Source: Desulfobacterota bacterium AH_259_B03_O07 (GTDB lineage: Bacteria > Desulfobacterota_D > UBA1144 > Nemesobacterales > CSP1-2). Taken from it: a stretch of DNA of 63,706 bases. Numbering within the stretch: the stretch's first letter is position 1; each line of letters starts with the position of its first letter. The notes under the pieces were generated by a model, which was given only the letters and a program-made list of their open reading frames with translations, was not told the origin of the DNA and made no database searches. Position numbers and translations under genes: made by a program. This document shows positions 1-63,706 of this stretch, in pieces. Location of the stretch: contig JALLOG010000002.1 of assembly GCA_027717645.1 (NCBI GenBank), positions 1 through 63,706 of the forward strand, written 5' to 3'.

Positions 1-83
1 TTGCCCAAGTTGGTTATCTGATCAGGATAAACCAACTCATAATTAACATACAAAATGACCGATAGAATTTTTTATATTAAGAT

Positions 84-117
84 GATACCCTGCGGCTTGC
101 TGGAGGGGGCTTCAATG
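84..117 (+). repeat. short GC-rich interspersed repeat, copy 1 of 3
   Basis: GATACCCTGCGGCTTGCTGGAGGGGGCTTCAATGA. Reverse-complement relatives at 3521-3556 and 7661-7696 share the core GCGGCTTGYTGSARGG. All three copies are intergenic. Confidence 0.5.
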
Positions 118-256
118 AATGACTAATAAGCTGATTTAATTGATTATTTTACTTACAAATTTGATTAATAACAAAATAATTTTTTAAAAACTGCACAACA
201 ACATAAAAAAAGCTGTATACTTTTTATTAAAATCCAAAAACGGGAGGTTGAACACT

Positions 257-529
257 ATGAGAAAGTTCAAACTTTTTCTCGTAGTCCCTTTTGCGATTTT
301 CCTTTTCACGTCTTACGGCCTAGCCGAAGCCGCAAAAATAAACATCAATACGGCCTCGGTTGAGCAACTTGTTGAACTGCCAGGGATAGGTGAGTCAACG
401 GCTAGTAAAATAGTCGCCTATAGGGAGCAGAACGGCGGGTTCAAAACAATTGATGACCTTTTGAACGTGAAAGGTATCGGCGAAAGGAAATACGAAAAGA
501 TGAAAAGTTTAATTACCGTAAGTAATTAA
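257..529 (+). CDS. comEA: ComEA-family helix-hairpin-helix DNA-binding protein
   Basis: ORF 248..529. Hydrophobic N-terminus followed by tandem HhH motifs (LVELPGIGESTASKIV, LLNVKGIGERKYEKM). GGGAGG at 242-247 favours ATG 257 over TTG 248. Confidence 0.8.
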   Translation: MRKFKLFLVVPFAIFLFTSYGLAEAAKININTASVEQLVELPGIGESTASKIVAYREQNGGFKTIDDLLNVKGIGERKYEKMKSLITVSN

Positions 530-625
530 ACAATCACATGCCCTAACATAAAATGAAAATTTTAGATTAGATAGGCAAAAAGGGATTTTACTAAATTCCT
601 TGAAAAAAACTTAACAATATGTGTT

Positions 626-660
626 TATTCTGTTGGGCGTTTAATCGCTCAACAGAATAA
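626..660 (+). terminator. perfect 11-bp stem hairpin downstream of comEA (possible terminator)
   Basis: TTATTCTGTTG (626-636) pairs with CAACAGAATAA (650-660). No clear T-run follows, so terminator function is tentative. Confidence 0.35.
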
Positions 661-820
661 ACCAATTTATATCCGTCCTGATTTTCCTACCCTATATATT
701 TCAAACACTTCTAAAATGTTATAATAGATACTAAATGTCAAATAATTTAGTTAAATCCGGTTAATAAGTGATGTTGAAATTTATTTGTTACAATGAAACC
801 TCCCGCAAAGGAGAAGCAAA

Positions 821-1285
821 TTGAAAAAGCTAAAATCGATACTTTCAAAAACTCCAATTTTTAAAGGACTAAATAATAGGTTTTTAAAGATAATTCTGGA
901 TTGTGCTTCAGAGGTTCGGTTCGAGCCTGAAGAGTTGATTTTTCGCGAGGGAGAGTCGGCCAATAATTTTTACATCATCTTGCAAGGCAATGTGTCTATT
1001 GAAGCATTAATGGCACCTGAACGTGAACCTATCATCATTCAGAACCTTGGTGAAAACGAGGTGGTTGGCTGGTCCTGGCTATTTCCACCTCACCGATGGC
1101 ACTTCGACGCTCGCGCAACCGAACCAACTCAAGCCATTTCAATTGATGGAAAACTTTTAAGGGAAAAATGCGAGGAAGATCACGATTTAGGCTTCGAACT
1201 CATGAAGCGTTTTGCCAACATAATCGAACAGAGACTTCGATCAGTAAGGTTACAAAACCCTGACATGTATGCAGTACACGCTTAA
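821..1285 (+). CDS. cyclic nucleotide-binding domain protein
   Basis: cNMP-binding beta-barrel-like sequence (FREGESANNFYIILQGNVSIE, GENEVVGWSWL). AAGGAG lies 6 nt upstream of TTG 821. Confidence 0.7.
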   Translation: MKKLKSILSKTPIFKGLNNRFLKIILDCASEVRFEPEELIFREGESANNFYIILQGNVSIEALMAPEREPIIIQNLGENEVVGWSWLFPPHRWHFDARATEPTQAISIDGKLLREKCEEDHDLGFELMKRFANIIEQRLRSVRLQNPDMYAVHA

Positions 1286-1309
1286 TGTGATCAAAACAAT
1301 TTTAAGATA

Positions 1310-1741
1310 TTACTTGCTAGCTAAATTCCTATCTTGTTCTATATCCTCAATGAGTTTCTTCCTTCGCCATTCTTTTATAGCCAATTTTACTGTTGTAATT
1401 CCTAGTGTTGTGCAGCGTGGACGAGTCATTGCTAGGTCTTTACCGATAATATCTGTGATTAAATCGGAGGTCATATTCTCTACTTCTTCAATAGTTTTAC
1501 CTTCAACAAGTTCTGTTATTATTGAAGTTGCAGCTTGACTTATAATGCATCCTTCACCCTCAAATGATATCTCCTCTATCCTCCTATCATCATCCAATTT
1601 TAGAAAAAGTGTTATGATATCCCCACAGCCTGGATTACCCCCCTTTAGAACGACATCCGCATCATCATTAGATCCATAGTTTCTGGGATTTTCGTAATGA
1701 TCTAATAAAAATTGCATGAGCTCTTGCCTATCCATTACCAT
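1310..1741 (-). CDS. sufU: SUF-type Fe-S cluster assembly scaffold, SufU/NifU-like
   Basis: Conserved Cys ligand motifs GNPGCGD and GEGCIISQA, plus C-terminal PRCTTLG. Confidence 0.8.
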   Translation of the reverse strand: MVMDRQELMQFLLDHYENPRNYGSNDDADVVLKGGNPGCGDIITLFLKLDDDRRIEEISFEGEGCIISQAATSIITELVEGKTIEEVENMTSDLITDIIGKDLAMTRPRCTTLGITTVKLAIKEWRRKKLIEDIEQDRNLASK

Positions 1742-1769
1742 TTTACTAAATATACCCTAGAAAGAATCT

Positions 1770-1809
1770 AAATAAAAAAGATGCACCCAAACGTAGTCAG
1801 GGTGCATCT
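1770..1809 (-). terminator. rho-independent terminator after the rhodanese gene
   Basis: On the minus strand AGATGCACCC-loop-GGGTGCATCT forms a 10-bp stem (1779-1809), followed directly by TTTTTTATT. Confidence 0.65.
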
Positions 1810-1837
1810 ATAGATTTTTACAATTAAGAGATTTAAT

Positions 1838-2683
1838 TTACGGCTTTTCAATAGGTACTCTTACGAGGTTCCCCCACTCTGTCCAGGAACCGTCGTAATT
1901 CCTAACATTGTTAAAACCGAGAAGATAGGTCAAGACAAACCATGTATGGGAAGATCTCTCACCAATCCTGCAATAAGCGATTATGTCATCGCCAGAATTC
2001 AATCCATGTTCGTCTTGATAGATTGCCTTTAGTTCATCTGCAGACTTAAATGTCCCATCTTCATTTGCTGCTCGTGCCCAAGGTACGCTCTTCGCACCAG
2101 GCACGTGTCCTCCCCTCAATGCCCCTTCCTGAGGATAAGCCTCCATATGAAGCAATTCACCAGTATACTCCTTGGGAGAACGTACATCAATCAAAGGATT
2201 CCCAGAGCCACTGTGTTTCATCACGTCATCACGAAATGCCCTGATAGATTCGTTAGAGCTTGTAACCTTATAATCGGTTTTGGGATAACTGGGAACATCC
2301 TTTGATAACTCACGCTGTTCTTCGATCCACTTCTGCCTGCCTCCATTCATTATCAAGCATTTATCATGCCCCATAATGCTAAATGTCCAAAAAGCATAAC
2401 ATGCCCACCAATTACTTTTATCTCCATAAAAGACTATTGATGTGTCATTTGCAATTCCTTTATCAGACATCAACTTCTCAAAATTCTCCTTATTTACATA
2501 GTCTCTTATCAACTGATCCTGAAGCTCGGTTTGCCAGTCTACTTTGATGGCACCGGGAATATGTCCAACATCATAGAGTAGCACGTCCTCATCAGACTCA
2601 ACTATTTTTACATTTGGATCATTCAAGTGATCTTGCACCCATTCAGTACTTACTAAGACCTCCGGATGTACATAATCGGACAT
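1838..2683 (-). CDS. sseA: thiosulfate/3-mercaptopyruvate sulfurtransferase (tandem rhodanese domains)
   Basis: Two rhodanese domains with the active-site loop CRIGERSSH in the C-terminal domain. Confidence 0.85.
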
Positions 2684-3014
2684 AACAACTCCTCCTATTA
2701 ACTTTTATTTTTATTAAGATTCTAAATACGCACCAAAGGATTCACCATCTAAAATTATAGTCTAATATCGCGTTAGGGCAAGAACCAGGAAAATACTTTT
2801 GACTTTATTTCCCAATTCCCCAATAATAGTTTCGAATAAAAAATTATTTCCTTCTGTAGAATCAGACTATTTCCACTTAAATAACAATTGCATACCTCCT
2901 ATGGAAATCCAATACTCAAATATTAATTGATATTTTGTTAAAATTTATGCTATTATAATTTATAATGCTCTAAGCAAGCTAAAGATTAGTTAGTTTGCGA
3001 TGAGGAGGGCATCC

Positions 3015-3482
3015 ATGTTAAAAGATCTTAAAGTCAGAGACTTAATTGGTGAAAGGGATAGAGTTTATTTTGTGGATGCTGAAGATAGCGTTGATGTGGC
3101 GGCACTTAAGTTAAAAAACTTTAAGGTACGCACTATTGGTGTAAGACGAAAGGGAGAAATTGCCGGAGTCGTAGGACAAAGCGATTTTTCGACCAAGGTT
3201 GTTGCCATGAGCAAGAATCCATGTGAAATAAAAGTCGAACATATAATGACTACCAAATTGCGAGCGGTAGGGCTGGATTCCTCATTTTATGAATGCCTAG
3301 AATTAATGGATACTAACAACATCTCCCATCTGATCATATTGGACGCAGAAGGTAAATATTACGGTATGCTGTCGTGGAAAGACCTCAAAGAAAGATTAAT
3401 TAAGGAATTAAAATACCAGCTTGAACTCACTCAGGAATATGCATTCGGACCGAATGTTAAGGATATTGATTACACTACCTAA
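3015..3482 (+). CDS. CBS domain pair protein
   Basis: Two CBS-like repeats (VRTIGVRRKGEIAGVVGQSDF, ISHLIILDAEGKYYGMLSWKDL). ORF opens at 3000, but AGGAGG at 3002-3007 favours ATG 3015. Confidence 0.7.
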   Translation: MLKDLKVRDLIGERDRVYFVDAEDSVDVAALKLKNFKVRTIGVRRKGEIAGVVGQSDFSTKVVAMSKNPCEIKVEHIMTTKLRAVGLDSSFYECLELMDTNNISHLIILDAEGKYYGMLSWKDLKERLIKELKYQLELTQEYAFGPNVKDIDYTT

Positions 3483-3520
3483 AATAGGCCATCAAAACCA
3501 GAATCAACCTTTAGAGAAAT

Positions 3521-3556
3521 GGAGCTCCTTGCAACAAGCCGCGGGGAAGTATCAAG
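3521..3556 (-). repeat. short GC-rich interspersed repeat, copy 2 of 3
   Basis: The reverse complement GATACTTCCCCGCGGCTTGTTGCAAGGAGCTCC matches the copy at 84-117. Confidence 0.5.
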
Positions 3557-3710
3557 TTATAATCAAGCTTTTGAGCTATAGAGTATTCTCTTAACGTCCA
3601 TAATCCACAAATAACATAAATATATTCAATTTTAAATCCCTTTCATTCCGGTATTATGTTACTAAAATCTAATAACAACTAGTTAGTAGAAATCCTCTTT
3701 GAAATGAACA

Positions 3711-3998
3711 ATGAGACACAGGAAGCAAAAAATAAAACGTCAACATAGCATGATAAAGGGTTTGGGAAGATTCCTTGAGGAGAAAATCTCAACACTTAAC
3801 TTCGTCGACGGGATATTGCCTGGTGAGATAAAAGTTGGCAACTCCACCGGCGAACAACTGATCGTTAAATTTAAATATAATACCCTGAGCGGGGCTAAAC
3901 TGATTGCAAGAAGTGGTTCTTCAATTCAAGAGGTTTTTGTCGTTACGAGATTTCCTGAAAAGCTTCAAGAACGATTGGGGGAATTGGATACTAAGTAG
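3711..3998 (+). CDS. hypothetical protein (95 aa, basic N-terminus)
   Basis: Intact ORF convergent with dnaE. No motif recognised. Confidence 0.4.
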   Translation: MRHRKQKIKRQHSMIKGLGRFLEEKISTLNFVDGILPGEIKVGNSTGEQLIVKFKYNTLSGAKLIARSGSSIQEVFVVTRFPEKLQERLGELDTK

Positions 3999-4003
3999 CT
4001 ATA

Positions 4004-7000
4004 TTATCCAAATAACAAAACACCTTTTCCAAAATGGCTCTCTAGATCATCTATTAACTTATCCTGAATATCAACTCTGAAATCACCTAATTCAATGACA
4101 GCCTCTCCTATATTTGAAATTATACGTAGATGTACTGGAGAATTTCCAGGGTAGTCTTTCAATATATCCTTTAACTTAAGGAGGCCTTCTCTAGTCATTG
4201 CATCATTGATTCTCATCTGTACTCTCGTTCCGTTTCTCAGTTCTCTTATTGAGAATATATTAGTAGCTCTGAGCCGAACTCTCTCTTCATTAGTTTCTAA
4301 TGTACCCTTGATTATCACTGGTTCAACTTTATCCTCTAAAACAGGTAGAGATCTTCTTAATAAATCGTTGAATATTACTACCTCCACTGACCCCTTCATA
4401 TCTTCCAGAACAAGATTCCCAAATATTCCGGATCCATTTTTTGTGTGTCTAACTTTTAACGAGCGAACAACACCAGCAACAGTTACTTCACGTCGATCCT
4501 TGATTTCACGAATCAGTTCAGTGTCAGTACCTGAGGTGTATTCCTCTATCTCAGATATATACTTGGCCATTGGATGAGTTGTTACATAGAATCCCAGAAC
4601 TTCCATTTCATTGCTTAGCATTTCTTTTTCAGACCACTCTTCAATATCAGGAAAGCTCGGGAGTGAAATCGAATCGCTCATTGTAAATAGTGTGTTTTGT
4701 CCTTCGATTGAGCTTTTTTGCTTCATGGATGTATAAGTGATGAGGCTTTCGATAGAATCAATTAGCTGTGCTCTATTAATTCCCAATGAATCAAATGCTC
4801 CGCTCTTTGTAAGACTCTCAAGCGTTCTCTTATTTATCTTTCTTGCATTAACCATTTCACAAAAATCAAAAATAGAACTGAATTTGCCACCTTCATGCCT
4901 TGAATTAATTATAGCTTCCACAGTAGCTTGACCAACATTTTTAATCGCCGATAAGCCAAACCTTATTTTTCCATTCTGTGCGGTAAATCCAGATACACTT
5001 TCGTTTACATCCGGTGGAAGAACTTCGATCCCCATTTCTCTGCACTCAGCAATGCTTGATATAACTTTGTCAGTATTTCCAGTCTCAGAAGAAAGTAATG
5101 CAGCCATAAATTCAGCACGAAAGTGAGTCTTAAGATAAGCGGTTTGATACGTAATTAATGCATAAGCAGTACTATGGCTTTTGTTGAAGGAATATTCCGC
5201 GAATTTTTCCAGTGTATCAAAAATTTCTTTCGCTTTCTTATTGCTTATTCCCTTTTTCTTGGCCCCATCTAGGAACCTCTGCCTCTGAGCCTTGAATTCA
5301 GCTGACTTCTTTTTACCCATAGCGCGTCTAAGAAGATCAGCCTCTCCAAGGCTGTAACCCGCTACCAAGCTAGCTGTATTCATTATCTGCTCTTGGTAAA
5401 CAAAAAGGCCATAAGTATCTTTTAAAATATCTTCAAGCTCAGGAAGGGGATAATCAATCTTTTTTTCTCCATGTTTTCGCTTAATGAACTCATCCACCAT
5501 ACCACTGTCAAGTGGTCCTGGGCGGTAAAGTGCGAGAATGGCAATAATGTCTGCAAAATTCGAAGGCTCTAGTCTAAGAAGTAGGTCCCTCATTCCAGTA
5601 GATTCAATCTGAAATACTCCCCTCGTAAAATTCTTTGATAGAAATCTATAAACCTCGGGATCGTCCAGCGGTATTTTCCCTTTATCAAACACAAATCCTT
5701 CTTCTGTTTTATGATTTTCCTCAATCAATTTAATAGCCTTATCAATTACTGTAAGAGTCTTTAAACCCAGGAAATCAAATTTTACAAATCCCAAGTCTTC
5801 AATAGAATTCATATCATATTGAGTTACCACTTCATTCTTGGAACCCTTATAAAGCGGGATATAATCCGCTAGTGGCTCGCTAGAGATCACAACACCTGCT
5901 GCGTGAGTTGATGAATGCCTCACCATGTTTTCTAGAGGACGGGCAAGCTCAACCAGCTCCCCAAGATCAGGTGACTGCTGTATCAGTTCTCTAATTTGCG
6001 AAACTTGAGAAATCGAATCATCAATGCTAAATACCTTACCCCTGAAAGAAGGGATAAGTTTTGTAAATCTATCTACTTCGGCATAGGGAATACCAAGCAC
6101 CCTACCCACATCTTTAACAACTGCTTTTGCCGACATTGTCCCAAAAGTCCCAATTTGAGCTACTTTATCAGATCCGTATTTTTCCGTTACATACCTAATG
6201 ACTTCATCTCTCCTCTCTCCACAAAAATCTACATCGATATCCGGCATGCTTATTCTTTCCGGATTGAGAAATCTTTCAAAAATAAGATTGTATGGTATAG
6301 GATCGATTTCAGTAATGTCGAGAGCATAAGCCACTAAACTACCCGCGGCACTTCCCCTACCCGGTCCAACAGGAATGCCACTTGATTTAGCAAAGTTAAT
6401 AAAATCTGACACGACCAATATATATCCGGAAAATCCCATATCCATTAAAGTTTTAATTTCATTCCGAAGACGGTCCTTATAAACATCTATCAACTCAGGA
6501 GGTGTCCTTTGTTCCTTTAATTTTTCATCGAGTCTGTTCCTTGATAGCTCTGCCAAATATTCATCATGTGATCTACCATCTTCTAACTGAAAGACAGGCA
6601 ATTTATACCCCTTAGTTTCAAATTCAAAATTACACCTGTCCGCAACCTCCAAAGTTCTCTCAATCTCTTGTTCAAAACCATGAAGTGACGAAAGCATCTC
6701 TTCGGGAGATTTTAGAAAGTACTCGTCCCCCTTAAACTTGAATCTTTTTTCATCTTCTAATGCCGTCCCAGTTTGTATACAGAGAAGAACATCGTGTGGT
6801 TTCGAATCAGAGCGTCGTAAAAAATGACAGTCATTAGTAGCAACTAAAGGTATGCTAAGTTTTTCACCAATTTGCTTGATCCTCTGATTTGCATGATCTT
6901 GCTCCGGAAGTCCATTTGCCTGAACCTCTAAGTAATATCGATCGCCGAACATCTCTTTATATCTAGCAGCAATCTTTAAAGCCTCGTTAAGATCCTTGCC

Positions 7001-7441
7001 AAGAATGCTCTTACATAGCTCACCATTTAAGCACCCGCTGAGAGCAATTAGCCCCTCACTATGATTTTCTAAAATTTCGTGGTCTATTCTTGGTTTTCTG
7101 TAAAATCCCTCGAAATATGCTCGGGTAACCAGGTTGGACAAATTCTTATACCCCTCCCGATTAGTGGAGAGTAGAATTAGGTGATAGTTTTTTCCCCGTG
7201 TTGAATCTTCAGTTTTTAATTTTGGAGTAATGTATACTTCGCAGCCTATTATAGGCTTTATTCCTTGTTCCTTAGCCTTTTTGAAAAATTCGAACGCGCC
7301 AAATAGATTTCCGTGATCGGTAAGCGCTACAGAATCCATCCCAAAATTTCTTACTTGAGAAAAGAGCTCTTCAAACTTTATCGCACCATCTAGGAGTGAA
7401 TATTGTGAATGGAGATGGAGGTGAACGAAACTTTGTGCCAT
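4004..7441 (-). CDS. dnaE: DNA polymerase III alpha subunit
   Basis: 1145 aa with N-terminal PHP domain (FVHLHLHSQYSLLDGA), pol III alpha core and C-terminal OB-fold region. Confidence 0.97.
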   Translation of the reverse strand: MAQSFVHLHLHSQYSLLDGAIKFEELFSQVRNFGMDSVALTDHGNLFGAFEFFKKAKEQGIKPIIGCEVYITPKLKTEDSTRGKNYHLILLSTNREGYKNLSNLVTRAYFEGFYRKPRIDHEILENHSEGLIALSGCLNGELCKSILGKDLNEALKIAARYKEMFGDRYYLEVQANGLPEQDHANQRIKQIGEKLSIPLVATNDCHFLRRSDSKPHDVLLCIQTGTALEDEKRFKFKGDEYFLKSPEEMLSSLHGFEQEIERTLEVADRCNFEFETKGYKLPVFQLEDGRSHDEYLAELSRNRLDEKLKEQRTPPELIDVYKDRLRNEIKTLMDMGFSGYILVVSDFINFAKSSGIPVGPGRGSAAGSLVAYALDITEIDPIPYNLIFERFLNPERISMPDIDVDFCGERRDEVIRYVTEKYGSDKVAQIGTFGTMSAKAVVKDVGRVLGIPYAEVDRFTKLIPSFRGKVFSIDDSISQVSQIRELIQQSPDLGELVELARPLENMVRHSSTHAAGVVISSEPLADYIPLYKGSKNEVVTQYDMNSIEDLGFVKFDFLGLKTLTVIDKAIKLIEENHKTEEGFVFDKGKIPLDDPEVYRFLSKNFTRGVFQIESTGMRDLLLRLEPSNFADIIAILALYRPGPLDSGMVDEFIKRKHGEKKIDYPLPELEDILKDTYGLFVYQEQIMNTASLVAGYSLGEADLLRRAMGKKKSAEFKAQRQRFLDGAKKKGISNKKAKEIFDTLEKFAEYSFNKSHSTAYALITYQTAYLKTHFRAEFMAALLSSETGNTDKVISSIAECREMGIEVLPPDVNESVSGFTAQNGKIRFGLSAIKNVGQATVEAIINSRHEGGKFSSIFDFCEMVNARKINKRTLESLTKSGAFDSLGINRAQLIDSIESLITYTSMKQKSSIEGQNTLFTMSDSISLPSFPDIEEWSEKEMLSNEMEVLGFYVTTHPMAKYISEIEEYTSGTDTELIREIKDRREVTVAGVVRSLKVRHTKNGSGIFGNLVLEDMKGSVEVVIFNDLLRRSLPVLEDKVEPVIIKGTLETNEERVRLRATNIFSIRELRNGTRVQMRINDAMTREGLLKLKDILKDYPGNSPVHLRIISNIGEAVIELGDFRVDIQDKLIDDLESHFGKGVLLFG

Positions 7442-7660
7442 TTATAAACTATTATATATCAGAAAATTTTATCTCTCCAAGTTTTAATAAAAAATTAAAT
7501 AAACCCAGAGGCTTACGAGCTTGTAAAAACCTTGCAATCACTCTGATTTAACTTAAAATTGGGGAGACGTACATGCTTCGGTTTTTTATATGATCTTATC
7601 AAAATTATTCTAGATACTCACAAAGGATCGCTAGATACTATGATAAAGTGATTGGTTGGA

Positions 7661-7696
7661 ATGAAACTCCCTGGAGCAAGCTGCAAGGCATCTTCA
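7661..7696 (-). repeat. short GC-rich interspersed repeat, copy 3 of 3
   Basis: The reverse complement GAAGATGCCTTGCAGCTTGCTCCAGGGAGTTTCAT matches the copy at 84-117. Confidence 0.5.
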
Positions 7697-7830
7697 AATT
7701 AAAATAAAGTCTTTATAGTCATTTGGAATGAAACGACGAAGCAATACAGGCATAGAGATTGCTTTACTCCGATAGCACTTGTAAATGTCACGTAAGTCTT
7801 GGACCGAATTTGTAAATTTTAAATTATTTA

Positions 7831-7995
7831 CTTTGTCTTGATACAAAGTAACAAAAATCAAGTGCTGTCAAAAAATTAGGATTTATTAAATCAATTCCTA
7901 CAGCTAAAAATATTTAATTCAGCCCCAACCCTAAATCTTTTTTTAACGCTTTCGGAATTGATTTTGGCAATTTTTTGAATGCCCGTTTAAACCAT
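7831..7995 (-). repeat. about 200-bp interspersed repeat family, copy R1 (inverted relative to R2/R3)
   Basis: The reverse complement is near-identical over more than 120 bp to 52312-52436 (GGCATTCAAAAAATTGCCAAAATCAATTCCGAAAGCGTTAAAAAAAGATTTAGGGTTGGGGCTGAATTAAA...). It also shares TGTATCAAGACAAAG. Confidence 0.75.
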
Positions 7996-8154
7996 TTTTC
8001 GGGTAAAAGATTAAGAGATAAGATACATTGAAAGTCTAAATAATCGTCTTTGAATTATGTAACATTCTATAGCAATAACAGGGAATTCGCTAGTTAAACT
8101 TTCCCTTGTGAATCTCGGCAATCTTAATCACAAAAATGAGAATGGAGTAATAAG

Positions 8155-8400
8155 ATGGTCACACAAAGGATGATACAAAAAACAGACCTTCATGCCCTGA
8201 TGCCTCTTTAATTTAGTCATATTTATAGCTTTTATCGGGTATTCGATGACTGTGACTCTTTTCGTCCCAATGCTTTTGCATCATCACTGATTTCTTTCTC
8301 CCAGAGTTTCAAAGTCCACGAGAACAATAGTAGTAGGCGTATTGGCAGATTGGTACTGATAAATTTCAATCAGCCAAAGGATTCTTAAGTTCATAATATA
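8155..8400 (+). pseudogene. possible remnant of an MFS transporter N-terminus
   Basis: Short frame-shifted pieces read LVIFIAFIGYSMTVTLFVPMLL and VVGVLADWY, resembling MFS TM1 and the loop 2-3 region. Broken by several stops. Confidence 0.3.
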
Positions 8401-8487
8401 TATGAAGTTTTGCCCTGCAATCTGTTAATTGAAAAATCTCACTACAGAAAACTGGTATTATAATGTTTAAAAATATTACTCGACGTT

Positions 8488-9888
8488 ATGGAGAACAAAA
8501 TAATGGAAGAGATAACCAGCTTGCTAGATAATTTTAATTATGTTGTTCAAGACATTTTCTGGGTAGCAATTTTGTTCGCAGGTATTGCCATAATTTCTCT
8601 TATTTTGGTGTACTTTTTCGAAGAAAAGGTTGAGACAGAAATACAGGAAGCCGATCTAGATAAGCCCCCGGTTGACGAGGGTTTATCATTCAAATCATCG
8701 GTCGAACCTACGAGTGAAATTTCTGATAAAGCTACGATCGAAGATCCTACTCCAGATGTGAATATAGCTTTTAGTGAAGAGGTTAGTGTAGAAGACAAAG
8801 TTGAGCAAATTCATGAAGAAACTATAGCTGCTAAAGAGAAACTAGAAATCCTAGAAGAGTCAAGTGTACCTTCTACCGAACCCGAGATCGAACAAGTTGC
8901 GAAGGCTGAAGTCATGGGTGAAGTCGATGAGATAGCGGACAGAGTCGAAGAAACAGAGGAAGGTTTATTCTCTAGGCTTCGATTGGGACTCTCAAAAACC
9001 CAAGTAGGTCTATTTGGAAAACTAGATCATATACTTTCGAGAAAAGAGATTGATGAGAACCTATGGGATGACTTTGAAGAAACGTTGATTCTGGCCGACA
9101 TAGGAGTTGGAACTACTCTCAAGCTAAGAAAGGAAATTCAAGAAGAAATCTCAAAACAATCTCTTAAGGATCCTAAAGCAATAAAATCTGCATTAAGAGA
9201 AGAATGTATACTGATTCTTAAGGAAGCAGAAGGAAAACCTATAAAAATTGAAGCAAAACCATTTGTAATAATGATTGCAGGAGTAAATGGTGCAGGCAAA
9301 ACAACCACAATTGGAAAAATTGCTTACAAATTTAGAAATGATGGTAAAAGTGTTATGGTAGCTGCCGCAGATACTTTTAGAGCCGCTGCCGTCGAACAGC
9401 TAGAGATTTGGGCAAAACGTGTTGGCAGTGAATTCTTGAAGGCCCAACATGGTGCTGATCCAGGTGCAGTTGCTTTTGATGCACTGAAAGCTACTATGGC
9501 AAGGGGAACGGACATCCTGATCATTGACACAGCGGGGAGGCTCCACACAAAATCTAATCTTATGGATGAACTTAAGAAGATAAATAGAGTAATTGGTCGT
9601 GAATTGGAGGGTGCTCCTCATGAAACGCTGCTCGTTTTAGATGCTACAACGGGGCAAAACGCAATTCAACAAGCTAAAATGTTTAATGAGGTAATAGAAA
9701 TCTCTGGTATTATACTTACCAAGCTTGACGGCACCGCAAAAGGTGGAGTAATTTTGGCTATTGCTGATGAGTTAAATATACCCGTAAAATATATCGGAAT
9801 CGGAGAAAGTTTAGGAGACCTAAGAGAATTTAATGCTGAAGAATTTGTAGATGCTCTATTCATGACCCGAGAGGAAACTATTCATTAA
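8488..9888 (+). CDS. ftsY: signal recognition particle receptor FtsY
   Basis: N-terminal TM helix plus an acidic domain. NG domain motifs GVNGAGKTTTIGK, DTAGRL and TKLDGTAKGG. Confidence 0.95.
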   Translation: MENKIMEEITSLLDNFNYVVQDIFWVAILFAGIAIISLILVYFFEEKVETEIQEADLDKPPVDEGLSFKSSVEPTSEISDKATIEDPTPDVNIAFSEEVSVEDKVEQIHEETIAAKEKLEILEESSVPSTEPEIEQVAKAEVMGEVDEIADRVEETEEGLFSRLRLGLSKTQVGLFGKLDHILSRKEIDENLWDDFEETLILADIGVGTTLKLRKEIQEEISKQSLKDPKAIKSALREECILILKEAEGKPIKIEAKPFVIMIAGVNGAGKTTTIGKIAYKFRNDGKSVMVAAADTFRAAAVEQLEIWAKRVGSEFLKAQHGADPGAVAFDALKATMARGTDILIIDTAGRLHTKSNLMDELKKINRVIGRELEGAPHETLLVLDATTGQNAIQQAKMFNEVIEISGIILTKLDGTAKGGVILAIADELNIPVKYIGIGESLGDLREFNAEEFVDALFMTREETIH

Positions 9889-9945
9889 TACCTCTAACAT
9901 CGCAGCATTCACTTTTTTACCTTAAATGGCTTTTGAATCAACGAT

Positions 9946-11052
9946 ATGTCTAATAATTTCGACGTAAGATGCATGTCCCTAGCGCTTAATCTTGCAAAGA
10001 GGGCTCAAGGGACGACACATCCAAACCCCCTTGTCGGGGCCGTTCTCGTCAAAAGGGGAAATTTAATTGGCAAGGGTTATCATAAACAAGCGGGACTTTC
10101 ACACGCTGAAATTGAAGCGATATTAGACGCCGAAAACAATGGGAAAGATCCGAAGGGTTCTACACTCTATGTCACCCTAGAACCATGCTGCCATACCAAT
10201 AAAAGAACCCCCCCCTGTGTAGATTCAATCGTAAAACAGGGGATTTCAGAGGTCATTGTCGGTTGTCTTGATCCAAACCCTAAAGTATCAGGTAAGGGTA
10301 TTAAATTTCTTGAAAAGAGAGGGCTAAAGGTTAGAGTCGGTGTGCTTAATGAGAAATGTAAAATTATTAATGAAGCATTCTTCAAGTACATAACTACTGG
10401 AATGCCATTTATAACTTTAAAGCTTGCCGCAAGTCTTGATGGAAAGATAGGAACTCTAACAGGAGATTCTAAGTGGATAGGAAGCGAAAAACAAAGAAAA
10501 CACGCTCACATATTGAGAGAAAAAGTGGATGCTATCATTGTAGGCATTGATACCATAATCCGCGATGACCCCAGGCTCACCATTAGACTTAAAAAGAAAT
10601 CTATGCATCAACCGATTCCAGTAGTACTAGACAGCAGGCTCAGGATCCCACTTAAATCAAGGCTTTTAACAATTCATAGATCACCTCTTATAATCACTAC
10701 ATCAAAATCAAGCCCCAATAAGATCAAAAAAATCAAGGGTACAGGATCAAAAGTTATGATCATTGACATGGATAAAAATGGAAACATAGATCTTACTAAA
10801 CTCATGAAGAAACTAGGTAAATTGGGATACACAAATATTCTGATTGAAGGGGGAAGTAAAGTTGCAGCCTCAGCCTTAAGAACCAAACTTTTAGACAAGA
10901 TTGTTTTTTTCTACTCCCCAAAGATTATAGGAGCCGAAGGGATCAGCATGATAGGAAAGCTAAGAATACCTACGGTTGATCAATCGATTACTATAAAAAA
11001 CATCAGGATTAAATCCCTGGGAGAAGAATTAATGATTGAAGGTTATGTTTAG
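9946..11052 (+). CDS. ribD: bifunctional riboflavin biosynthesis deaminase/reductase RibD
   Basis: Zinc deaminase motifs HAEIEA and PCCHTNKRTPPC, followed by a C-terminal RibD reductase domain. Confidence 0.95.
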   Translation: MSNNFDVRCMSLALNLAKRAQGTTHPNPLVGAVLVKRGNLIGKGYHKQAGLSHAEIEAILDAENNGKDPKGSTLYVTLEPCCHTNKRTPPCVDSIVKQGISEVIVGCLDPNPKVSGKGIKFLEKRGLKVRVGVLNEKCKIINEAFFKYITTGMPFITLKLAASLDGKIGTLTGDSKWIGSEKQRKHAHILREKVDAIIVGIDTIIRDDPRLTIRLKKKSMHQPIPVVLDSRLRIPLKSRLLTIHRSPLIITTSKSSPNKIKKIKGTGSKVMIIDMDKNGNIDLTKLMKKLGKLGYTNILIEGGSKVAASALRTKLLDKIVFFYSPKIIGAEGISMIGKLRIPTVDQSITIKNIRIKSLGEELMIEGYV

Positions 11053-11212
11053 AGCTCCAACTGTCCGATAAGTGATAAATCTTTATTGATAAAACCATCT
11101 AATGAAATGTGTATAATTTTTAGCGGTACTTATACCTATAAATTAAGAATTAAGATTAACTACAATGTTATTCTTTTCGATCCTTAAAGATGCGATAATA
11201 TTATGACGTAAG

Positions 11213-11893
11213 ATGAAGAAAACCGGAAGAAAGAAACTAGGTCTATTAGGCGGAACATTCAATCCTGTTCACCTAGGCCATCTTCGCGCTGCAGTAGAAG
11301 TTCGAGAAATGCTTGATCTTCAAAAGATTTATTTCATCCCATCTTATTTACCTCCCCATAAGACCAATGAACGTATTGCATCACCTGCTGATCGTCTAAA
11401 GATGTTAGAACTGGGAATAAATAGTAACAATTTATTTGAAATCTCAGATATTGAACTAATAAGAGCCGGCAGATCATATACCGTGGACACTCTCAGATAT
11501 TTTACTAAGGTATTTCCTGAATTTGATTATTATTTCATCCTTGGAACGGAGCTAATCTCAGAAATAGATAGCTGGAAAGACTATAAGGAACTGTTTGAAC
11601 TTTCGAATTTTGCCGTCATGAGCCGCCCAGGCTATTCACACGACATTCAATCTTTGCTCCCACTTGAACTTAGGAACGATTTTCGATATTATAAGGAATA
11701 CCAAAACGTGGCTCTTTATACTCATAAAAATTCCAAAATCTTGAGTCTACTAAAAATAGATGGATTAGAGATATCATCAACCCAAATAAGAGAACTCCTA
11801 TCTGAAAATAAATCTATCAAACATTTAGTCCCGCCCAAGGTCGAATCCTATATATTATCCAGAAAAGTTTATCAAAAGGAGGCTTCTAAATAG
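11213..11893 (+). CDS. nadD: nicotinate-nucleotide adenylyltransferase
   Basis: GGTFNPVHLGHL nucleotidyltransferase motif and ISSTQIR. Confidence 0.9.
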   Translation: MKKTGRKKLGLLGGTFNPVHLGHLRAAVEVREMLDLQKIYFIPSYLPPHKTNERIASPADRLKMLELGINSNNLFEISDIELIRAGRSYTVDTLRYFTKVFPEFDYYFILGTELISEIDSWKDYKELFELSNFAVMSRPGYSHDIQSLLPLELRNDFRYYKEYQNVALYTHKNSKILSLLKIDGLEISSTQIRELLSENKSIKHLVPPKVESYILSRKVYQKEASK

Positions 11894-11967
11894 AATCCAA
11901 AGAGAAGGCTATAACCATTGCTCGTGCCGCATGGGGAAAAAAGGCACAAGATGTTGTAGTAATTGAG

Positions 11968-12291
11968 ATGAAGGCACTGAGTAATGTTACGGATTATTTT
12001 ATTGTGTGTAGCGCCGATTCGGATCGGGGTGTAAGAACAATCGTCGATAATATAGAAAACAAACTTAAAGGAATCAGACAGAAAGTAATTGGAATTGAGG
12101 GGTATGGTGAGGGCAAATGGGTTTTAGTTGATGCAGTAGACGTCGTTGTTCATGTGTTTTATGAACCTTTAAGAATGTTTTATGACATAGAGGGGCTGTG
12201 GATTGATTGTCCTCGAATTGAACCCTCATTTGAGGAGGAAATTTCAATTCAATCAGAGGATTCCAGAATAATGCCTAAAAACGTAAGTTAA
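11968..12291 (+). CDS. rsfS: ribosomal silencing factor RsfS
   Basis: RsfS/IojAP motifs TDYFIVCSADSDRGVRTI and WVLVDAVDVVVHVF. The frame is open from 11890 and encodes family-like residues upstream of ATG 11968 (see findings). Confidence 0.85.
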   Translation: MKALSNVTDYFIVCSADSDRGVRTIVDNIENKLKGIRQKVIGIEGYGEGKWVLVDAVDVVVHVFYEPLRMFYDIEGLWIDCPRIEPSFEEEISIQSEDSRIMPKNVS

Positions 12292-12622
12292 TAACAACCT
12301 ACGAGTATTCCTAACTTCAAAGTCATTCCTTCATCCTTTTTTAGAAATCCCTTGTAAAAAACTTCAGTGGATCGGGAAACGAAAGACTCTTACGATTAGA
12401 AGATGAACACATTGCGCTTCACTTATGTAAATGTAGAGAAATCCTTGGTTTTCCTTAATTAACGATCAAATATCTAGCTGTGTTGGCTAGCGCTACTATA
12501 GCTCCTTACTTAAGAGCTCACCTGATAGACTGATTGAGCTACAAACGTTGTATTGCATGTAATAAAAATCTATTTTAGAATGAGGGTCTTACAAAAGGGT
12601 ATGTAACCAAAATTAACAGGTC

Positions 12623-13687
12623 TTATTTGATACCTCTTCTTCTCACAAAAGCAGGTATTTCGAAATCATCGCTTATTGACTCGGTAGGCAACTGAGTAAC
12701 TACATTGTCCACACTCTCTTCCTGTATACTCTTAATACCGGTTGCAATTACGGTTATCTGAACCCCACCCTTAATTGCCTCATCAAAGACAAGTCCAAAA
12801 ATTAAATCTACGTCCTCATGAGCTCTTTCCCTAATATAGTTGCAAGCGTCGTTAAGCTCCTCAATACCGAACTCATGAGAAGCAGTTACATTAATTAAAA
12901 TTCCTCGTGCTCCATCTATTGATATGTCTTCAAGTAATGGACTTGTGATTGCACTTTCCGCCGCCTCTCTAGCTCTATTTTCCCCTTCAGCATAACCCGA
13001 GCCCATCAATGCCTTTCCACCATTTTCGCCCATTATAGATTTTACATCAGCGAAATCTACATTTATATAACCCGTACCTGTTATAATATCAGAAATACCG
13101 CGAACAGCATTATAGAGAACCTCGTCTGCTTGCTTAAAAGCGTCGAGTATACTTACTTTGTGAACTGCGGTAAGCCGGTCATTGGGAATTATTATGAGAG
13201 TATCAACTTCCTTCTCTAGGTTCTCTATACCCTCCATTGCCTGTTTGTTTCTCTTAGGTCCTTCAAAACCGAATGGCCTCGAAACAACCCCTATAGTTAG
13301 TGCTCTATGTTCCTTTGAAGTTTGAGCAATTATTGGAGAGGCCCCAGTACCGGTACCACCACCCATCCCAGCGGCAATAAAGACCATGTCAGCGCCCTCA
13401 AGAGATTCCGATATCCTCCCTTGATCTTCTAGGGCAGCCTCTCTTCCAAGTACTGGATTTCCACCTGAACCAAGGCCCTTCGTAGTTCTTCCCCCTATCT
13501 GCAATTTTGCTGAAGCCTTGGATTTCTTTAAATCCTGTGCGTCAGTATTTGTTACAATGAATTCAACCCCACCTAGATTTTTTTCGATCATAGTATTAAT
13601 CGCATTTCCTCCCGATCCCCCAACACCGACGACTTTTATTTTTGCCTTTTGTTCGGGTGTAAATTCTTCTAATTCAAATTTTGCCAT
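12623..13687 (-). CDS. ftsZ: cell division protein FtsZ
   Basis: Tubulin signature [19 protein letters not shown]. Last gene of the dcw cluster. Confidence 0.97.
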
Positions 13688-13730
13688 TGAGTTTTCCTCC
13701 CTCTTTGATGACTCTTTATCTCATTTTAAC

Positions 13731-14960
13731 TTAAAAAAATTCCTGAAACCAATTTTTCATGCTATCGTAAACCTTTTTAAATATATTTTCATCTCTTATA
13801 CGAAGCTTGCTCTCTCCGTTATAGTTTGTACCATATAAAACAAGACCCACTCCAGTAGAATAAATAGGATTAGCAACTATGTCGTTCAAGCCACCTAATT
13901 CAGTTGGTATTCCTCTCCTCACTGGCATTCCTAAGATTTTTTCTGCAAGTTCGTCAGTTCCATCGATAATCACGCTTCCTCCAGTTATTACAGCACCAGC
14001 AGGAATTAGATCCCTAAAACCAGATTTTATTATTTCACTTCTGACAAGACTAAAAATCTCTTCAACTCTGGGTTCCATAATCATAGCTAGATCCGCTTTC
14101 GGAATCTTCCTAGGACGACGGCCTCCCACACTTGGTACCTCAATTGTCTCATTGGGAGAAACAATATCAGTTATAGCCACACCATACTTTTCCTTAATCT
14201 TTTTTGCTTCGGCCAATGGAGTAGAAAGACCAAGGGCTATATCCCTATCTATATGGTCGCCTCCAAGCGTCAGATTTTCAGTATACCTGATACTTCCTCC
14301 AACAAATATCGCAATATCGGTTGTTCCTCCTCCACAATCAATTAGAACAACGCCTATTTCTTTTTCATCCGACGTTAGTACCGCCTGACTTGAAGCTAAC
14401 TGCTCCAATGCAATATCCGCAACATCCATACCTGCTCTGTGAATACATTTAACTAGGTTTTGTGCCGCAGTGATCTGACCAGTTACGATATGTACCTTGG
14501 TTTCAAGCTTAATTCCACAAATTCCTATAGGGTCCTTAATCCCAGCCTGACCATCCACAATAAATTCTTGTGGAATAACGTGTATGATTTCTCTATCTGC
14601 CGGTATTAACAAGGCGTTTGCGGACTCAATTACACGTTCAACGTCACGCTCTGTGACTTCACGATTTCTCAATGTAATCATACCATGTCCGCTTATACCC
14701 TTTACATGTCCACCGGCAATCCCGGCAAAAACGGTCCTTATTTCGCAACCGGCCATATGCTCCGCTTCTTCAACAGCATTTTTTATGGACTGAACGGTAT
14801 CGTCGATATTTACCACGACACCCCGCTTAAGCCCGTATGAAGGGTGAGTGCCAATCCCGATGATATCAATTTCATCATGGCTGTTAACTTCACCCACAAT
14901 TGCACAAACCTTCGTTGTTCCAATGTCTAAGCCTATAACTAAATTTGATTCCTTACCCAT
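13731..14960 (-). CDS. ftsA: cell division protein FtsA
   Basis: Actin-like ATPase motifs LDIGTTKVCAIVGE and DCGGGTTDIAIF. Confidence 0.95.
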   Translation of the reverse strand: MGKESNLVIGLDIGTTKVCAIVGEVNSHDEIDIIGIGTHPSYGLKRGVVVNIDDTVQSIKNAVEEAEHMAGCEIRTVFAGIAGGHVKGISGHGMITLRNREVTERDVERVIESANALLIPADREIIHVIPQEFIVDGQAGIKDPIGICGIKLETKVHIVTGQITAAQNLVKCIHRAGMDVADIALEQLASSQAVLTSDEKEIGVVLIDCGGGTTDIAIFVGGSIRYTENLTLGGDHIDRDIALGLSTPLAEAKKIKEKYGVAITDIVSPNETIEVPSVGGRRPRKIPKADLAMIMEPRVEEIFSLVRSEIIKSGFRDLIPAGAVITGGSVIIDGTDELAEKILGMPVRRGIPTELGGLNDIVANPIYSTGVGLVLYGTNYNGESKLRIRDENIFKKVYDSMKNWFQEFF

Positions 14961-14975
14961 TTCAATCCATACTCC

Positions 14976-15695
14976 TCAGTTAAGTTTAAAATCAATTATG
15001 CCTCTTTTCTCGGAGCTTATGTTTATATACTCCTCCATAAGATTAATTGTTCGGGTGTACTTTATTATTTTTTCCATTTTATACCATTTTTCAGATATGT
15101 TATCACTTCCAAAATCTATACGTCTCTTATCTAATGTAAAAACTGAAATACCATAACTGCTATCAAGGTGGATTTCCGAAATTTCTTCCAGTTTTAGAAC
15201 TTTACTGTTCTGAGAGAGCCTGCGAATCTCATGGGCTTTTCCTAACAAGTCTGAATAGTATATACCTTCTCCTATAAGAACCGGAAAATCAAGGCCATCA
15301 TCATAATTTGCTTCTCTCAGAATTCTTCCCATTTCACTCATATAAAAGAGCTCACCGCCCTCACCAGTCACTAACCAAAAGGGCTGTGCTTCAGTTACCT
15401 CAATAGTAACTTTATTGGGGAAGACCCTCTTTATCCCAACGCCAGATATCCAAGGGTTCTTTTGTATCTCTCTTTCAACAATACTCACACGAAAGAAAAT
15501 AGTTGATCCCCCTACTCTCAGTCCTGATCTTTTTAGAATTTCCGTTTTAGATACTCTTTCCGCTCCCTCAATTTCAATTTCTTTTAGGTTAAAAATGCCC
15601 AGATGTAAAAAGGTTAAAACGATGATAGCACAAAAAGACAAAATAGAAATTAACAGAATAAAAGTATGGAATGGGTTTAAATTCTTTTTTGTCAA
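14976..15695 (-). CDS. ftsQ: cell division protein FtsQ
   Basis: Single N-terminal TM helix plus a POTRA-like region. Located between murB and ftsA. Confidence 0.85.
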   Translation of the reverse strand: MTKKNLNPFHTFILLISILSFCAIIVLTFLHLGIFNLKEIEIEGAERVSKTEILKRSGLRVGGSTIFFRVSIVEREIQKNPWISGVGIKRVFPNKVTIEVTEAQPFWLVTGEGGELFYMSEMGRILREANYDDGLDFPVLIGEGIYYSDLLGKAHEIRRLSQNSKVLKLEEISEIHLDSSYGISVFTLDKRRIDFGSDNISEKWYKMEKIIKYTRTINLMEEYINISSEKRGIIDFKLN

Positions 15696-16603
15696 TTTAA
15701 CTCTTCCCCTATTATTCTAATTATTCGAACCTCCGTCTCTAATTTTACCCCTCTCCTTAAAAAAGCCTGTTCTTTGGCTATTTCTATAAGTTTCAATATA
15801 TCAGAGGTGTAAGCATGCCCTGAATTTACAATAAAATTAGCATGTATTTCGGAAAATCTAGCTCCACCTATTCCCACACCTTTAAAACCCAATTCATCCA
15901 AAAGTTTACCGGCAGGTATCTCAGGAGGATTTTTAAATATTGAACCAGTATTCGACATCTTTATTGGTTGTGTCTCGCTCCTTTTATCCATGTAATCTCT
16001 GACACTTCTTTTACTTTCCTTTCTATTTCCAGATCTAAGTTTAAACATTGCCTTTGTTACTACACTGCCCTTTGGAAGATTGCTTTTTCGATATTCAAAT
16101 TGAATCTCATCCCTTGATAAAACCTCCTCTTTGCCATCTAACCAAATCCATACCCTTTCGACCACGTCCTTAATTTCTCCTCCATTAGCACCCGCGTTCA
16201 TAAAAATACCGCCTCCCACCGTTCCAGGAATCCCCGCAGCAAATTCGAATCCTGTAAGTCCGGCATCTATAGTATTTTTTAAAATCGTACCCAATACAGC
16301 ACCCGATTCAGCAAGTACAATTCCATCCTTCATGATTTCTATATTTCGTAACTTCTTTGTAACAATCACAACTCCCCTTAATCCACTATCGGCTACAATA
16401 GTATTTGATCCTCCACCAAGAACCACCCATCGTAAATCAAGAGACGAGAGGATATTGAGTATTCTTAAAAAACCAGTGTAATTTTGGGGAGATACAAGTA
16501 AATCCGCCTCACCACCTACGCGCAAAGAAGTAAATCTTTTCATCGAGTAATTCTCAATGTATTCACACCCAAGGTTATCAAGTTCCGTTAAAAGCCCTTT
16601 CAT
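15692..16603 (-). CDS. murB: UDP-N-acetylenolpyruvoylglucosamine reductase
   Basis: FAD-binding PCMH domain (VLGGGSNTIVAD) and MurB C-terminal domain. 4-nt overlaps with both neighbours. Confidence 0.93.
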   Translation of the reverse strand: MKGLLTELDNLGCEYIENYSMKRFTSLRVGGEADLLVSPQNYTGFLRILNILSSLDLRWVVLGGGSNTIVADSGLRGVVIVTKKLRNIEIMKDGIVLAESGAVLGTILKNTIDAGLTGFEFAAGIPGTVGGGIFMNAGANGGEIKDVVERVWIWLDGKEEVLSRDEIQFEYRKSNLPKGSVVTKAMFKLRSGNRKESKRSVRDYMDKRSETQPIKMSNTGSIFKNPPEIPAGKLLDELGFKGVGIGGARFSEIHANFIVNSGHAYTSDILKLIEIAKEQAFLRRGVKLETEVRIIRIIGEELN

Positions 16604-17970
16604 GAAAGCTCCTCAATTAACTTCTCTCCCAAAGTCCAAACATTACCCGCACCGAAAGTTATGACTATGTCCCCAGGCTTTAATATAGTTAATAACTCAT
16701 CAATAATCTCAGCCGGTGTATCTTTGTAAAATACATTAGCATTTCCATTATCCCTAATAGCTTGGGCTAGCCTCTCTGAAGTTACGCCCTCAATTGGCTC
16801 TTCTCCTGCCGGGTAAATGTCAAGTAAATAAAGCATATCAACATCTTTAAGGACACGAGCAAACTCATCGAATAGACTAGAGGTCCTTGTAAACCGATGA
16901 GGCTGAAAAACTGTTATAAGCCTCCTTGAAAACGAATCCCTGAGAGCGTTCAGAGTTACCCTTATTTCCTCAGGGTGATGTGCATAGTCATCTATAACCA
17001 GAACACCTTTTATCTCTCCCTTAACCTGTAACCGTCTGTCAATCCCCTTGAACCCACGAAGACCCTTCTTGACATCTTCAAAGCTCATTCCCAATTCCAT
17101 TCCAACTGCAAAGGACGCAAGCGAGTTTTGAGCGTTATGTCTACCAGGCACATCAAGCCTTACCTGACCCAATAACGAATCCTTATATAAAACTTTGAAC
17201 TTCGTTTGAAATCCTTTGATTCTAACATCTCCTGCTTTGAAATCAGACTCCTCTGAAAATCCATAAGTAATAAGTCTCTTTTTAAAACGTGCAACATTGG
17301 ATTTAATACGAGAACAATCTAAGCACACAACTGACAATCCATAAAATGGTATCTTATTTAGGAATTGAGAGAATGCATATTCCAAATTATCGATATTGTC
17401 ATAATGGTCGAGATGTTCATCATCGATGTTTGTCAAAACCGCTATCACCGGTGAGAGCATTAAAAAGGAACCATCACTCTCGTCCGCCTCGACTACCATG
17501 AATTTACCGTTTCCAAGATGAGCGTTTGTCCCAAGGGTTTTTAATCTACCACCGACTACAATTGTCGGATCAAATCCACCATATGCCAAAACGGTTGAAA
17601 TCATCGAAGTTGTTGTTGTCTTACCATGACTACCTGCTATTGCTATACCATATTTAAGTCTCATTAACTCAGCAAGCATTTCCGCTCTGGGAATAACGGG
17701 AATGTTTCTTGACCTTGCGGCTATGACTTCTGGATTATCATCTTTTATTGCAGATGAAACAACAATCACGTCTGCATTTCCAATGTTTTCAATACTATGA
17801 CCCATCGATAATTTTGATCCAAGCCTGCTGAGCCTATCTGTAGTTTCTGATTTCTTGATATCAGATCCTGTGACCGTATAGCCCATATTCAGAAGCACTT
17901 CGGCTATTCCGCTCATACCTATTCCGCCGATACCGACTAAATGAATATTTTTAATCCGTCCATACATCAA
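16600..17970 (-). CDS. murC: UDP-N-acetylmuramate--L-alanine ligase
   Basis: HLVGIGGIGMSGIAEVL and P-loop AGSHGKTTTTSM. Confidence 0.95.
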   Translation of the reverse strand: MMYGRIKNIHLVGIGGIGMSGIAEVLLNMGYTVTGSDIKKSETTDRLSRLGSKLSMGHSIENIGNADVIVVSSAIKDDNPEVIAARSRNIPVIPRAEMLAELMRLKYGIAIAGSHGKTTTTSMISTVLAYGGFDPTIVVGGRLKTLGTNAHLGNGKFMVVEADESDGSFLMLSPVIAVLTNIDDEHLDHYDNIDNLEYAFSQFLNKIPFYGLSVVCLDCSRIKSNVARFKKRLITYGFSEESDFKAGDVRIKGFQTKFKVLYKDSLLGQVRLDVPGRHNAQNSLASFAVGMELGMSFEDVKKGLRGFKGIDRRLQVKGEIKGVLVIDDYAHHPEEIRVTLNALRDSFSRRLITVFQPHRFTRTSSLFDEFARVLKDVDMLYLLDIYPAGEEPIEGVTSERLAQAIRDNGNANVFYKDTPAEIIDELLTILKPGDIVITFGAGNVWTLGEKLIEELS

Positions 17971-19037
17971 TCTATTCCTGTGAATTTATAAATCTCGTCG
18001 ACAATATTTTTTGCTGCTTGAGGCTTACCAAGCCTCTTTGCTTGAATCCTCATTTCATTAAGTTTATCTTTTGTTAACAATTTACTTAAGGCCTCTACAA
18101 TGCGTTCTGGAAAGGCATCTTTATCTTCAATTACTATGGCGGCCCCTGCCCTTTCCAAGACCTTTGCATTTTCAAATTGGTGATTGTAGGCAGAAAAGGG
18201 GTAAGGAACTAGAATCGAAGGCTTTCCTAGAGCAGTAATCTCCGCTATGGTGCCTGCACCCGCTCTACCTATGACAAGATCGGCATCGTTATAAACAGAG
18301 GCCATATCCTCTATAAATGGTATAACTTCTGCCTCAATTCCGTACCATTCATACCTCTTTTTTACATCTTGGATATCATGATTACCAGTTTGATGGATAA
18401 TATTGATATCTTTCCTTCCTAGAATTCCAAAAGCCTTTGGAACCGATATATTGAGTTTGTGAGCTCCCTGGCTCCCCCCAAATACAAGAACTATAAGTCC
18501 ATCTCTAATATTTGTAGCTTTATTGACCGCCAGGATTTGGTTTCTAATTGGGTTTCCTAACACCCTTGTCTTAACCCTTGGAAAATATTTTATGCTTTCA
18601 TCAAAAGCAGCAAAAACCCTCTTTGAAAACCTTGCCAGTATTCGATTCGTTAATCCTGGTACTGAGTTCTGTTCACAGATCACAGCTGGTATAAACAGCA
18701 AGCAAGTAGCAATAACAACAGGACCTGAAACATATCCACCGACTCCGATTACAACATTTGGCTTAAATTTTATAATAACTCTAAAGGAATCAAAAACACC
18801 CTTAATTGCAGATGTAGTACCTAAAATACTGTCCATTAATCCTTTGCCTACTATACCACTTGAGCTAATGTATTCGAGCTTATAGCCTTCGTTCAAAATC
18901 TTCTCGCTTCCAAATCCATTTTTTGTGCATACAAAAAGGATTTCGTTATCCGGATTTCTTCTTCGAATCTCATCTGCAATCGAAATTGCCGGGTAAATAT
19001 GGCCTCCTGTTCCACCACCTGCAATTATAATCCTCAT
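17967..19037 (-). CDS. murG: undecaprenyldiphospho-muramoylpentapeptide beta-N-acetylglucosaminyltransferase
   Basis: IIAGGGTGGHIYPAISIA N-terminal GT28 motif. Confidence 0.95.
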   Translation of the reverse strand: MRIIIAGGGTGGHIYPAISIADEIRRRNPDNEILFVCTKNGFGSEKILNEGYKLEYISSSGIVGKGLMDSILGTTSAIKGVFDSFRVIIKFKPNVVIGVGGYVSGPVVIATCLLFIPAVICEQNSVPGLTNRILARFSKRVFAAFDESIKYFPRVKTRVLGNPIRNQILAVNKATNIRDGLIVLVFGGSQGAHKLNISVPKAFGILGRKDINIIHQTGNHDIQDVKKRYEWYGIEAEVIPFIEDMASVYNDADLVIGRAGAGTIAEITALGKPSILVPYPFSAYNHQFENAKVLERAGAAIVIEDKDAFPERIVEALSKLLTKDKLNEMRIQAKRLGKPQAAKNIVDEIYKFTGID

Positions 19038-20194
19038 TTTCTCCCTGATTTAGAAACACTAAGAATTAATCCTACCGCCCCAAGACTACTTACAAGTGAG
19101 GTGCCACCATAGCTAATAAAGGGGAGAGTCAATCCTTTAGTAGGAAATAACCCTACAGCGACTGCCATGTTTATTCCTGCTTGTATTGTGATAAGGAGGA
19201 TACAGCCAAAAACTAGGAAGCAACCAAAAAGATCATTCGCCCTGATTGCAACTCTTAGGCTCCTAATGAGTAGAAATCCAAAACCAATGATAACCGAAAG
19301 AATCCCAATAAAACCCAACTCCTCGCCAATTATAGAAAATATGAAATCAGTATGTGCCTGGGGGAGGAAAAACAGCTTTTGAGTGCTATCACCAAGACCA
19401 CTTCCAGTAATTCCACCCAAACCCAGCGCGACGAATGATTGAATAACTTGATATCCAGAACCCAAAGGATCTTTCCATGGATCTAAAAATGACATTATAC
19501 GTTTCATCCTATAACTTTCTGTCATCACTGCCAATACTAGAATAAAAACTGAAGCAACCCCTAAAGGAGCTAAGTATTTGATCTTCACATCTCCTACGAA
19601 AAGCATTGCGAAAAGCACCACAATAAGGGTTACTGCCATTCCAAAATCAGGTTCTAATAGCACAAGAAGGATGTAGACACCCGCTATCAATAAATGAGAT
19701 ACAAATCCAACCATAAATGTTTCAATCTTATCCTTCTTCTTAGTTAGAGAATGGGCAAGATATAAAACCAATATAAATTTAGTAATCTCCGAAGGCTGAA
19801 ATGTCCAATGACCGATCTCTATCCACCTTCTAGCTCCACTTACTTCTTTTCCTATACCTGGAATAAGCACCAAAACCAGCATTAATATACCAAATATGAA
19901 TGCTGGGTAGACTATCTTTCTAAGATAGCGATAGTTAATCTTCATCATTACAAACATGCTGAGTAAACCAAGCGATAGATATAAAGCATGCCTTTTCAAA
20001 AAATAGTTGGGGTCACCATATTTCTCAAGTGCAAATACAGAGCTTGTACTGTAAACCATGAGCATACCCATGGATATAAGAAAAACTACTGAAATGATGA
20101 TACCCAAATCATATCCAGTTCCTTTATGAAGGAAGTTTTTGAACAATGTCTTTGAATGTCCTCCCTCTCTCTTCATATGAAATATACATATCAA
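19034..20194 (-). CDS. ftsW: SEDS-family peptidoglycan glycosyltransferase FtsW
   Basis: Polytopic membrane protein in the dcw position. The start may be Met at 20176. It overlaps the murD 3' end by 50-70 nt. Confidence 0.9.
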   Translation of the reverse strand: MICIFHMKREGGHSKTLFKNFLHKGTGYDLGIIISVVFLISMGMLMVYSTSSVFALEKYGDPNYFLKRHALYLSLGLLSMFVMMKINYRYLRKIVYPAFIFGILMLVLVLIPGIGKEVSGARRWIEIGHWTFQPSEITKFILVLYLAHSLTKKKDKIETFMVGFVSHLLIAGVYILLVLLEPDFGMAVTLIVVLFAMLFVGDVKIKYLAPLGVASVFILVLAVMTESYRMKRIMSFLDPWKDPLGSGYQVIQSFVALGLGGITGSGLGDSTQKLFFLPQAHTDFIFSIIGEELGFIGILSVIIGFGFLLIRSLRVAIRANDLFGCFLVFGCILLITIQAGINMAVAVGLFPTKGLTLPFISYGGTSLVSSLGAVGLILSVSKSGRK

Positions 20195-21470
20195 AGCTTG
20201 AACATGCAGGCGAAAATAGTACTGTGTCCCCTCTTGTCATTTTTGCCCTGGCCTTCTCTAAAGCATTCTCAAGTGAACTAGCCAGAGCAGTTTCAACTTC
20301 ACTGCCCAAGTCTTTTTGAATTCTAAACCTCGATTCCCCAAAAAGGATCAGGTACTTTACCTTTTTCTCAACCTTATCTTTTAAAATTTCGAAGCTTAAA
20401 CCCTTGTCTTTGCCACCTGAAATAAGAATTATTGGATTCGAAAAACTTTCCAGTGCTCCGAGTGTCGCACTAGGGCTTGTTGACTTTGAATCGTTATAAA
20501 TTCGAGCTCCACTAATATCGCGAACGAATTCAATTCTATGTGGAAGAGGAGTAAATTCTGTAATCTCTCTTTCTATCAATTCGGGTGGGCAACCAAAAAT
20601 TCTGGTCGCAACCACTACAGCCATGGAATTTTCTATGTTATGAGTTCCCATGAGTTTCATAGTTGTTAAGTCGTATGTACTATTTTCAAATCTGACAAAC
20701 TTTCCATCATAATAAACACCATTTTCCTTCGGTTCTTTTCCAAACGAAACTTTTCTTGATTTAATTCTTGATAAAAAGCTCTTTATTACGCTATCATCTG
20801 CATTGTAAACAGCCCAATCCTGAGTAGTCTGGTTAGAAAATAGTTTCATCTTTGACTCGACATATTCTTCGAAATTTTCGTGGTGGTCCAAATGGTTAGG
20901 CGATACATTAAGAATAATTCCGACACATGGCTTAAATGTTTTAATACCCTGAATTTGAAAACTACTCAGCTCGAGAACGAGAACGTCAAACTCGCTATCT
21001 TTATCGGCAATCTGAATAAGAGGTGTTCCTATATTTCCACCTAGAAAAACCTTTTTTCCTGCACCTTGCAAAATTCGTGCAATTAGATTACATGTGGTAG
21101 TTTTTCCGTTTGAGCCGGTAACTGCTATAATAGGTTTTGTTGTAAATTTATATGCTAGCTCTATCTCACTTATTACTTCAACGCCATTGCCATTAGCCTC
21201 TTTTACTTGAGCCAAGTTAAAAGACACACCTGGACTCAAAACAATCAAATCAGAAGAAAGAAAGGTTTCTGACCTATGCATACCTGTTTCTATGTACACA
21301 CCTTGTTTTTCAAACTCATCAATTTCCCTTGTTAGATTTTCACGCACGTTAATATCGCTTATCCTCACCTCTGCACCCTTCGCAATCAAGAACCTAACAG
21401 TTTCCTGTCCCGTTTTCCCAAGACCAACAACAAGCACTTTTCTTTTATTTAATTCCATCTTTAATAACAC
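20124..21470 (-). CDS. murD: UDP-N-acetylmuramoylalanine--D-glutamate ligase
   Basis: VVGLGKTGQETVRFL and TGSNGKTTT. Confidence 0.95.
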   Translation of the reverse strand: MLLKMELNKRKVLVVGLGKTGQETVRFLIAKGAEVRISDINVRENLTREIDEFEKQGVYIETGMHRSETFLSSDLIVLSPGVSFNLAQVKEANGNGVEVISEIELAYKFTTKPIIAVTGSNGKTTTCNLIARILQGAGKKVFLGGNIGTPLIQIADKDSEFDVLVLELSSFQIQGIKTFKPCVGIILNVSPNHLDHHENFEEYVESKMKLFSNQTTQDWAVYNADDSVIKSFLSRIKSRKVSFGKEPKENGVYYDGKFVRFENSTYDLTTMKLMGTHNIENSMAVVVATRIFGCPPELIEREITEFTPLPHRIEFVRDISGARIYNDSKSTSPSATLGALESFSNPIILISGGKDKGLSFEILKDKVEKKVKYLILFGESRFRIQKDLGSEVETALASSLENALEKARAKMTRGDTVLFSPACSSFDMYISYEERGRTFKDIVQKLPS

Positions 21471-21498
21471 ACTCTAGATATCAATCTGTTAATAAAAA

Positions 21499-22608
21499 CT
21501 ACCTAAGTTTCAATGTAGAAAGTGCCAGAAGAGCAAGGACAAGAGATATTATCCAGAATCTAATTACAACCTTTGATTCGGACCAGCCACTAAGCTCAAA
21601 ATGGTGATGTAGAGGCGCCATTCGAAAAATCCTATTTCCAGTCATTTTGAAAGATACTACTTGAATAATTACAGACAATGCCTCCATAACAAATATGCCA
21701 CCCACCAGTACAAGTAGAATTTCCTGTTTGATAATCAATGCAACTGAACCAATTGCAGCTCCCAAAGATAGTGAACCCACATCACCCATGAAAACCTGAG
21801 CTGGATGAGAATTGTACCAAAGGAACCCGAGACAAGCGCCACCAACAGATGCGAGGAATACGGCTAATTCACCTCCACCGGGTATATATGGAATTTGAAG
21901 ATACCTAGCAAAAACAAAATTTCCCGAAAGATATGCAAAAATAATATACGTTGCAGTAGCTATAGAAATAGAACCTATGGCTAATCCATCAAGTCCATCA
22001 GTTAAGTTGACAGCGTTTGAGGAACCTACAACGACTAAAATTGCAAATGGTATATAGAACCAACCCAGATTGATTACAATCTGCTTAAAGAAAGGTATTA
22101 TTACCGAAGTATATGAATAAAAAGCAACTTCATCAACCCTGAGTGACATCGTAAATCCGCTATATTCACTCAGTAGGAGCAATATGAAGAAAGTACCCAA
22201 AAAAATCTGTAGCAGGAATTTTACCTTTGCACTCATTCCCTTACCTTTGGCAATTTTTAGTCTATCATCTATTAATCCAATGAGCCCATAGCTAAATGTG
22301 AAAAGAAGGGCAACCCAGACCGACTCATTAAGAGGATTTACCCATAAAAAAGATGAGATTGCGATAGCTATGACTATAAATGCCCCTCCCATTGTTGGGG
22401 TTCCAGATTTTACTGTGTGTCCAGGAGGACCGTCGGTGCGTATACTCTCTTTAAACTGATTTCTTGCTAGGTAATTTATAAAGGATTTACCTAAAATTAT
22501 ACTTATTAAAAAAGCAGTAACACCTGCACCAAATGAACGGAAGGTGATGTATCTGAAAACATTAAAAATAATAAAGTCGTCTTTCAACAAATATAGAAGA
22601 TAAAACAT
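21499..22608 (-). CDS. mraY: phospho-N-acetylmuramoyl-pentapeptide transferase
   Basis: NAVNLTDGLDGLA motif. Polytopic membrane protein. Confidence 0.96.
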   Translation of the reverse strand: MFYLLYLLKDDFIIFNVFRYITFRSFGAGVTAFLISIILGKSFINYLARNQFKESIRTDGPPGHTVKSGTPTMGGAFIVIAIAISSFLWVNPLNESVWVALLFTFSYGLIGLIDDRLKIAKGKGMSAKVKFLLQIFLGTFFILLLLSEYSGFTMSLRVDEVAFYSYTSVIIPFFKQIVINLGWFYIPFAILVVVGSSNAVNLTDGLDGLAIGSISIATATYIIFAYLSGNFVFARYLQIPYIPGGGELAVFLASVGGACLGFLWYNSHPAQVFMGDVGSLSLGAAIGSVALIIKQEILLVLVGGIFVMEALSVIIQVVSFKMTGNRIFRMAPLHHHFELSGWSESKVVIRFWIISLVLALLALSTLKLR

Positions 22609-22614
22609 TTACTC

Positions 22615-23985
22615 TTATCCCTCATAAACTCTCTGAACAACATTTTCCATCTTCATTCCTCTCGAACCCTTGATTAGAACAAGGTCTTCCTTTCTTGCAA
22701 AATTTATAATGGCCTGGGCCGCCTCTTCATAGTTTTCAGTATAAATACCCTTTCCATTATCTTTTATACCCTCTAAAACGCTCCTTCCGAATTTCCCGTA
22801 ACTTATAACGTAATCAACCTTCAATTGTGAGAGAAACTCACCCAGGCCCTTGTGTTCTTGCTCACTCCTACTGCCAAGCTCTAACATATCACCTATTACT
22901 GCTATTGCTCTTCCGCTACCTTTCAATCTCATAAGTTCTTCTATTGCCCTTCTCACAGAATCTGGATTCGAGTTGTATGAATCGTTTAATATTTTAAATC
23001 CGTAAGGAGTATCCAAAACCTCTAACCTCATATAAACAGGAACAAATCTTTCTAGCCCAGCCTGAATTTCATCTGAGTCACACCCAAATGAAAAAGCTAC
23101 TCCAGCTGCACAGAGTGCGTTCATAACATTATGAATACCAACACCTCTTATTCTTATCGGAATCTCTCTTTCACCCATAATCAAGTTGAATCTAACAGCA
23201 GAGAAACCAACAGGACTGATATCCTTCGCAGTAATCAGTAATCCGGCCGAATTCAAACCATAAGGAATCTTCTTACATCTTAAACCTTTTGCTATGTCTT
23301 GAATAAAAGGATCATCCATATTAACAACAAATGTGTTTTTTTTACTAAACCTCTCAACAAGCTCACCCTTTGCCATTGCAACTCCCTCAATGCCTCCAAG
23401 TTTTTCAAGGTGAGCCTTTCCAATATTTGTTATAGCTCCTATATCTGGATTAGCTATTTCAACCAGTCTTCTTATCTCGCCAAATTCATTCATTCCAAAC
23501 TCCACCACAGCCGCATTGTGGTTTTTGTTAAGCTTTAATAGCGTTAGTGGAAGACCGATTAAATTGTTAAAATTTCCAGAGTTCTTTAACACGGAGAACC
23601 TAATGGATAATATGCTCGAGGTCATCTCCTTTGTTGTAGTCTTACCGTTGGATCCTGTTATGGCTGCGAGTTTTAAATCTGGAAATTCATTTTTCCAAGC
23701 TCGAGCGAGGTCTCCCAATGCCTTAAGTGTAGATGGAACTTGTATAATAACCTTTCCATTTCTCGTAAACGAATTAGCTTCTTCAATTACTGCTCCCTTG
23801 GCACCTTTAACCAAAGCCTCAGAAACAAAATCATGTCCGTCAAACCTACTTCCCCTTAGAGCAAAAAATAGTTCCCCCCCCTTTACTTTTTTTGAATCGG
23901 TAGAAACGCCTGAAAAACAAACGTGCTCAGAATTGGAAAGAGGATTTCCATTCGTTGAACTAAGAACAAAGCCGAGCTTTAACAT
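22615..23985 (-). CDS. murF: UDP-N-acetylmuramoyl-tripeptide--D-alanyl-D-alanine ligase
   Basis: Mur ligase P-loop TGSNGKTTTKEM, in the dcw position. Confidence 0.94.
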   Translation of the reverse strand: MLKLGFVLSSTNGNPLSNSEHVCFSGVSTDSKKVKGGELFFALRGSRFDGHDFVSEALVKGAKGAVIEEANSFTRNGKVIIQVPSTLKALGDLARAWKNEFPDLKLAAITGSNGKTTTKEMTSSILSIRFSVLKNSGNFNNLIGLPLTLLKLNKNHNAAVVEFGMNEFGEIRRLVEIANPDIGAITNIGKAHLEKLGGIEGVAMAKGELVERFSKKNTFVVNMDDPFIQDIAKGLRCKKIPYGLNSAGLLITAKDISPVGFSAVRFNLIMGEREIPIRIRGVGIHNVMNALCAAGVAFSFGCDSDEIQAGLERFVPVYMRLEVLDTPYGFKILNDSYNSNPDSVRRAIEELMRLKGSGRAIAVIGDMLELGSRSEQEHKGLGEFLSQLKVDYVISYGKFGRSVLEGIKDNGKGIYTENYEEAAQAIINFARKEDLVLIKGSRGMKMENVVQRVYEG

Positions 23986-23996
23986 CTTACTATTAT

Positions 23997-25514
23997 CTAC
24001 CCCATCATTCCCTGAACTTTATTTCTAGCAATTTCTTTATCATCAAATGGTATTTTTTTTGTCCCAATAAGCTGGTAGTCTTCATGTCCTTTCCCTGCAA
24101 TCAGAACTAAATCACCCTTTCTAGCAATTTCAATAGCTTTTTCTATAGCACTCTGCCTATCGGATATTCTAAAATATCTATTTTCACCAAAGCCAGTTTC
24201 GTAAATGCCTTTCTCTATTTGATCAATTATCTTTTCAGGCGACTCGGTACGTGGATTATCAGATGTTACGATGAGAATATCCGAGAGTTGTCTTCCGATA
24301 CTTCCCATGATAGGTCTCTTCAAAGGATCTCTATCTCCCCCGCATCCAAAGACAAGTATAAGATCACCTTGAGTCATGCCCCTTGTTACTTCAAGCACAT
24401 TCCTTAGGGCATCAGGAGTGTGAGCATAATCAACCACAACCGTAATATCGAGGGGGTTTTGCACTTTTTCAAGTCTCCCTGGTATTGTTGAGATTCTTTG
24501 AATGCCCGTCTCAACAGAACTCTTTGAAACACCCAGTGAAAGCGCGGTAGCCGCTGCTGCTACTAAATTAGACATATTATGATGTCCGAAAAGATTTGAA
24601 TTGAGTTCAAGACTACCCCAAGGAGTTATTAATTGAGCCCTAATCCCGTGAGGTGAAAAATCAGCATTTTCTGCAAACACGGTTGCAGACCTATCCATTC
24701 TTGAGTAAGTAATTATTTCACCTGCGGATTCTTTCACGAGTTTTCTACCATATTGGTCGTCGATATTTATCACAGAATAGATTGGTTGCTTTTCACTGTG
24801 TCTGATAACTTCTGAAAACAATCTTTTTTTCGCTTGAAAGTAATTCTCCAATGACTCGTGATAATCCAGATGATCTTGAGAAAGATTAGTGAAGACAACT
24901 GCATCGAAATGGCACCCCAAGACCCTCTTTTTATCCAAGGCATGCGAAGAAACCTCCATTACAACATATTCAACACCAGTCGATCGCATGTCTCTTAACA
25001 ATGCCATCAAGTCTGTCGATTCCGGAGTAGTCATATCAGAGGTTATTTTTTTCCCCGGATATCTGTGTTCCACTGTCCCAAGCACACCGACGGTCTTCCC
25101 TTCTTTGCTGAAAATCGACTCCAAAATATAAGTGATGGTTGTCTTACCATTTGTGCCGGTTATGCCAATTAATCTAAGCTCCTTTGAAGGATGTTTATAA
25201 AAATTTGACGAAATTAGAGCAAGAGATGATCTACTATCTTCGACCTGAATTGTGGTCACGTTTTCGAAATTACAATCATCCAAATGTTCAACAAGAAGTG
25301 CTTTAGCCCCTCTGTCAACGGCTTTTCCTATAAATTTATGCCCATCAGCACTATCCCCTACTATCGCTGCGAAAAGAAACCCATCCCGCACTTGATTTGA
25401 ATCATGGGAAATGCCTACGATCTTTATATCTTCAGAGCCAAGCAATTTCTTAATTTTTAAGCCCTCGATTAGCTCCCTCAAATTCATATCGATTGCTTTA
25501 ACTCTATCATGCAA
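23997..25514 (-). CDS. murE: UDP-N-acetylmuramoyl-L-alanyl-D-glutamate--2,6-diaminopimelate ligase
   Basis: TGTNGKTTITYI and the DNPR motif (TSDNPRTE). The start is probably Met at 25487 (MNLRELIEG), overlapping the ftsI stop. Confidence 0.94.
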   Translation of the reverse strand: MHDRVKAIDMNLRELIEGLKIKKLLGSEDIKIVGISHDSNQVRDGFLFAAIVGDSADGHKFIGKAVDRGAKALLVEHLDDCNFENVTTIQVEDSRSSLALISSNFYKHPSKELRLIGITGTNGKTTITYILESIFSKEGKTVGVLGTVEHRYPGKKITSDMTTPESTDLMALLRDMRSTGVEYVVMEVSSHALDKKRVLGCHFDAVVFTNLSQDHLDYHESLENYFQAKKRLFSEVIRHSEKQPIYSVINIDDQYGRKLVKESAGEIITYSRMDRSATVFAENADFSPHGIRAQLITPWGSLELNSNLFGHHNMSNLVAAAATALSLGVSKSSVETGIQRISTIPGRLEKVQNPLDITVVVDYAHTPDALRNVLEVTRGMTQGDLILVFGCGGDRDPLKRPIMGSIGRQLSDILIVTSDNPRTESPEKIIDQIEKGIYETGFGENRYFRISDRQSAIEKAIEIARKGDLVLIAGKGHEDYQLIGTKKIPFDDKEIARNKVQGMMG

Positions 25515-27397
25515 ACCATGCCTTCTTTAATGCTTTCACCCGGCTTAGGTACATGAGAGTCTGCAAATCCGCTTCCTTTTATACGAACCTCCACTCCCTC
25601 ACTCTCTGACCATCTAAGAATTTCTCTAGCACTCATCCCGCGAAGATCTGGCATCACCTTTGTTCCAACAAACTCTTTTATGGGAGGAATACCAAGATAT
25701 AAAAGAACCTTTTCCATAATTCCTTTAAATATTGGTGCGGCCACTGTTCCTCCATAAAAACCATTTTTCGGGTTTTCTACAGCTACTACAAGCGTAACTT
25801 TTGGATCATCTGCTGGAGCAAATCCTATAAATGATGAAATAAAACGGTTCTTATAATAACCCCCTGTAACTGGATTTGGAACCTGGGCTGTTCCTGTCTT
25901 TCCGGCTACTCTATATCCAGATATCGCAGCCCTTTTACCGGTACCAGATTCTACAACTCTTTCCATCATCGCACTAATGTCTTCGGCAGTGTCAAATGAT
26001 AATACCTTACGGGTCAATTCTGGTTTAATTTCCTTAATAATATATCCATCGGCGCTATAAATTTCTTTAACAATATAAGGTTCCATCAAAAATCCACGAT
26101 TTGCAACAGCAGATAGTGCCGATGCAATCTGAAGAGATGTCACTGCGATACCCTGACCAAAAGAAATAGTTGCTAATTCAACTGGTCCCCAATGCTCTGA
26201 TTTTGCCAATTTTGCATTAGATTCCCCAGGAAGATCAATCCCCGTCTTTTTTCCAAAGCCAAAATTACTAAGATGACCATAATACTTATCCCTTCCTAAT
26301 GTCTCACCTATCTTTGTAGCACAAATATTGCTGGACTTCTCTAAAATTTCAGACACAGTAAGTATACCGTAGGGATGAACATCTTTTATAATAGATGGAC
26401 CCACTCTTCTCCACCCGTTTTCACAATCAAATTTTGTAGCTGGATTTACTTTTCTCTCCTCCAAAGCAGCCGCTAAGAGAAAAACCTTCATAGTAGATCC
26501 AGGCTCAAACGAATACCAAATAGGGAGATTCCTCCTCTTTTTAGCCGGAAAATCCCTATAATTGTTGGGATCAAAAAACGGATATGAAGCCATCGCCATT
26601 ATTTCACCTGTTTCCGAATTCATAATTAATGCCATTCCTTTATCCGCTTTTGTCCTTTCTACACCCTCTTTGAGTTCCTCTTCAACCATAACTTGAATAT
26701 GAGAATCTAAGGTAAGGACAAGGTCATAACCAGATAAAATCGGCTCTATATAATAATTGGTACTCATAATTTTCCTTCCGCGAGCATCTTTCTTTACGCT
26801 TATTTTCCCAGGTCTTCCAGCAAGGAAGTCTTCGAACTTGAATTCAATTCCCTCTATCCCTTTTGAATCAATGTTGGTAAATCCAAGAACCTGACCCGCT
26901 AGATGCCCATTTGGATAGACCCTCATAGGCTCTTCAATAAAACCCACTCCTTTAATATTTTCACTTTTAAGCTTAGAGACTAAATCACGCTTGAGATGTC
27001 TTTTTATCCAAACAAATGATTTTTTTGAGTTTAGTATTCCCAAAATCTTTTTTGGTGAAAGATTAAGGTGTTTAGAAATCTTCTTTGAAAACTCCTTGGA
27101 ATCTTTTACGAGCTTAGGATTTACATAGATCGACTGAGTATCCACATGTATGGCTAGTTCTTTCTTATTAATATCGTAAATTTTCCCGCGATGCGGAAGA
27201 ATGGTATAATGTATCTGGTGTTGTCTTTTCCCGAGGTCAACTGCCCGTTCCCTATTTAACACTTGGAGTTTGAATGCTTTAATTGAAACTACAGCAAAAA
27301 AACCAAGGATACATGCTCCTATTAAACAGATTTTCCATCCTTTATTGCTTAAATCTACAGCAAGAGATATTCTTTTTGAGTTTGTCCTTTTTCTCAT
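25484..27397 (-). CDS. ftsI: peptidoglycan D,D-transpeptidase FtsI (PBP3)
   Basis: N-terminal TM helix. Transpeptidase motifs STMK, SSN and KTG (GKTGTA). Confidence 0.95.
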   Translation of the reverse strand: MRKRTNSKRISLAVDLSNKGWKICLIGACILGFFAVVSIKAFKLQVLNRERAVDLGKRQHQIHYTILPHRGKIYDINKKELAIHVDTQSIYVNPKLVKDSKEFSKKISKHLNLSPKKILGILNSKKSFVWIKRHLKRDLVSKLKSENIKGVGFIEEPMRVYPNGHLAGQVLGFTNIDSKGIEGIEFKFEDFLAGRPGKISVKKDARGRKIMSTNYYIEPILSGYDLVLTLDSHIQVMVEEELKEGVERTKADKGMALIMNSETGEIMAMASYPFFDPNNYRDFPAKKRRNLPIWYSFEPGSTMKVFLLAAALEERKVNPATKFDCENGWRRVGPSIIKDVHPYGILTVSEILEKSSNICATKIGETLGRDKYYGHLSNFGFGKKTGIDLPGESNAKLAKSEHWGPVELATISFGQGIAVTSLQIASALSAVANRGFLMEPYIVKEIYSADGYIIKEIKPELTRKVLSFDTAEDISAMMERVVESGTGKRAAISGYRVAGKTGTAQVPNPVTGGYYKNRFISSFIGFAPADDPKVTLVVAVENPKNGFYGGTVAAPIFKGIMEKVLLYLGIPPIKEFVGTKVMPDLRGMSAREILRWSESEGVEVRIKGSGFADSHVPKPGESIKEGMVCMIELKQSI

Positions 27398-27723
27398 CTG
27401 TTTTCTCCAACTACTGTAGTTCGTTCGATGTATATAACGTCTTCTTGGGTAGGAAATTTAAATCCTAGCTCTCGTGCTTCATTTTCGATTCTTTTAGGTG
27501 CTTTTAATTTCATTATTTCTGCCTGAAGATAAAGTTTTTCACTCAATTCTTCTTCTTCGATTTTTTTATTAACACAAATTACATATCCTATTTTTGTTTC
27601 CTCAAACCTGATTCGTACAAAACCAAGAGCTAGTCCAATGACGATGAGAACAAGTACTATGAACCTAGTAGAAAAAATAACTTTCTCTAATTTTGATTTT
27701 CTTTTTTTTCTTGCATACTCCAT
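27394..27723 (-). CDS. ftsL: cell division protein FtsL
   Basis: 109-aa bitopic protein (TM helix plus coiled-coil-like tail) between rsmH and ftsI. Confidence 0.8.
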   Translation of the reverse strand: MEYARKKRKSKLEKVIFSTRFIVLVLIVIGLALGFVRIRFEETKIGYVICVNKKIEEEELSEKLYLQAEIMKLKAPKRIENEARELGFKFPTQEDVIYIERTTVVGENR

Positions 27724-27726
27724 GTC

Positions 27727-28686
27727 TTAAATACCCTCTCCCACTCTCATTTTTGCACTTCTTGCTCTTGAATTATTGATCAATTCCTCAGTCGTTGGTG
27801 TAAGCGGAGAAGTTGTAAGAATTTTAAGACTGGCTTTTTTATTACAAACACATTTAGGTATTCGAGGAGGACAGACACAAGATGATGACAGCCTTTTAAA
27901 TGTATTTTTTACAATTCTGTCTTCGAGTGAATGAAAAGAAATTACAGCAATTCTAGCTCCGGGCTTCAGGACGCTCGATGCTTCTTCCAGGAAGATATTT
28001 AAGTTCTCTAGTTCATTGTTCACAGATATTCTAAAAGCTTGAAATGTCTTTGTTGCAGGATGTATTTTTCTTGGATGAAACTTTTTAGGTATAGCATTCG
28101 ATACCGTATTTGCCAGCTCAAGCGACGAATTAATTGGTTTTTTTTGACGGGTTTTGATAATTTCCCTAGCTATCCTAGTTGCCCATTTTTCTTCACCATA
28201 ATTTTTTAAAACCTTTGAAATCTCTTCAAAATCCAATTCATTCACTAAATCAAAAGCAGTGAACCTTAGACCGGTATCGATCCTCATATCAAGAGGTTCG
28301 TCTCTTAAGAAACTTAACCCTCTGCCACCAGATTCAATTTGATAGGAAGATATACCTAAGTCTGCAACTATTCCATCTACCTCCCTTATGCTCAGATCAT
28401 CAAGAACCTTATCAAGCTGAATAAAGTTTTTATTTACAAAAACCACCTGGCTTTCAAATTTTGAAAGACGGTTTTTAGCAAAAGAGATTGATTCATCATC
28501 TACATCAAACGCAACGATTTTAGCCCTGAAATCAGAATGTTTAAGTATCTTCTCAGTATGACCACCCAGACCTAAAGTAGCATCTATATATATCCCATCT
28601 GCCCTTGGATCTAGAAAACTTAAAATCTCATGGGACATAACCGACTTATGACCGAAAAATTCATTTGACAATAGAGCGTTCTCCAT
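27727..28686 (-). CDS. rsmH: 16S rRNA (cytosine1402-N4)-methyltransferase
   Basis: GIYIDATLGLGGHTE SAM-binding motif. Second gene of the dcw cluster. Confidence 0.95.
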   Translation of the reverse strand: MENALLSNEFFGHKSVMSHEILSFLDPRADGIYIDATLGLGGHTEKILKHSDFRAKIVAFDVDDESISFAKNRLSKFESQVVFVNKNFIQLDKVLDDLSIREVDGIVADLGISSYQIESGGRGLSFLRDEPLDMRIDTGLRFTAFDLVNELDFEEISKVLKNYGEEKWATRIAREIIKTRQKKPINSSLELANTVSNAIPKKFHPRKIHPATKTFQAFRISVNNELENLNIFLEEASSVLKPGARIAVISFHSLEDRIVKNTFKRLSSSCVCPPRIPKCVCNKKASLKILTTSPLTPTTEELINNSRARSAKMRVGEGI

Positions 28687-28688
28687 TT

Positions 28689-29135
28689 TTATAACCCTTC
28701 TCCCGCTAGAATTTCCCTGCTCCTCTTAAAGTCCTCAAATGCCTTCTCGGATTCTTCCTCTTCCCATACCTCTTTAGCCCAGATTTCAAACCTACTGAGC
28801 ATACCTATAACTACGACATCACGATCTACACGAGCGTGGCTTCTAAGGGATTGAGGTATAAGAATTCTGCCCTGCCCATCAATGGGACAATCAATAGCAC
28901 TTCCCATCAAATACCTGAGAAATGAAATTACCTCTTGCCTAAACTGAGGAAGTTCCGAGACTTTTCTTTCAATTTCATTCCATTCCCTTATAGGGTAGGC
29001 AGCTAAACACTTATCAAAGGTAGTAATTATTAGTATTTCTTCTCGGTATTTTTCCCGCACAACTTCCCTGAATTTCGCAGGGACACTCATGCGACCTTTT
29101 TCGGTTACTATGTGGTCATACCTTCCACGAAACAT
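28689..29135 (-). CDS. mraZ: transcriptional regulator MraZ
   Basis: Two MraZ/SpoVT-AbrB-like repeats. First gene of the dcw cluster. Confidence 0.93.
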   Translation of the reverse strand: MFRGRYDHIVTEKGRMSVPAKFREVVREKYREEILIITTFDKCLAAYPIREWNEIERKVSELPQFRQEVISFLRYLMGSAIDCPIDGQGRILIPQSLRSHARVDRDVVVIGMLSRFEIWAKEVWEEEESEKAFEDFKRSREILAGEGL

Positions 29136-29149
29136 GATAAAACCCCTCT

Positions 29150-29194
29150 CCCACTTTATGCCTTAATATGCCATTTTATACCAATATTATGCCA
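29150..29194 (-). promoter_or_regulatory. putative MraZ operator: 10-bp-phased TGGSN-like repeats
   Basis: Plus-strand ATGCC/ATACC pentamers start at 29158, 29168, 29178 and 29188, an exact 10-nt period, plus CCCAC at 29150. On the coding strand they read GTGGC-TGGTA-TGGCA-AGGCA-GTGGG, between the -10 box and the mraZ RBS. Confidence 0.45.
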
Positions 29195-29222
29195 CTATAT
29201 AAAAAACTATCAACTTTGTCAA
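29194..29222 (-). promoter_or_regulatory. sigma70-type promoter of the dcw/mra operon
   Basis: The minus strand reads TTGACA (29222-29217), a 17-nt spacer, then TATAGT (29199-29194), about 60 nt upstream of the mraZ start. Confidence 0.6.
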
Positions 29223-29422
29223 GTAACTTCTTGAAATTTTTAAATATTTTTTAAAATCACCAATTTGTCAAAATAAGGCAATTACCTTTTTATGTTTGAT
29301 TACAGGAGGATATACAACTAATAAACATTCTCCTTTAATAATATATCATACCTCACTATAGATATTGATTTAATTTGGGAATTGGGTGATGCTTTTAGTG
29401 AACAACCCATTGCTAATTAGAA

Positions 29423-29680
29423 TTGACTTATCCAGATAAAACTACTATATTCTTGTCAGATCGAATGGCGACAATTTACATAAAACTAAAAAAACCCAGC
29501 AGCACCGTCTATTTTCAGTCCATTATAGGCACATACTCTCATATTGCTTGGACAAGGACTGAAAATCCTCGGGATGCAATCATAAAGATAATTGTTACCG
29601 ACGATACGATTACTGAGGCTAGAAATATATTGGAGGAATTAAAAAAGGAAATAGAGTTTGATGAGATCGAAATAAATTAA
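29423..29680 (+). CDS. hypothetical small protein
   Basis: Intact ORF. The likely start is an internal Met (MATIYIKL). No motif recognised with certainty. Confidence 0.4.
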   Translation: MTYPDKTTIFLSDRMATIYIKLKKPSSTVYFQSIIGTYSHIAWTRTENPRDAIIKIIVTDDTITEARNILEELKKEIEFDEIEIN

Positions 29681-30675
29681 TTTTGATATTTGTCCAAAAT
29701 TTGTACGTTTTCATTTTCATCGGCAATTAGTTGAATGAAACCCTCCAGGTTCGACTTAAGTCCCCTTGTCAATCCTTTATGACCTTTAGATTTCTGAAGA
29801 AACGTAAGTAAGTCTTTATCACGCTTCGATATAAATTCAAGCATCTCTTCTTGATCCTTCATCTTCTTATGCATAATCTCATTAATGCTCTCATACCATT
29901 CGATCAGTTGATTGTAGTATCTCTTTAATCTTAAAACTCCATTAGAAGCAACTCCAAAATGGGTAAATGCAATTTTGTTTGGCTTTAAGGAAATCATTGT
30001 CTCAATTGATTTCAGAGCGAGATTAAGCTTGAAAGGAGGGGTAGAAATAGGGAGTTGAACGTCAAGACTTGGAATGTATATTCCAGCAGCATCTCCTGAA
30101 AAAACTATCCTTTGTTGTTCACGAAATATACAAACATGATGACTTGCATGTCCCGGTGTTGGTATCATTTCAAAAGAGTCCTTCCCGACAGTAAATATCT
30201 CCTTTCTATCAAAACCTAAAATTCTCTCTTTAGCAACTGCTTCAGGCTTGCCAAATACATCCGCAACAAAACCCAACACCTGTTTTGATGCTCTCCACAG
30301 AGCGTCTTCAGGATCGATAAGATGGTTTAGTGCTCTACTATGAGCGACCACGTGGGCGTTTGGAAAACTTTTAATTAAATTCCCAACTGCTCCAGTATGA
30401 TCAAGATGAACATGGGTAGCAAATATATATTTAACATTGTCATAAGGTAGACCTATCTCATCTAAGGCACTTAGTACTTTATGAAAAGTCGAAGCCGGCC
30501 CAACATCGATCAAAGCAATTTCGTTACCAGAACTTATGATATATGAACCAGTATATTCTTTTTCGTCATCTACCCCAAGGTCTATAAACCAAATCCCAGG
30601 TATCTCTTCTTTCAATAAATATCGCAATGCGACGAAACTCCTATTATTTATCTTTTGAGCCCTAGATGTTAACAC
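29677..30675 (-). CDS. MBL-fold metallo-hydrolase
   Basis: HVHLDHTG metallo-beta-lactamase His motif and downstream His/Asp ligands (PGHASHH). Confidence 0.85.
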   Translation of the reverse strand: MLTSRAQKINNRSFVALRYLLKEEIPGIWFIDLGVDDEKEYTGSYIISSGNEIALIDVGPASTFHKVLSALDEIGLPYDNVKYIFATHVHLDHTGAVGNLIKSFPNAHVVAHSRALNHLIDPEDALWRASKQVLGFVADVFGKPEAVAKERILGFDRKEIFTVGKDSFEMIPTPGHASHHVCIFREQQRIVFSGDAAGIYIPSLDVQLPISTPPFKLNLALKSIETMISLKPNKIAFTHFGVASNGVLRLKRYYNQLIEWYESINEIMHKKMKDQEEMLEFISKRDKDLLTFLQKSKGHKGLTRGLKSNLEGFIQLIADENENVQILDKYQN

Positions 30676-30742
30676 AGGATATGATTAAATAAACAATATC
30701 ACTTGATTGTTTTTACTCTTCCAATATAAACTACACCCCTTG

Positions 30743-32311
30743 ATGAACCATAAAGAGGAAATAACCCGTTCCGCAAGCCTTATAGGATCTCTCACGTTAT
30801 TAAGTCGGATAATGGGATTAGTAAGGGATATGGTGATAACGTATTTTTTTGGAGCAGGAGCCCAAACAGACGCATTCTATGTGGCATTTAGAATTCCTAA
30901 CCTTCTAAGGAGGCTTTTTGCCGAAGGCTCGTTAACTATTTCCTTCATCCCAGTCTTCACAGATTATCTAGAGAACAAAACTAAAGAGGAAGCAAAAAGG
31001 ATTTCAGATATAGTTTTCACGATTTTATTTATAGGTTTAATCCTGATTTCCATCGCAGGCATCATCTTTTCACCCTATATAATTAAACTCTTCGCCTCTG
31101 GATTTAAGGGTGAAACATTTAACCTCGCGGTCGAACTCAACCGAATAATGTTTCCTTACATATTCTTCATTTCCCTTACCGCACTCTCCATGGGGATCCT
31201 GAACTCCCTCAGGCATTTCTTCGCACCCGCCTTTTCACCCGTAATCCTTAACATCGTTATCGTAATGACCGTTTTCCTCATTCACAAAAGCCTCGACGTC
31301 CCAATTATATCGCTCGCAATAGGGTTGATCATAGGAGGGGCCATTCAGCTTTTATTCCAATTACCATTTCTAAAACAAAGGGATTTTCTTTTCACCTTTA
31401 GGAATAAAATCCGGCATCCGGCCGTAAAGAAGATAGGGGTATTGATGGTTCCACAACTCTTCGGCCTCGCCGTATATAATCTTAATATCATCGTTAACAC
31501 GCAGTATGCATCCTATATGCCCCAGGGCACAGTATCTTACCTTTACCTATCAGAAAGGCTTATAGAATTTCCCCTTGGAATAATAGCGGTGTCTATAGCA
31601 ACAGTATTACTTCCAAGTCTTTCATCCAATATAGCTAAAGGGGAGATAGACCTTTTCAAGGATAATTATTCTCATGCACTCAGACTAATGCTCTTCATCA
31701 TGATTCCAGCCCTCGTAGGACTCATTGTGTTAAGGGTCCCGATATGTAATATCCTTTACCAGCGGGGGGAATTCACCGAACTGTCAACTATATATACCTC
31801 CCAGGCACTATTTGGATATGCCTTAGGAATATGGGCAGTAGGAGGTATCAGGATCACGGCCCCTACGTTTTTCTCCATGCAGGATACAAAAACCCCTGTA
31901 ATAATCGCATTTATTGCGTTTATCATTAACGCTATCATAGGTTACTTGCTCGGATTTACATTTGGATTAAAACACACCGGACTAGCTCTTGCTAGCTCCA
32001 TTTCATCTATTCTCAACTTTGTCCTCCTCTTTATAATCCTCAACAAGCGTGTCGGGAAAATAGATCTAAATGACACCCTGATCCTCTGCATTAAAATAGC
32101 CATAGGATCGATATTAATGGGGGTAGTAGCATGGAAAATATCGACACTTGCTAGTTGGAGTGGAAGTGATACTTCAATTGAAAAAATTCTAATAATGTTT
32201 GCATCTGTTGTAGGATCGGCAGCAGTTTATCTTTTAATTTCAAAAATATTAAAGATAGAAGAACTTAATTCTCTTTCAAACCTATTAAAAAGAAAACGAA
32301 ACGCTGGTTAA
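30743..32311 (+). CDS. murJ: lipid II flippase MurJ
   Basis: MviN/MurJ N-terminus LTLLSRIMGLVRDMVITYFFGAG. Polytopic membrane protein. ORF opens at 30707, but ATG 30743 (MNHKEE) fits the family N-terminus. Confidence 0.9.
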   Translation: MNHKEEITRSASLIGSLTLLSRIMGLVRDMVITYFFGAGAQTDAFYVAFRIPNLLRRLFAEGSLTISFIPVFTDYLENKTKEEAKRISDIVFTILFIGLILISIAGIIFSPYIIKLFASGFKGETFNLAVELNRIMFPYIFFISLTALSMGILNSLRHFFAPAFSPVILNIVIVMTVFLIHKSLDVPIISLAIGLIIGGAIQLLFQLPFLKQRDFLFTFRNKIRHPAVKKIGVLMVPQLFGLAVYNLNIIVNTQYASYMPQGTVSYLYLSERLIEFPLGIIAVSIATVLLPSLSSNIAKGEIDLFKDNYSHALRLMLFIMIPALVGLIVLRVPICNILYQRGEFTELSTIYTSQALFGYALGIWAVGGIRITAPTFFSMQDTKTPVIIAFIAFIINAIIGYLLGFTFGLKHTGLALASSISSILNFVLLFIILNKRVGKIDLNDTLILCIKIAIGSILMGVVAWKISTLASWSGSDTSIEKILIMFASVVGSAAVYLLISKILKIEELNSLSNLLKRKRNAG

Positions 32312-32465
32312 CTATATAATAGCAAAAATATAAAGAACCTTTTAGAACAATCATTCTTTGAAGTGATAAGGCATGACGTTAGTTTCCCCCTCTATGTAGA
32401 AGTTGATGAAATCTACAACCTAGCTTGACTCACCTCGGATTTCTAAAGTAATATCAAGTGTGTAA

Positions 32466-32900
32466 ATGAGAATCCTTGTAATACATGGACCCAATTTAAA
32501 TCTCCTTGGAAAGCGAGAGCCTGAAATCTACGGTTCTACTACTATTGATGAAATCAATACTTTGTTAAAAAAAGAGGCTAAGACACTTGGAGCCGACGTT
32601 GAATTTTCACAATCAAATTCAGAAGGTGAAATAGTAAACACAATTCAGGAAGCAATGGGGAGCGTTGACGGAATAGTAATAAACCCTGCTGCATATACTC
32701 ATACAAGCGTTGCCATAAGGGATGCTATAGCTTCAACCGGTATACCAACTGTGGAGGTGCATATTTCAAACATATTCAAGCGCGAGGACTTCAGAAAAAA
32801 ATCATTTATTTCAGGAGTATCGATCGGAGTAGTTTCGGGACTGGGTATTGATAGCTATTTGCTAGGACTTAGAGGGATGGTAAGTTATTTAAAGAAATAA
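32466..32900 (+). CDS. aroQ: type II 3-dehydroquinate dehydratase
   Basis: [21 protein letters not shown], and HISNIFKRE near the C-terminus. Confidence 0.95.
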
Positions 32901-33167
32901 TCTTTTAGCCACGAATTAGGACGGATTAATGCGAACCAAAATGAACTATTTAAACACAATATAATGGCCTTTGAACTTCCGATAGTGTAAAAACGCCCGG
33001 ATAACACACCGTTGCTGCTAGGTCATTACTCGTTCTACAAATGAAAAAATATCGCCATTTAGTCATTTGAATTGATAGGAAAGCATTAGCTTTTCAAATC
33101 ATCTTTAAGTTTCTTTATTCGTGATAATTAGTTCAAATTCGTGGCTAATAGTGTGGGTTAATTTGTA

Positions 33168-34862
33168 ATGAAGAACAACTGGGTAATTGAAAAAGGGAAT
33201 CCTAAGCTGAGCGAAAAGATAAGCAAGAAGTTAGGCATTTCACCCGTAACTGCTCTGGTTCTAATAAACCGAGGAATCAAAAACGAAGTCGAAGCAGAGC
33301 AATTCCTGAAATGCAGCTTATTTGATCTTCCATCCCCTTATCTCATGAAAGACATGGAAAAAGCTGTCGATCGAATCAAAAATGCCCTCGTGAAAGAAGA
33401 AAAAATTGCGATCTTCGGAGACTATGATGTTGATGGTGTAACATCTACTGCTTTGCTATTCACATTTTTAAATAATCTTGGTATCAATGTTACTTATTAC
33501 AATCCGGACAGAATAAAAGAAGGATATGGCATCAATATTGAAGCCGTAAAAGGACTGAAGACTGAAGGAGCCTCGCTAATAATCTCCGTTGATTGCGGTA
33601 TAACAGCGTATGAGGAAGTTAAAGAAGCAAAAAATTTGGGCGTTGATTTCATAATCACTGACCACCACAAACCCCCCGAAATCCTTCCGGATGCTATAGC
33701 TATTTTGAACCCAAATCAAGACGGGTGCAATTATCCATCAAAGGAGATCACAGGTGTTGGTGTTATCTTTAATCTTGTAATCGCATTAAGAAGATCTCTA
33801 AGAGATTCCGGTTACTTTAAAAATAAAGAACCTAATCTAGCCGATTATCTTGATCTCGTGGCCTTGGGCACTGTCGCGGATTGTGCTTCGCTAAAAGACG
33901 TGAACCGTATATTCGTTAAACAGGGAATTAAAAGGTTATCAACTCCAAAGCGTCTGGGCATGCAAGCTTTAAAGGAAGCGAGCAGCATACCTGGTGATGT
34001 AAATGCATATGACATAGGTTTTAAACTTGGACCTAGAGTTAACGCTTCTGGCAGGCTCAACAGTGCCGGTATTGCTGTAGAACTCTTTATATCCGAAGAA
34101 ATGGAAAGAGCAAGAGAACTCGCCGAAAGACTGAATAACGAAAACTCGAAAAGGCAAAAGATGGAAGGTGACATCCTAAATGAAGCGGTATCTCATATCG
34201 AAACAAATCCTAATGTCTTAAATTCTAATTCCATAGTACTTTCATCTAGGGATTGGCATCAAGGCATTGTAGGAATAGTAGCTTCAAAGATAACTGAGAG
34301 ATATCAGAAACCTGCAGTTATTATATCTGTTCAAGAGAATGGCATTGGAAAAGGTTCTGCAAGGAGCGTCGAGGGTATAAATATCTATGACGTACTTTCC
34401 GAATGCACCGACCTTTTCGAAGAATTTGGAGGTCACGAACTAGCAGCAGGCATCACCATAAAACAGGAAAATATCGATGAATTCAGAATTAGATTGGATA
34501 AGATTATCAGTGAGTCTGATGTAAACTATTATTCGAAATTAAGAATCGATGGTTTCCTGGATTTATCTGATATCAATGAATCCTTGGTATCTGAGCTCAT
34601 TGATTTAGCTCCATTTGGAATTGGTAATCCGGAGCCTGTGTTTGTATCCAGGTCAGTAGACGTGGCTTCTCAGCGAATTTTAAAGGATAAACACCTAAGC
34701 CTTAATTTGAAACAGAAAAAACGAGTATTTAATGCCATTTTCTTCAATATTAACAATCAAGTTAAAGTTCCAAAACAAATTGATATTGTTTTCACTCCTG
34801 AATTTAACATATGGAATGGTAAAAAATCTATACAGCTAAGAATTAAAGACATAAATTGGTAA
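33168..34862 (+). CDS. recJ: single-stranded-DNA-specific exonuclease RecJ
   Basis: DHH motifs (DYDVDGVTS, DCGI, ITDHH) and DHHA1 motif GGHELAAG. Confidence 0.95.
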   Translation: MKNNWVIEKGNPKLSEKISKKLGISPVTALVLINRGIKNEVEAEQFLKCSLFDLPSPYLMKDMEKAVDRIKNALVKEEKIAIFGDYDVDGVTSTALLFTFLNNLGINVTYYNPDRIKEGYGINIEAVKGLKTEGASLIISVDCGITAYEEVKEAKNLGVDFIITDHHKPPEILPDAIAILNPNQDGCNYPSKEITGVGVIFNLVIALRRSLRDSGYFKNKEPNLADYLDLVALGTVADCASLKDVNRIFVKQGIKRLSTPKRLGMQALKEASSIPGDVNAYDIGFKLGPRVNASGRLNSAGIAVELFISEEMERARELAERLNNENSKRQKMEGDILNEAVSHIETNPNVLNSNSIVLSSRDWHQGIVGIVASKITERYQKPAVIISVQENGIGKGSARSVEGINIYDVLSECTDLFEEFGGHELAAGITIKQENIDEFRIRLDKIISESDVNYYSKLRIDGFLDLSDINESLVSELIDLAPFGIGNPEPVFVSRSVDVASQRILKDKHLSLNLKQKKRVFNAIFFNINNQVKVPKQIDIVFTPEFNIWNGKKSIQLRIKDINW

Positions 34863-35087
34863 TTGCTAATAATGAGTAGAAATTAGCTATTTATTTCATA
34901 TAATTTAGCCTAAATAGAATTTATATTAATTATGTATAAAAATTAGTTAATTCTTGTTAACATAATGGCTAATAGCATCTTTATATAATTCATAATGTTT
35001 TTTTACTCTTTGTTGTTTGGTTACTTGAAGTGTTTTATAACGGATGTAAATTTCAAATTTTAATGAAGAAAGGACCTAATTAAACGT

Positions 35088-35855
35088 ATGTACCCCACTC
35101 TTTTTAAAATAGGTAATCTTTCTGTTTCTTCTTATACGGTTATGTTGGTAATCGCCTTTCTTGTTGCATACATGCTCCTTATATCGGAGATCAGGAGAAA
35201 GGGGCTGAGCGAAAATCTATGTGACATCCTCCTTGCAGCGGCGATAATAGGTGGGCTGGTTGGAGCGAAGGTCCTTTTTCTTTTTCAAAACGCAACCCTA
35301 TCTGAATTCATGGGAGACCCTTTAAGATACCTTTCATCTGGATTTACATTCCTGGGAGGAATATTAGGTTACACTTTACTTTGGCTAATCATAGCCAAAT
35401 GGTACAAGATAAATTTCTGGTTACTAGGCGATTCAGTTGCTCCCGGCCTTATTCTGGCTTACGCTATTGGGCGTATTGGATGTCTTCTCGTTGGAGATGA
35501 TTACGGCATTCCATCCAACCTTCCGTGGGCAATTGCTTTTCCCAACGGGTCTCCTCCTACATTTGTCAGGGTTCACCCAACTCAAATCTATGATACTATT
35601 CTGATGTTTTTAGCCTTCATTTTCTTATGGAGTATCCGCAAAAAAGACATGCCGGTAGGCTTGATCACTTATATAACACTTATGATTCTTGGCGTTGAAA
35701 GATTATTAATTGAATTTATAAGGACAACTTCACCCAGCTTCATACCTGGACTATCCCAGGCACAGATTATTTCCATAGGAATAATAGTAGTAGCAGCATA
35801 CAAATTAATACAGCTCAATATTCGATCTAAAAAATCCCTGGAACTCCAACCTTAA
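35088..35855 (+). CDS. lgt: prolipoprotein diacylglyceryl transferase
   Basis: Polytopic membrane protein with the Lgt signature GRIGCLLVGDDYG. Confidence 0.92.
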   Translation: MYPTLFKIGNLSVSSYTVMLVIAFLVAYMLLISEIRRKGLSENLCDILLAAAIIGGLVGAKVLFLFQNATLSEFMGDPLRYLSSGFTFLGGILGYTLLWLIIAKWYKINFWLLGDSVAPGLILAYAIGRIGCLLVGDDYGIPSNLPWAIAFPNGSPPTFVRVHPTQIYDTILMFLAFIFLWSIRKKDMPVGLITYITLMILGVERLLIEFIRTTSPSFIPGLSQAQIISIGIIVVAAYKLIQLNIRSKKSLELQP

Positions 35856-35872
35856 AAAGGAAAAACATTCTA

Positions 35873-37195
35873 ATGCACATCATAATAATCGGGGCAGGAC
35901 AGATCGGTGATTTCCTAGCAAAAAACCTTTCAGCCGAACACGACATTGTAATAGTTGAGAACAATAGAGAAAGTGTAGAGAAAATAAAGGAAACTCACGA
36001 CGTATCAGTAATCCAGGGAGAAGGTGATAATCCAGCAGTTCTTAAGGAAGCTAATATTGACAACGCCGATGTATTACTTGCTGTTTCTGGAGACGACAGG
36101 GTAAATATAATGTCGTCTAGTCTGGCCAGTTCACTAGGAGTCTCAAAAATAATAATTCGTATTAGAGATACAAACTACTTAGAGTATCACTCTACATTGA
36201 AAGGATCAGATATACATGTCGTGAATCCATCAGAAATCATTTCAGAAAAAATAATAAGCCTTGTTAGTTCTCCCTTTGCCTGGAAAACCGAGACTCTGGG
36301 GGCCGGCAAAATAAAGTTATTTAAGCTTAAAATTGAGGATGATACGCCAATTTCTGGAAAGAAACTAAGTGATCTAGGGCCGGCAAAAGCTTGGATTTTC
36401 GTCGCAATTTCCAGAGATGGAGAGATCACTATACCTACAGGTGAAACGACGCTTAAATCCGGCGATTATATATTCGCTTTAGGGATACCTTCTGTAATGG
36501 ATAAGCTTAAAAAGCTTTTTGGTGTTAAGGATGAGTTCATCAAAAATGCAATAATCGTTGGAGGGGGAAGAGTTGGAAGGAAGGTCTCAAACTCGCTTAC
36601 GGAAAAAGGCATATCGGTAAAGCTGATAGAGAGTGATCCTGACCGCGCAAGATTAGCCGCAGAGGAACTACCGAAGGTTCGGGTTTTTAACGGGGACGCC
36701 AATGATGGTGAAACATTGAAAGAAGCCGGCGCGGAATCAGCCGATTATTTTGTAGCACTCACAGGTGATGACGAAAATAATGTATTAAGTGCGCTCTTGG
36801 CAAAAAACTTAGGCGCAAAAAAAACTACTGTTCTATATACAAAACCCGATTATATAGATGTCCTCGAGGCTATAGGAGTTGATAGAGCTATTAGTGTTAG
36901 GCTTTCGGTAGCAAATGAAATACTTAGCCTTCTCCACATAGGGGGGGTAGCACATGTGGCACTTGTAGAAGAGGGAAGAGCAGAGGTTTTAGAATTTGAT
37001 ATTACAGAAAAAATGGGAATCTTAGGTATTCCATTCAGGGATGCTAATTTCCCCGATGGTGCGATAGTAGGCATTGTTGTTAGAGATAATGAAGTTATCA
37101 TACCGAGGGGAGACTTTATTCCCAATGTTAATGACAGGCTTATAATATTTGCTCTTCCACAGGCAGTAAAAAAAGTAGAGAAGATGCTCTGCTAG
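35873..37195 (+). CDS. trkA: Trk potassium uptake system protein TrkA
   Basis: Two RCK/NAD-binding domains (IIIIGAGQIGDFLA, IIVGGGRVGRKV). Confidence 0.9.
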   Translation: MHIIIIGAGQIGDFLAKNLSAEHDIVIVENNRESVEKIKETHDVSVIQGEGDNPAVLKEANIDNADVLLAVSGDDRVNIMSSSLASSLGVSKIIIRIRDTNYLEYHSTLKGSDIHVVNPSEIISEKIISLVSSPFAWKTETLGAGKIKLFKLKIEDDTPISGKKLSDLGPAKAWIFVAISRDGEITIPTGETTLKSGDYIFALGIPSVMDKLKKLFGVKDEFIKNAIIVGGGRVGRKVSNSLTEKGISVKLIESDPDRARLAAEELPKVRVFNGDANDGETLKEAGAESADYFVALTGDDENNVLSALLAKNLGAKKTTVLYTKPDYIDVLEAIGVDRAISVRLSVANEILSLLHIGGVAHVALVEEGRAEVLEFDITEKMGILGIPFRDANFPDGAIVGIVVRDNEVIIPRGDFIPNVNDRLIIFALPQAVKKVEKMLC

Positions 37196-38649
37196 TGAAT
37201 ATCAAATTCTCATTTCACATACTTGGTAACTTTTTAAAATACTTGGGACCTATCATGTTAGTCCCTGTGATTTGCTCAATCATCTATAAGGAAGATGACC
37301 ATTGGGTATTTGTAGTATCTGCACTAATTACTTCATCAGTCGGCATAATAATTGAGGTTTTAACAAGATCAAAAGAAAACATTAACGGATTAGAGAGAAA
37401 AGACGGCTTTTTAGTAGCAAGCTTCTGCTGGATTGCCGCTAGTTTGTTCGGTTCGCTCCCCTATCTTCTTCTCGGAGTATTTAACAATCCCATTGATGCA
37501 ATTTTTGAATCGACAGCAGGATTTACTACAACCGGAGCAACTGTAACTTCAAACATTGAAATACTTCCACATGGAATTCTATTCTGGAGAAATTTAACCC
37601 AATGGCTAGGAGGCATGGGGATCATCGTTTTAGCAATTGCGATACTTCCTCGTCTAGCTGTTGGAGGGATGCAGCTAATGGCCCTCGAAACCCCAGGACC
37701 TACGAAAGAAAGGATAACTCCTAGAATTGTTGAAACTGCAAAAAGACTTTGGGGAGTCTATATTATCTTTACACTTATTTTAATCATATTGCTTTATTTT
37801 GCTGGAATGCCCATTTATGATTCTATTATTCACTCCTTTACAACCCTTTCAACCGGAGGTTTCTCATCAAAAGATTTAAGCATTGCTGCATATAACAATC
37901 CGATCATAGAGGTCATAATAATATTCTTTATGTTCATTGCAGGCACCAATTTTGTTCTTCATTACGGTCTCTTCAAAGGAGATTTTAAAAGCTTTTATAA
38001 TAACTCGGAGTTCAGATTTTATTTCTTTTTAAATATCTGTGCTGTTTTAATCATTTCTTTGGATCTATGGTTCAGAAATTACCATAGTTTTATTCAAGCC
38101 TTAAGGTATTCCTCCTTTCAAACAATTTCAATAAGCACGGGTACTGGATACACTACTACTAATTTTGATATCTGGCCTTCATTTTCCATGTGGTTTTTGT
38201 TCATCCTAATGTTCTTTGGAGGATGTGCTGGATCTACTACTGGAGCTATTAAAAACATACGCATAGTTGTGCTCTTTAAAAAGGGTTATAGAGAAATATA
38301 CAAATTAATCTACCGAAAGGCTGTTATACCAATAAGATTAGGTAAAGTCACTATAGCCGAAGACGCAGTTTCAAGTATAACGAGTTTCTTTTTGTTATAT
38401 ATTTTTATTTTCCTAGTAGGATCGCTACTAATTATGGGTTTTGAAAATTTAGATATCATGACCGCTATTTCTGCATCTGCTGCAACAATCGGAAATGTTG
38501 GTCCTGGCTTTGGGCAGGTAGGACCTCTTGAACATTATGGGAATCTATCGGTTTTTACTAAGGTTGTTCTTTGTATGTTGATGCTAATTGGAAGGCTTGA
38601 ACTATTTACAATCCTTGTATTGTTTACGCCCGCCTTTTGGAAAAATTGA
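37195..38649 (+). CDS. trkH: Trk-type potassium transporter membrane subunit TrkH
   Basis: Four selectivity-filter-like repeats (TTTGAT, LSTGGFS, TGTGYTT, IGNVGPG). The start overlaps the trkA stop. Confidence 0.9.
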   Translation: MNIKFSFHILGNFLKYLGPIMLVPVICSIIYKEDDHWVFVVSALITSSVGIIIEVLTRSKENINGLERKDGFLVASFCWIAASLFGSLPYLLLGVFNNPIDAIFESTAGFTTTGATVTSNIEILPHGILFWRNLTQWLGGMGIIVLAIAILPRLAVGGMQLMALETPGPTKERITPRIVETAKRLWGVYIIFTLILIILLYFAGMPIYDSIIHSFTTLSTGGFSSKDLSIAAYNNPIIEVIIIFFMFIAGTNFVLHYGLFKGDFKSFYNNSEFRFYFFLNICAVLIISLDLWFRNYHSFIQALRYSSFQTISISTGTGYTTTNFDIWPSFSMWFLFILMFFGGCAGSTTGAIKNIRIVVLFKKGYREIYKLIYRKAVIPIRLGKVTIAEDAVSSITSFFLLYIFIFLVGSLLIMGFENLDIMTAISASAATIGNVGPGFGQVGPLEHYGNLSVFTKVVLCMLMLIGRLELFTILVLFTPAFWKN

Positions 38650-38860
38650 TTCTAATTAGATTAGCGAAAATGTTGAAAACATCGAAGATTCACAGCTTCG
38701 ACTAGTTAAAAACTTATGGTAATATTCAGGCTATTTATTGAAATTTAAATCGATTTAAATAACAGATTCAAGGCTAATTATTTAATTTATTGATAGCACT
38801 ATAGACTAAAAAATATAATATTATTTATCACAAGGCAATATATTTTAAAAATTCATTAAT

Positions 38861-39781
38861 ATGAAAGTAATATTTGACCCGACAGAAAAGATTAGTGATC
38901 CCACCTGTGCAACGATTGGTATTTTTGATGGTGTCCACCTTGGGCATAAAAGTATTATTAATCAAATGCGGGAAGTGGCAAGAAAAAAGAAATTCGCTAC
39001 TTGCGTCATTACCTTTTTCCCCCATCCACAAACAGTCCTTCGTGGAATTGAAATGCCTCTAATAGTTCCCCTCAAAGAAAGATTTAGATTGTTGGAGAAA
39101 AAGGGAGTGGATCTCACAATATGTTTTAACTTCACAAGAGCCTTTTCAAAAATATCAGCAAAGGATTTTGTTAAAGACTATCTGGTTGAGAAACTCAATA
39201 TAAAAACTATATTCGTTGGACCAGACCTATTTTTTGGAAGAAATAGAGAAGGTGATATTGAACTTCTTGAAACAATGGGTAAATCTTTCGATTTTGAAAC
39301 TAAAACAATAGGTCCAGTTTATTTCGAAGAAGAATTGATAAGCAGCACAGCAATTAGAAAGTCCATTGAGAAAGGCAACGTAAAGAAAGCTGCTAATTTT
39401 CTGGGAGAGTGTTTTTCTATTGAAGGAAAAATCAAAGAAGGCGAAAGGAGAGGAAGAAAGCTTGGATTTCCAACGGCTAATTTAGACACGGACTGGGAAT
39501 TATTCCCTAAAAAGGGAGTATATGTTACTTGGGCCAACATTGAAGACAAGAGATTTAAGAGCATAACAAACGTAGGGGTACGTCCTACATTCGGCAAAAA
39601 CAAGCTTCTCATTGAAACTCATATACTTGACTTCAATGATGAGATATATGGAGATACCCTAAGGGTTTCGTTTATAGATAGGATCAGAGATGAAAAACGA
39701 TTCGAAAATGTTGATGTCCTTATGGGTCAAATTTCGAGCGATGTTAAGAAAGCTGAGAAGGTTTTCTCAGGACTAATTTAA
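38861..39781 (+). CDS. ribF: bifunctional riboflavin kinase/FAD synthetase
   Basis: GIFDGVHLGHKSII (FAD synthetase domain) and GERRGRKLGFPTANL (riboflavin kinase domain). Confidence 0.95.
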   Translation: MKVIFDPTEKISDPTCATIGIFDGVHLGHKSIINQMREVARKKKFATCVITFFPHPQTVLRGIEMPLIVPLKERFRLLEKKGVDLTICFNFTRAFSKISAKDFVKDYLVEKLNIKTIFVGPDLFFGRNREGDIELLETMGKSFDFETKTIGPVYFEEELISSTAIRKSIEKGNVKKAANFLGECFSIEGKIKEGERRGRKLGFPTANLDTDWELFPKKGVYVTWANIEDKRFKSITNVGVRPTFGKNKLLIETHILDFNDEIYGDTLRVSFIDRIRDEKRFENVDVLMGQISSDVKKAEKVFSGLI

Positions 39782-39880
39782 CAATTGTCGATAAAAGCGA
39801 ATTTAACTTATCACACCCATAAAAACCTATAAATCAAACCCTAAATTGTTTTCAATCAATTAACTTCCGGGGGCATATTT

Positions 39881-40729
39881 TTGAATATCAACGCAACCAC
39901 TAAGATCTATGGAATATTTGGTCACCCCGTAGGTCACAGTCTTTCTCCCTTGATGCACAACAGCGCATTCGAGAAGCTAAATCTCGACTGTGTTTATGTC
40001 GCCTTCGACATTGACCCAGAAGTTCTTGGATCTGCAACCAGTGCCATTAGAACCTTTGGAATTCGGGGAGTTAATGTAACGATTCCACACAAAGAAAAAA
40101 TAATTTCTTTCCTTGATGGCATTTCCCCGGAAGCAACTCTCACCGGAGCGATAAATACCATTGTAAATGATAATGGAAAGCTAACTGGATATAACACAGA
40201 TGTAGGTGGCTTCCTAAGAGCTATAAAAGATGATTTAGAAGTTAATCCAAAGGGATTAAGAGTTTTTCTTCTAGGAGCCGGTGGAGCAGCTCGAGCGGTG
40301 CTCACAGCTCTAAGTATGAAAGGAGCAAAAGAGATTTATATCATTAATAGAACCCTCGAAAAGGCCGTATCATTAGCCTCAGCATTTAAAAAACACTTCC
40401 CACAAATTCCTATATTTCCGTATTCACTTGATGATTCACAGGCAGTAGGAAAATCCATTAAATCTTCAGATCTTCTCGTTAATGCAACCTCATCAGGAAT
40501 GGAAGGAATAAATTCAATAAACTTAAAATTGGAACTTCTCCCAAAAAAATCAAAAATCTATGACTTGGTTTATAAACCACGTGAAACAGGCCTCGTTAAA
40601 AACGGAAAGACCCTTGGATTACGAGCTTCAGGTGGACTTAGCATGCTATTATATCAAGGAGCCGAGAGCTTCGAGTTATGGACAGGTGAAAATGCACCAA
40701 TCCATGTCATGAGACAAGCTATTGAGTAA
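39881..40729 (+). CDS. aroE: shikimate dehydrogenase
   Basis: YGIFGHPVGHSLSPLMHN and NADP-binding motif GAGGAARAV. TTG start. Confidence 0.93.
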   Translation: MNINATTKIYGIFGHPVGHSLSPLMHNSAFEKLNLDCVYVAFDIDPEVLGSATSAIRTFGIRGVNVTIPHKEKIISFLDGISPEATLTGAINTIVNDNGKLTGYNTDVGGFLRAIKDDLEVNPKGLRVFLLGAGGAARAVLTALSMKGAKEIYIINRTLEKAVSLASAFKKHFPQIPIFPYSLDDSQAVGKSIKSSDLLVNATSSGMEGINSINLKLELLPKKSKIYDLVYKPRETGLVKNGKTLGLRASGGLSMLLYQGAESFELWTGENAPIHVMRQAIE

Positions 40730-40954
40730 TCTCTATTTTAAACACCCCATAATACTTGTTTCCGGATTACTTATTAAATGACAACTGTCGTTATATTTTT
40801 AAATTCATTTCACTTTTCCCATGTAATCATGTAATAGAGTAACAATAAGTTTAAATCGTTAAAAGTGGCAATTACCCCGGAGTTATGAGATAATTACAAT
40901 ATTTAGGGGTTAACTCATTAAAATATTGTAGCCATTTAGGAGGAACAGTATCTC

Positions 40955-41200
40955 ATGAAGGTAACAAGCCCGGCAGGTGATTTTGAAATTAAGGTAAAAA
41001 CCTCCAGTGTTGAGGGGGATTTTGTAGTTTTAAAGGGGCAGATGGGGGTCTGGGACTCCAAGATCTATCTCAGCCCTGGGGATCTCTGGCTTTTTACCTC
41101 GATTTTTTTGCGTCTACCAGTTTTAATCTTTCTTCTAAAACTCCCATTCAAATACCTTTTTGGTCATGAAGCTAAAAGGAGCGAAGACGATGAAGATTAA
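40955..41200 (+). CDS. hypothetical protein (81 aa, C-terminal hydrophobic segment and acidic tail)
   Basis: GGAGG lies 8 nt upstream of ATG 40955. No motif recognised. Confidence 0.4.
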   Translation: MKVTSPAGDFEIKVKTSSVEGDFVVLKGQMGVWDSKIYLSPGDLWLFTSIFLRLPVLIFLLKLPFKYLFGHEAKRSEDDED

Positions 41201-41204
41201 GTTC

Positions 41205-41400
41205 CCTGACACGTAGAAAAGCCATCCCTTCGATTAACTCAGGGTTGGCGCGATGATATCGCGGCTGGAAGCCGCTCCTACGAAAGGGTTCGAATTGGTA
41301 TCGGCCCGTTTTGGAAACGGACCATACAATCATGACTACCGATAGCCGAGGTTTTCCAACCTCGGAACGATCACGGAAAAACCTCCCGAATGTTTCAAGC
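41205..41400. repeat. cluster of GC-rich hairpin repeats
   Basis: Consecutive stem-loops GCGATGATATCGC, GCGGCTGGAAGCCGC, CCGTTTTGGAAACGG and CCGAGGTTTTCCAACCTCGG. The last is shared with 52594-52611. Confidence 0.6.
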
Positions 41401-41417
41401 ACTCTGGAGTTACCGTT

Positions 41418-42395
41418 TCAATTCCTATGCTTCAAGACCTCTCGATTTACAAGGTTTACTGGAACCTTGCCATTAAGAGCCAACTTTGCATTCTCTACTG
41501 CCATCTCAGTCATCCTTTCCCTAGTCTCAAATGAAGCACTTCCTAAATGGGGTAGAAGTACAACATTATCTAGACCTAATAAATCTTTTTCGACTTCAGG
41601 CTCATTTTCATAAACATCCAGCCCCGCCCCCCATATTACCTTTTTTTTCAGAGCCTGAACCAATTCTTTCTCCCTAACAATAGGTCCGCGCGCTATATTT
41701 ATAAGTATTGAATTTCTTTTCATCTTCTTAAATTCATCCAAGCCAAACCGTCCTCTCGTACTTTCTGTAAGAGGTGCCGTTATAACCAGGAAATCGGACT
41801 CCCCAAGAAGCGTTGGGAAATCTACAAAGTCACATCCGATTTCCTCCTCAGCCTCTAACCTCCTACTTTTATTAACGTATATTACCCGCATATTAAAGCC
41901 CCTTGCTCTTCTTCCAACAGCACTTCCAATCCGCCCCAATCCGTAAATGCCCAAAGTCTTTCCAAAAACATCCATTCCCAGTAAAAAAGAAGGATCCCAT
42001 CTCTTAAACTGCCCTTTTCTAACAACACTATCCCCCTCAACAACTCTTCTGGCAACACCAAACATCAAAGCCCATGCTAAATCCGCAGTAGTCTCTGTCA
42101 ATACACCCGGAGTATTCGTTACATAGATTCTCTTTTCTGTGGCATAAGGAACATCAATATTTTCAAAACCGACACCAAAGTTTGAAATGATAATCAGATT
42201 AGGGCACGTATCTATTATGTCTTTATCTATCTGATTCGACACGGTAGAGAGAATTGCAATGGCATCCTTAGCACCCTCTTGTACCTCAATCTTGGTTGGT
42301 AGTTCATGTTTGTCAAAGATTTCAACATCGAAATCTTTTTTGAGTGAATCAACCGCATTTCCGGGAAGCTTGGAGGTTACAAAAATCTTCTTCAT
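41418..42395 (-). CDS. D-isomer-specific 2-hydroxyacid dehydrogenase (glyoxylate/hydroxypyruvate reductase-like)
   Basis: NAD-binding motif GIYGLGRIGSAVGRRA and C-terminal catalytic region LLPHLGSAS. Confidence 0.88.
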   Translation of the reverse strand: MKKIFVTSKLPGNAVDSLKKDFDVEIFDKHELPTKIEVQEGAKDAIAILSTVSNQIDKDIIDTCPNLIIISNFGVGFENIDVPYATEKRIYVTNTPGVLTETTADLAWALMFGVARRVVEGDSVVRKGQFKRWDPSFLLGMDVFGKTLGIYGLGRIGSAVGRRARGFNMRVIYVNKSRRLEAEEEIGCDFVDFPTLLGESDFLVITAPLTESTRGRFGLDEFKKMKRNSILINIARGPIVREKELVQALKKKVIWGAGLDVYENEPEVEKDLLGLDNVVLLPHLGSASFETRERMTEMAVENAKLALNGKVPVNLVNREVLKHRN

Positions 42396-42490
42396 TTTTT
42401 TTATTTTGCCACAGAGGACACAGAGTGAATAGAGAGAAGATTAAGATTTGATTTATTGTTTTATTCTCTTTGCTCTCCGTGGCTAATTCT

Positions 42491-43798
42491 TTACTTTTTG
42501 AATGGGTCGGGAATTTCCGGATGCCATAGATTAAAGTGATCCCTATGGTTCTCAGTATAGGCTCCTTCCGGATAGAATTCGTCATAAAAATCCAAGTCCA
42601 GATGATGGGCCTGAACCATGAATCTCAGAAACATAGGATCAGAAAATGCCGGAAATCTCCCGTACGTGTCATAAACATAGTTACAGATATCTTTAACAAC
42701 CTGAATCTCATCTTTACTGGGTTTTTCAATCTCCTGCATTACAGCCTCCGGATTCTTATAAGGCATGGTGTGCGATTCCCAGTTGCTCCACTTCAAATCG
42801 TTTAATGCCTCAACAGCTTCGCCCATATCCTTGTAGTAAGGAGGACAAAAAGCTTCAAATAGTCCATCCTTTCCAACCGCTACTGGATTTGGATTGCCAG
42901 TTTCTCCTTTTATTTCGGGTGTAATAAATCTAAATCCGAGCCCTTTATTAAAAGGTGTTCCTCCGAGCATGAACATGCTTGCAAATCCGCTAAAAAGCCA
43001 CCCACCAAGACCAAGGGTTTGGAGAGCAAGCACCATATTCTGACCCATTAATGGCTGCTCTGCAATATAACCATTCGCAAACCTTATTTCGGCTTCGATA
43101 AGAGGCATTCTTTTTCCTTCATCGAGAAATCCCTTTTCAAGCCATCCCCCAGTTCCAGGCGGTCTCATTCCGTGAAGCTCATCCACAAAGTTAAATCTGT
43201 GATCCGGTCTCATGTAGAAAAAATAAAGATTGATGATACAAGCCGACAGGTCGGTAACGGGCATAAATACTGATGTCCCTGGTTTGTTTACATTCCAGAG
43301 ATTGTGGGCGGCAATTCCAGGAGGTTGGCTCGGCAAATCAGCCCTATTTTCCTCTAGAGTTATCTTTGACTCCCGAAATAACTCAACGATTCTATCCACT
43401 CTTTCCTGTCTGTTGAGAGCCTCGAGACCCTTAAAGTCATCGGGCTTTTTGTCGTGCATTTTAATCATGTATGTCCCGTCGTCATTCGTATAAAAAAGCT
43501 CAGTCCTATGCACGTCACCGAGCGCCGGTATTGTTTTACTGGTAAACTGCATCTCAAGGTCTAAGCCAACGTGTGGAGGAAAATCGGATAAGTTTATGCT
43601 CTTAATCCCGAGACCCGTCCACACAAGAATAGCCTCCTCCAACTCTGTTAACGCCACAGGACTGTGGTTAGATTTATATTTAAGAGGTCCCCTTTCAATT
43701 TCCATGCCAAGACCAAACCTTCGTGACCTACGCTGAAAAACCGCATCACTAAATCTATAGTCAACCGCGACATCGAGCCCTTTTGGATACTTGCTCAT
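42491..43798 (-). CDS. conserved hypothetical protein (435 aa)
   Basis: Long intact ORF with ordinary codon texture. No family motif recognised by eye. Confidence 0.55.
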   Translation of the reverse strand: MSKYPKGLDVAVDYRFSDAVFQRRSRRFGLGMEIERGPLKYKSNHSPVALTELEEAILVWTGLGIKSINLSDFPPHVGLDLEMQFTSKTIPALGDVHRTELFYTNDDGTYMIKMHDKKPDDFKGLEALNRQERVDRIVELFRESKITLEENRADLPSQPPGIAAHNLWNVNKPGTSVFMPVTDLSACIINLYFFYMRPDHRFNFVDELHGMRPPGTGGWLEKGFLDEGKRMPLIEAEIRFANGYIAEQPLMGQNMVLALQTLGLGGWLFSGFASMFMLGGTPFNKGLGFRFITPEIKGETGNPNPVAVGKDGLFEAFCPPYYKDMGEAVEALNDLKWSNWESHTMPYKNPEAVMQEIEKPSKDEIQVVKDICNYVYDTYGRFPAFSDPMFLRFMVQAHHLDLDFYDEFYPEGAYTENHRDHFNLWHPEIPDPFKK

Positions 43799-44095
43799 TT
43801 ATTTAACTACCTCTTGAGTCAAATTTTTTAATCAATTTTGGCTATTGAATCAAACGGATTTTAACACATCCAGCAAAATTTTTATAATTACCTAAGGTTT
43901 AAAAAATGGCTTCGTAAAATGTTAAAAATTCGCTTAAAGGAACTAAATATTTAATTAGTCGGAACTGCCTTTGAAACTTTTTAGCAGAGATTCAATTTAT
44001 ATAGACATGCTAGCTAAACTATGTTATTTAAGCTCGAATGAATTTATAATTTTTTGAATGACAGGTTTTTGTTAGATTCCGAGTATACTCTGATA

Positions 44096-44809
44096 ATGCA
44101 AAATTATAAGATCATAAAGCTATTAATATGCCTTCTCATTTTTTCTTCTTTTGGCTGCGCATCACGCGACTTGGTACCTATCTCAGGCAACGGCACTGTA
44201 TATCCAGAATTTAAAGCTGCCCGCAAAACGAAGGACGATGTTACTGTCGAAGTGAATTCGTCACCATGGACGGGCTCTCCGAGCAACCTCAATCGCTATA
44301 TTACTCCTTTCTATTTGGAAATCGAAAACAATACCGATAAGGCCTTAAACCTAAGCTATGATGATATAGTTCTTGTTGACGCCAATCGAACACAGTTTAA
44401 TCCGCTAAAACCCAATTTAGTCGCAGACATTATCACAACAACATTGCAGGGCTCTTATGCCTATGGAGCAGGTTATCCAAGGGTTTCAATAGGATTGGGG
44501 TTCGGATACTACTCCGGCTGGTCTTACTATAGAAGGCCGTTCTTTGGACCTTTTTATACTCCATTCTATGCTTACGGGGCTTACCCCTTAGGCTATTATC
44601 CACCTTATTATTATTCCCCGCCACAAGTTGGAGATGTCTACACAAAAGCGCTTATACCAGGAACGCTAAATCCAAAATCAAAACTAAGAGGGTATGTCTA
44701 TTTCCAAAAACTACCTAAGGAAGTAAAGCAAGTTAGCCTTGATCTACGTTATAAACTCGCGGGAGAGCAAGAGCCTCAACAGCTCAGCTTCCCTTTTGCT
44801 GTTGAATAA
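44096..44809 (+). CDS. lipoprotein with Tyr/Pro/Gly-rich segment
   Basis: Lipobox FSSFGC after a hydrophobic leader starting at MQNYKIIKLL (ATG 44096; ORF opens at TTG 44054). Low-complexity region GYYSGWSYYRRPFFGPFYTPFYAYGAYPLGYYPPYYYSPP. Confidence 0.65.
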   Translation: MQNYKIIKLLICLLIFSSFGCASRDLVPISGNGTVYPEFKAARKTKDDVTVEVNSSPWTGSPSNLNRYITPFYLEIENNTDKALNLSYDDIVLVDANRTQFNPLKPNLVADIITTTLQGSYAYGAGYPRVSIGLGFGYYSGWSYYRRPFFGPFYTPFYAYGAYPLGYYPPYYYSPPQVGDVYTKALIPGTLNPKSKLRGYVYFQKLPKEVKQVSLDLRYKLAGEQEPQQLSFPFAVE

Positions 44810-44872
44810 TTTTTAAGGCTTTCCTGTAGATCCAAAAATAATATGAAATCACAATCTATGATTTCTTAAATT

Positions 44873-45964
44873 TTATTTATCACTTCCTACCCACTCTGAA
44901 ATAATCTTCTCCGCCGTTTTTCCATATGGTGTAAAACCCTTTTCTATATTTGGTCTTTCATAGCTATTCATATAAGTGAAGTATTTCCAGACGAAAAAAC
45001 CGGCTAGATATGGCTTATCATGAAAAACGAGGTATGTTGCTTTAAAAGCATTAGCTTGTTCTTCCTCGCTCGGCTTGCCATCATGATTCCATTCCCAGGG
45101 TTTGATTGTCGATCCCTCATGAGATTTAAAACCAATCTCTGCAAAAATGATTTTTTTATCATATTTATCAGAAAGGTTTTTAAAATCCTTCTCGTATTTA
45201 CTCCATCCGTTAACAAGCTCATCAATCGTCGGATTTTTCTCATTAGCTAAAGGGAAATATGCGTCGATTCCAATATAATCCAGATTGTCCCAGAATTCGA
45301 TATTCCTAGCGTTCCACCCTTCAGCGGCATATGTAAGTTTTCCTCCATAAACTTCCCTAACTTTTTGTATTAGTCTTCTCCAGTCCATTGTATATTTAGA
45401 CAGTCCTACGAGTTCTGTTCCCACAACGAAAATTTCAACATTATTCCTTTCGGCAAGCTCCGCCTGCGAGACTATGAATTGTTTATAGTTTTTAAACCAC
45501 TCCTCTCTTTTATTTGAATCTGTGAAATCTATCTTGCTTCTCCAGTTATCCGGGTTAAAATCCCATCCACCTACCCAAACGTGTGGTTTTAGCATTACTT
45601 TGAAGCCACTATTCCGAAGACTACGAATTTCTTGTTCAATAAATTCATCTTTCATCGTTGGGTCTACATCAACATAAATCTTTGTATCATCTCGATTTTT
45701 CATGTATGCAAAAGTATTTAACTGAACGGTATCATAACCAACCGCTTTTAAATGTTTATGAATCTTCTGTGAAGGTTCAGAACCGTAACCACTACCAATT
45801 TTATGGATATGTGTTAGCACCGCGCCATTGAACTCAAAAAAGCTATCATTAGAGTTACTTTCAGCCTGACCAAAGGAAAAGTTGAGGGGGAAAATATATA
45901 GAAAAAAGATACTGATAAGAATCTTATGGAGATGAGTTTTTTTTAATTCCCAGAGAATGGTCAT
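44873..45964 (-). CDS. secreted TIM-barrel glycoside hydrolase-like protein
   Basis: N-terminal signal-like helix. Candidate acid/base and nucleophile Glu residues in VVGTELVG and IIFAEIGF, as in clan GH-A enzymes. Family not assignable by eye. Confidence 0.5.
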   Translation of the reverse strand: MTILWELKKTHLHKILISIFFLYIFPLNFSFGQAESNSNDSFFEFNGAVLTHIHKIGSGYGSEPSQKIHKHLKAVGYDTVQLNTFAYMKNRDDTKIYVDVDPTMKDEFIEQEIRSLRNSGFKVMLKPHVWVGGWDFNPDNWRSKIDFTDSNKREEWFKNYKQFIVSQAELAERNNVEIFVVGTELVGLSKYTMDWRRLIQKVREVYGGKLTYAAEGWNARNIEFWDNLDYIGIDAYFPLANEKNPTIDELVNGWSKYEKDFKNLSDKYDKKIIFAEIGFKSHEGSTIKPWEWNHDGKPSEEEQANAFKATYLVFHDKPYLAGFFVWKYFTYMNSYERPNIEKGFTPYGKTAEKIISEWVGSDK

Positions 45965-45980
45965 GTGGAATGATTATAGA

Positions 45981-46535
45981 CTAACTTCTATCACCATGTT
46001 TCATAAGTTCATTAGATGGCAAGCTAGGGTCAAGGAGCTTTCTAGCCGTTTCAACTCCCGCAACAGGCAATGTCTTACTGTCCAATAGACCAATTTGAAC
46101 TAAAAGGGATGCCTGATCCCAATAGATGTGTTCACTATCAATTTTCCCATCCTTGAAATGTACTACAGCAACCACAGCGTGCTCAACACGCTTTCCAGTT
46201 GGAGGTACTCCCGGCAGGATCCACGGCATCACTATTGTATGCGTGAATTTATGAATGAGTTCGTCGACTATTCGGTCAGTTCCGACAGTACGTGAGATTA
46301 GAACAATTTCAGTATCTGGAGGTTGTGAAGGAATAAAGTATTTAGAGTAGAATTTTCGAACGTTATCCAAACCGAGGCCTCCGGTCATAGCTGGAACATG
46401 GTTTACAAACGGTTCCTGAGTCATAGTTGACATGGTGTCTTCAATACTTTTGGTCACAAACTCAGAAGCTGTGTGTTTCTCCCACAATTCAACCATCTTC
46501 TGCTGTGATGGAGTAAGGGGAAGTTCTTCTTCCAT
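45981..46535 (-). CDS. SnoaL-like / NTF2-fold protein (core copy)
   Basis: Aligns along its whole length with the cassette gene at 57953-58582 (TPSQQKMVELWEKH..., KFTHTIVMPWILPGVPPTGKRVE..., IYWDQASLLVQIGLL...). Confidence 0.6.
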   Translation of the reverse strand: MEEELPLTPSQQKMVELWEKHTASEFVTKSIEDTMSTMTQEPFVNHVPAMTGGLGLDNVRKFYSKYFIPSQPPDTEIVLISRTVGTDRIVDELIHKFTHTIVMPWILPGVPPTGKRVEHAVVAVVHFKDGKIDSEHIYWDQASLLVQIGLLDSKTLPVAGVETARKLLDPSLPSNELMKHGDRS

Positions 46536-46556
46536 TTTACACCTCCTAAATTTTCT

Positions 46557-47357
46557 CTAATGAATACTTTCTAGATCAGTTATTAAGTTACTTATATAAT
46601 CAGCCGAATATCTCAAGCGACTCCCATACCACGAAAACATTGCACCATCCACAAGTTTTACTTTTGCAGAAGGGAATCTCTTCTTGAATTCATTCAAGTG
46701 TTTGAATTTAAATGGGAAAGGTTCAGAAGAAAGAAATATCGCATCAGGATTGGCATCACCTATCTGCTCCAGAGTCACCTCGGGGTACCTGTCCAAATCT
46801 TTGAACACATTGATAAAACCAAAATTTCTCAACATGTCATCAATAAACGTGTTCTCCCCCGCGACCATAAACGGTTTATTCCAAATAAAATAGGCAACCC
46901 TGGTGCCTGATTGATCACTAAACTCATGCATTTTCGTTTGAATTTCAGAAACCATATCATCCGCTTCTTTAGTCTTATTCACAATTTCCCCGACACTCCT
47001 TATCATTTGATATGCATCTTCGAGAGAATTAACATCACTCATCCAAACAGGAAATACTGAACTGAGCCTTTCAATTCCCTCTTGATAGTTTTCCTCTTTA
47101 TTCCCTATTATTAAGTCCGGTTTCAATTTTTCTATTAACGCAAAGTTAAACTTTTTCGTGCCTCCAATTTTCACTTTTCGGGCGCATTTATTCTTCGGAT
47201 GAATACAAAATCTGCTTATCCCAACAATTTCTTCATCCAATCCAAGATCAAAAAGGAGTTCCGTTTGGGAAGGTACCAACGAAATAATTCTCCTGATTGG
47301 TTGGTGCAAGCAAATTATATTTCCCATCTGATCCTTAATCAAATTATTTTTCGACAT
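46557..47357 (-). CDS. BtuF-like periplasmic-binding-protein-fold (cobalamin/iron-chelate binding) protein
   Basis: RIISLVPSQTELLFDLGL and PDLIIGNKEEN are typical of class III helical-backbone binding proteins. No adjacent permease or ATPase genes. Confidence 0.6.
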   Translation of the reverse strand: MSKNNLIKDQMGNIICLHQPIRRIISLVPSQTELLFDLGLDEEIVGISRFCIHPKNKCARKVKIGGTKKFNFALIEKLKPDLIIGNKEENYQEGIERLSSVFPVWMSDVNSLEDAYQMIRSVGEIVNKTKEADDMVSEIQTKMHEFSDQSGTRVAYFIWNKPFMVAGENTFIDDMLRNFGFINVFKDLDRYPEVTLEQIGDANPDAIFLSSEPFPFKFKHLNEFKKRFPSAKVKLVDGAMFSWYGSRLRYSADYISNLITDLESIH

Positions 47358-47532
47358 AATAGTCTTTGATTTTTATTCGCTATTTTGGACAAGGAAATAG
47401 GGGCGTCTCTCCCCATTTTTAAGTTCCTCCCGGCTTGGGCAGTATATAAAGCGTTGGCTCTGGTTGAGGACGAAGCGTGCCATGTTCGGCGCATACAAAA
47501 CTCTAATTGTGATTAAGAGAGTATCAGTAAGT

Positions 47533-47997
47533 TTAGTAACACCAAGGACACCAGTTATCGATGAAGATTGTAGCATTTTGAAAAGCATGAGGTATATTGC
47601 CTTCAATTATACGGGTTTTGAAATTGAGAGCGTTCTCCTTGATCAAAGGTTGCGATAGTTTTAAAACAGCATTCTTCTCCCCATACTCGTCAGAGATTGA
47701 AAGCACAGCATTCGGCGGGTCTTCTTTGAAACTATCCGCTCCCTTATCCCACATCTCTAAGAATTTCTCTAAACTCATGTGCCCTGCAATTCTATTCGGA
47801 CGGTCGGAGAAGTATATAACATTCGGCACACCGTCAAGTGTCAATTTGTTCCCTTCCAATGACCCCGACTGAGCGCTTAGGACAAAGAGATACCGGGGAT
47901 ACTTCGAATCGTCGATTACATTCTCTGCAGTGGCGAAGGCCGTATCTATGCCAAATAAAATCGAAACAGCAAAAACTAGTCTTACTGTATATCTCAT
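47533..47997 (-). CDS. exported hypothetical protein
   Basis: Signal peptide MRYTVRLVFAVSILFGIDTAFA. C-terminal CPWC pair. ORF opens at 48030. Confidence 0.5.
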   Translation of the reverse strand: MRYTVRLVFAVSILFGIDTAFATAENVIDDSKYPRYLFVLSAQSGSLEGNKLTLDGVPNVIYFSDRPNRIAGHMSLEKFLEMWDKGADSFKEDPPNAVLSISDEYGEKNAVLKLSQPLIKENALNFKTRIIEGNIPHAFQNATIFIDNWCPWCY

Positions 47998-48169
47998 AAT
48001 TTCCTCCCAAGAAAAATTATCTTTAACCAAATCCCTTAAATATTATAACCAAGATATTATACGCGATCGGATTCATACGAATATTTTGTCAACTTAGTCT
48101 CTATCCCAAACAAATATATATTACAATTTCCCAGGCTCAATAAACTCCGATAACCTATACTAGTCTTAA

Positions 48170-48430
<261 letters not shown>

Positions 48431-48446
<16 letters not shown>

Positions 48447-48637
48447 AGAATAAGGAAATGCATAAGGAATACGATTTTTCCTAAGGTGTCAGAGGGAAAT
48501 ATACCAAAAGATACCACCTAAGTTCCAACATAATTGTACTTGAACCAGATGTAGCTCAGCACTTCCCAAATTCCGAATCTGTAAATCAGGCATTGCGAAC
48601 CATCACCCTCCTAAACAAAAAAAGAAAAGTAACGTAA
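48431..48637 (+). pseudogene. brnA: BrnA-like antitoxin gene, disrupted
   Basis: MKKESKNKEMHKEYDFS, then an in-frame TAA, then GVRGKYTKRY...IVLEPDVAQHFPNSESVNQALRTI. Overlaps the toxin 3' end, as is usual for these pairs. Confidence 0.65.
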
Positions 48638-48763
48638 TTATGTTAGAAAAAGGCAAGGAAAACTAATTCTCTCGAGTAAATAAGGTAAATAAATAAGGAT
48701 AAAATAATTAGGGATAGATGTCCCTATTTATTTTTATAATCTCAAAAATCATAGCTACTCTTA

Positions 48764-49150
48764 TCAACAGGTTGAGTGAATTAGTGCTCCGATGGCTTGC
48801 TTCACTCTGAGCTCGTTGTAGAGTTGTACTGCTTTATCAGTTTGTAAAACGTGCGCTGGAATACCTTTGTCTATTAACATTTGCAATGTGTCGGGACAAA
48901 CTTGGAGCCGTTCATATATACCCTTAGACAAGATCACCTCTTTGGAGCCATGTTCGACCAGTTCTTGGACGTCAGCTGGCTGTATGCCCGGGATGTGACG
49001 CGTACCAGTTTCATTCCAATTCCACTCTCTTGCACCCCCTGGATATAGCTTCGCATCTTTGAAGGGTTTATCGATTCCTTCAACTTTCAGACTACCCCAA
49101 GAGAGATGAGTTATTTTAGGGGAATTTTCTACGTTTTCCATAATATACAT
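48764..49150 (-). CDS. Mth938-like (DUF498) domain protein
   Basis: ITHLSWGSLKVEG...KDAKLYPGGAREWNW and EVILSKGIYERLQV resemble the Mth938/NDUFAF3 fold family. Confidence 0.55.
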   Translation of the reverse strand: MYIMENVENSPKITHLSWGSLKVEGIDKPFKDAKLYPGGAREWNWNETGTRHIPGIQPADVQELVEHGSKEVILSKGIYERLQVCPDTLQMLIDKGIPAHVLQTDKAVQLYNELRVKQAIGALIHSTC

Positions 49151-49208
49151 ATTACCTCTAGTTTGTGAAATAAGCCTTACAGATCCTCATTAACTGTGAT
49201 GAAGAAAT

Positions 49209-50399
49209 CTAGATCAATCCCTTTAGTTTGTTAAGTATCAGCCTGGCCTCATTATCCGGAGTGAGCTTCCCACTGTCGATCTCAAGATCAAAGGGAATAT
49301 CCCTATACATCTGCATGAGGTGTGCCAGTGAATGACCCGGAGGACGATCACCTCGCTCTCTTTCGTGCTTTTCCAATATACTAATATCTGCAATAACTGA
49401 GACCCAAAGCACAGGATGGTCTTTAAATAATATAGCAGCCTCATCATAGATGTCCTTGTACACAAATATCTGGTCTGAGACCACATTTATACCGATTTGG
49501 GACATTGAGGCGACTGCACAGAGTTGGCCACCCATGAATTTGCGAGCAACTGGTCCCAGTTGCTGTCTCATATATCTAGTAGGATTATCAGCATTAGGAC
49601 CTGGGGGCATGTAATATAATCCGAGCCTGCCATCGGGTGGATGTTTAAAATGTTTCATGCTCTCAGGGTCTAGTGGAGTGTCCATGTATCGTTTTGCCAT
49701 TCCTTCTATAATTGTATCCACACCGAATTGTATGAAGGGTTCTTCAGCTAATTCCTGTATAGTACGGCAAAGCGTTGATTTCCCAGCGCTACCCGGCCCA
49801 GCAAGAATAACAATATGACCCGGGCTCTCATTTGGAAATGGCATTAAACGGGGAACCCACCTAGCCCTGGGTTGTCCCTTCATAGGTCGGTTCTCCAGAT
49901 AATCAAGAAGCTTGTTGGCATTGTCTTCAACGGAGTTTGAGCCACCATCAAGAGAGTAACCATAATCTAAATCGGTATACATTTCAGAGTTGAGCTCCTG
50001 GGCAGGCCCCTCAGGTTGTTGACCAAATTCCTTCTCACGTTTAACGAGAATCTCTTCCGAACATTTAACCTCAACCCAAATAACATCCAAATCATCTAAA
50101 AACGTCTTACATTCATCTAGCCATCCACGATCAAGTATAGTATGGTCAACAAGCAGATCACAGCCACTCCTGGCCAATCCTGAAATCACGCCATGAAGTG
50201 CCCTTATATATAATCGATCAACAGTTTTACTGAGATGGTGCTTCTTAGCAGATTCAACAGGTTCAACAATATTGAAAAGTTGGTCAATCCCAACCGCATA
50301 ATAAGGCTTATCGGCGACTGACTGGACTTTGTTTATGATTGAGGTTTTACCCGCGTGTGGCGGACCATTTAAAATAACGACGGTGCCCGCAATACTCAT
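49209..50399 (-). CDS. tandem fusion of two chloramphenicol-phosphotransferase-like (CPT) P-loop kinase domains
   Basis: Two Walker A loops (ILNGPPHAGKTS, ILAGPGSAGKST). Each is followed by a CPT-like core (VIWVEVKCSEEILVKREKEFG; VLWVSVIADISILEKHERERGDRPPG). Confidence 0.7.
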   Translation of the reverse strand: MSIAGTVVILNGPPHAGKTSIINKVQSVADKPYYAVGIDQLFNIVEPVESAKKHHLSKTVDRLYIRALHGVISGLARSGCDLLVDHTILDRGWLDECKTFLDDLDVIWVEVKCSEEILVKREKEFGQQPEGPAQELNSEMYTDLDYGYSLDGGSNSVEDNANKLLDYLENRPMKGQPRARWVPRLMPFPNESPGHIVILAGPGSAGKSTLCRTIQELAEEPFIQFGVDTIIEGMAKRYMDTPLDPESMKHFKHPPDGRLGLYYMPPGPNADNPTRYMRQQLGPVARKFMGGQLCAVASMSQIGINVVSDQIFVYKDIYDEAAILFKDHPVLWVSVIADISILEKHERERGDRPPGHSLAHLMQMYRDIPFDLEIDSGKLTPDNEARLILNKLKGLI

Positions 50400-50603
50400 C
50401 TCAGATTCCTTTTATAATAATTTTTAACTTTTAAATTTTATATATAGATTAACTTATAATATATAACCCTGCAGCAAGACCCAAGTTCTTCGCGCATCAA
50501 AAGTAAATCCTCAAGGTCATTGCTGTACATTTCACATAAGTGATGGAAAAATTGTTACAATTTCAATATGATTCTCCTTTTTATTGATCATTTTCTGAAT
50601 AAG

Positions 50604-50813
50604 AAAGCCGTTAATTGGCATTCCAAAAATTGCGTTAAGAAAATCATAAACGAAGACGTTAAAAAAAATTTGCGGGCTGGGGTGGAATTAAATTTTTTAG
50701 ATGGAGTGAATGATTTTTAGCTAAATTTTTGGGCAGCCTTGTCCTGAGCACCGTCGAAGGGTTGTTTCTTTGTATCAAGACAAAGAAAAAAATAAATATT
50801 TTGGATACCCGAT
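50604..50813 (+). repeat. about 200-bp interspersed repeat family, copy R2 (diverged)
   Basis: Shares blocks with R3: AAAGCCGTTAATTGGCATTCC, CGTTAAAAAAAATTTGCGGGCTGGGGTGGAATTAAA, CCTTGTCCTGAGCACCGTCGAAGGGTTGTTTCT and TGTATCAAGACAAAGAAA. Confidence 0.65.
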
Positions 50814-50908
50814 GAATATCTTGTCCTCGAAATATCTAACATCTACAGCAATGACTATGGTAACCCTGTAGAAAGTGAAAGAAAATTTTCGAGTTAATTA
50901 ACCCAGAG

Positions 50909-51511
50909 TTAATTCACTTTAAGTTTGTACCATTCTATTGCATCTCCGAGCCTATCGTTACCCCAAAAGAGTTCACTCTCGACAATAAATGTAGGCGCTC
51001 CAAAGATTCCACGATTCATTGCTTCTTCAGTTTGATTACGTAATAGATTTTTTATTTCTGGCAGCTTGGTCTGCGCAATCAATTTAGGGCCGTCTCTTCC
51101 AATCGAATCAACTATTTCATTTATCGTTTCTGGATCCGAAATCTCACGATCTTCAGCAAAATTGGCAAAAAACACTGCACGACTAAACTCAGCACACCAC
51201 CCTTCGTCTTGAGCTATACATGAAATACGGGCAGCTAGTAGGCTATTCCTCGGAAAAACCGATGGTTTCTTAAAAGCTATTCCATACTTTTCGCAAAGGC
51301 GTTCAATATCTCTCCACATATATCTTCCCTTTATTGGATAAATATTGAATGGGGAAGTATCCCATCCCTGATCCTTGAAAATTGGGCCTAAAAGAAAAGG
51401 TTTCCATTTGATGGTGACTCCCTCATCTTTAGCAACACTTTCAACGCGCATAGCGGAAAGATATGAATAAGTACTTCCAAATTCAAACCAAAACTCGATA
51501 CAATCAGACAT
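50909..51511 (-). CDS. 2-hydroxychromene-2-carboxylate isomerase family (DsbA-like thioredoxin fold)
   Basis: IEFWFEFGSTYSYLS N-terminus and C-terminal FGAPTFIV...LFWGNDRL. Confidence 0.8.
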   Translation of the reverse strand: MSDCIEFWFEFGSTYSYLSAMRVESVAKDEGVTIKWKPFLLGPIFKDQGWDTSPFNIYPIKGRYMWRDIERLCEKYGIAFKKPSVFPRNSLLAARISCIAQDEGWCAEFSRAVFFANFAEDREISDPETINEIVDSIGRDGPKLIAQTKLPEIKNLLRNQTEEAMNRGIFGAPTFIVESELFWGNDRLGDAIEWYKLKVN

Positions 51512-51625
51512 TTTTATTTAAAATTTTCAATCCTTAATATAAACAAGATACCATTTGCTCCTCTTTATTTAAGCCGAAAATAAAAAAATTGACAATGAAA
51601 ATTGAGTAGGGTTAGATTTGTCAAT

Positions 51626-52168
51626 ATGAATGAAGTGAGAGAAAAGCTAAAAAAAATAATCAAGGATAACTCAATACTGCATGGAAAGTTTACTCTCTCC
51701 TCGGGAAAAGAAAGCGATTACTACATAGATGCTCGGCTTTCAACTCTCCATCCCGAAGGTTTATACCTAATAGGGAAAATATTTCTTGACGAAATTTATA
51801 AAAATCCTGAAATTGGGGTTGTCGGAGGTCCTACTATGGGTGCTGATCCCATAGTTGGATCAATTATTTCTCTAAGCTATCAAATCGGTAATCCCTTGAG
51901 GGGCTTTATAGTAAGAAAGGGGGAGAAGGACCACGGAACGGGAAAGCTGATTGAGGGAAATTTGAGCTCAGGCGACAAGGTCGCAATCGTCGAAGACGTT
52001 GCTACAACAGGCGCTTCAATCATTAGAGCCATGGAAGCAGCAGTAAAGGTTGGAGCCAGTATAAGAAAGGTTTTGGTAATTGTAGATAGAAAGGAGGGCG
52101 CAGCGGAAAAAATAAGAGATATGGGTTATGAATTTTTCTCGATTTTTGAGATTGAGGAACTGCTATAA
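51626..52168 (+). CDS. pyrE: orotate phosphoribosyltransferase
   Basis: GKFTLSSGKESDYYID and PRPP-binding motif VAIVEDVATTGAS. ORF opens at TTG 51602, but ATG 51626 fits the family N-terminus. Confidence 0.92.
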   Translation: MNEVREKLKKIIKDNSILHGKFTLSSGKESDYYIDARLSTLHPEGLYLIGKIFLDEIYKNPEIGVVGGPTMGADPIVGSIISLSYQIGNPLRGFIVRKGEKDHGTGKLIEGNLSSGDKVAIVEDVATTGASIIRAMEAAVKVGASIRKVLVIVDRKEGAAEKIRDMGYEFFSIFEIEELL

Positions 52169-52296
52169 TCCGATGTTAAATATCATAACCAAGGTTTTGT
52201 ACACAAATTTGTCATCTCTTTGGATGTCACGTAATTCGGGGACGGACTTTTTGTAATTTCATTATTGTTTTCTTTTCAGTAATCCTTTATGAATTG

Positions 52297-52548
52297 AAAA
52301 GCCATTTAATCGGCATTCAAAAAATTGCCAAAATCAATTCCGAAAGCGTTAAAAAAAGATTTAGGGTTGGGGCTGAATTAAAGATTTTTAGCTATAGGAA
52401 TTGATTTAATAAATCCTAATTTTTTGACAGCCCTTGTCCTGAACCCTGAGCTGCATCGAAGGGTCGAAGGGTTGTTTCTCGTTTCATGCTGAGTTTATCG
52501 AAGTATGTATCAAGACAAAGAAAGAATAAATAACATATGGATGCCCAA
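52297..52548 (+). repeat. about 200-bp interspersed repeat family, copy R3
   Basis: See R1 and R2. Contains an extra GC-rich insert CCTGAGCTGCATCGAAGGGTCGAAGGGTTGTTTC. Confidence 0.75.
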
Positions 52549-52559
52549 TAGAATTGTTA

Positions 52560-52706
52560 GGGTCGCGAGAAAGACTCGTAACCTAACCATGAACGAGGTT
52601 GGAAAACCTCGCCTATCGATTTTAGGTGTTTGATGCAGCTAATAGTAGGAAACGTAGCGGAGGACTTTAGTCCTCCATCTTTTGGCGACCTGAAGGTCGC
52701 CGCTAC
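52560..52706. repeat. GC-rich hairpin cluster between convergent pyrE and SDR genes
   Basis: CGAGGTTGGAAAACCTCG. Nested hairpins GTAGCGG[AGGACTTTAGTCCT]...[GCGACCTGAAGGTCGC]CGCTAC end 1 nt from the SDR stop. Confidence 0.6.
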
Positions 52707-53441
52707 TTACATTCCCCAGCCACCGCTTAGGTGAATGTTAGTACCGTTAACATATTTTGCTTCTTCGGATAGAAGAAAACTGGCTGCTTCAACAGCATCT
52801 TTTGTACTGCCAAGAAAACCGGCAGGGATTCGCTTTACCATTGCTTCCAACTCTTCCTTAGGTGCGCTCCCCGAATCAATAAATCCAGGTGATATGGCGT
52901 TTACGGTAATTCCATGGGGAGCGAGTGCACGCGCAAGGGAACGTGTTAAGATTAGAACTCCGACCTTTGCAATATAGTGTGCTGTTAGGTTTGGTTGTCC
53001 GACCATTTGATCTGCATTTGCCATACTGAAATTCACTATTCGCCCCCATTTTCGTTCAATCATACCTGGTGTTACTGCTTTACTAAGATAAAAAATTGGA
53101 TGAAGATTATTGTCAAACATTGAGTGCCAATCCTCAACAGTTTCCTGTAATATGTTGACACGGTGATATGGCCCAGCACAGTTTATAAGAGCATCCACAC
53201 GTCCGAATTCATTTTCCACTTGACTAGCAAAAGCCTCTGCAGCTTTTGGGTCTGAGACATCACATTGAACAGTTAAACATTTGCTTCCTTTATCTTCAAT
53301 TGCTTTTTGAGTGTTATTGGCATCCTCACTTGATTTCCTATAACATATTGCAATAGTCCAGCCCGCATTGGCAAGGCTGAGACCAATTGCCTTGCCTATC
53401 CCTCTAGCACCGCCTGTAATCAATGCAACTTTTTCATTCAT
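52707..53441 (-). CDS. SDR-family oxidoreductase (FabG-like)
   Basis: TGGARGIGKAIG cofactor motif, NCAG, and ISPGFI. Confidence 0.85.
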   Translation of the reverse strand: MNEKVALITGGARGIGKAIGLSLANAGWTIAICYRKSSEDANNTQKAIEDKGSKCLTVQCDVSDPKAAEAFASQVENEFGRVDALINCAGPYHRVNILQETVEDWHSMFDNNLHPIFYLSKAVTPGMIERKWGRIVNFSMANADQMVGQPNLTAHYIAKVGVLILTRSLARALAPHGITVNAISPGFIDSGSAPKEELEAMVKRIPAGFLGSTKDAVEAASFLLSEEAKYVNGTNIHLSGGWGM

Positions 53442-53483
53442 ACGAATCCTCCTTGTTCGTATATGTTGTATTCTAATCTACAA

Positions 53484-53825
53484 TTAATATCGAAAGACTA
53501 AACCTTTTAAAATCATATTTAAAATCGCAAGGACAATCGCACCAAAGAAGGCTGACCAGAATCCATGAACTTCAAAGCCTGGAACGAAGACTGTTGATAA
53601 TTTGATCATAAGAGCATTTATTACCAACAGAAAGATCCCAAATGTAATAATCGAAATTGGGAGAGTTAAGATTTTTAGAAAAAATCCAATCGTGGCGTTT
53701 ATCAATCCTATAACAAGTGCAGCAAACAATGCAGACCAAAAACTCTTGATCACAAATCCCGGAATAATATGAGCTACGATAATCAAACTTAGAGCGCTTA
53801 GTATCCAAATTATAATCAATACCAT
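53484..53825 (-). CDS. 4-TM phage-holin-superfamily-IV-like membrane protein (YvlD-like)
   Basis: 113 aa with four hydrophobic helices and an internally repeated pattern (IPGFVIKSFWSALFAALVIGLIN / VPGFEVHGFWSAFFGAIVLAILN). Confidence 0.6.
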   Translation of the reverse strand: MVLIIIWILSALSLIIVAHIIPGFVIKSFWSALFAALVIGLINATIGFFLKILTLPISIITFGIFLLVINALMIKLSTVFVPGFEVHGFWSAFFGAIVLAILNMILKGLVFRY

Positions 53826-53974
53826 AATAAAAACTCCTTCACAGACGATTATTATAAATTAATTTTACAGAACTAGAATGCATTTTTAAGTTAGTTTAGA
53901 TGGGGTTGGGAAAGCTTGTGTTCTAAGTTTTTCCCTTAAGTGTTGTCTCATTTTGTATCTATCATCATTTAATT

Positions 53975-54559
53975 TCAATTGCGGCTGGGGAAAATTCCTT
54001 GCGGGCATATGATGTAGTTTAGTGCCTGAAACGGAGGCATATTGTTATGAGCCTGTCCGCCACCAGTTGTGCCGATCGCACCATTACTCAAAATCGCATT
54101 TTGAGGTTGCGTAGAATAGAAGTTCCTTTTCCTGGCTAAAACGTTTCCGGATGGAATATTTGTATTCCCCCTTTGATTTCTTGCATTTAAAGTATGGGTA
54201 TGTGAAGGCATTTCCTGGACAGTCAGAACTTGAGCTTCTTCTCCACCTTTTGCCCCAAGTGTGCGTGGTGTAAGTCCGGGACCGTTACCCGCGTGAGTAG
54301 GGACCCTACCGCGTAGGTCAGGTAGGCCAAAGTTAGTTCTTCCATCTCCACCATAAGTCGTGCCCAGGATACTGAACAGTGCCTGATTCTGATTTATAGG
54401 TAACAACTGCCCATCACATAATGCCCAATTCCGGGGTGCAAAGTTACCAGCGAAAATTCTGACTTCACCTATAAAACACTCCTGAGCATCCGAGCGTTCT
54501 AAAAAAGCAAAAATACTGAGAATTGAAGAAAAGATAAAGATACTTAGAATTCTTAACAT
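53975..54559 (-). CDS. phage tail collar domain (MdpB-like) secreted protein
   Basis: GEVRIFAGNFAPRNWALCDGQLLPINQNQALFSILGTTYGGDGRTNFGLPDLRGR. Signal peptide. AAAGGAGG lies 8 nt upstream of ATG 54559 (ORF opens at 54601). Confidence 0.8.
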   Translation of the reverse strand: MLRILSIFIFSSILSIFAFLERSDAQECFIGEVRIFAGNFAPRNWALCDGQLLPINQNQALFSILGTTYGGDGRTNFGLPDLRGRVPTHAGNGPGLTPRTLGAKGGEEAQVLTVQEMPSHTHTLNARNQRGNTNIPSGNVLARKRNFYSTQPQNAILSNGAIGTTGGGQAHNNMPPFQALNYIICPQGIFPSRN

Positions 54560-54782
54560 AATATTTACCTCCTTTTGATTAGTTTTAGGTGTTATTCTCA
54601 TTGGTTATTATAATATTGCACGAATAAACGATTTTCTAGTTTATTTTAGGTACCTGAGCTCAGAAAACTTGACGAAGACCTTAATTCTTCATATATGATT
54701 TTGGTACTTATAGAATAAACACAAAAATTAATATTATGTGGCAGGAGCGTTAAGGTCCGCCGCAGATTCAGGAGGGTCCACC

Positions 54783-55109
54783 ATGCAAGCCAAAAATCTT
54801 GAAATATTCAATGAAATGCCGTTCTTTTTTTGGGTCAAGGATGAGGAGGGGAGGTATATATGGGTCAATCGAGCCATTTCTCAAATGGCCAAGGAGGATA
54901 TTATCGGAAAAACCGACCACGAATTACCCTGGGCTGATAACGCCGATGCCTTAAGAGCGGTCGACAAGCAGGTCTTGGAGACGGGAAAGCCCAGTTTCCT
55001 CCACGAATACGTGGATAAGCCCAGTAAAGCTACCCTAAGTGTTTGTAAATTTGTGGGGGAATTTGACGGCAAAAGATGTGCCTTTGGAGTTTCGTTCATT
55101 ATCGAGTAA
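54783..55109 (+). CDS. stand-alone PAS domain protein
   Basis: FFFWVKDEEGRYIWVNRAISQMAKEDIIGKTDHEL is PAS-like. GGAGGG lies 7 nt upstream of ATG 54783 (ORF opens at GTG 54738). Confidence 0.6.
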   Translation: MQAKNLEIFNEMPFFFWVKDEEGRYIWVNRAISQMAKEDIIGKTDHELPWADNADALRAVDKQVLETGKPSFLHEYVDKPSKATLSVCKFVGEFDGKRCAFGVSFIIE

Positions 55110-55135
55110 TAGGCTCAGAAAAGGAAGAAAAAGGA

Positions 55136-55198
55136 TTGACAACTTTTTTCTGTAAAATTGTTGGAAAGTATGAATCGACTTAATAATATGTGTTGGAC
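55136..55198 (+). repeat. AT-rich junction module, short form (ends GTTGGAC at the start of cassette 1)
   Basis: GACAACTTTTTTCT directly abuts GTAAAATTGTTGGAAAGTATGAATCGACTTAATAATATGTGTTGGAC. These are the same arms as the 249-bp repeats, without the central ~180 bp. Confidence 0.7.
55161..55189 (+). promoter_or_regulatory. candidate outward-facing promoter in the junction module
   Basis: TTGGAA, 17 nt, TAATAT, about 35 nt upstream of the helicase ATG. The same geometry occurs at 57118-57146 and 63621-63649. Confidence 0.3.
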
Positions 55199-55225
55199 CG
55201 AACGCCCGGAACCGGAGGGAAGTCC

Positions 55226-56890
55226 ATGGTAGAGGACGAACCGCAGAGTGCGGAAGAGGCTGAACTCAGAGCTGCCATCGAGGCCGTGCTGAGTTCCCCC
55301 AGCGACAAGAAACTGGTGATTGCCGGCCCGGGTACCGGCAAGACAACGCTCTTCGAGCAGCTGCTTGAACTTGCGCCTGGACACCCCGATCAGCGGATTG
55401 TCCTCACATTTGTCAACAACCTCAAGGACGATCTGAATGACGATCTAGGCGGACTGGCTCAGGTTTTCACACTTCACTCGTACTGCCTGGGCCTACTGCA
55501 ACGCGACCCGGCACTCAGAGGTTCGCTTTCGCCAGACTTTCGCTGCTGTCCCGGGATTGCGAGCATCATCGCAGAAGACTGGGAGGTCATCACGCAAAGC
55601 GACGCCCCTAAGTTTGTTGGTGAAATGCGCGCTCTCTCAGAGGAGAACCAGATTCCGTTCTACCTAGCTCGCGGCGAGTACTACGACGCGGTCGATTTTG
55701 ACGACACCGTGTACCGGGCGTACGAGGGTCTATCCTTTGGGCGTGCCACACCCGAGAGCTACGACCTTGTCCTAATAGACGAGTACCAGGATTTCAACGC
55801 GCTTGAGGCGGGCGTCATCGACGCTTTGGCTGAGCGTAGCCCCATCTTGATTGCCGGTGACGATCACCAGGCTCTCTACAGTCAACTGCGCGATGCGAGT
55901 TGGGACCACATCCGGCTCCTCAGCAAAGCTGGGGAGTACGATGTCTTCAAGCTCCCGTTCTGCATGCGCTGTCCCAAGGTCGTGGTCGATGCAGTCAACG
56001 ACGTTCTGACCAAGGCCGAAGAGCTGGGCAGGCTCGAAGGGAGGATCGAGAAGCCCTACAAGCACTTCCCTCCCGCAAAGGGAGCCGACAGGGCGAAGTA
56101 TTCCAAGATTGTGCACGTAGAGCCGTCGGTCCAGAGACAGGATGCGAACTACATGGGGCGCTATCTCGCGCAAGCGATTGCTCAAATCACCGAGGATGAG
56201 ATTAAGACAGCTGCGCACGGCGGCTACCCCGCGGCGTTGGTCATCGTGGCGCAGCCCTACCGCGATCAAATCGTCAGTCATCTTGAAGCCGCGGGGTACG
56301 TTGTCGACACCAGGCGCAACTCCGACAGCAAGCTCAATCGGGAAGCGGGCATATCAATTCTGAAAGTGGATCGGGTCTCCAATCTTGGATGGCGAATCGT
56401 TCTCGGCGCAGACGCCCCTTCCTTTCTCAAGGACGCTATTGTCACAACCGCAGATTGCACGAGCCGTCTTGTCGATGTAGTCCCAGATGAGTACCGCGAG
56501 CGCGTGCTGGCCGAAGTTGATGCGTACGAGCCACCAGAAGAGGTACAGGCTGAGGCAGAGACTCCCGCTTCATCGGATGTCCCTTCTGTCAGAGTGACTT
56601 CCTTCGAGGGAGCCAAGGGCCTCTCCGCACAGCACGTGTACATCGCAGGCCTGCACAATGGCGAATTGCCGCATGATCCGGCTTCAATCAAGGACCTCGA
56701 GATCTGCAAGTTCGTGGTAGCGCTCACCCGCACACGCAAGAAATGCACTCTGATCCGCACCCGGAACTTCGCTGGCAACTGGAAGACGCCATCCTCCTTC
56801 ATATCGTGGATAGACCCTGCTCGTCTGGAGTTCATCAAGGTTGACGCACAGTATTGGAAGCAGCAGGCGGAAGAGGCATCTGAGAACTGA
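55226..56890 (+). CDS. UvrD/PcrA-like superfamily 1 helicase (compact, about 555 aa)
   Basis: Walker A AGPGTGKTT, Walker B LIDEYQD, motif III AGDDHQALY, motif V-like FEGAKGLSAQHVYIAG and motif VI VALTRTRKK. GGAGGG lies 6 nt upstream of ATG 55226 (ORF opens at GTG 55190). Visibly GC-rich relative to the flanks. Confidence 0.85.
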   Translation: MVEDEPQSAEEAELRAAIEAVLSSPSDKKLVIAGPGTGKTTLFEQLLELAPGHPDQRIVLTFVNNLKDDLNDDLGGLAQVFTLHSYCLGLLQRDPALRGSLSPDFRCCPGIASIIAEDWEVITQSDAPKFVGEMRALSEENQIPFYLARGEYYDAVDFDDTVYRAYEGLSFGRATPESYDLVLIDEYQDFNALEAGVIDALAERSPILIAGDDHQALYSQLRDASWDHIRLLSKAGEYDVFKLPFCMRCPKVVVDAVNDVLTKAEELGRLEGRIEKPYKHFPPAKGADRAKYSKIVHVEPSVQRQDANYMGRYLAQAIAQITEDEIKTAAHGGYPAALVIVAQPYRDQIVSHLEAAGYVVDTRRNSDSKLNREAGISILKVDRVSNLGWRIVLGADAPSFLKDAIVTTADCTSRLVDVVPDEYRERVLAEVDAYEPPEEVQAEAETPASSDVPSVRVTSFEGAKGLSAQHVYIAGLHNGELPHDPASIKDLEICKFVVALTRTRKKCTLIRTRNFAGNWKTPSSFISWIDPARLEFIKVDAQYWKQQAEEASEN

Positions 56891-56906
56891 CCCATAAGCA
56901 CTGCAT

Positions 56907-57155
56907 GTTTTCGGGGTCTGGCGTGAATATTCATTCAACTATTTTCTATCAATTTTAAACAAGCGACAGCTATTCTTTTGATACAACCTTTTCTAATTTT
57001 ATCTTGCTTTATATGATTTTAAGAAGATTTAGGCCCAGCTTGTTGAGTCTCGATCCTTTTATGTGTAAAGTGCCTAAATTACTGTTTGTAATTTGATCAG
57101 AGTATATTGTAAAATGGTTAGAAAGTATGAATCGACTTATTAATATATGTTAGGC
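56907..57155 (+). repeat. 249-bp AT-rich junction repeat, copy 1 (ends GTTAGGC at the start of cassette 2)
   Basis: Differs at 5 positions from 63410-63658. Partly complementary arms ATTCAACTATTTTCTATCAATTTT (56933-) and AAAATGGTTAGAAAGTATGAAT (57111-). Confidence 0.9.
57118..57146 (+). promoter_or_regulatory. candidate outward-facing promoter in the junction repeat
   Basis: TTAGAA, 17 nt, TAATAT, about 30 nt upstream of the GTG start at 57178. Confidence 0.3.
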
Positions 57156-57177
57156 TAATAATTGAGAGGGGTAGTTA

Positions 57178-57834
57178 GTGAAATCTGAATTTGAAGAAGG
57201 ATCAATAGTATTCAATATTGACAGGCCCTTTACTCTAAGAGATCTCGCTGGCCCATGGAGCTGGGTAGCAAATCGTTATTACTGGTTCGTATTTGATGAA
57301 CTCTTTATGGATTACTATATTGAGACGTACAAAAATGGTAATAATCCAACAAACATAATTACTTACGGGTTAGATAAAGTTGCAGGGCAACTCGAAATTA
57401 GTCTAGAAAAAACAAGTGTTGCTTTCCTCGTTACGAGCGCCTCTTCCGGAAGTATTCTTCTTAAAGTGTCAGGTGTATATAAAGCGCTTAAGAGTTTGAC
57501 GGCTTGGCTACCCCTCTATGGAAAGTGGGTACAAGAAAAGGGAGAAATTGATATTGCTACAGAAGTAAAACGCTCTGAAGCTCTGAATGAAATAACTAAA
57601 AACTTTGTTCGGGCGGGTATTCCAGAAGATGTTGCTTTCAGCATGGCTTATGAGCGCTTGTATCGCGGCTGGCCTGATTTTTATTCGCCGGAAGGAATGG
57701 GGTTGGCCGAACATATTACATCGAGTGAAGTTGAAAATACCGGAAATGTTCTAACTGTGAAAGAAAGGGAGATTCATGCCATTTCACCTAGAGAAAAGGG
57801 TGTTAATGTATTTGAGAAATCAGATAAAAAATAG
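57178..57834 (+). CDS. hypothetical protein (218 aa), cassette 2
   Basis: GAGAGGGG RBS upstream of GTG 57178. AT-rich. The stop TAG abuts attC R''. No motif recognised. Confidence 0.6.
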   Translation: MKSEFEEGSIVFNIDRPFTLRDLAGPWSWVANRYYWFVFDELFMDYYIETYKNGNNPTNIITYGLDKVAGQLEISLEKTSVAFLVTSASSGSILLKVSGVYKALKSLTAWLPLYGKWVQEKGEIDIATEVKRSEALNEITKNFVRAGIPEDVAFSMAYERLYRGWPDFYSPEGMGLAEHITSSEVENTGNVLTVKEREIHAISPREKGVNVFEKSDKK

Positions 57835-57924
57835 CCTAACAATAGGCTTGAGAGGGACTTGGTGCCGCGGCGTTCTGCTTCGCTACACTCTGCATCCCCA
57901 AGCCCCTCAGCCTAAGCGTTAGGC
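57834..57924 (+). mobile_element. integron attC site (91 bp)
   Basis: R'' is GCCTAAC (57834-57840) and R' is GTTAGGC (57918-57924). The left arm GCCTAACAATAGGCTTGAGAGGGACTTGG matches the reverse complement of the right arm, GCCTAACGCTTAGGCTGAGGGGCTTGGG. Confidence 0.85.
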
Positions 57925-57952
57925 CGTTTAACCCAATAGGAGGTGAGAATTA

Positions 57953-58582
57953 ATGAAAAAAATTGCCCAAATGTTAGCATTTGTAATTGTTACGCTGTGG
58001 ATCTTTACAGGTTGCGATTCCAAAAATAACAAGGAGGAACAAGAAATGAATACGCAAAAAGAAGAAACTCTCACACCTGCCCAGCAAGCTATGGTTGCGA
58101 CCTGGGAAGAGCACATGCGCGCTGAGTTTGAACTACTCAACGTCGATAGCACTCTTGCCACTATGGTCGAAGAGCCCTACCTTGTTAATATTCCGATTCT
58201 TGTTGGCGGTGATGACCAGAAGGGTGTGCGAGATTTCTATACCAACCATATGATCGGGCAATTTCCAGCAGATATGGAAATCGTCGCGGTGTCCCGCACA
58301 GTTGGCAACGACCAGCTCGTCGAGGAACTGGTTCTGAAGTTTACCCACACGACGAACATGGACTGGATGTTGCCAGGCGTTGCACCGACTGGGAAGAAGG
58401 TTGAGGTTCCTGTGGTTGTTATCGTTGGTTTTAAAGATGACAAGATGGAAAGTGAACGAATCTATTGGGACCAATCTTCCGTGCTCGTACAGCTTGGTCT
58501 TATTGAAGCTGAAAAATTGCCTGTTACCGGCGTCGAGAGTGCTCAAAAGCTGCTCCAGCTTGTCGGTATAGGTGATGACTGA
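57953..58582 (+). CDS. SnoaL-like / NTF2-fold lipoprotein, cassette 3
   Basis: Lipobox IFTGC. AGGAGG RBS. Paralog of 45981-46535. Confidence 0.7.
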   Translation: MKKIAQMLAFVIVTLWIFTGCDSKNNKEEQEMNTQKEETLTPAQQAMVATWEEHMRAEFELLNVDSTLATMVEEPYLVNIPILVGGDDQKGVRDFYTNHMIGQFPADMEIVAVSRTVGNDQLVEELVLKFTHTTNMDWMLPGVAPTGKKVEVPVVVIVGFKDDKMESERIYWDQSSVLVQLGLIEAEKLPVTGVESAQKLLQLVGIGDD

Positions 58583-58629
58583 AGGAATTAGATCAGAGGA
58601 TATGCAACTATCGCTGATCATGACCAAGC

Positions 58630-58758
58630 GCCTAACAATTCATTCACCCGACAAAAGGCGCCAGTTCTTTAAGTTCGTTAAGTGCTCTCTCAAAGTTTAT
58701 TTGGAGATTTTAAGATAAGTGCAGTCAACCCCTTTTGCGGGTGATGACAGTGTTAGGC
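58630..58758 (+). mobile_element. integron attC site (129 bp)
   Basis: GCCTAACAATTCATTCACCCGACAAAAGG ... CCCCTTTTGCGGGTGATGACAGTGTTAGGC. The arms are reverse-complementary with bulges. The left arm resembles the aadA-type 59-base element. Confidence 0.88.
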
Positions 58759-58780
58759 TTCATTAAAAGGAGGGAAAATC

Positions 58781-60604
58781 ATGAGGATATACTGGACTCG
58801 AAAAATGCGAAACATCATTTACGCCTTAGCCATCATCGTAGGTTTCTTTGCTGCGGACTCAGGTTGGGCTGACACGGCTGACTATGTATTCACCAATGGC
58901 AAGATCTACACCGTCAACAAAGCCCAACCGTGGGCGGAAGCCGTTGCGGTCGATGGCAACAAGATCGTCTATGTCGGCAACAACGCAGGTGCAGCCAAGT
59001 TCAACGGCAAGGGCACCAAGTCAATCGACCTCAAGGGCCGCTTGATGCTGCCCGGCTTCATTGAATCGCACATTCACATCTCTCTCGGCGCGTCGACGAA
59101 ATCGGGAGTGATCTTGGCAACTTCGGATAACCTGGAGAAGGTGCTGGAGAAGGTAAAGAAATACGCTGACGAGCACCCCAAAAAAGAGACGATTTTTGGC
59201 GCTTCCTACGATGCATTCATGTTCAAAAAGTCGAACGGGCGGTACAAGGAGCCAAACAAAGCGTTGCTTGATAAGATCGTTCCAGATCGTCCAGTTTTGC
59301 TGCTGGATCACACCGCCCATTCGGCCTGGGTGAACTCCAAGACCTTAGAGTTGGCGGGCATCACCAAGGACACGAAGAACCCCTACGGCGGAGAGTACAT
59401 CCGCGATAAAAAGAATAAGGAGCTTACCGGGGCGATCAAGGGAATCCCGGTCTACAATTCAGTCTCCGATAAAATCAATGCGATCACCGTCGAATCGATT
59501 CAGGCCTCCCTCCCAGAGGTGCTTAAGAACCTGACGGAGTTCGGCTTTACCACGGCCATAGACATGGGAATCGCCACAGCGAGGGAGGCCGCTTACAAAG
59601 CGATAGTCAAGCTCGACAAAGACGGTATGCTCCCGCTTCGCATCAGCATGACCCACTTCGTCAACACGCCCGACCTGGCAAAGACGGCAGTCGAGACACT
59701 CGACGGCTATGCCAAGAAGTACAAATCCGACCACGTCTGGATTGACACGCTGAAGATCACGATCGACAGCGTGCTCGAAAACCAGGGGGCTGCCATGCTG
59801 AAGCCCTACAAAAAGAAAAACAAGGATGACAAGGATAACGATGGCATTCTCTATTTTGACCACGAAGAGATGAAGAAAATGGTCATGGGAGCAGCAAAAA
59901 AGGGATACAACGTGGTCGTTCACGCCATCGGTGACCGCGCCGTCCGAGCGGCACTCGATGCCGCGGAAGCACTACGAAAGGCTGGCTACAAGGATACGCG
60001 GTTTATCATAACGCATGCGCAAATGGTGAATCCAGATGACCGACCACGCTTCAAGACACTCGACGTGACCGTGCAGACTACAGGCAACTGGGCCATGCAG
60101 CAGAAGGTTTACCTGGAGTCCCTCGAGGAGGGACGATATAACACCTTGCAGTTCCCGTTCCGTTTCTGGGCGGACAATGGCGTCAACATAGCGTTGGGAG
60201 CGGACTGGCCGGCGACTCCGGGTGGATTCAAGCTTGGCGTGAATCCGTTTAACAACATCTACACATCCATGCATCGGCGGCCTCCGGCAGCTATCGTCTC
60301 CAAAATGGGATCGACCAATGAACCGCTGCCTCCCGTGGATCAAGTGCTGACGCTCGAAGAAGCCGTCTGGGCTTACACGATCGGGTGCGCTAAGATGCTG
60401 GGGATCGAAGATCAAATCGGGTTGATCGAGGTGGGCAAAATGGCCGATATGATCCTTCTCAGCCAGAACCTCTTCGAAATCGCCCCCCCAGGACATCCCG
60501 AAGACCAAGGTTCTGGTCACGATGATGGACGGCAAGATCCTCTACGGTCGTCTATAAACTCAAAATTCGAAGAAAGCGATCTCGTGGATCTCAGAACGGC
60601 CTAA
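58781..60604 (+). CDS. secreted amidohydrolase-3 family metal-dependent hydrolase (3' end frameshifted), cassette 4
   Basis: Signal peptide. HxH motif FIESHIHISLG. After the C7 run at 60483-60489 the +1 frame reads QDIPKTKVLVTMMDGKILYGRL-stop (60555-60557), a family-typical C-terminus. The current frame instead stops inside attC R''. Confidence 0.8.
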   Translation: MRIYWTRKMRNIIYALAIIVGFFAADSGWADTADYVFTNGKIYTVNKAQPWAEAVAVDGNKIVYVGNNAGAAKFNGKGTKSIDLKGRLMLPGFIESHIHISLGASTKSGVILATSDNLEKVLEKVKKYADEHPKKETIFGASYDAFMFKKSNGRYKEPNKALLDKIVPDRPVLLLDHTAHSAWVNSKTLELAGITKDTKNPYGGEYIRDKKNKELTGAIKGIPVYNSVSDKINAITVESIQASLPEVLKNLTEFGFTTAIDMGIATAREAAYKAIVKLDKDGMLPLRISMTHFVNTPDLAKTAVETLDGYAKKYKSDHVWIDTLKITIDSVLENQGAAMLKPYKKKNKDDKDNDGILYFDHEEMKKMVMGAAKKGYNVVVHAIGDRAVRAALDAAEALRKAGYKDTRFIITHAQMVNPDDRPRFKTLDVTVQTTGNWAMQQKVYLESLEEGRYNTLQFPFRFWADNGVNIALGADWPATPGGFKLGVNPFNNIYTSMHRRPPAAIVSKMGSTNEPLPPVDQVLTLEEAVWAYTIGCAKMLGIEDQIGLIEVGKMADMILLSQNLFEIAPPGHPEDQGSGHDDGRQDPLRSSINSKFEESDLVDLRTA

Positions 60605-60717
60605 CAAGGCGGTCGGGCTGACGCCCACCATGGCGCTTCGACCGAAGTTTAGAGTAATTTCTAAATTTATCTCAATAGCAATGCTGATGTTGGGCGCTGC
60701 TCACCTCTGCGTTATCT
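60599..60717 (+). mobile_element. integron attC site (119 bp, variant R')
   Basis: R'' is GCCTAAC (60599-60605) and R' is GTTATCT (60711-60717). The arms TAACAAGGCGGTCGGGCTGACGCCCACC and reverse-complement TAACGCAGAGGTGAGCAGCGCCCAAC are partly complementary. Confidence 0.65.
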
Positions 60718-61110
60718 AGCTTATTTGCCAGTGGATACATGGAGCCTAGGAAATAGCCCAGTCTTTAAGGCAAGGGTCTTTCCAACTCAACCCCCGGTCC
60801 AATTGGATTGGGGAAGTCTAAGTGATTTCTCAGCAACACTTCCTCCGTGGGAAAGTTTTTAGATATCGTTCCCGCCTTCTTCTGGATTCCAAATCGAGTT
60901 TTCACCGCAATCCGGTGTCGTGCAGCTACCAAATCCTAGCAATGGCCTTACAATCGATTTCCCAAATGGCGGGTCTATCTCTTTTCCTTCGCCGTGCACA
61001 CCAGTCTCGCCCTGGACACCAAAGAAGATTCGTGTGAACGGCGATCGACTTAAGGTTCGAGCTCGATCACAATAATCAAGAGAGCTTTGATAGTGTTATT
61101 AGTCTTGAGC

Positions 61111-61249
61111 GCCTAACAAGCCGTTGAACACGGACTCTCGCTCTCGCCGGTTAACGGCGGCGAGAAACAAACATACTTTGTTTGATATTATCAGAATAAA
61201 TTATACAATGGTAAAAAAGTATGTGTCATCTTAATAATTAATGTTAGCC
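61111..61249 (+). mobile_element. hybrid cassette junction: attC-like left half plus AT-rich junction module
   Basis: GCCTAACAAGCCGTTGAACACGGAC and hairpin CTCGCCGGTTAACGGCGGCGAG. From about 61168 a diverged copy of the junction module follows, ending AATGTTAGCC (61243-61249). Confidence 0.55.
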
Positions 61250-61272
61250 GACCAGACTGAAAAGGAGCCCAT

Positions 61273-61914
61273 TTGACGAGACCAACCAAGCTTGATCCTC
61301 GGTACGTGAACCTCCGCGTCATCCTTCCCTACGCGCTCAAGGTGGAGGCAGTGGAGAAGGCGGTGGCTGAAACGTACCGGCTTTTTCATGGGTTCAATGA
61401 CTTCCTTGAGAGTGGTGGTTTCCGTCCATTGGAGGAATTGCTGCTGGGTAACTTGCTCTCCGGGATTATCTCGGAGTTTCTAGTGAAGAATATCGCGCGA
61501 GCTTCTGAAACGCTGGAGGCGAACATGAAGGTGGGAGGGCATCCCGACCTTCTCCCAAGGGGCCATTACTCATCGAATCTGGTTTTGAAGGGCGACGAGG
61601 GAATCGAAATCAAGTCATCGATTCAACGTGGCGGTTGGCAGGGGCACAACCCGGAGGACTGCTGGCTGATGGTGTTTCGCTATGCGATTGGCTAGCAGGG
61701 AAAGTGTGAATCTGTACCGCTCACTTTTCTTGAGATTCTCTGTGCCAAACTTGACCGATCGGATTGGTCGTTTTCAGGTCGCAAGGGCACTTCACGCAGG
61801 ACACCTACGGCGTCCATAACGGCGTCTGGTGTCGAGAAGCTTCGGAGCAATTTTCTCTATCGACTTCCCGGTGTCGGAATCGGCCGTCACCGCGACATTC
61901 TGGCAGAGCCGTGA
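61273..61914 (+). pseudogene. PD-(D/E)XK restriction endonuclease with in-frame amber codon
   Basis: AAGGAG RBS upstream of TTG 61273. Catalytic-like GGHPDLLP...EGIEIKSS. TAG at 61693-61695 is followed in the same frame by 72 more sense codons (…PLTFLEILCAKLDRSDWSFSGRKGTSRRTPTASI…) up to TGA 61912-61914. Confidence 0.65.
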
Positions 61915-61943
61915 GCCTGAAAGATCGTATTTTGATACTGTGT

Positions 61944-62933
61944 TTAGCTGAACAGGCTTGGCTCCACACTCCCGGCGTTCACCAAAGGGCGAGACGAACG
62001 GTCCTTGGGTTCCCCATTTGGAACCAGAGCTGCCAGTTTCGGAATTGCTGATCTTGCGATGTCGAAAAAGTCTGGGTCGCTCTCGATTCCAATGCTTATG
62101 TAGCCTACGGCGCACGCTGCGGCGATGGTCGAACCCCCGCCCATGAAGGGGTCAAGCACGACACCCTCTCTAAGAGGCAAGGCTGCTCGCAAAATATGGC
62201 GCATAAAGCCCTGCGGTTTGAGGGAGGGATGCGGAGCGATGTCGCGTTCAAGGGGACGCGTGGGAGAGCTTCGGATAACATCGTAGAAAGGTTGTTCCGA
62301 GCTAACCCTGCGAAGCCCGCCTGTCTTCCACTTGCGCAGGTTGTCCTGAACGCGACCCTCGCAAGGTTTTCGGAAGAGTCCCCATGGTTCCCAGCAAGAT
62401 CGGGGCATGACAGTAACGTCCTTGAACTCGTCGTGAGCGTTCTTTGGGCGGTCTCCACCACGGAGAGTTTGAACCAGGCGGATGATCTCACCACGCTTCT
62501 CAAAACCGCTCTCAATGAGTGCCATGTAGACCAGTTGTGAAAGAAGCGGATTCGTGGCTATGAAGACGTGCCCACCGGGAACGAGCACCCGAAAAGCGCG
62601 CGCCCCCCACTGCCGAAAGAATTCTGTGAGTTGCCGTTTTTCGTCATTGCTGAGAATAGTGAACCTGGGCAGTGGTTGGCGGACGCAGCCGCCGATGGCA
62701 GGAGGGATTCGCCAAACACCGCCAAGTCCGCGCCGGAGCTTATGTTTTTCTTTGGCGGTGTACTCTTTCAAACCGTAAGGCGGATCCGTGACGATGGCGT
62801 GGATACTGTTAGGTTGGCGGTGCTCCATCCACTCGAAGCAATTCCCCTGAACAAGCTCATAGGAGGCTGCTACGCTTGGCTGGTAGATCGCCCGAGGCTC
62901 AGCGACTGCCTTTGCGAGTTGGGGGGGGGTCAT
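61944..62933 (-). CDS. beta-class DNA N6-adenine/N4-cytosine methyltransferase
   Basis: Motif IV TDPPY precedes motif I LDPFMGGGST (the beta permutation). Convergent with the endonuclease, with a 29-bp gap. Confidence 0.88.
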   Translation of the reverse strand: MTPPQLAKAVAEPRAIYQPSVAASYELVQGNCFEWMEHRQPNSIHAIVTDPPYGLKEYTAKEKHKLRRGLGGVWRIPPAIGGCVRQPLPRFTILSNDEKRQLTEFFRQWGARAFRVLVPGGHVFIATNPLLSQLVYMALIESGFEKRGEIIRLVQTLRGGDRPKNAHDEFKDVTVMPRSCWEPWGLFRKPCEGRVQDNLRKWKTGGLRRVSSEQPFYDVIRSSPTRPLERDIAPHPSLKPQGFMRHILRAALPLREGVVLDPFMGGGSTIAAACAVGYISIGIESDPDFFDIARSAIPKLAALVPNGEPKDRSSRPLVNAGSVEPSLFS

Positions 62934-63231
62934 TCTCCTCGTAATCGTCGCGCCGGAAGGTTTTTCGCAAGACCGCCGGGGCTTCGGTTGGGTGCTGCCA
63001 CAAGATCTCCCGAACGTCTCGCGGCAGGTGACCTGCCAGGATTAGGAGCGAGCTAGGATCTGTCGCATAAACTTTGGCAAGGTGCCGGACTGTCGACTCG
63101 GCTGGCCGAGCCTTGCCGCCCTCAAGACGGGAAATGTACCCCTTCGAGACTCGAAGTCTCTTCGCTACATCGGCTTGGATCAACCCGCATGCAAGGCGGG
63201 CCGCCCTAATGTGCTGCCCAAACTGTATCAT
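62899..63231 (-). CDS. XRE-type HTH controller (C) protein of the R-M module
   Basis: HTH GLIQADVAKRLRVSKGYISRLEGG. Start assigned to MIQFGQHI (the ORF track extends it spuriously into the repeat). Overlaps the methyltransferase start by 35 nt. Confidence 0.7.
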   Translation of the reverse strand: MIQFGQHIRAARLACGLIQADVAKRLRVSKGYISRLEGGKARPAESTVRHLAKVYATDPSSLLILAGHLPRDVREILWQHPTEAPAVLRKTFRRDDYEENDPPPTRKGSR

Positions 63232-63409
63232 GCAGAATTTCTCCGCAATGCTGGTGGTAATCTTCGAGCGCTGCATGCAAAGCAATATAACCGTGTTAAC
63301 TATTTTAGTCAACCATGTTCCTTGCTGCTTCCGGAGTGTCCAGCGGCGGCTTGCACCACGGCAGTCGGCTAACAACAAACGGTTGCAGCGGACGGCGCTA
63401 TGCGCCGGT

Positions 63410-63658
63410 GTTTTTGGGGTCTGGCGTGAATATTCATTCAACTATTTTCTAACAATTTTAAACAAGCGACAGCTATTCTTTTGATACAACCTTTTCTAAT
63501 TTTATCTTGCTTTATATGATTTTAAGAAGATTTAGGCCCAGCTTGTTGAGTCTCGATCCTTTTATGTGTAAAGTGCCTAAATTACTGTTTGTAATTTGAT
63601 CAGAGTATATTGTAAAATGGTTAGAAAGTATGAATCAACTTAATAATATATGTTATGC
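63410..63658 (+). repeat. 249-bp AT-rich junction repeat, copy 2 (ends GTTATGC at the start of the next cassette)
   Basis: Differs at 5 positions from 56907-57155. Preceded at 63368 by the attC-like left half GGCTAACAACAAACGGTTGCAGCGGAC. Confidence 0.9.
63621..63649 (+). promoter_or_regulatory. candidate outward-facing promoter in the junction repeat
   Basis: TTAGAA, 17 nt, TAATAT, upstream of ATG 63677. Confidence 0.3.
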
Positions 63659-63676
63659 ATAAATGAGGAACAAGGG

Positions 63677-63706
63677 AATGAATGAACACGAGAAAATAAA
63701 CTACCG
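63677..63706 (+). CDS. 5' end of the next cassette ORF (partial, runs off the window)
   Basis: AGGAACAAGGGA followed by ATG 63677 (MNEHEKINY...). Only 10 codons are visible. Confidence 0.35.

Follow-up and report, generated by a model that had tools for sequence, protein, structure and literature searches.

Organisation of the locus

The window, i.e., the whole stretch of DNA analysed, is an entire contig of 63.7 kb with 38% GC from an uncultured Thermodesulfobacteriota-like genome. Its first 54.7 kb are chromosome (dcw cluster, dnaE, recJ and others), after which co-oriented cassettes of 42-57% GC occupy the region from position 54,750 to the contig end (63,706). This region is a chromosomal array of integron gene cassettes. 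The abrupt composition changes between cassettes reported in the first-pass annotation are borne out by the GC values: 38.3% for the core, 57.6% for the helicase ORF, 41.6% for the 218-aa cassette, 45.7% for SnoaL, 52.9% for the amidohydrolase and 56% for the R-M-C module.

The array opens with a PAS-domain cassette (54750-55192, plus strand; ORF 54783-55109, 108 aa, Pfam PAS_4), whose left boundary is GCG|TTAAGG at 54749|54750 and which has lost its own attC. It is followed by the helicase unit (55193-57149, plus strand), with a UvrD/GajB-like ORF (55226-56890) that matches Pfam UvrD-helicase, AAA_19 and UvrD_C and, partially, GajB in PADLOC. The claim that a palindrome follows every ORF fails here: this ORF has no R'' and no attC, and a 250-nt repeat, termed D1, begins 15 nt past its stop (56890). 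The next cassette (57150-57924, plus strand) encodes a 218-aa product of no known family (ORF 57178-57834), starts with TTAGGC, the complement of its own R'' GCCTAAC, and ends in an attC at 57834-57924. As reported, its TAG stop (57832-57834) adjoins R''. A 68%-identical homologue (P0002) lies in an unrelated classical array (L003), and the homology begins at ATG|TTAGGCTAAT, which is the predicted G|TTAGGC boundary.

Two further plus-strand cassettes follow, one SnoaL-like (57919-58758; ORF 57953-58582, Pfam SnoaL) with a canonical attC at 58630-58758, the other encoding an amidohydrolase (58753-60717; ORF from 58781, Pfam Amidohydro_3, 3e-75) with a degenerate attC at 60599-60717. The amidohydrolase stop had been placed inside R'', at 60602-60604, but this placement is artefactual, as a C7 run (60483-60489) contains a frameshift; read in the +1 frame, the protein has a typical C-terminus and stops at 60556-60558. 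A unit without a convincing ORF comes next (60712-61249, plus strand), in which the left half of a GC-rich attC (R''-L''-central stem-loop, 61111-61165) is fused to an 84-nt AT-rich module, and whose start hexamer, TTATCT, mismatches its R''.

The R-M-C cassette (61244-63408), identified with Pfam and PADLOC, holds a restriction-enzyme pseudogene on the plus strand (61273-61915, in-frame TAG at 61693-61695) and two minus-strand genes, namely an intact N6/N4 methylase (61944-62933) and an HTH controller-like gene (62899-63231; Pfam/PADLOC), contrary to the earlier description of plus-strand ORFs throughout. It starts with TTAGCC, the exact complement of its R'' GGCTAAC (63367-63373), and only the left half of its attC is present (63367-63407, stem-loop 63393-63407). 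The start hexamer complements the cassette's own R'' in four cassettes, three times as TTAGGC/GCCTAAC and once as TTAGCC/GGCTAAC. Finally, the first 54 nt of another plus-strand cassette (63653-63706) start with TTATGC, and there the contig stops; the array thus runs into the end of a contig that comes from a metagenome-assembled genome. The cargo had been called defence-flavoured, which is plausible, yet the case is weak, given a lone GajB-like helicase without GajA and a restriction gene with an in-frame stop.

No Phage_integrase domain was found by Pfam among 57 candidate gene ORFs picked from the ORFs of at least 100 aa on the contig. An IntI1 probe, validated as NF011946 with 799 bits, gave a best E of 2.2 by tblastn against the contig, and no IntI fragment was found anywhere on the 63.7 kb. 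The side to the left of the array is hence free of an integrase by both searches, as had been claimed. Given no tyrosine recombinase is present on the contig, the array counts as a CALIN by the IntegronFinder definition. The attC sites, the start hexamers matching R'', the homologue in L003 and the absence of a recombinase support the original reading of an integron-type array without a 5' integrase, either a CALIN or a separated chromosomal array.

Recognisable attC sites

The arm complementarity of R'' and R' was scanned over the whole window on both strands, with five shuffled windows as the null. Only the sites at 57834-57924 and 58630-58758, both imperfect palindromes of the form GCCTAAC...GTTAGGC, beat the shuffled windows, with arm scores of 11.0 and 15.5 respectively against a null maximum of 10.5. 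These values are comparable to those of bona fide attC sites of other arrays (10.5-15). The bottom strands fold as single long hairpins (z = -3.7 for 57834 and -4.8 for 58630, with 0 of 200 shuffles as good), in which the R box is paired and unpaired extra bases lie on the R''-L'' arm. The folds and arm scores confirm the palindromes first described, and the arm sequences quoted at the time are correct. The 58630 site had also been likened to aadA-type elements; this likeness stops at the R''-L'' consensus, and blastn found nothing similar to the site among 72,556 plasmids. No attC model was matched in an Rfam search.

The third proposed site, at 60599-60717, stood only in part. Its R'' (GCCTAAC) and R' (GTTATCT) are present, but the minimum-energy fold leaves it unclosed (z = -0.6), and it has an arm score of 9.0, a value that the upper end of the null distribution also reaches; the site is either degenerate or exchanged. 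The proposal of a hybrid site at 61111-61249 was not upheld, as this is half an attC joined to unrelated AT-rich sequence, with an arm score of 3.0; the stretch at 63367-63658 is composed in the same way and scores 0.5. With clean attC sites at two of the eight junctions, recognisable ones at two to three and the module described below at four, "canonical attC sites" was an overstatement, and the array is less canonical than first described.

A repeated module at the cassette junctions

A conserved 48-nt non-palindromic module, termed D2, is present on the plus strand in four copies, starting at 55151, 57108, 61202 and 63611, against 0.00 expected by chance. Neither D2 nor D1 appears in the first-pass annotation. 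The copies are 70-98% alike and stand in place of a whole attC or of its right half. No hairpin was found in D2 by folding (copy 1, z = -0.3), and a pattern search of the window found no reverse-strand copy.

IntI-type recombinases exchange strands between the G and the TT of GTTRRRY. Every D2 copy ends precisely at this G|TT crossover, and in the alignment conservation stops at GTT. Copy 1 (55151-55198) has its crossover at G55192|T55193 and R' GTTGGAC, and marks the 5' boundary of the GC-rich array. Copies 2 and 4 lie within the two D1 repeats (56906-57155 and 63409-63658, plus strand), which are 97-98% identical. In the first D1, 250 nt with 30% GC and a left edge at TG|TTTTC, the last 48 nt are D2 copy 2 (57108-57155); the second, with copy 4 at 63611-63658 and R' GTTATGC, takes the place of the missing right half of attC in the R-M-C cassette. 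Copy 3 (61202-61249), 70% identical to copy 1, forms the last 48 nt of the AT-rich module of the ORF-less unit. Upstream of the 48-nt core, the sequence differs among copy 1, D1 and a copy found elsewhere (L001); a single attI region simply shortened to different extents is therefore not their source. As for the left junctions, they are located 7 and 15 nt past a stop codon, or just past an attC central stem-loop.

In two other metagenome samples (L005 and L029), the stretch 54740-55196 of the window, comprising PAS and D2, recurs with 93% identity as far as GTTGG, beyond which a guanylate-cyclase cassette takes the place of the helicase. Given that a different cassette follows the same PAS and D2 there, D2 is a cassette insertion point. 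A candidate attC after the cyclase cassette of L005 does not fold convincingly. In L001, a D2 94-98% identical to the window copies precedes a classical cassette that starts with TTATGC and has its own R'' GCATAAC. All six known D2 copies end at GTT and are followed by unrelated cassettes, three of which have a matching R''. Three more relatives (L018, L019 and L020) share only 54749-55116 of the window, at 86% identity, with G|TTAAGG before the gene and R'' GCTTAAC after it. The L018 array has a different intergenic repeat of its own, in five copies.

Origin of the array and its modules

The best explanation overall, and one we consider probable, is that the array was captured by IntI, that D2 is the core of an attI, and that the odd units are ΔattI-type cassettes. 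The three canonical or near-canonical attC hairpins, together with starts that complement their own R'', show that cassettes were captured singly by an IntI-type tyrosine recombinase. D2 would be the functional core of the lineage's attI and would act in double-stranded form, its R box being accompanied by CTTAWTA as an inverted L-like box and, upstream, by a GTTRGAA repeat; the helicase, R-M-C, PAS and ORF-less units would be cassettes in which an attI fragment has replaced attC. No D2 copy was found beside an intI gene among the copies identified, so we infer attI identity from the module's behaviour and give its derivation from attI about an even chance. The IntI that binds it would be encoded elsewhere or since lost. 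Although no attI had been recognised, this was probably wrong in spirit: D2 copy 1 lies exactly at the 5' boundary, and relatives carry another first cassette there. As PAS and D2 have different flanks on both sides in L005 and L029, copy 1, too, may belong to a cassette and not be the primary attI. Four direct-repeat attI-like sites would be unstable under an active integrase, and their persistence fits an array currently without recombination. The promoter-like sequences TTGTAA-18-TAAAAT in the first D1 and TTGATA-16-TACAAT in the copy 3 module suggest that these modules carry outward promoters.

The closest known analogue of the D2 units is the group of "ΔattI-type" unusual cassettes of class 1 and 2 integrons (typology of Partridge 2009; Gonzales Machuca et al. 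2026, PMC12901181). Such cassettes are functional with IntI1, including those with a 244-nt ΔattI2 and those with a full attI1 on both sides, and the attI1-ORF-attI1 architecture is excised at about 100% (PMC12901181). In both cases the 3' attC is replaced by a non-hairpin site fragment ending at the G|TTRRRY crossover, the former attC is at times reduced to its R'' or its left part, and the same module also precedes the first GC-rich cassette. Known fragments measure 14-244 nt, besides complete attI1, against 48-250 nt here. Unlike them, the present units are chromosomal, in an environmental Thermodesulfobacteriota-like genome, with a putative attI derivation; the fragments are long, four occur in 8.5 kb, and their left junctions depart from the L-box x R'' model put forward for ΔattI1-11.

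A tenable though less likely possibility is that the array belongs to a complete integron, its intI-attI platform being on another contig or rearranged away, and the CALIN a fragmentation artefact. The window covers its contig in full, with the contig end only 48 nt past a repeat, and about half of CALINs are found in genomes encoding IntI (PMC4889954). However, polarity puts the platform on the left, where 54.7 kb hold neither an integrase nor a fragment of one, and this scenario would reclassify the element while leaving the nature of its sites unchanged.

We consider it unlikely that D2 is what remains, as right arm (L'-R'), of a homogeneous attC family specific to the lineage, the left arms having decayed or been deleted in a degenerating array without an integrase. 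D2 does lie at cassette 3' ends, the usual place of attC, and its range of similarity among copies is that of homogeneous attC families. Moreover, an 18-nt stretch of D1 (56940-56957), preceded by ATTCAAC, which fits RYYYAAC, complements the 5' part of D2 (57110-57127) at 83-89%. Yet such complementarity has a probability of roughly 0.1 by chance in 250 nt of AT-rich sequence (a rough estimate), and D1 as a whole folds no better than its shuffles (z = -0.35). Every D2 copy lacks an R'' that could pair with the R' in use; copy 1, copy 3, L001 and L005 lack a complementary left arm in their contexts; the pattern search revealed no reverse-strand copy; and the arms score 0.5-5.5, compared with 10.5-15.5 in real attC sites.

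It is likewise improbable that D1 and D2 are non-integron repeats, i.e., promoter modules or small elements of a mobile or REP-like kind, inserted into or beside attC or spread by homologous recombination, with the GTT ends coincidental or a target preference. D1 is indeed a nearly identical repeat without a notable ORF, its left edge falls at differing kinds of position, sigma-70-like hexamers in D1 and in the copy 3 module face the downstream cassette, other MITE-like repeats occur in the genome, and the L018 array has its own repeat. Nevertheless, terminal inverted repeats and target duplications are absent, promoter spacing is unconserved in copy 1, L001 and L005, and the shared GTT ends and matching R'' described above weigh against this reading. 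In addition, no displaced attC right half lies downstream, so that the attC half was replaced, not split.

Mis-assembly across shared att repeats, joining GC-rich cassettes to an AT-rich chromosome, is very unlikely: although the source is a metagenome-assembled genome, GC jumps from 38% to about 55% at a repeat and homopolymer-associated frameshifts hint at sequencing error, PAS-D2-cassette junctions built in the same way are present in two samples independent of this one (L005, L029), the 48 nt of D2 are shorter than a read, a host-like 218-aa cassette sits between GC-rich ones, and mixed composition is normal in cassette arrays.

Overall, the locus belongs to an ordinary class of elements, and its variant architecture is of moderate interest. 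CALINs are common (PMC4889954), and both they and defence cassettes are already well documented (PMC4889954; bioRxiv 10.1101/2024.07.02.601686). As in the CALINs of Cury et al. 2016 (PMC4889954), there are two or more co-oriented attC, less than 4 kb from each other and with no intI nearby, in a variable chromosomal region with cargo of unknown or non-resistance function; unlike in those, only two to three of eight junctions are recognisable attC, the rest being the conserved non-palindromic module. An attC model would not report D2, and the element called by IntegronFinder would probably be much shorter (about 57.8-60.7 kb). Like sedentary chromosomal integrons with homogeneous attC sites, e.g., the Vibrio cholerae superintegron, the locus is chromosomal and repeats a lineage-specific sequence at its junctions, and its cargo includes a restriction-modification module and a defence-like helicase. 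Here, however, the repeated junction is not palindromic, no integrase is adjacent, and the canonical attC are heterogeneous and GC-rich. In attG-type secondary-site insertion (bioRxiv 10.1101/2022.09.11.507474), single cassettes enter ordinary genes, whereas the odd junctions here lie within an array and have a 48-nt sequence in common; the likeness lies in IntI-mediated recombination outside att sites, where a minimal G-T motif is used, and the left edge of D1 is TG|TTTTY in both copies.

attC sites and the missing integrase

The whole window was scanned on both strands for RYYYAAC...GTTRRRY pairs 50-170 nt apart, and the arm complementarity of each pair was compared with that obtained in five shuffled windows. 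Only two sites exceed the shuffle maximum of 10.5, namely 57834-57924 (arm score 11.0) and 58630-58758 (15.5), and in other arrays the arm scores of bona fide attC sites are 10.5-15. The bottom strands of both fold into single long hairpins (z = -3.7 and -4.8, respectively, with 0 of 200 shuffles equally stable), in which an 8-bp R box is closed and unpaired extra bases lie on the R''-L'' arm. These are textbook attC sites, as the first-pass annotation had proposed.

The other two sites named there fare less well. The site at 60599-60717 is plausible yet degenerate: its R' reads GTTATCT, the minimum-energy fold leaves it unclosed (z = -0.6), and its arm score is 9.0. The supposed hybrid attC at 61111-61249 is instead a GC-rich attC left half (R'', L'' and a complete central stem-loop) joined to unrelated AT-rich DNA, and the same composition is found at 63367-63658, with arm scores of 3.0 and 0.5, respectively. 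An origin of these fusions by inversion between two attC sites is rejected, because each keeps a complete and different central stem-loop. The resemblance of the 58630 site to aadA-type elements comes down to the R''-L'' consensus, since blastn against 72,556 plasmids returned no match. Rfam yielded no match in the window at the gathering threshold and, at E <= 5, nothing relevant within the array.

The claim that no integrase lies on the 5' side of the array is borne out. A tyrosine-recombinase (Phage_integrase) domain is present in 0 of the 57 candidate gene ORFs searched on the contig, which were selected among the listed ORFs of 100 aa or more, and the best tblastn match of IntI1 against the window has an E-value of 2.2. 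The IntI1 probe matches NCBIfam model NF011946 over its full length with 799 bits. In the contig data, which end at 63706, there is no intI within 4 kb of the array, nor does this contig hold an intI with the IntI-specific insertion beside an attI and a Pc promoter. Given its folding RYYYAAC...GTTRRRY sites (57834 and 58630, with 60599 weaker), the array is a CALIN as IntegronFinder defines the term, with two or more attC and no intI nearby. The original survey counted 279 CALINs in 2,484 genomes (PMC4889954). The cassette array without an integrase is real and of a known and common kind, and the coordinates first assigned to it are mostly right, yet its initial description was too canonical.

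Cassette units and cargo

A cassette inserted by IntI would open with TTRRRY from its R' and would therefore be complementary at its start to its own R''. Such complementarity is found in four cassettes. The 218-aa, SnoaL and amidohydrolase cassettes present the start/R'' pair TTAGGC/GCCTAAC, and the R-M-C (restriction-methylase-HTH) unit presents the non-standard pair TTAGCC/GGCTAAC, a match that is more telling than the standard ones. A homologue of the 218-aa protein (68%) is encoded on the JGI contig L003, whose classical array shows three good attC hairpins, and nucleotide homology between the two cassettes runs from ATG|TTAGGCTAAT, the predicted cassette boundary.

The small PAS gene left of the array start proposed initially is cassette-like too. 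Window 54749-55116 alone is common to three external contigs, L018, L019 and L020 (86% identity), in which G|TTAAGG precedes the PAS gene and R'' GCTTAAC follows it. The array is thus composed of independent units: besides the four self-complementary cassettes, the 218-aa unit recurs in L003, and the PAS unit recurs in L018 and in two further JGI contigs, L005 and L029. Exact-sequence look-ups of three array proteins yielded no further contig.

The PAS protein (54783-55109; 108 aa, stand-alone) belongs to a very widespread family, with more than 100 clusters at 51-95% identity (P0004-P0105), most of them on short contigs from metagenomes. Lineages differ in whether it is an ordinary gene or stands in a cassette-like setting. 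In more distant lineages it is an ordinary gene downstream of hisS, and the neighbourhoods in the distant relatives L006-L017 are ordinary chromosomal contexts (e.g., hisS-PAS-methyltransferase-aroC) in which an integrase is absent. In L005, copies of a roughly 20-nt motif (GCTCCCMTTTTGTCAAG) at 145-175 and 675-705 flank a unit with a 108-aa ORF, which L029 (545-590) lacks; the unit, which lies upstream of the PAS cassette, looks to have been deleted or excised between the short repeats.

The cargo had been called defence-flavoured, which is fair for two of the five units (helicase and R-M-C) but not for the SnoaL-like, amidohydrolase and 218-aa products, as these have no defence annotation. 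The helicase is UvrD-like and has partial GajB matches, and its GajA partner is absent; its ORF is followed by no attC at all, contrary to the first impression that a palindrome follows each ORF. In the R-M-C unit, the type II methylase (PADLOC, 6e-113) is intact; beside it lie an HTH gene and a putative restriction endonuclease gene split into 140 + 72 aa by an in-frame TAG at 61693-61695. The unit looks like an inactivated restriction gene with the methylase retained. Defence systems in integron cassettes are the subject of two recent reports (bioRxiv 10.1101/2024.07.02.601686, 10.1101/2024.07.02.601719), and the defence-like cargo found here is in line with them.

The amidohydrolase gene has a frameshift in a C7 run at 60483-60489. 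The +1 frame leads to a typical C-terminus and ends at 60556-60558, and the stop codon reported inside R'' at 60602-60604 is an artefact of this frameshift. Similarly, a G9 run at 62921-62929 coincides with the overlap between the methylase start and the HTH-gene end. Either run may stem from a sequencing error or be a true slippage site.

The repeated junction module D2

The first-pass annotation missed D2, a 48-nt non-palindromic module with four copies, all on the plus strand, at 55151-55198, 57108-57155, 61202-61249 and 63611-63658 (0.00 expected by chance). The second and fourth copies are the ends of D1, a 250-nt repeat with 30% GC found at 56906-57155 and 63409-63658 (97-98% identical). 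Copy 1 lies 41 nt past the PAS stop, at the boundary to the GC-rich cassettes; copy 2, through D1, 15 nt past the helicase stop; copy 3, 3' of the half attC at 61111-61165; and copy 4, again through D1, 3' of the R-M-C unit's half attC. The copies are conserved from TGTAAAAT to ...ATATG|TT, and at GTT the conservation ends; unrelated cassettes follow, and in each of them a ribosome-binding site and a start codon come 25-35 nt on. Read directly, D2 presents an R box; 7 nt upstream of it lies CTTAWTA, an imperfect inverted L-like box (invariant in six of six copies), and about 30 nt upstream there is GTTRGAA as a direct repeat. The sequence upstream of the 48-nt core varies between contexts. A possible fifth, degenerate copy upstream of the PAS gene at 54727-54739 (TTAATATTATGTG; 13 nt match, p about 0.02, one of three comparisons) is a weak lead only.

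Outside the window, one further copy was found in 596 Gb of species-representative genomes, on the 1.9-kb MAG contig L001. Searches with two patterns found none in JGI metagenome contigs, plasmids gave none either, and IMG/VR viral contigs gave chance matches only. The L001 copy is 94-98% identical to those in the window, is preceded by 420 nt or more of non-coding, AT-rich DNA, and is followed by a classical cassette (start TTATGC, R'' GCATAAC, hairpin attC). In L005 and L029, which come from two other JGI samples, PAS plus D2 is 93% identical to the window up to GTTGG, past which a guanylate-cyclase cassette stands where the window has the helicase. Given that L001, L005 and L029 carry other cassettes after D2, the module is an insertion point of different cassettes in related genomes. 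A conserved left part combined with variable right cassettes is how an attI is defined by function, and in operational terms D2 behaves as an attI, or at least as a recombination partner site. Since the flanks of PAS plus D2 in L005 and L029 differ from the window's on both sides, copy 1 may be cassette-borne too.

The closest known analogue of the D2 junctions is the unusual ΔattI-type gene cassettes. Partridge's typology reportedly covers these cassettes in class 1 and 2 integrons. In place of the attC they carry 14-244 nt of attI or the whole of attI1, and the old attC is sometimes reduced to R'' (PMC12901181). In tested ΔattI constructs, IntI1 both excises and inserts, with excision of attI1-ORF-attI1 at about 100% (PMC12901181, 2026). 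D2 is likewise a non-hairpin sequence that ends at the crossover in place of attC, 3' of the PAS, helicase, ORF-less and R-M-C units, and its layout resembles the direct repeats, L box and R box of attI1 (PMC12901181). The design is the same, but here it occurs in a chromosomal environmental array, whose four attI-like modules measure 48-250 nt and include two that are joined to the left half of an attC.

An attI origin of D2 is the reading we prefer, with confidence and doubt about evenly balanced, because no intI-adjacent copy was found in the genome, metagenome and viral contigs searched, the upstream sequence varies, the window's left junctions depart from the L-box x R'' model proposed for ΔattI1-11, and copy 1 is possibly cassette-borne. 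Somewhat more tentatively, D2 could be a genuine double-stranded attI-type site multiplied in a chromosomal array, where attI-like sites would alternate with attC and some would carry their own outward promoter (D1 and c3, the 84-nt AT-rich context of copy 3 at 61166-61249). An active integrase would be expected to resolve direct repeats of attI-like sites soon, and the persistence of the repeated D2 would fit an integrase-less, currently static array.

Alternatively, D2 may be the decayed arm of a lineage-specific attC. D1 contains an 18-nt inverted repeat (56940-56957/57110-57127 and 63443-63460/63613-63630), in which the 5' part of D2 pairs with a stretch after ATTCAAC, a match to RYYYAAC; this could be the relic of an AT-rich attC, or chance. 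This complementarity is the sole point in favour of a decayed arm, and a homogeneous attC family is contradicted by the lack of a palindrome with an R''/R' pair, by arm scores of 0.5-5.5, and by folds no better than those of shuffles. D2 forms no hairpin, either alone or with upstream sequence, and the window has no reverse-strand copy able to act as a left arm.

The promoter-like hexamers in D1 and c3 would suit a non-integron repeat or promoter module. However, transposon features are absent: D1 and D2 lack inverted terminal repeats and any ORF for a transposase or reverse transcriptase, and attC right halves, as left by an element splitting attC (IS1111-attC, group IIC-attC intron, MITE), are absent downstream of D2. 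A promoter within D2 itself is weakly supported, as the candidate TTAGAA-17-TAATAT scores only 8/12 and is absent from the sites that the scan lists. Better promoter-like sites lie just upstream in D1 and c3, and their spacing is not kept in the context of copy 1, in L001 or in L005. Mis-assembly of the array junctions is countered by the independent junctions of L005 and L029. The roles of hairpin arm, small ORF, terminator and LexA box are unsupported for D2, and the first 200 nt of D1 do not align significantly with the PAS gene as a decayed copy of it (p about 0.08).

The array, its missing integrase and its defence-like cargo are ordinary; what deserves further work is the attI-like module repeated at its junctions. 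A CALIN is commonly viewed as a string of attC, and tools detect such clusters solely by the attC hairpin model. Here, this model would make about one third of the array visible and would miss the helicase, R-M-C and PAS units, because their junctions consist of a conserved non-hairpin module. If D2 is attI-derived, cassettes with attI fragments, of which all those on record to date come from class 1 and 2 resistance integrons, where they are recombination-proficient, would also shape chromosomal arrays of uncultured anaerobes, and cassette censuses limited to attC would undercount such cargo. If D2 is indeed a multiplied attI, ΔattI cassettes would be a natural, recurrent route to build and express environmental arrays and not a clinical class 1/2 curiosity, and through D2 the attI of a Thermodesulfobacteriota integron would become accessible at the sequence level for the first time. 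Together with D2, the two half-attC fusions and the pair of clean attC sites provide a substrate set for testing how ΔattI sites arise.

A different conserved intergenic element (GGGACAGATTTATTTTTGGGYGCGGGCGGTGCCC...) is present five times in 4 kb of L018, at 231-307, 850-894, 1527-1623, 2874-2967 and 3573-3649, with a long pair at 1624-1826 and 3628-3830; one copy sits 3' of an attC left half (R'' GCTTAAC). As L018 carries its own repeated element, this suggests that lineage-specific modules at cassette junctions are possibly a wider habit.

Chromosomal setting of the array

The window is one complete contig of 63,706 bp. Its first 40.7 kb are core chromosome with about 38% GC, and include dnaE, ftsY, ribD, the full mraZ-to-ftsZ division and cell-wall cluster, murJ, recJ, trkAH and aroE. 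GC rises to 51-57% from about 55 kb to the window end, and the array runs up to 63706, where the contig stops. The window has no tRNA genes. The intervening 41-54.7 kb hold unrelated accessory genes, decayed genes and MITE-like repeats. As attC-like palindromes there are not above noise and D2 remnants are absent, this stretch is better seen as a variable region than as a hidden cassette array on the opposite strand.

The MITE-like intergenic repeat, of about 130-230 nt, has copies in both core and variable regions, at 7859-7991 and 52305-52436 (inverted, 96%) and at 50559-50769 and 52255-52479 (69%), and is also matched by the JGI contig L002. The segment at 52260-53617 (SDR and holin-like genes) is 97% identical to L002, and divergence begins at window 52260, past which L002 carries other small genes, one of them encoding an HTH_38 protein. 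Position 52260 is thus another breakpoint of the variable region. On the opposite strand to the SnoaL cassette (58364-58554, plus), a SnoaL-like gene at 45981-46535 (minus) is its 68% nucleotide-identical paralogue. Stop codons interrupt the frames of both a putative BrnT-type toxin ([25 protein letters not shown]...) and a putative BrnA-type antitoxin (...KEYDFS*GVRGKY...) at 48173-48700. Finally, 49209-50399 (minus) encodes a 396-aa protein with two tandem chloramphenicol-phosphotransferase-like (CPT) P-loop kinase domains.

Follow-up and report, generated by a model that had tools for sequence, protein, structure and literature searches.

Nested AT-rich sequences at missing or truncated attC sites in an integrase-less cassette array: candidate delta-attI-type cassettes in a Thermodesulfobacteriota chromosome

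Integron arrays are usually annotated through their attC hairpins, and the locus described here raises the question of what may occupy the boundary between two cassettes when that hairpin is damaged or gone. The DNA in question (contig JALLOG010000002.1 of assembly GCA_027717645.1; the whole stretch analysed, 63,706 nucleotides in length, is termed the window) derives from an environmental Thermodesulfobacteriota MAG. A preliminary description of it reported a 249-bp AT-rich junction repeat and offered four possible explanations, without committing itself to any of them: a host-specific long attC variant, an ORF-less promoter cassette, att duplications produced by tandem island accretion, or a MITE captured inside attC sites. 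None of the four provides the best fit to the observations assembled below, and the reading that is favoured here, in which the repeat forms the end of delta-attI-type cassettes, was not among them.

The cassette array and its junction repeats

Positions 1-54,000 of the window correspond to chromosomal DNA of 38% GC, with the dcw cell-division cluster and other housekeeping genes, and are followed, from approximately 54.7 kb to the end of the contig, by a plus-strand cassette array of 42-58% GC in which Pfam assignments identify a small PAS-domain gene, a UvrD-like helicase, a 218-aa protein with no assigned function, a SnoaL-like protein, an amidohydrolase and an RM module. The array is chromosomal and contains no integrase gene: a Pfam search of 29 ORFs found no tyrosine recombinase in the contig up to its end at 63706, and a tblastn search of the contig with IntI1 (a query that was itself confirmed to be a tyrosine recombinase) returned no match at E<=1. 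Neither an intI gene nor a proven attI was found in the window or in 33 fetched loci. No identical proteins are on record for the methylase, the amidohydrolase, the tail-collar protein or the 218-aa cassette protein, and look-ups of a neighbouring short-chain dehydrogenase led to two contigs (L002 and L010), both of which stop short of the array. In the host region shortly before the array, an ORF at 49209-50399 encodes two tandem chloramphenicol-phosphotransferase-like (CPT) kinase domains. The features of the array that are needed below are as follows (J0 to J3 denote its four unusual junctions).

54783-55109, plus strand: small PAS-domain gene (Pfam), which accompanies the J0 module in three assemblies
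55110-55192, plus strand: J0, a spacer after the PAS gene and a 44-nt module (from 55151); crossover G at 55192, helicase cassette from 55193 (TTGGAC)
55193-56905, plus strand: UvrD-like helicase cassette (ORF 55226-56890) without an attC of its own; identified by Pfam, edges from homologous loci L003 and L004
56906-57149, plus strand: junction unit copy 1 (J1), in place of the whole attC of the helicase cassette; defined by repeat search and by homology to L003
57106-57149, plus strand: conserved 44-50-nt 3' module, from an alignment of seven instances and a fuzzy search
57834-57924, plus strand: canonical attC of the cassette after copy 1 (R'' GCCTAAC, R' GTTAGGC); bottom-strand fold z -3.8, internal positive control
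58630-58758, plus strand: canonical attC, second positive control; bottom-strand fold z -4.8
61111-61164, plus strand: left half and terminal hairpin of an attC (R'' GCCTAAC), right arm missing; sequence and fold indicate an R''/R' pair and no L box
61165-61243, plus strand: J2, a diverged form of the last 80-88 nt or so of the unit; crossover G at 61243, RM cassette from 61244 (TTAGCC)
61244-63366, both strands: RM cassette, with a restriction endonuclease on the plus strand and an HTH-methyltransferase on the minus strand
63367-63408, plus strand: truncated attC of the RM cassette (R'' GGCTAAC, left arm, terminal hairpin CGGCGC-TAT-GCGCCG), its right arm replaced by copy 2
63409-63652, plus strand: junction unit copy 2 (J3), with four mismatches to copy 1, behind the truncated attC; next cassette at 63653 (TTATGC)

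The near-identical pair of sequences with unrelated flanks that had been described was recovered by a repeat search as 250 nt at 98% identity (56906-57155 against 63409-63658), with five mismatches between the copies (at 56912, 56949, 57134, 57140 and 57153) and a longest shared exact run of 184 nt (56950-57133). Because the fifth mismatch lies past the crossover G (57149 in copy 1 and 63652 in copy 2), within the TTRRRY of the next cassette, the repeat proper is 244 nt in length and contains four differences. Both copies end, as had been claimed, exactly at a cassette start on a GTTRRRY-like core (GTTAGGC and GTTATGC, respectively), and the cassette that begins at 57150 with TTAGGC carries the core GCCTAAC as the R'' of its own attC at 57834. 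At their left edge the two copies have TG/TTTT in common (more fully, TG/TTTTYGGGG; here and below a slash marks the boundary or crossover point). The ends of the unit are not complementary to each other, and its flanks share only the TG on the left and are otherwise unrelated.

The 27-codon ORF reported within the repeat (57013-57096) is present and lacks a ribosome-binding site, and its two identical copies supply no evidence of conservation. Minus-strand ORF starts within the left end of the unit (MNEYSRQTPKT / MNIHARPRK) were considered as a remnant of intI; they have no convincing ribosome-binding site and are too short to be assessed. At 63393-63417, the terminal hairpin of the truncated attC and the T-run that opens copy 2 together form an intrinsic-terminator-like structure on the plus strand.

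Two additional junctions in the array contain shorter forms of the same sequence, a recurrence that the preliminary description missed. The last 44 nt of the repeat recur at 55151-55194 (91% identity) and at 61202-61245 (70%), and a sensitive blastn search lengthens the latter match to 74 nt at 74%. The array therefore contains, within 8.6 kb, four junctions of this type (J0 of approximately 44 nt, J1 of 244 nt, J2 of approximately 80-88 nt and J3 of 244 nt), all of which end TG/TT, and their fragments (approximately 44, approximately 74-88, 244 and 244 nt) are nested from a common 3' terminus. Within the terminal module of copy 1 lie a -10-like TAAAAT (57110-57115), a direct-repeat-like GTTAGAA at -32 (57117-57123), the L-box-like CTTATTAA (57136-57143) and the crossover G. 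An older junction before the PAS gene was also considered; a possible degenerate one, at approximately 54700-54753, aligns weakly.

Loss and truncation of attC

A classical attC forms a bottom-strand hairpin with R and L boxes, spans 57-141 nt, and carries the inverted R'' (RYYYAAC) and R' (GTTRRRY) cores of one site. The junctions described here are built differently: J0 and the 244-nt unit have no complementary R'', and J2 and J3 borrow theirs from a truncated attC. Predicted single-strand folds of the unit, on both strands, were no better than those of shuffled sequences (z -0.24 and -0.11); the corresponding values were -1.66 for the 3' 91 nt of the unit and -0.29 for J0, as compared with -3.8 and -4.8 for the canonical attCs. 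J2 folds well (z -4.1), because its surviving R'' pairs with the new R', yet it possesses no L box. The assertion that the repeat is not a classical attC is thus borne out both by the missing R''/L'' partner and by its folding, and on the same two grounds the suggestion of a host-specific long attC fails. The arms of about 22 nt that had been proposed do pair in the minimum-energy fold, although the fold of the unit as a whole does not exceed that of shuffled sequence.

What has been lost can be read from homologous cassettes. More than 900 homologues of the helicase, from many phyla, show how widely this cassette is distributed. In two loci (L003 and L004, at 90% amino-acid identity) the cassette begins identically, with G/TTGGACCGAACGCC, and carries at its other end a 60-nt attC of the canonical type (R'' GTCCAAC, R' GTTAGAC). 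The copy in the window ceases to be homologous to L003 16-20 nt past the stop codon of the helicase, just before R'', and is followed by the 244-nt unit, which replaces the attC of this cassette. The RM cassette likewise shares its start, TTAGCC, with a homologue (L007), and the homology reaches R''; the attC of this cassette is reduced, in the window, to R'', the left arm and the terminal hairpin, after which the unit begins. The R'' at 63367, GGCTAAC, is the exact reverse complement of the start of that cassette at 61243 (G/TTAGCC), which confirms the attC-like left half reported before copy 2. The hybrid site reported at 61111 is also real, by sequence and by fold, and is built like that at 63367; both are cut directly after the terminal hairpin. 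The original statement that the repeat replaces or extends attC therefore holds in both of its parts, with replacement in the helicase cassette and extension of a truncated attC at 63367 and also at 61111.

Several further observations on these cassettes and their homologues may be recorded. In L003 (449-960), a locus from another metagenome, as in L004, a segment of 510 nt that is unrelated, devoid of ORFs and 31% in GC precedes the helicase cassette, exactly at G/TT; in L003 this segment lies between genes of approximately 60% GC, and upstream of it is a type I R-M specificity subunit gene with no visible attC. The segment may represent a second, independent AT-rich junction of a non-attC kind. 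In a Nitrospirota MAG (L005, 10001-14000), the helicase gene directly follows glutamate synthase genes and precedes toxin-antitoxin pairs, has neither a G/TTGGAC boundary nor an attC, and resembles a domesticated or decayed cassette. The RM cassette of the window appears degraded: its endonuclease gene (61273-61911) has a premature stop at 61693-61695, with an alignment in a single frame to a 204-aa homologue at 90% identity, and its HTH-methyltransferase gene (61944-63280) is split by a frameshift near residue 117, whereas homologues of the latter are single proteins of 427-454 aa. In an ENA contig (L006, 2894-7228), the RM module lies between fragments of 664 and 45 aa of a gene with a TGase_elicitor domain, into which it appears to have been inserted, possibly as a cassette at a genomic attG-like site. 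Finally, the amidohydrolase cassette (60599-61164) contains two R''-like GCCTAAC cores, at 60599 (overlapping the stop codon) and at 61111, separated by approximately 450 nt of ORF-less DNA, such that one cassette or two may be present; the site at 60599 gives a poor fold (z -0.95) and lacks a clear R'.

A conserved module and the explanations for it

As to the copy number of the repeat, which the preliminary description had proposed to establish, sensitive blastn found no further copies in the 54.7 kb of host DNA, and the module is rare in public data, with one match in GTDB representative genomes (L001, at a cassette junction), none in JGI metagenome contigs and none in viral contigs. In total, seven instances are available from four independent assemblies (four in the window, and one each in L001, L008 and L009); all seven end TG/TT, and their right-hand partners are six different cassettes. 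In L001, which was located by a scan of the GTDB representatives for the pattern of the module, the 50-nt module (94-96% identical) is preceded by 420 nt of AT-rich DNA of unrelated sequence and followed by two canonical cassettes. L008 and L009 were reached through close homologues of the PAS protein, and carry its gene and the module followed, in L008, by the same helicase cassette as in the window and, in L009, by a different cassette that encodes a guanylate cyclase and possesses a canonical attC. The PAS gene of L009 (835-1200) is interrupted, being called at 74 aa with a stop near 961, and is an apparent pseudogene, and the module after it is intact.

Wherever a right-hand cassette could be checked, through its 3' end or a homologue, its opening hexamer is exactly the reverse complement of its own R'' (GCCTAAC at 57834, GGCTAAC at 63367, GCATAAC at L001:936, ACCCAAC at L009:2596 and, for the helicase, GTCCAAC at L003:2674), and the right edge of the module is therefore a crossover point of an integron integrase. 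Across assemblies the module is 91-98% conserved over 44-50 nt, within flanks that are unrelated. The DNA upstream of the 50-nt module in L001 is unrelated to the 244-nt unit, and at most one such context can therefore be the original attI region; the behaviour of a portable site appears, from these alignments, to be confined to the last 45-50 nt. The module is joined at exactly G/TT to many canonical cassettes, replaces a known attC and is not hairpin-like. A second family of junctions, 'B' (TCCKTATAATGGAWAG/TT, which precedes the PAS gene in L008 and L009 and the helicase in L003), is not relied upon here, as it probably reflects promoter resemblance: in more distant PAS homologues the same TGTATAAT occurs as an ordinary promoter.

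The closest precedent is provided by the unusual cassettes of class 1 and 2 integrons that are termed delta-attI-type, in which 14-18 nt or 244 nt (delta-attI2 -238) of attI take the place of attC at R'', and which IntI1 is able to excise and insert; the key example is aadB-delta-attI2 -238 (Gonzales Machuca et al. 2026, PMC12901181), and earlier work on such cassettes (Partridge 2000/2009) is cited there. The junctions in the window resemble them in several respects. The attC is gone or replaced, with a breakpoint at or near R'' (as seen in the helicase cassette relative to L003, and in the RM cassette), by a fragment that is not hairpin-like; in all seven instances the last base of this fragment is the crossover G, and the next cassette continues from there with its TTRRRY; and the fragments are of varied length, derive from one sequence and share a 3' end, with the published 244-nt fragment equal in size to the unit described here. 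They differ from the published cassettes in that their sequence is unrelated to attI1 or attI2 and no resident intI or attI is known; in their location on an environmental Thermodesulfobacteriota chromosome rather than a clinical plasmid or transposon; and in the presence of four sites within 8.6 kb, two of which are hybrids with an attC left half.

The arrangement of the module also recalls that of attI1, which is a double-stranded site (as the module putatively is) with a conserved left arm, a variable right side and overlapping promoters. Both have an R box (GTTRRRY) at the crossover and an inverted L-like box a few bases upstream (in the module, CTTAWTAA at -13 to -6), as well as a direct GTTR repeat at -32 relative to the crossover G, which corresponds to the spacing of DR1 and in the module forms part of a GTTRGAA box, so that the whole resembles an IntI-binding layout. 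The attI1 sequence used for this comparison was confirmed by a 100% match to at least 5000 plasmids. The two are dissimilar in sequence; the module, unlike attI1, lacks a second direct repeat at -51, is not beside an integrase gene (none of its copies adjoins intI within the contig, which ends at 63706) and occurs in several copies inside the array. The combination of one left arm with varied cassettes at G/TT, in which the PAS gene and module lead into the helicase in the window and L008 and into the cyclase in L009, amounts to attI-like behaviour.

On balance, we consider it somewhat more likely than not that the 244-nt repeat is the longest of a set of nested fragments of one AT-rich, double-stranded, attI-like target of IntI, and that the cassettes ending in such fragments are of the delta-attI type, since the fragments occupy the positions at which attC hairpins would be expected. 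The nested set would then reach to approximately -44, approximately -88, -243 and -243 nt from the crossover G, and its conserved last 44-50 nt would constitute the functional site, composed of an R box with the G/TT crossover, the L-box-like CTTAWTAA and the GTTRGAA box at -32. We infer an origin from attI, rather than observe it, because no source attI was found beside an intI gene; the fragments would stem from such a site, in preference to a promoter-proximal genomic attG. They would be products of an aberrant excision with one end at a secondary site, upstream within the attI region, and the other in the attC of the first cassette or close to it. The TG/TTTT left edge could be such a secondary crossover site. 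IntI would presumably still recombine the fragments, and the two copies, at 98% identity, would permit RecA- or IntI-mediated loss of the intervening 6.5-kb block. Several observations sit less comfortably with this attI-like reading: no intI gene occurs in the window or in the 33 fetched loci, the DNA upstream of the module in L001 does not resemble the unit, the module is rare in public data, the -35 element described below is not conserved in J0 or L001, the identical left edge of both copies fits a self-contained ORF-less unit about as well, and the hybrid forms, in which an attC left half is joined to the module, are unlike those predicted by the published model of recombination between an L box and R''.

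Matches to a sigma-70-like consensus are present in the module on the plus strand (TTGTAA-18-TAAAAT and TTGATA-16-TACAAT). The TAAAAT/TACAAT hexamer is conserved, with a -35-like hexamer at a distance of 16-18 nt in the longer copies; the -35 is not conserved in J0 or L001. On the strength of these consensus matches, the module probably carries a promoter that reads into the next cassette, and the fragments may thereby restart transcription inside the array. The sequence TGTAWAAT is not enriched in the window, and no LexA box was seen by eye. Promoter-like sites also occur on the minus strand, in J2 (61200-61229, ATGACA-18-TATAAT, 11 of 12 matches) and in the unit (63609-63638, TTGATT-18-TACAAT); these point away from the downstream cassette, as the promoter of intI in an attI region would.

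Among the alternatives to the delta-attI-type reading, one holds that the module is a promoter region of the host that was used as an attG, with insertion at the GWT of a resident promoter and with pieces subsequently carried off by imprecise IntI excision 'outside the insertion point'. Promoter-proximal insertion at GWT, and excision at nearby genomic sites, have been shown experimentally (bioRxiv 10.1101/2022.09.11.507474), and an attG shares with the module a double-stranded, non-att target, a G/TT crossover near a promoter and the possibility that imprecise excision mobilises adjacent DNA. No integrase lies beside any copy of the module, the array, headed by the PAS gene and J0, adjoins host genes directly, and the more distant PAS homologues, which have TGTATAAT-type promoters in their vicinity, are ordinary genes of the chromosome, all of which would suit such an origin. 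The attG is, however, defined only by its GWT consensus, whereas the module is repeated within the array and maintains 91-98% conservation over 44-50 nt in unrelated flanks, together with an attI1-like spacing, as would be expected of a specifically recognised site; moreover, attG events keep the attC of the inserted cassette intact, unlike the junctions described here. This explanation is regarded as unlikely. The possibility that the 244-nt unit is instead a self-contained, ORF-less promoter cassette with G/TT on both sides (TG/TTTTYGGGG ... ATATG/TT), inserting through IntI at secondary sites that include the inside of attC, comes closest among the four explanations offered originally. It accounts for the shared left edge and the TG before it in unrelated flanks, it has parallels in documented gene-less cassettes with promoter activity, which are likewise ORF-less, AT-rich, situated within arrays and equipped with promoter-like elements directed toward downstream cassettes (PMC6557892; PMC11014356), and IntI1 is able to use a second, atypical core within the delta-attI2 -238 fragment (PMC12901181). 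Those gene-less cassettes, however, are bounded by genuine attC sites, whereas the unit has none and substitutes for that of the preceding cassette, which is absent or truncated rather than intact; GTTTTCG and GTTTTTG are poor cores; and the shorter nested copies (44 and approximately 88 nt), with other left edges, cannot be the same cassette. It is accordingly judged improbable.

The remaining explanations carry far less weight. An assembly artefact or chimera, arising from the chaining of strain variants with the repeat in common or from erroneous extension of the contig through it, is suggested by the end of the contig at 63706, a mere 48 nt past copy 2 (63409-63658), and by an exact core of 184 nt that exceeds usual k-mer sizes in a MAG; against this, the copies have four internal differences and distinct flanks on both sides, and the module is found at cassette junctions in three other independent assemblies. 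Such an artefact, which is very improbable, could alter the number of copies per array but not the nature of the element, because those three assemblies show the same type of junction. Mobile elements are known to be drawn to attC: IS1111-attC elements and group IIC-attC introns target it. Both are listed in PMC12901181. An element of the MITE or IS-derived kind that targets attC, or again a host-specific long variant of attC, would be AT-rich, repeated and located in or beside attC remnants, as the unit is, and yet appears exceedingly improbable, given that terminal inverted repeats, target-site duplications and an attC right half after the element are all lacking, that no copies occur in 54.7 kb of host DNA, that Rfam detected neither an intron nor another RNA family, and that the unit has no R''/L'' partner and folds no better than shuffles. 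The MITE of the preliminary description is further contradicted by partial copies that are nested from the 3' end, and its suggestion of tandem island accretion explains neither the lengths of 44, 88 and 244 nt nor the absence of any recombinase. As an RNA element, the unit gave nothing in Rfam at the gathering score and, at E<=1, a chance match to sagA (23 bits against a cut-off of 60); a group IIC-attC intron was rejected because there was no meaningful Rfam match and 244 nt without an ORF is far too small.

Consequences for arrays and their annotation

The element is best accommodated as a delta-attI-type cassette end, of which the sequence of the site, its four copies within 8.6 kb, the hybrid attC/attI-like forms and the probable internal promoter would be new. 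To our knowledge, the replacement of attC by an attI-like fragment is rare and has so far been described in clinical integrons only. Annotation that depends upon attC hairpins misses such junctions, and cassettes are therefore merged or arrays ended early.

If the module is an active attI-like site, delta-attI-type cassettes extend beyond clinical class 1 and 2 integrons, and an array that lacks an integrase gene can contain several entry points for new cassettes, each of which probably supplies a promoter through which distal cassettes that would otherwise be silent (the helicase, the RM module and others) are reactivated. The hybrid junctions, in which an attC left half is joined to the module, may record a pathway of aberrant recombination that has not been described. 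A broader proposal, to which we assign only an outside chance, is that cassettes ending in a double-stranded, promoter-bearing, attI-like site are a regular second architecture of environmental arrays, as opposed to a rare clinical accident. Were that so, genes (including those that never had an attC) would be mobilised by IntI through a double-strand pathway, integrase-less arrays would be seeded beside ordinary host genes, and promoters would be found throughout long arrays; a second architecture of this kind would bear on how new cassettes originate.
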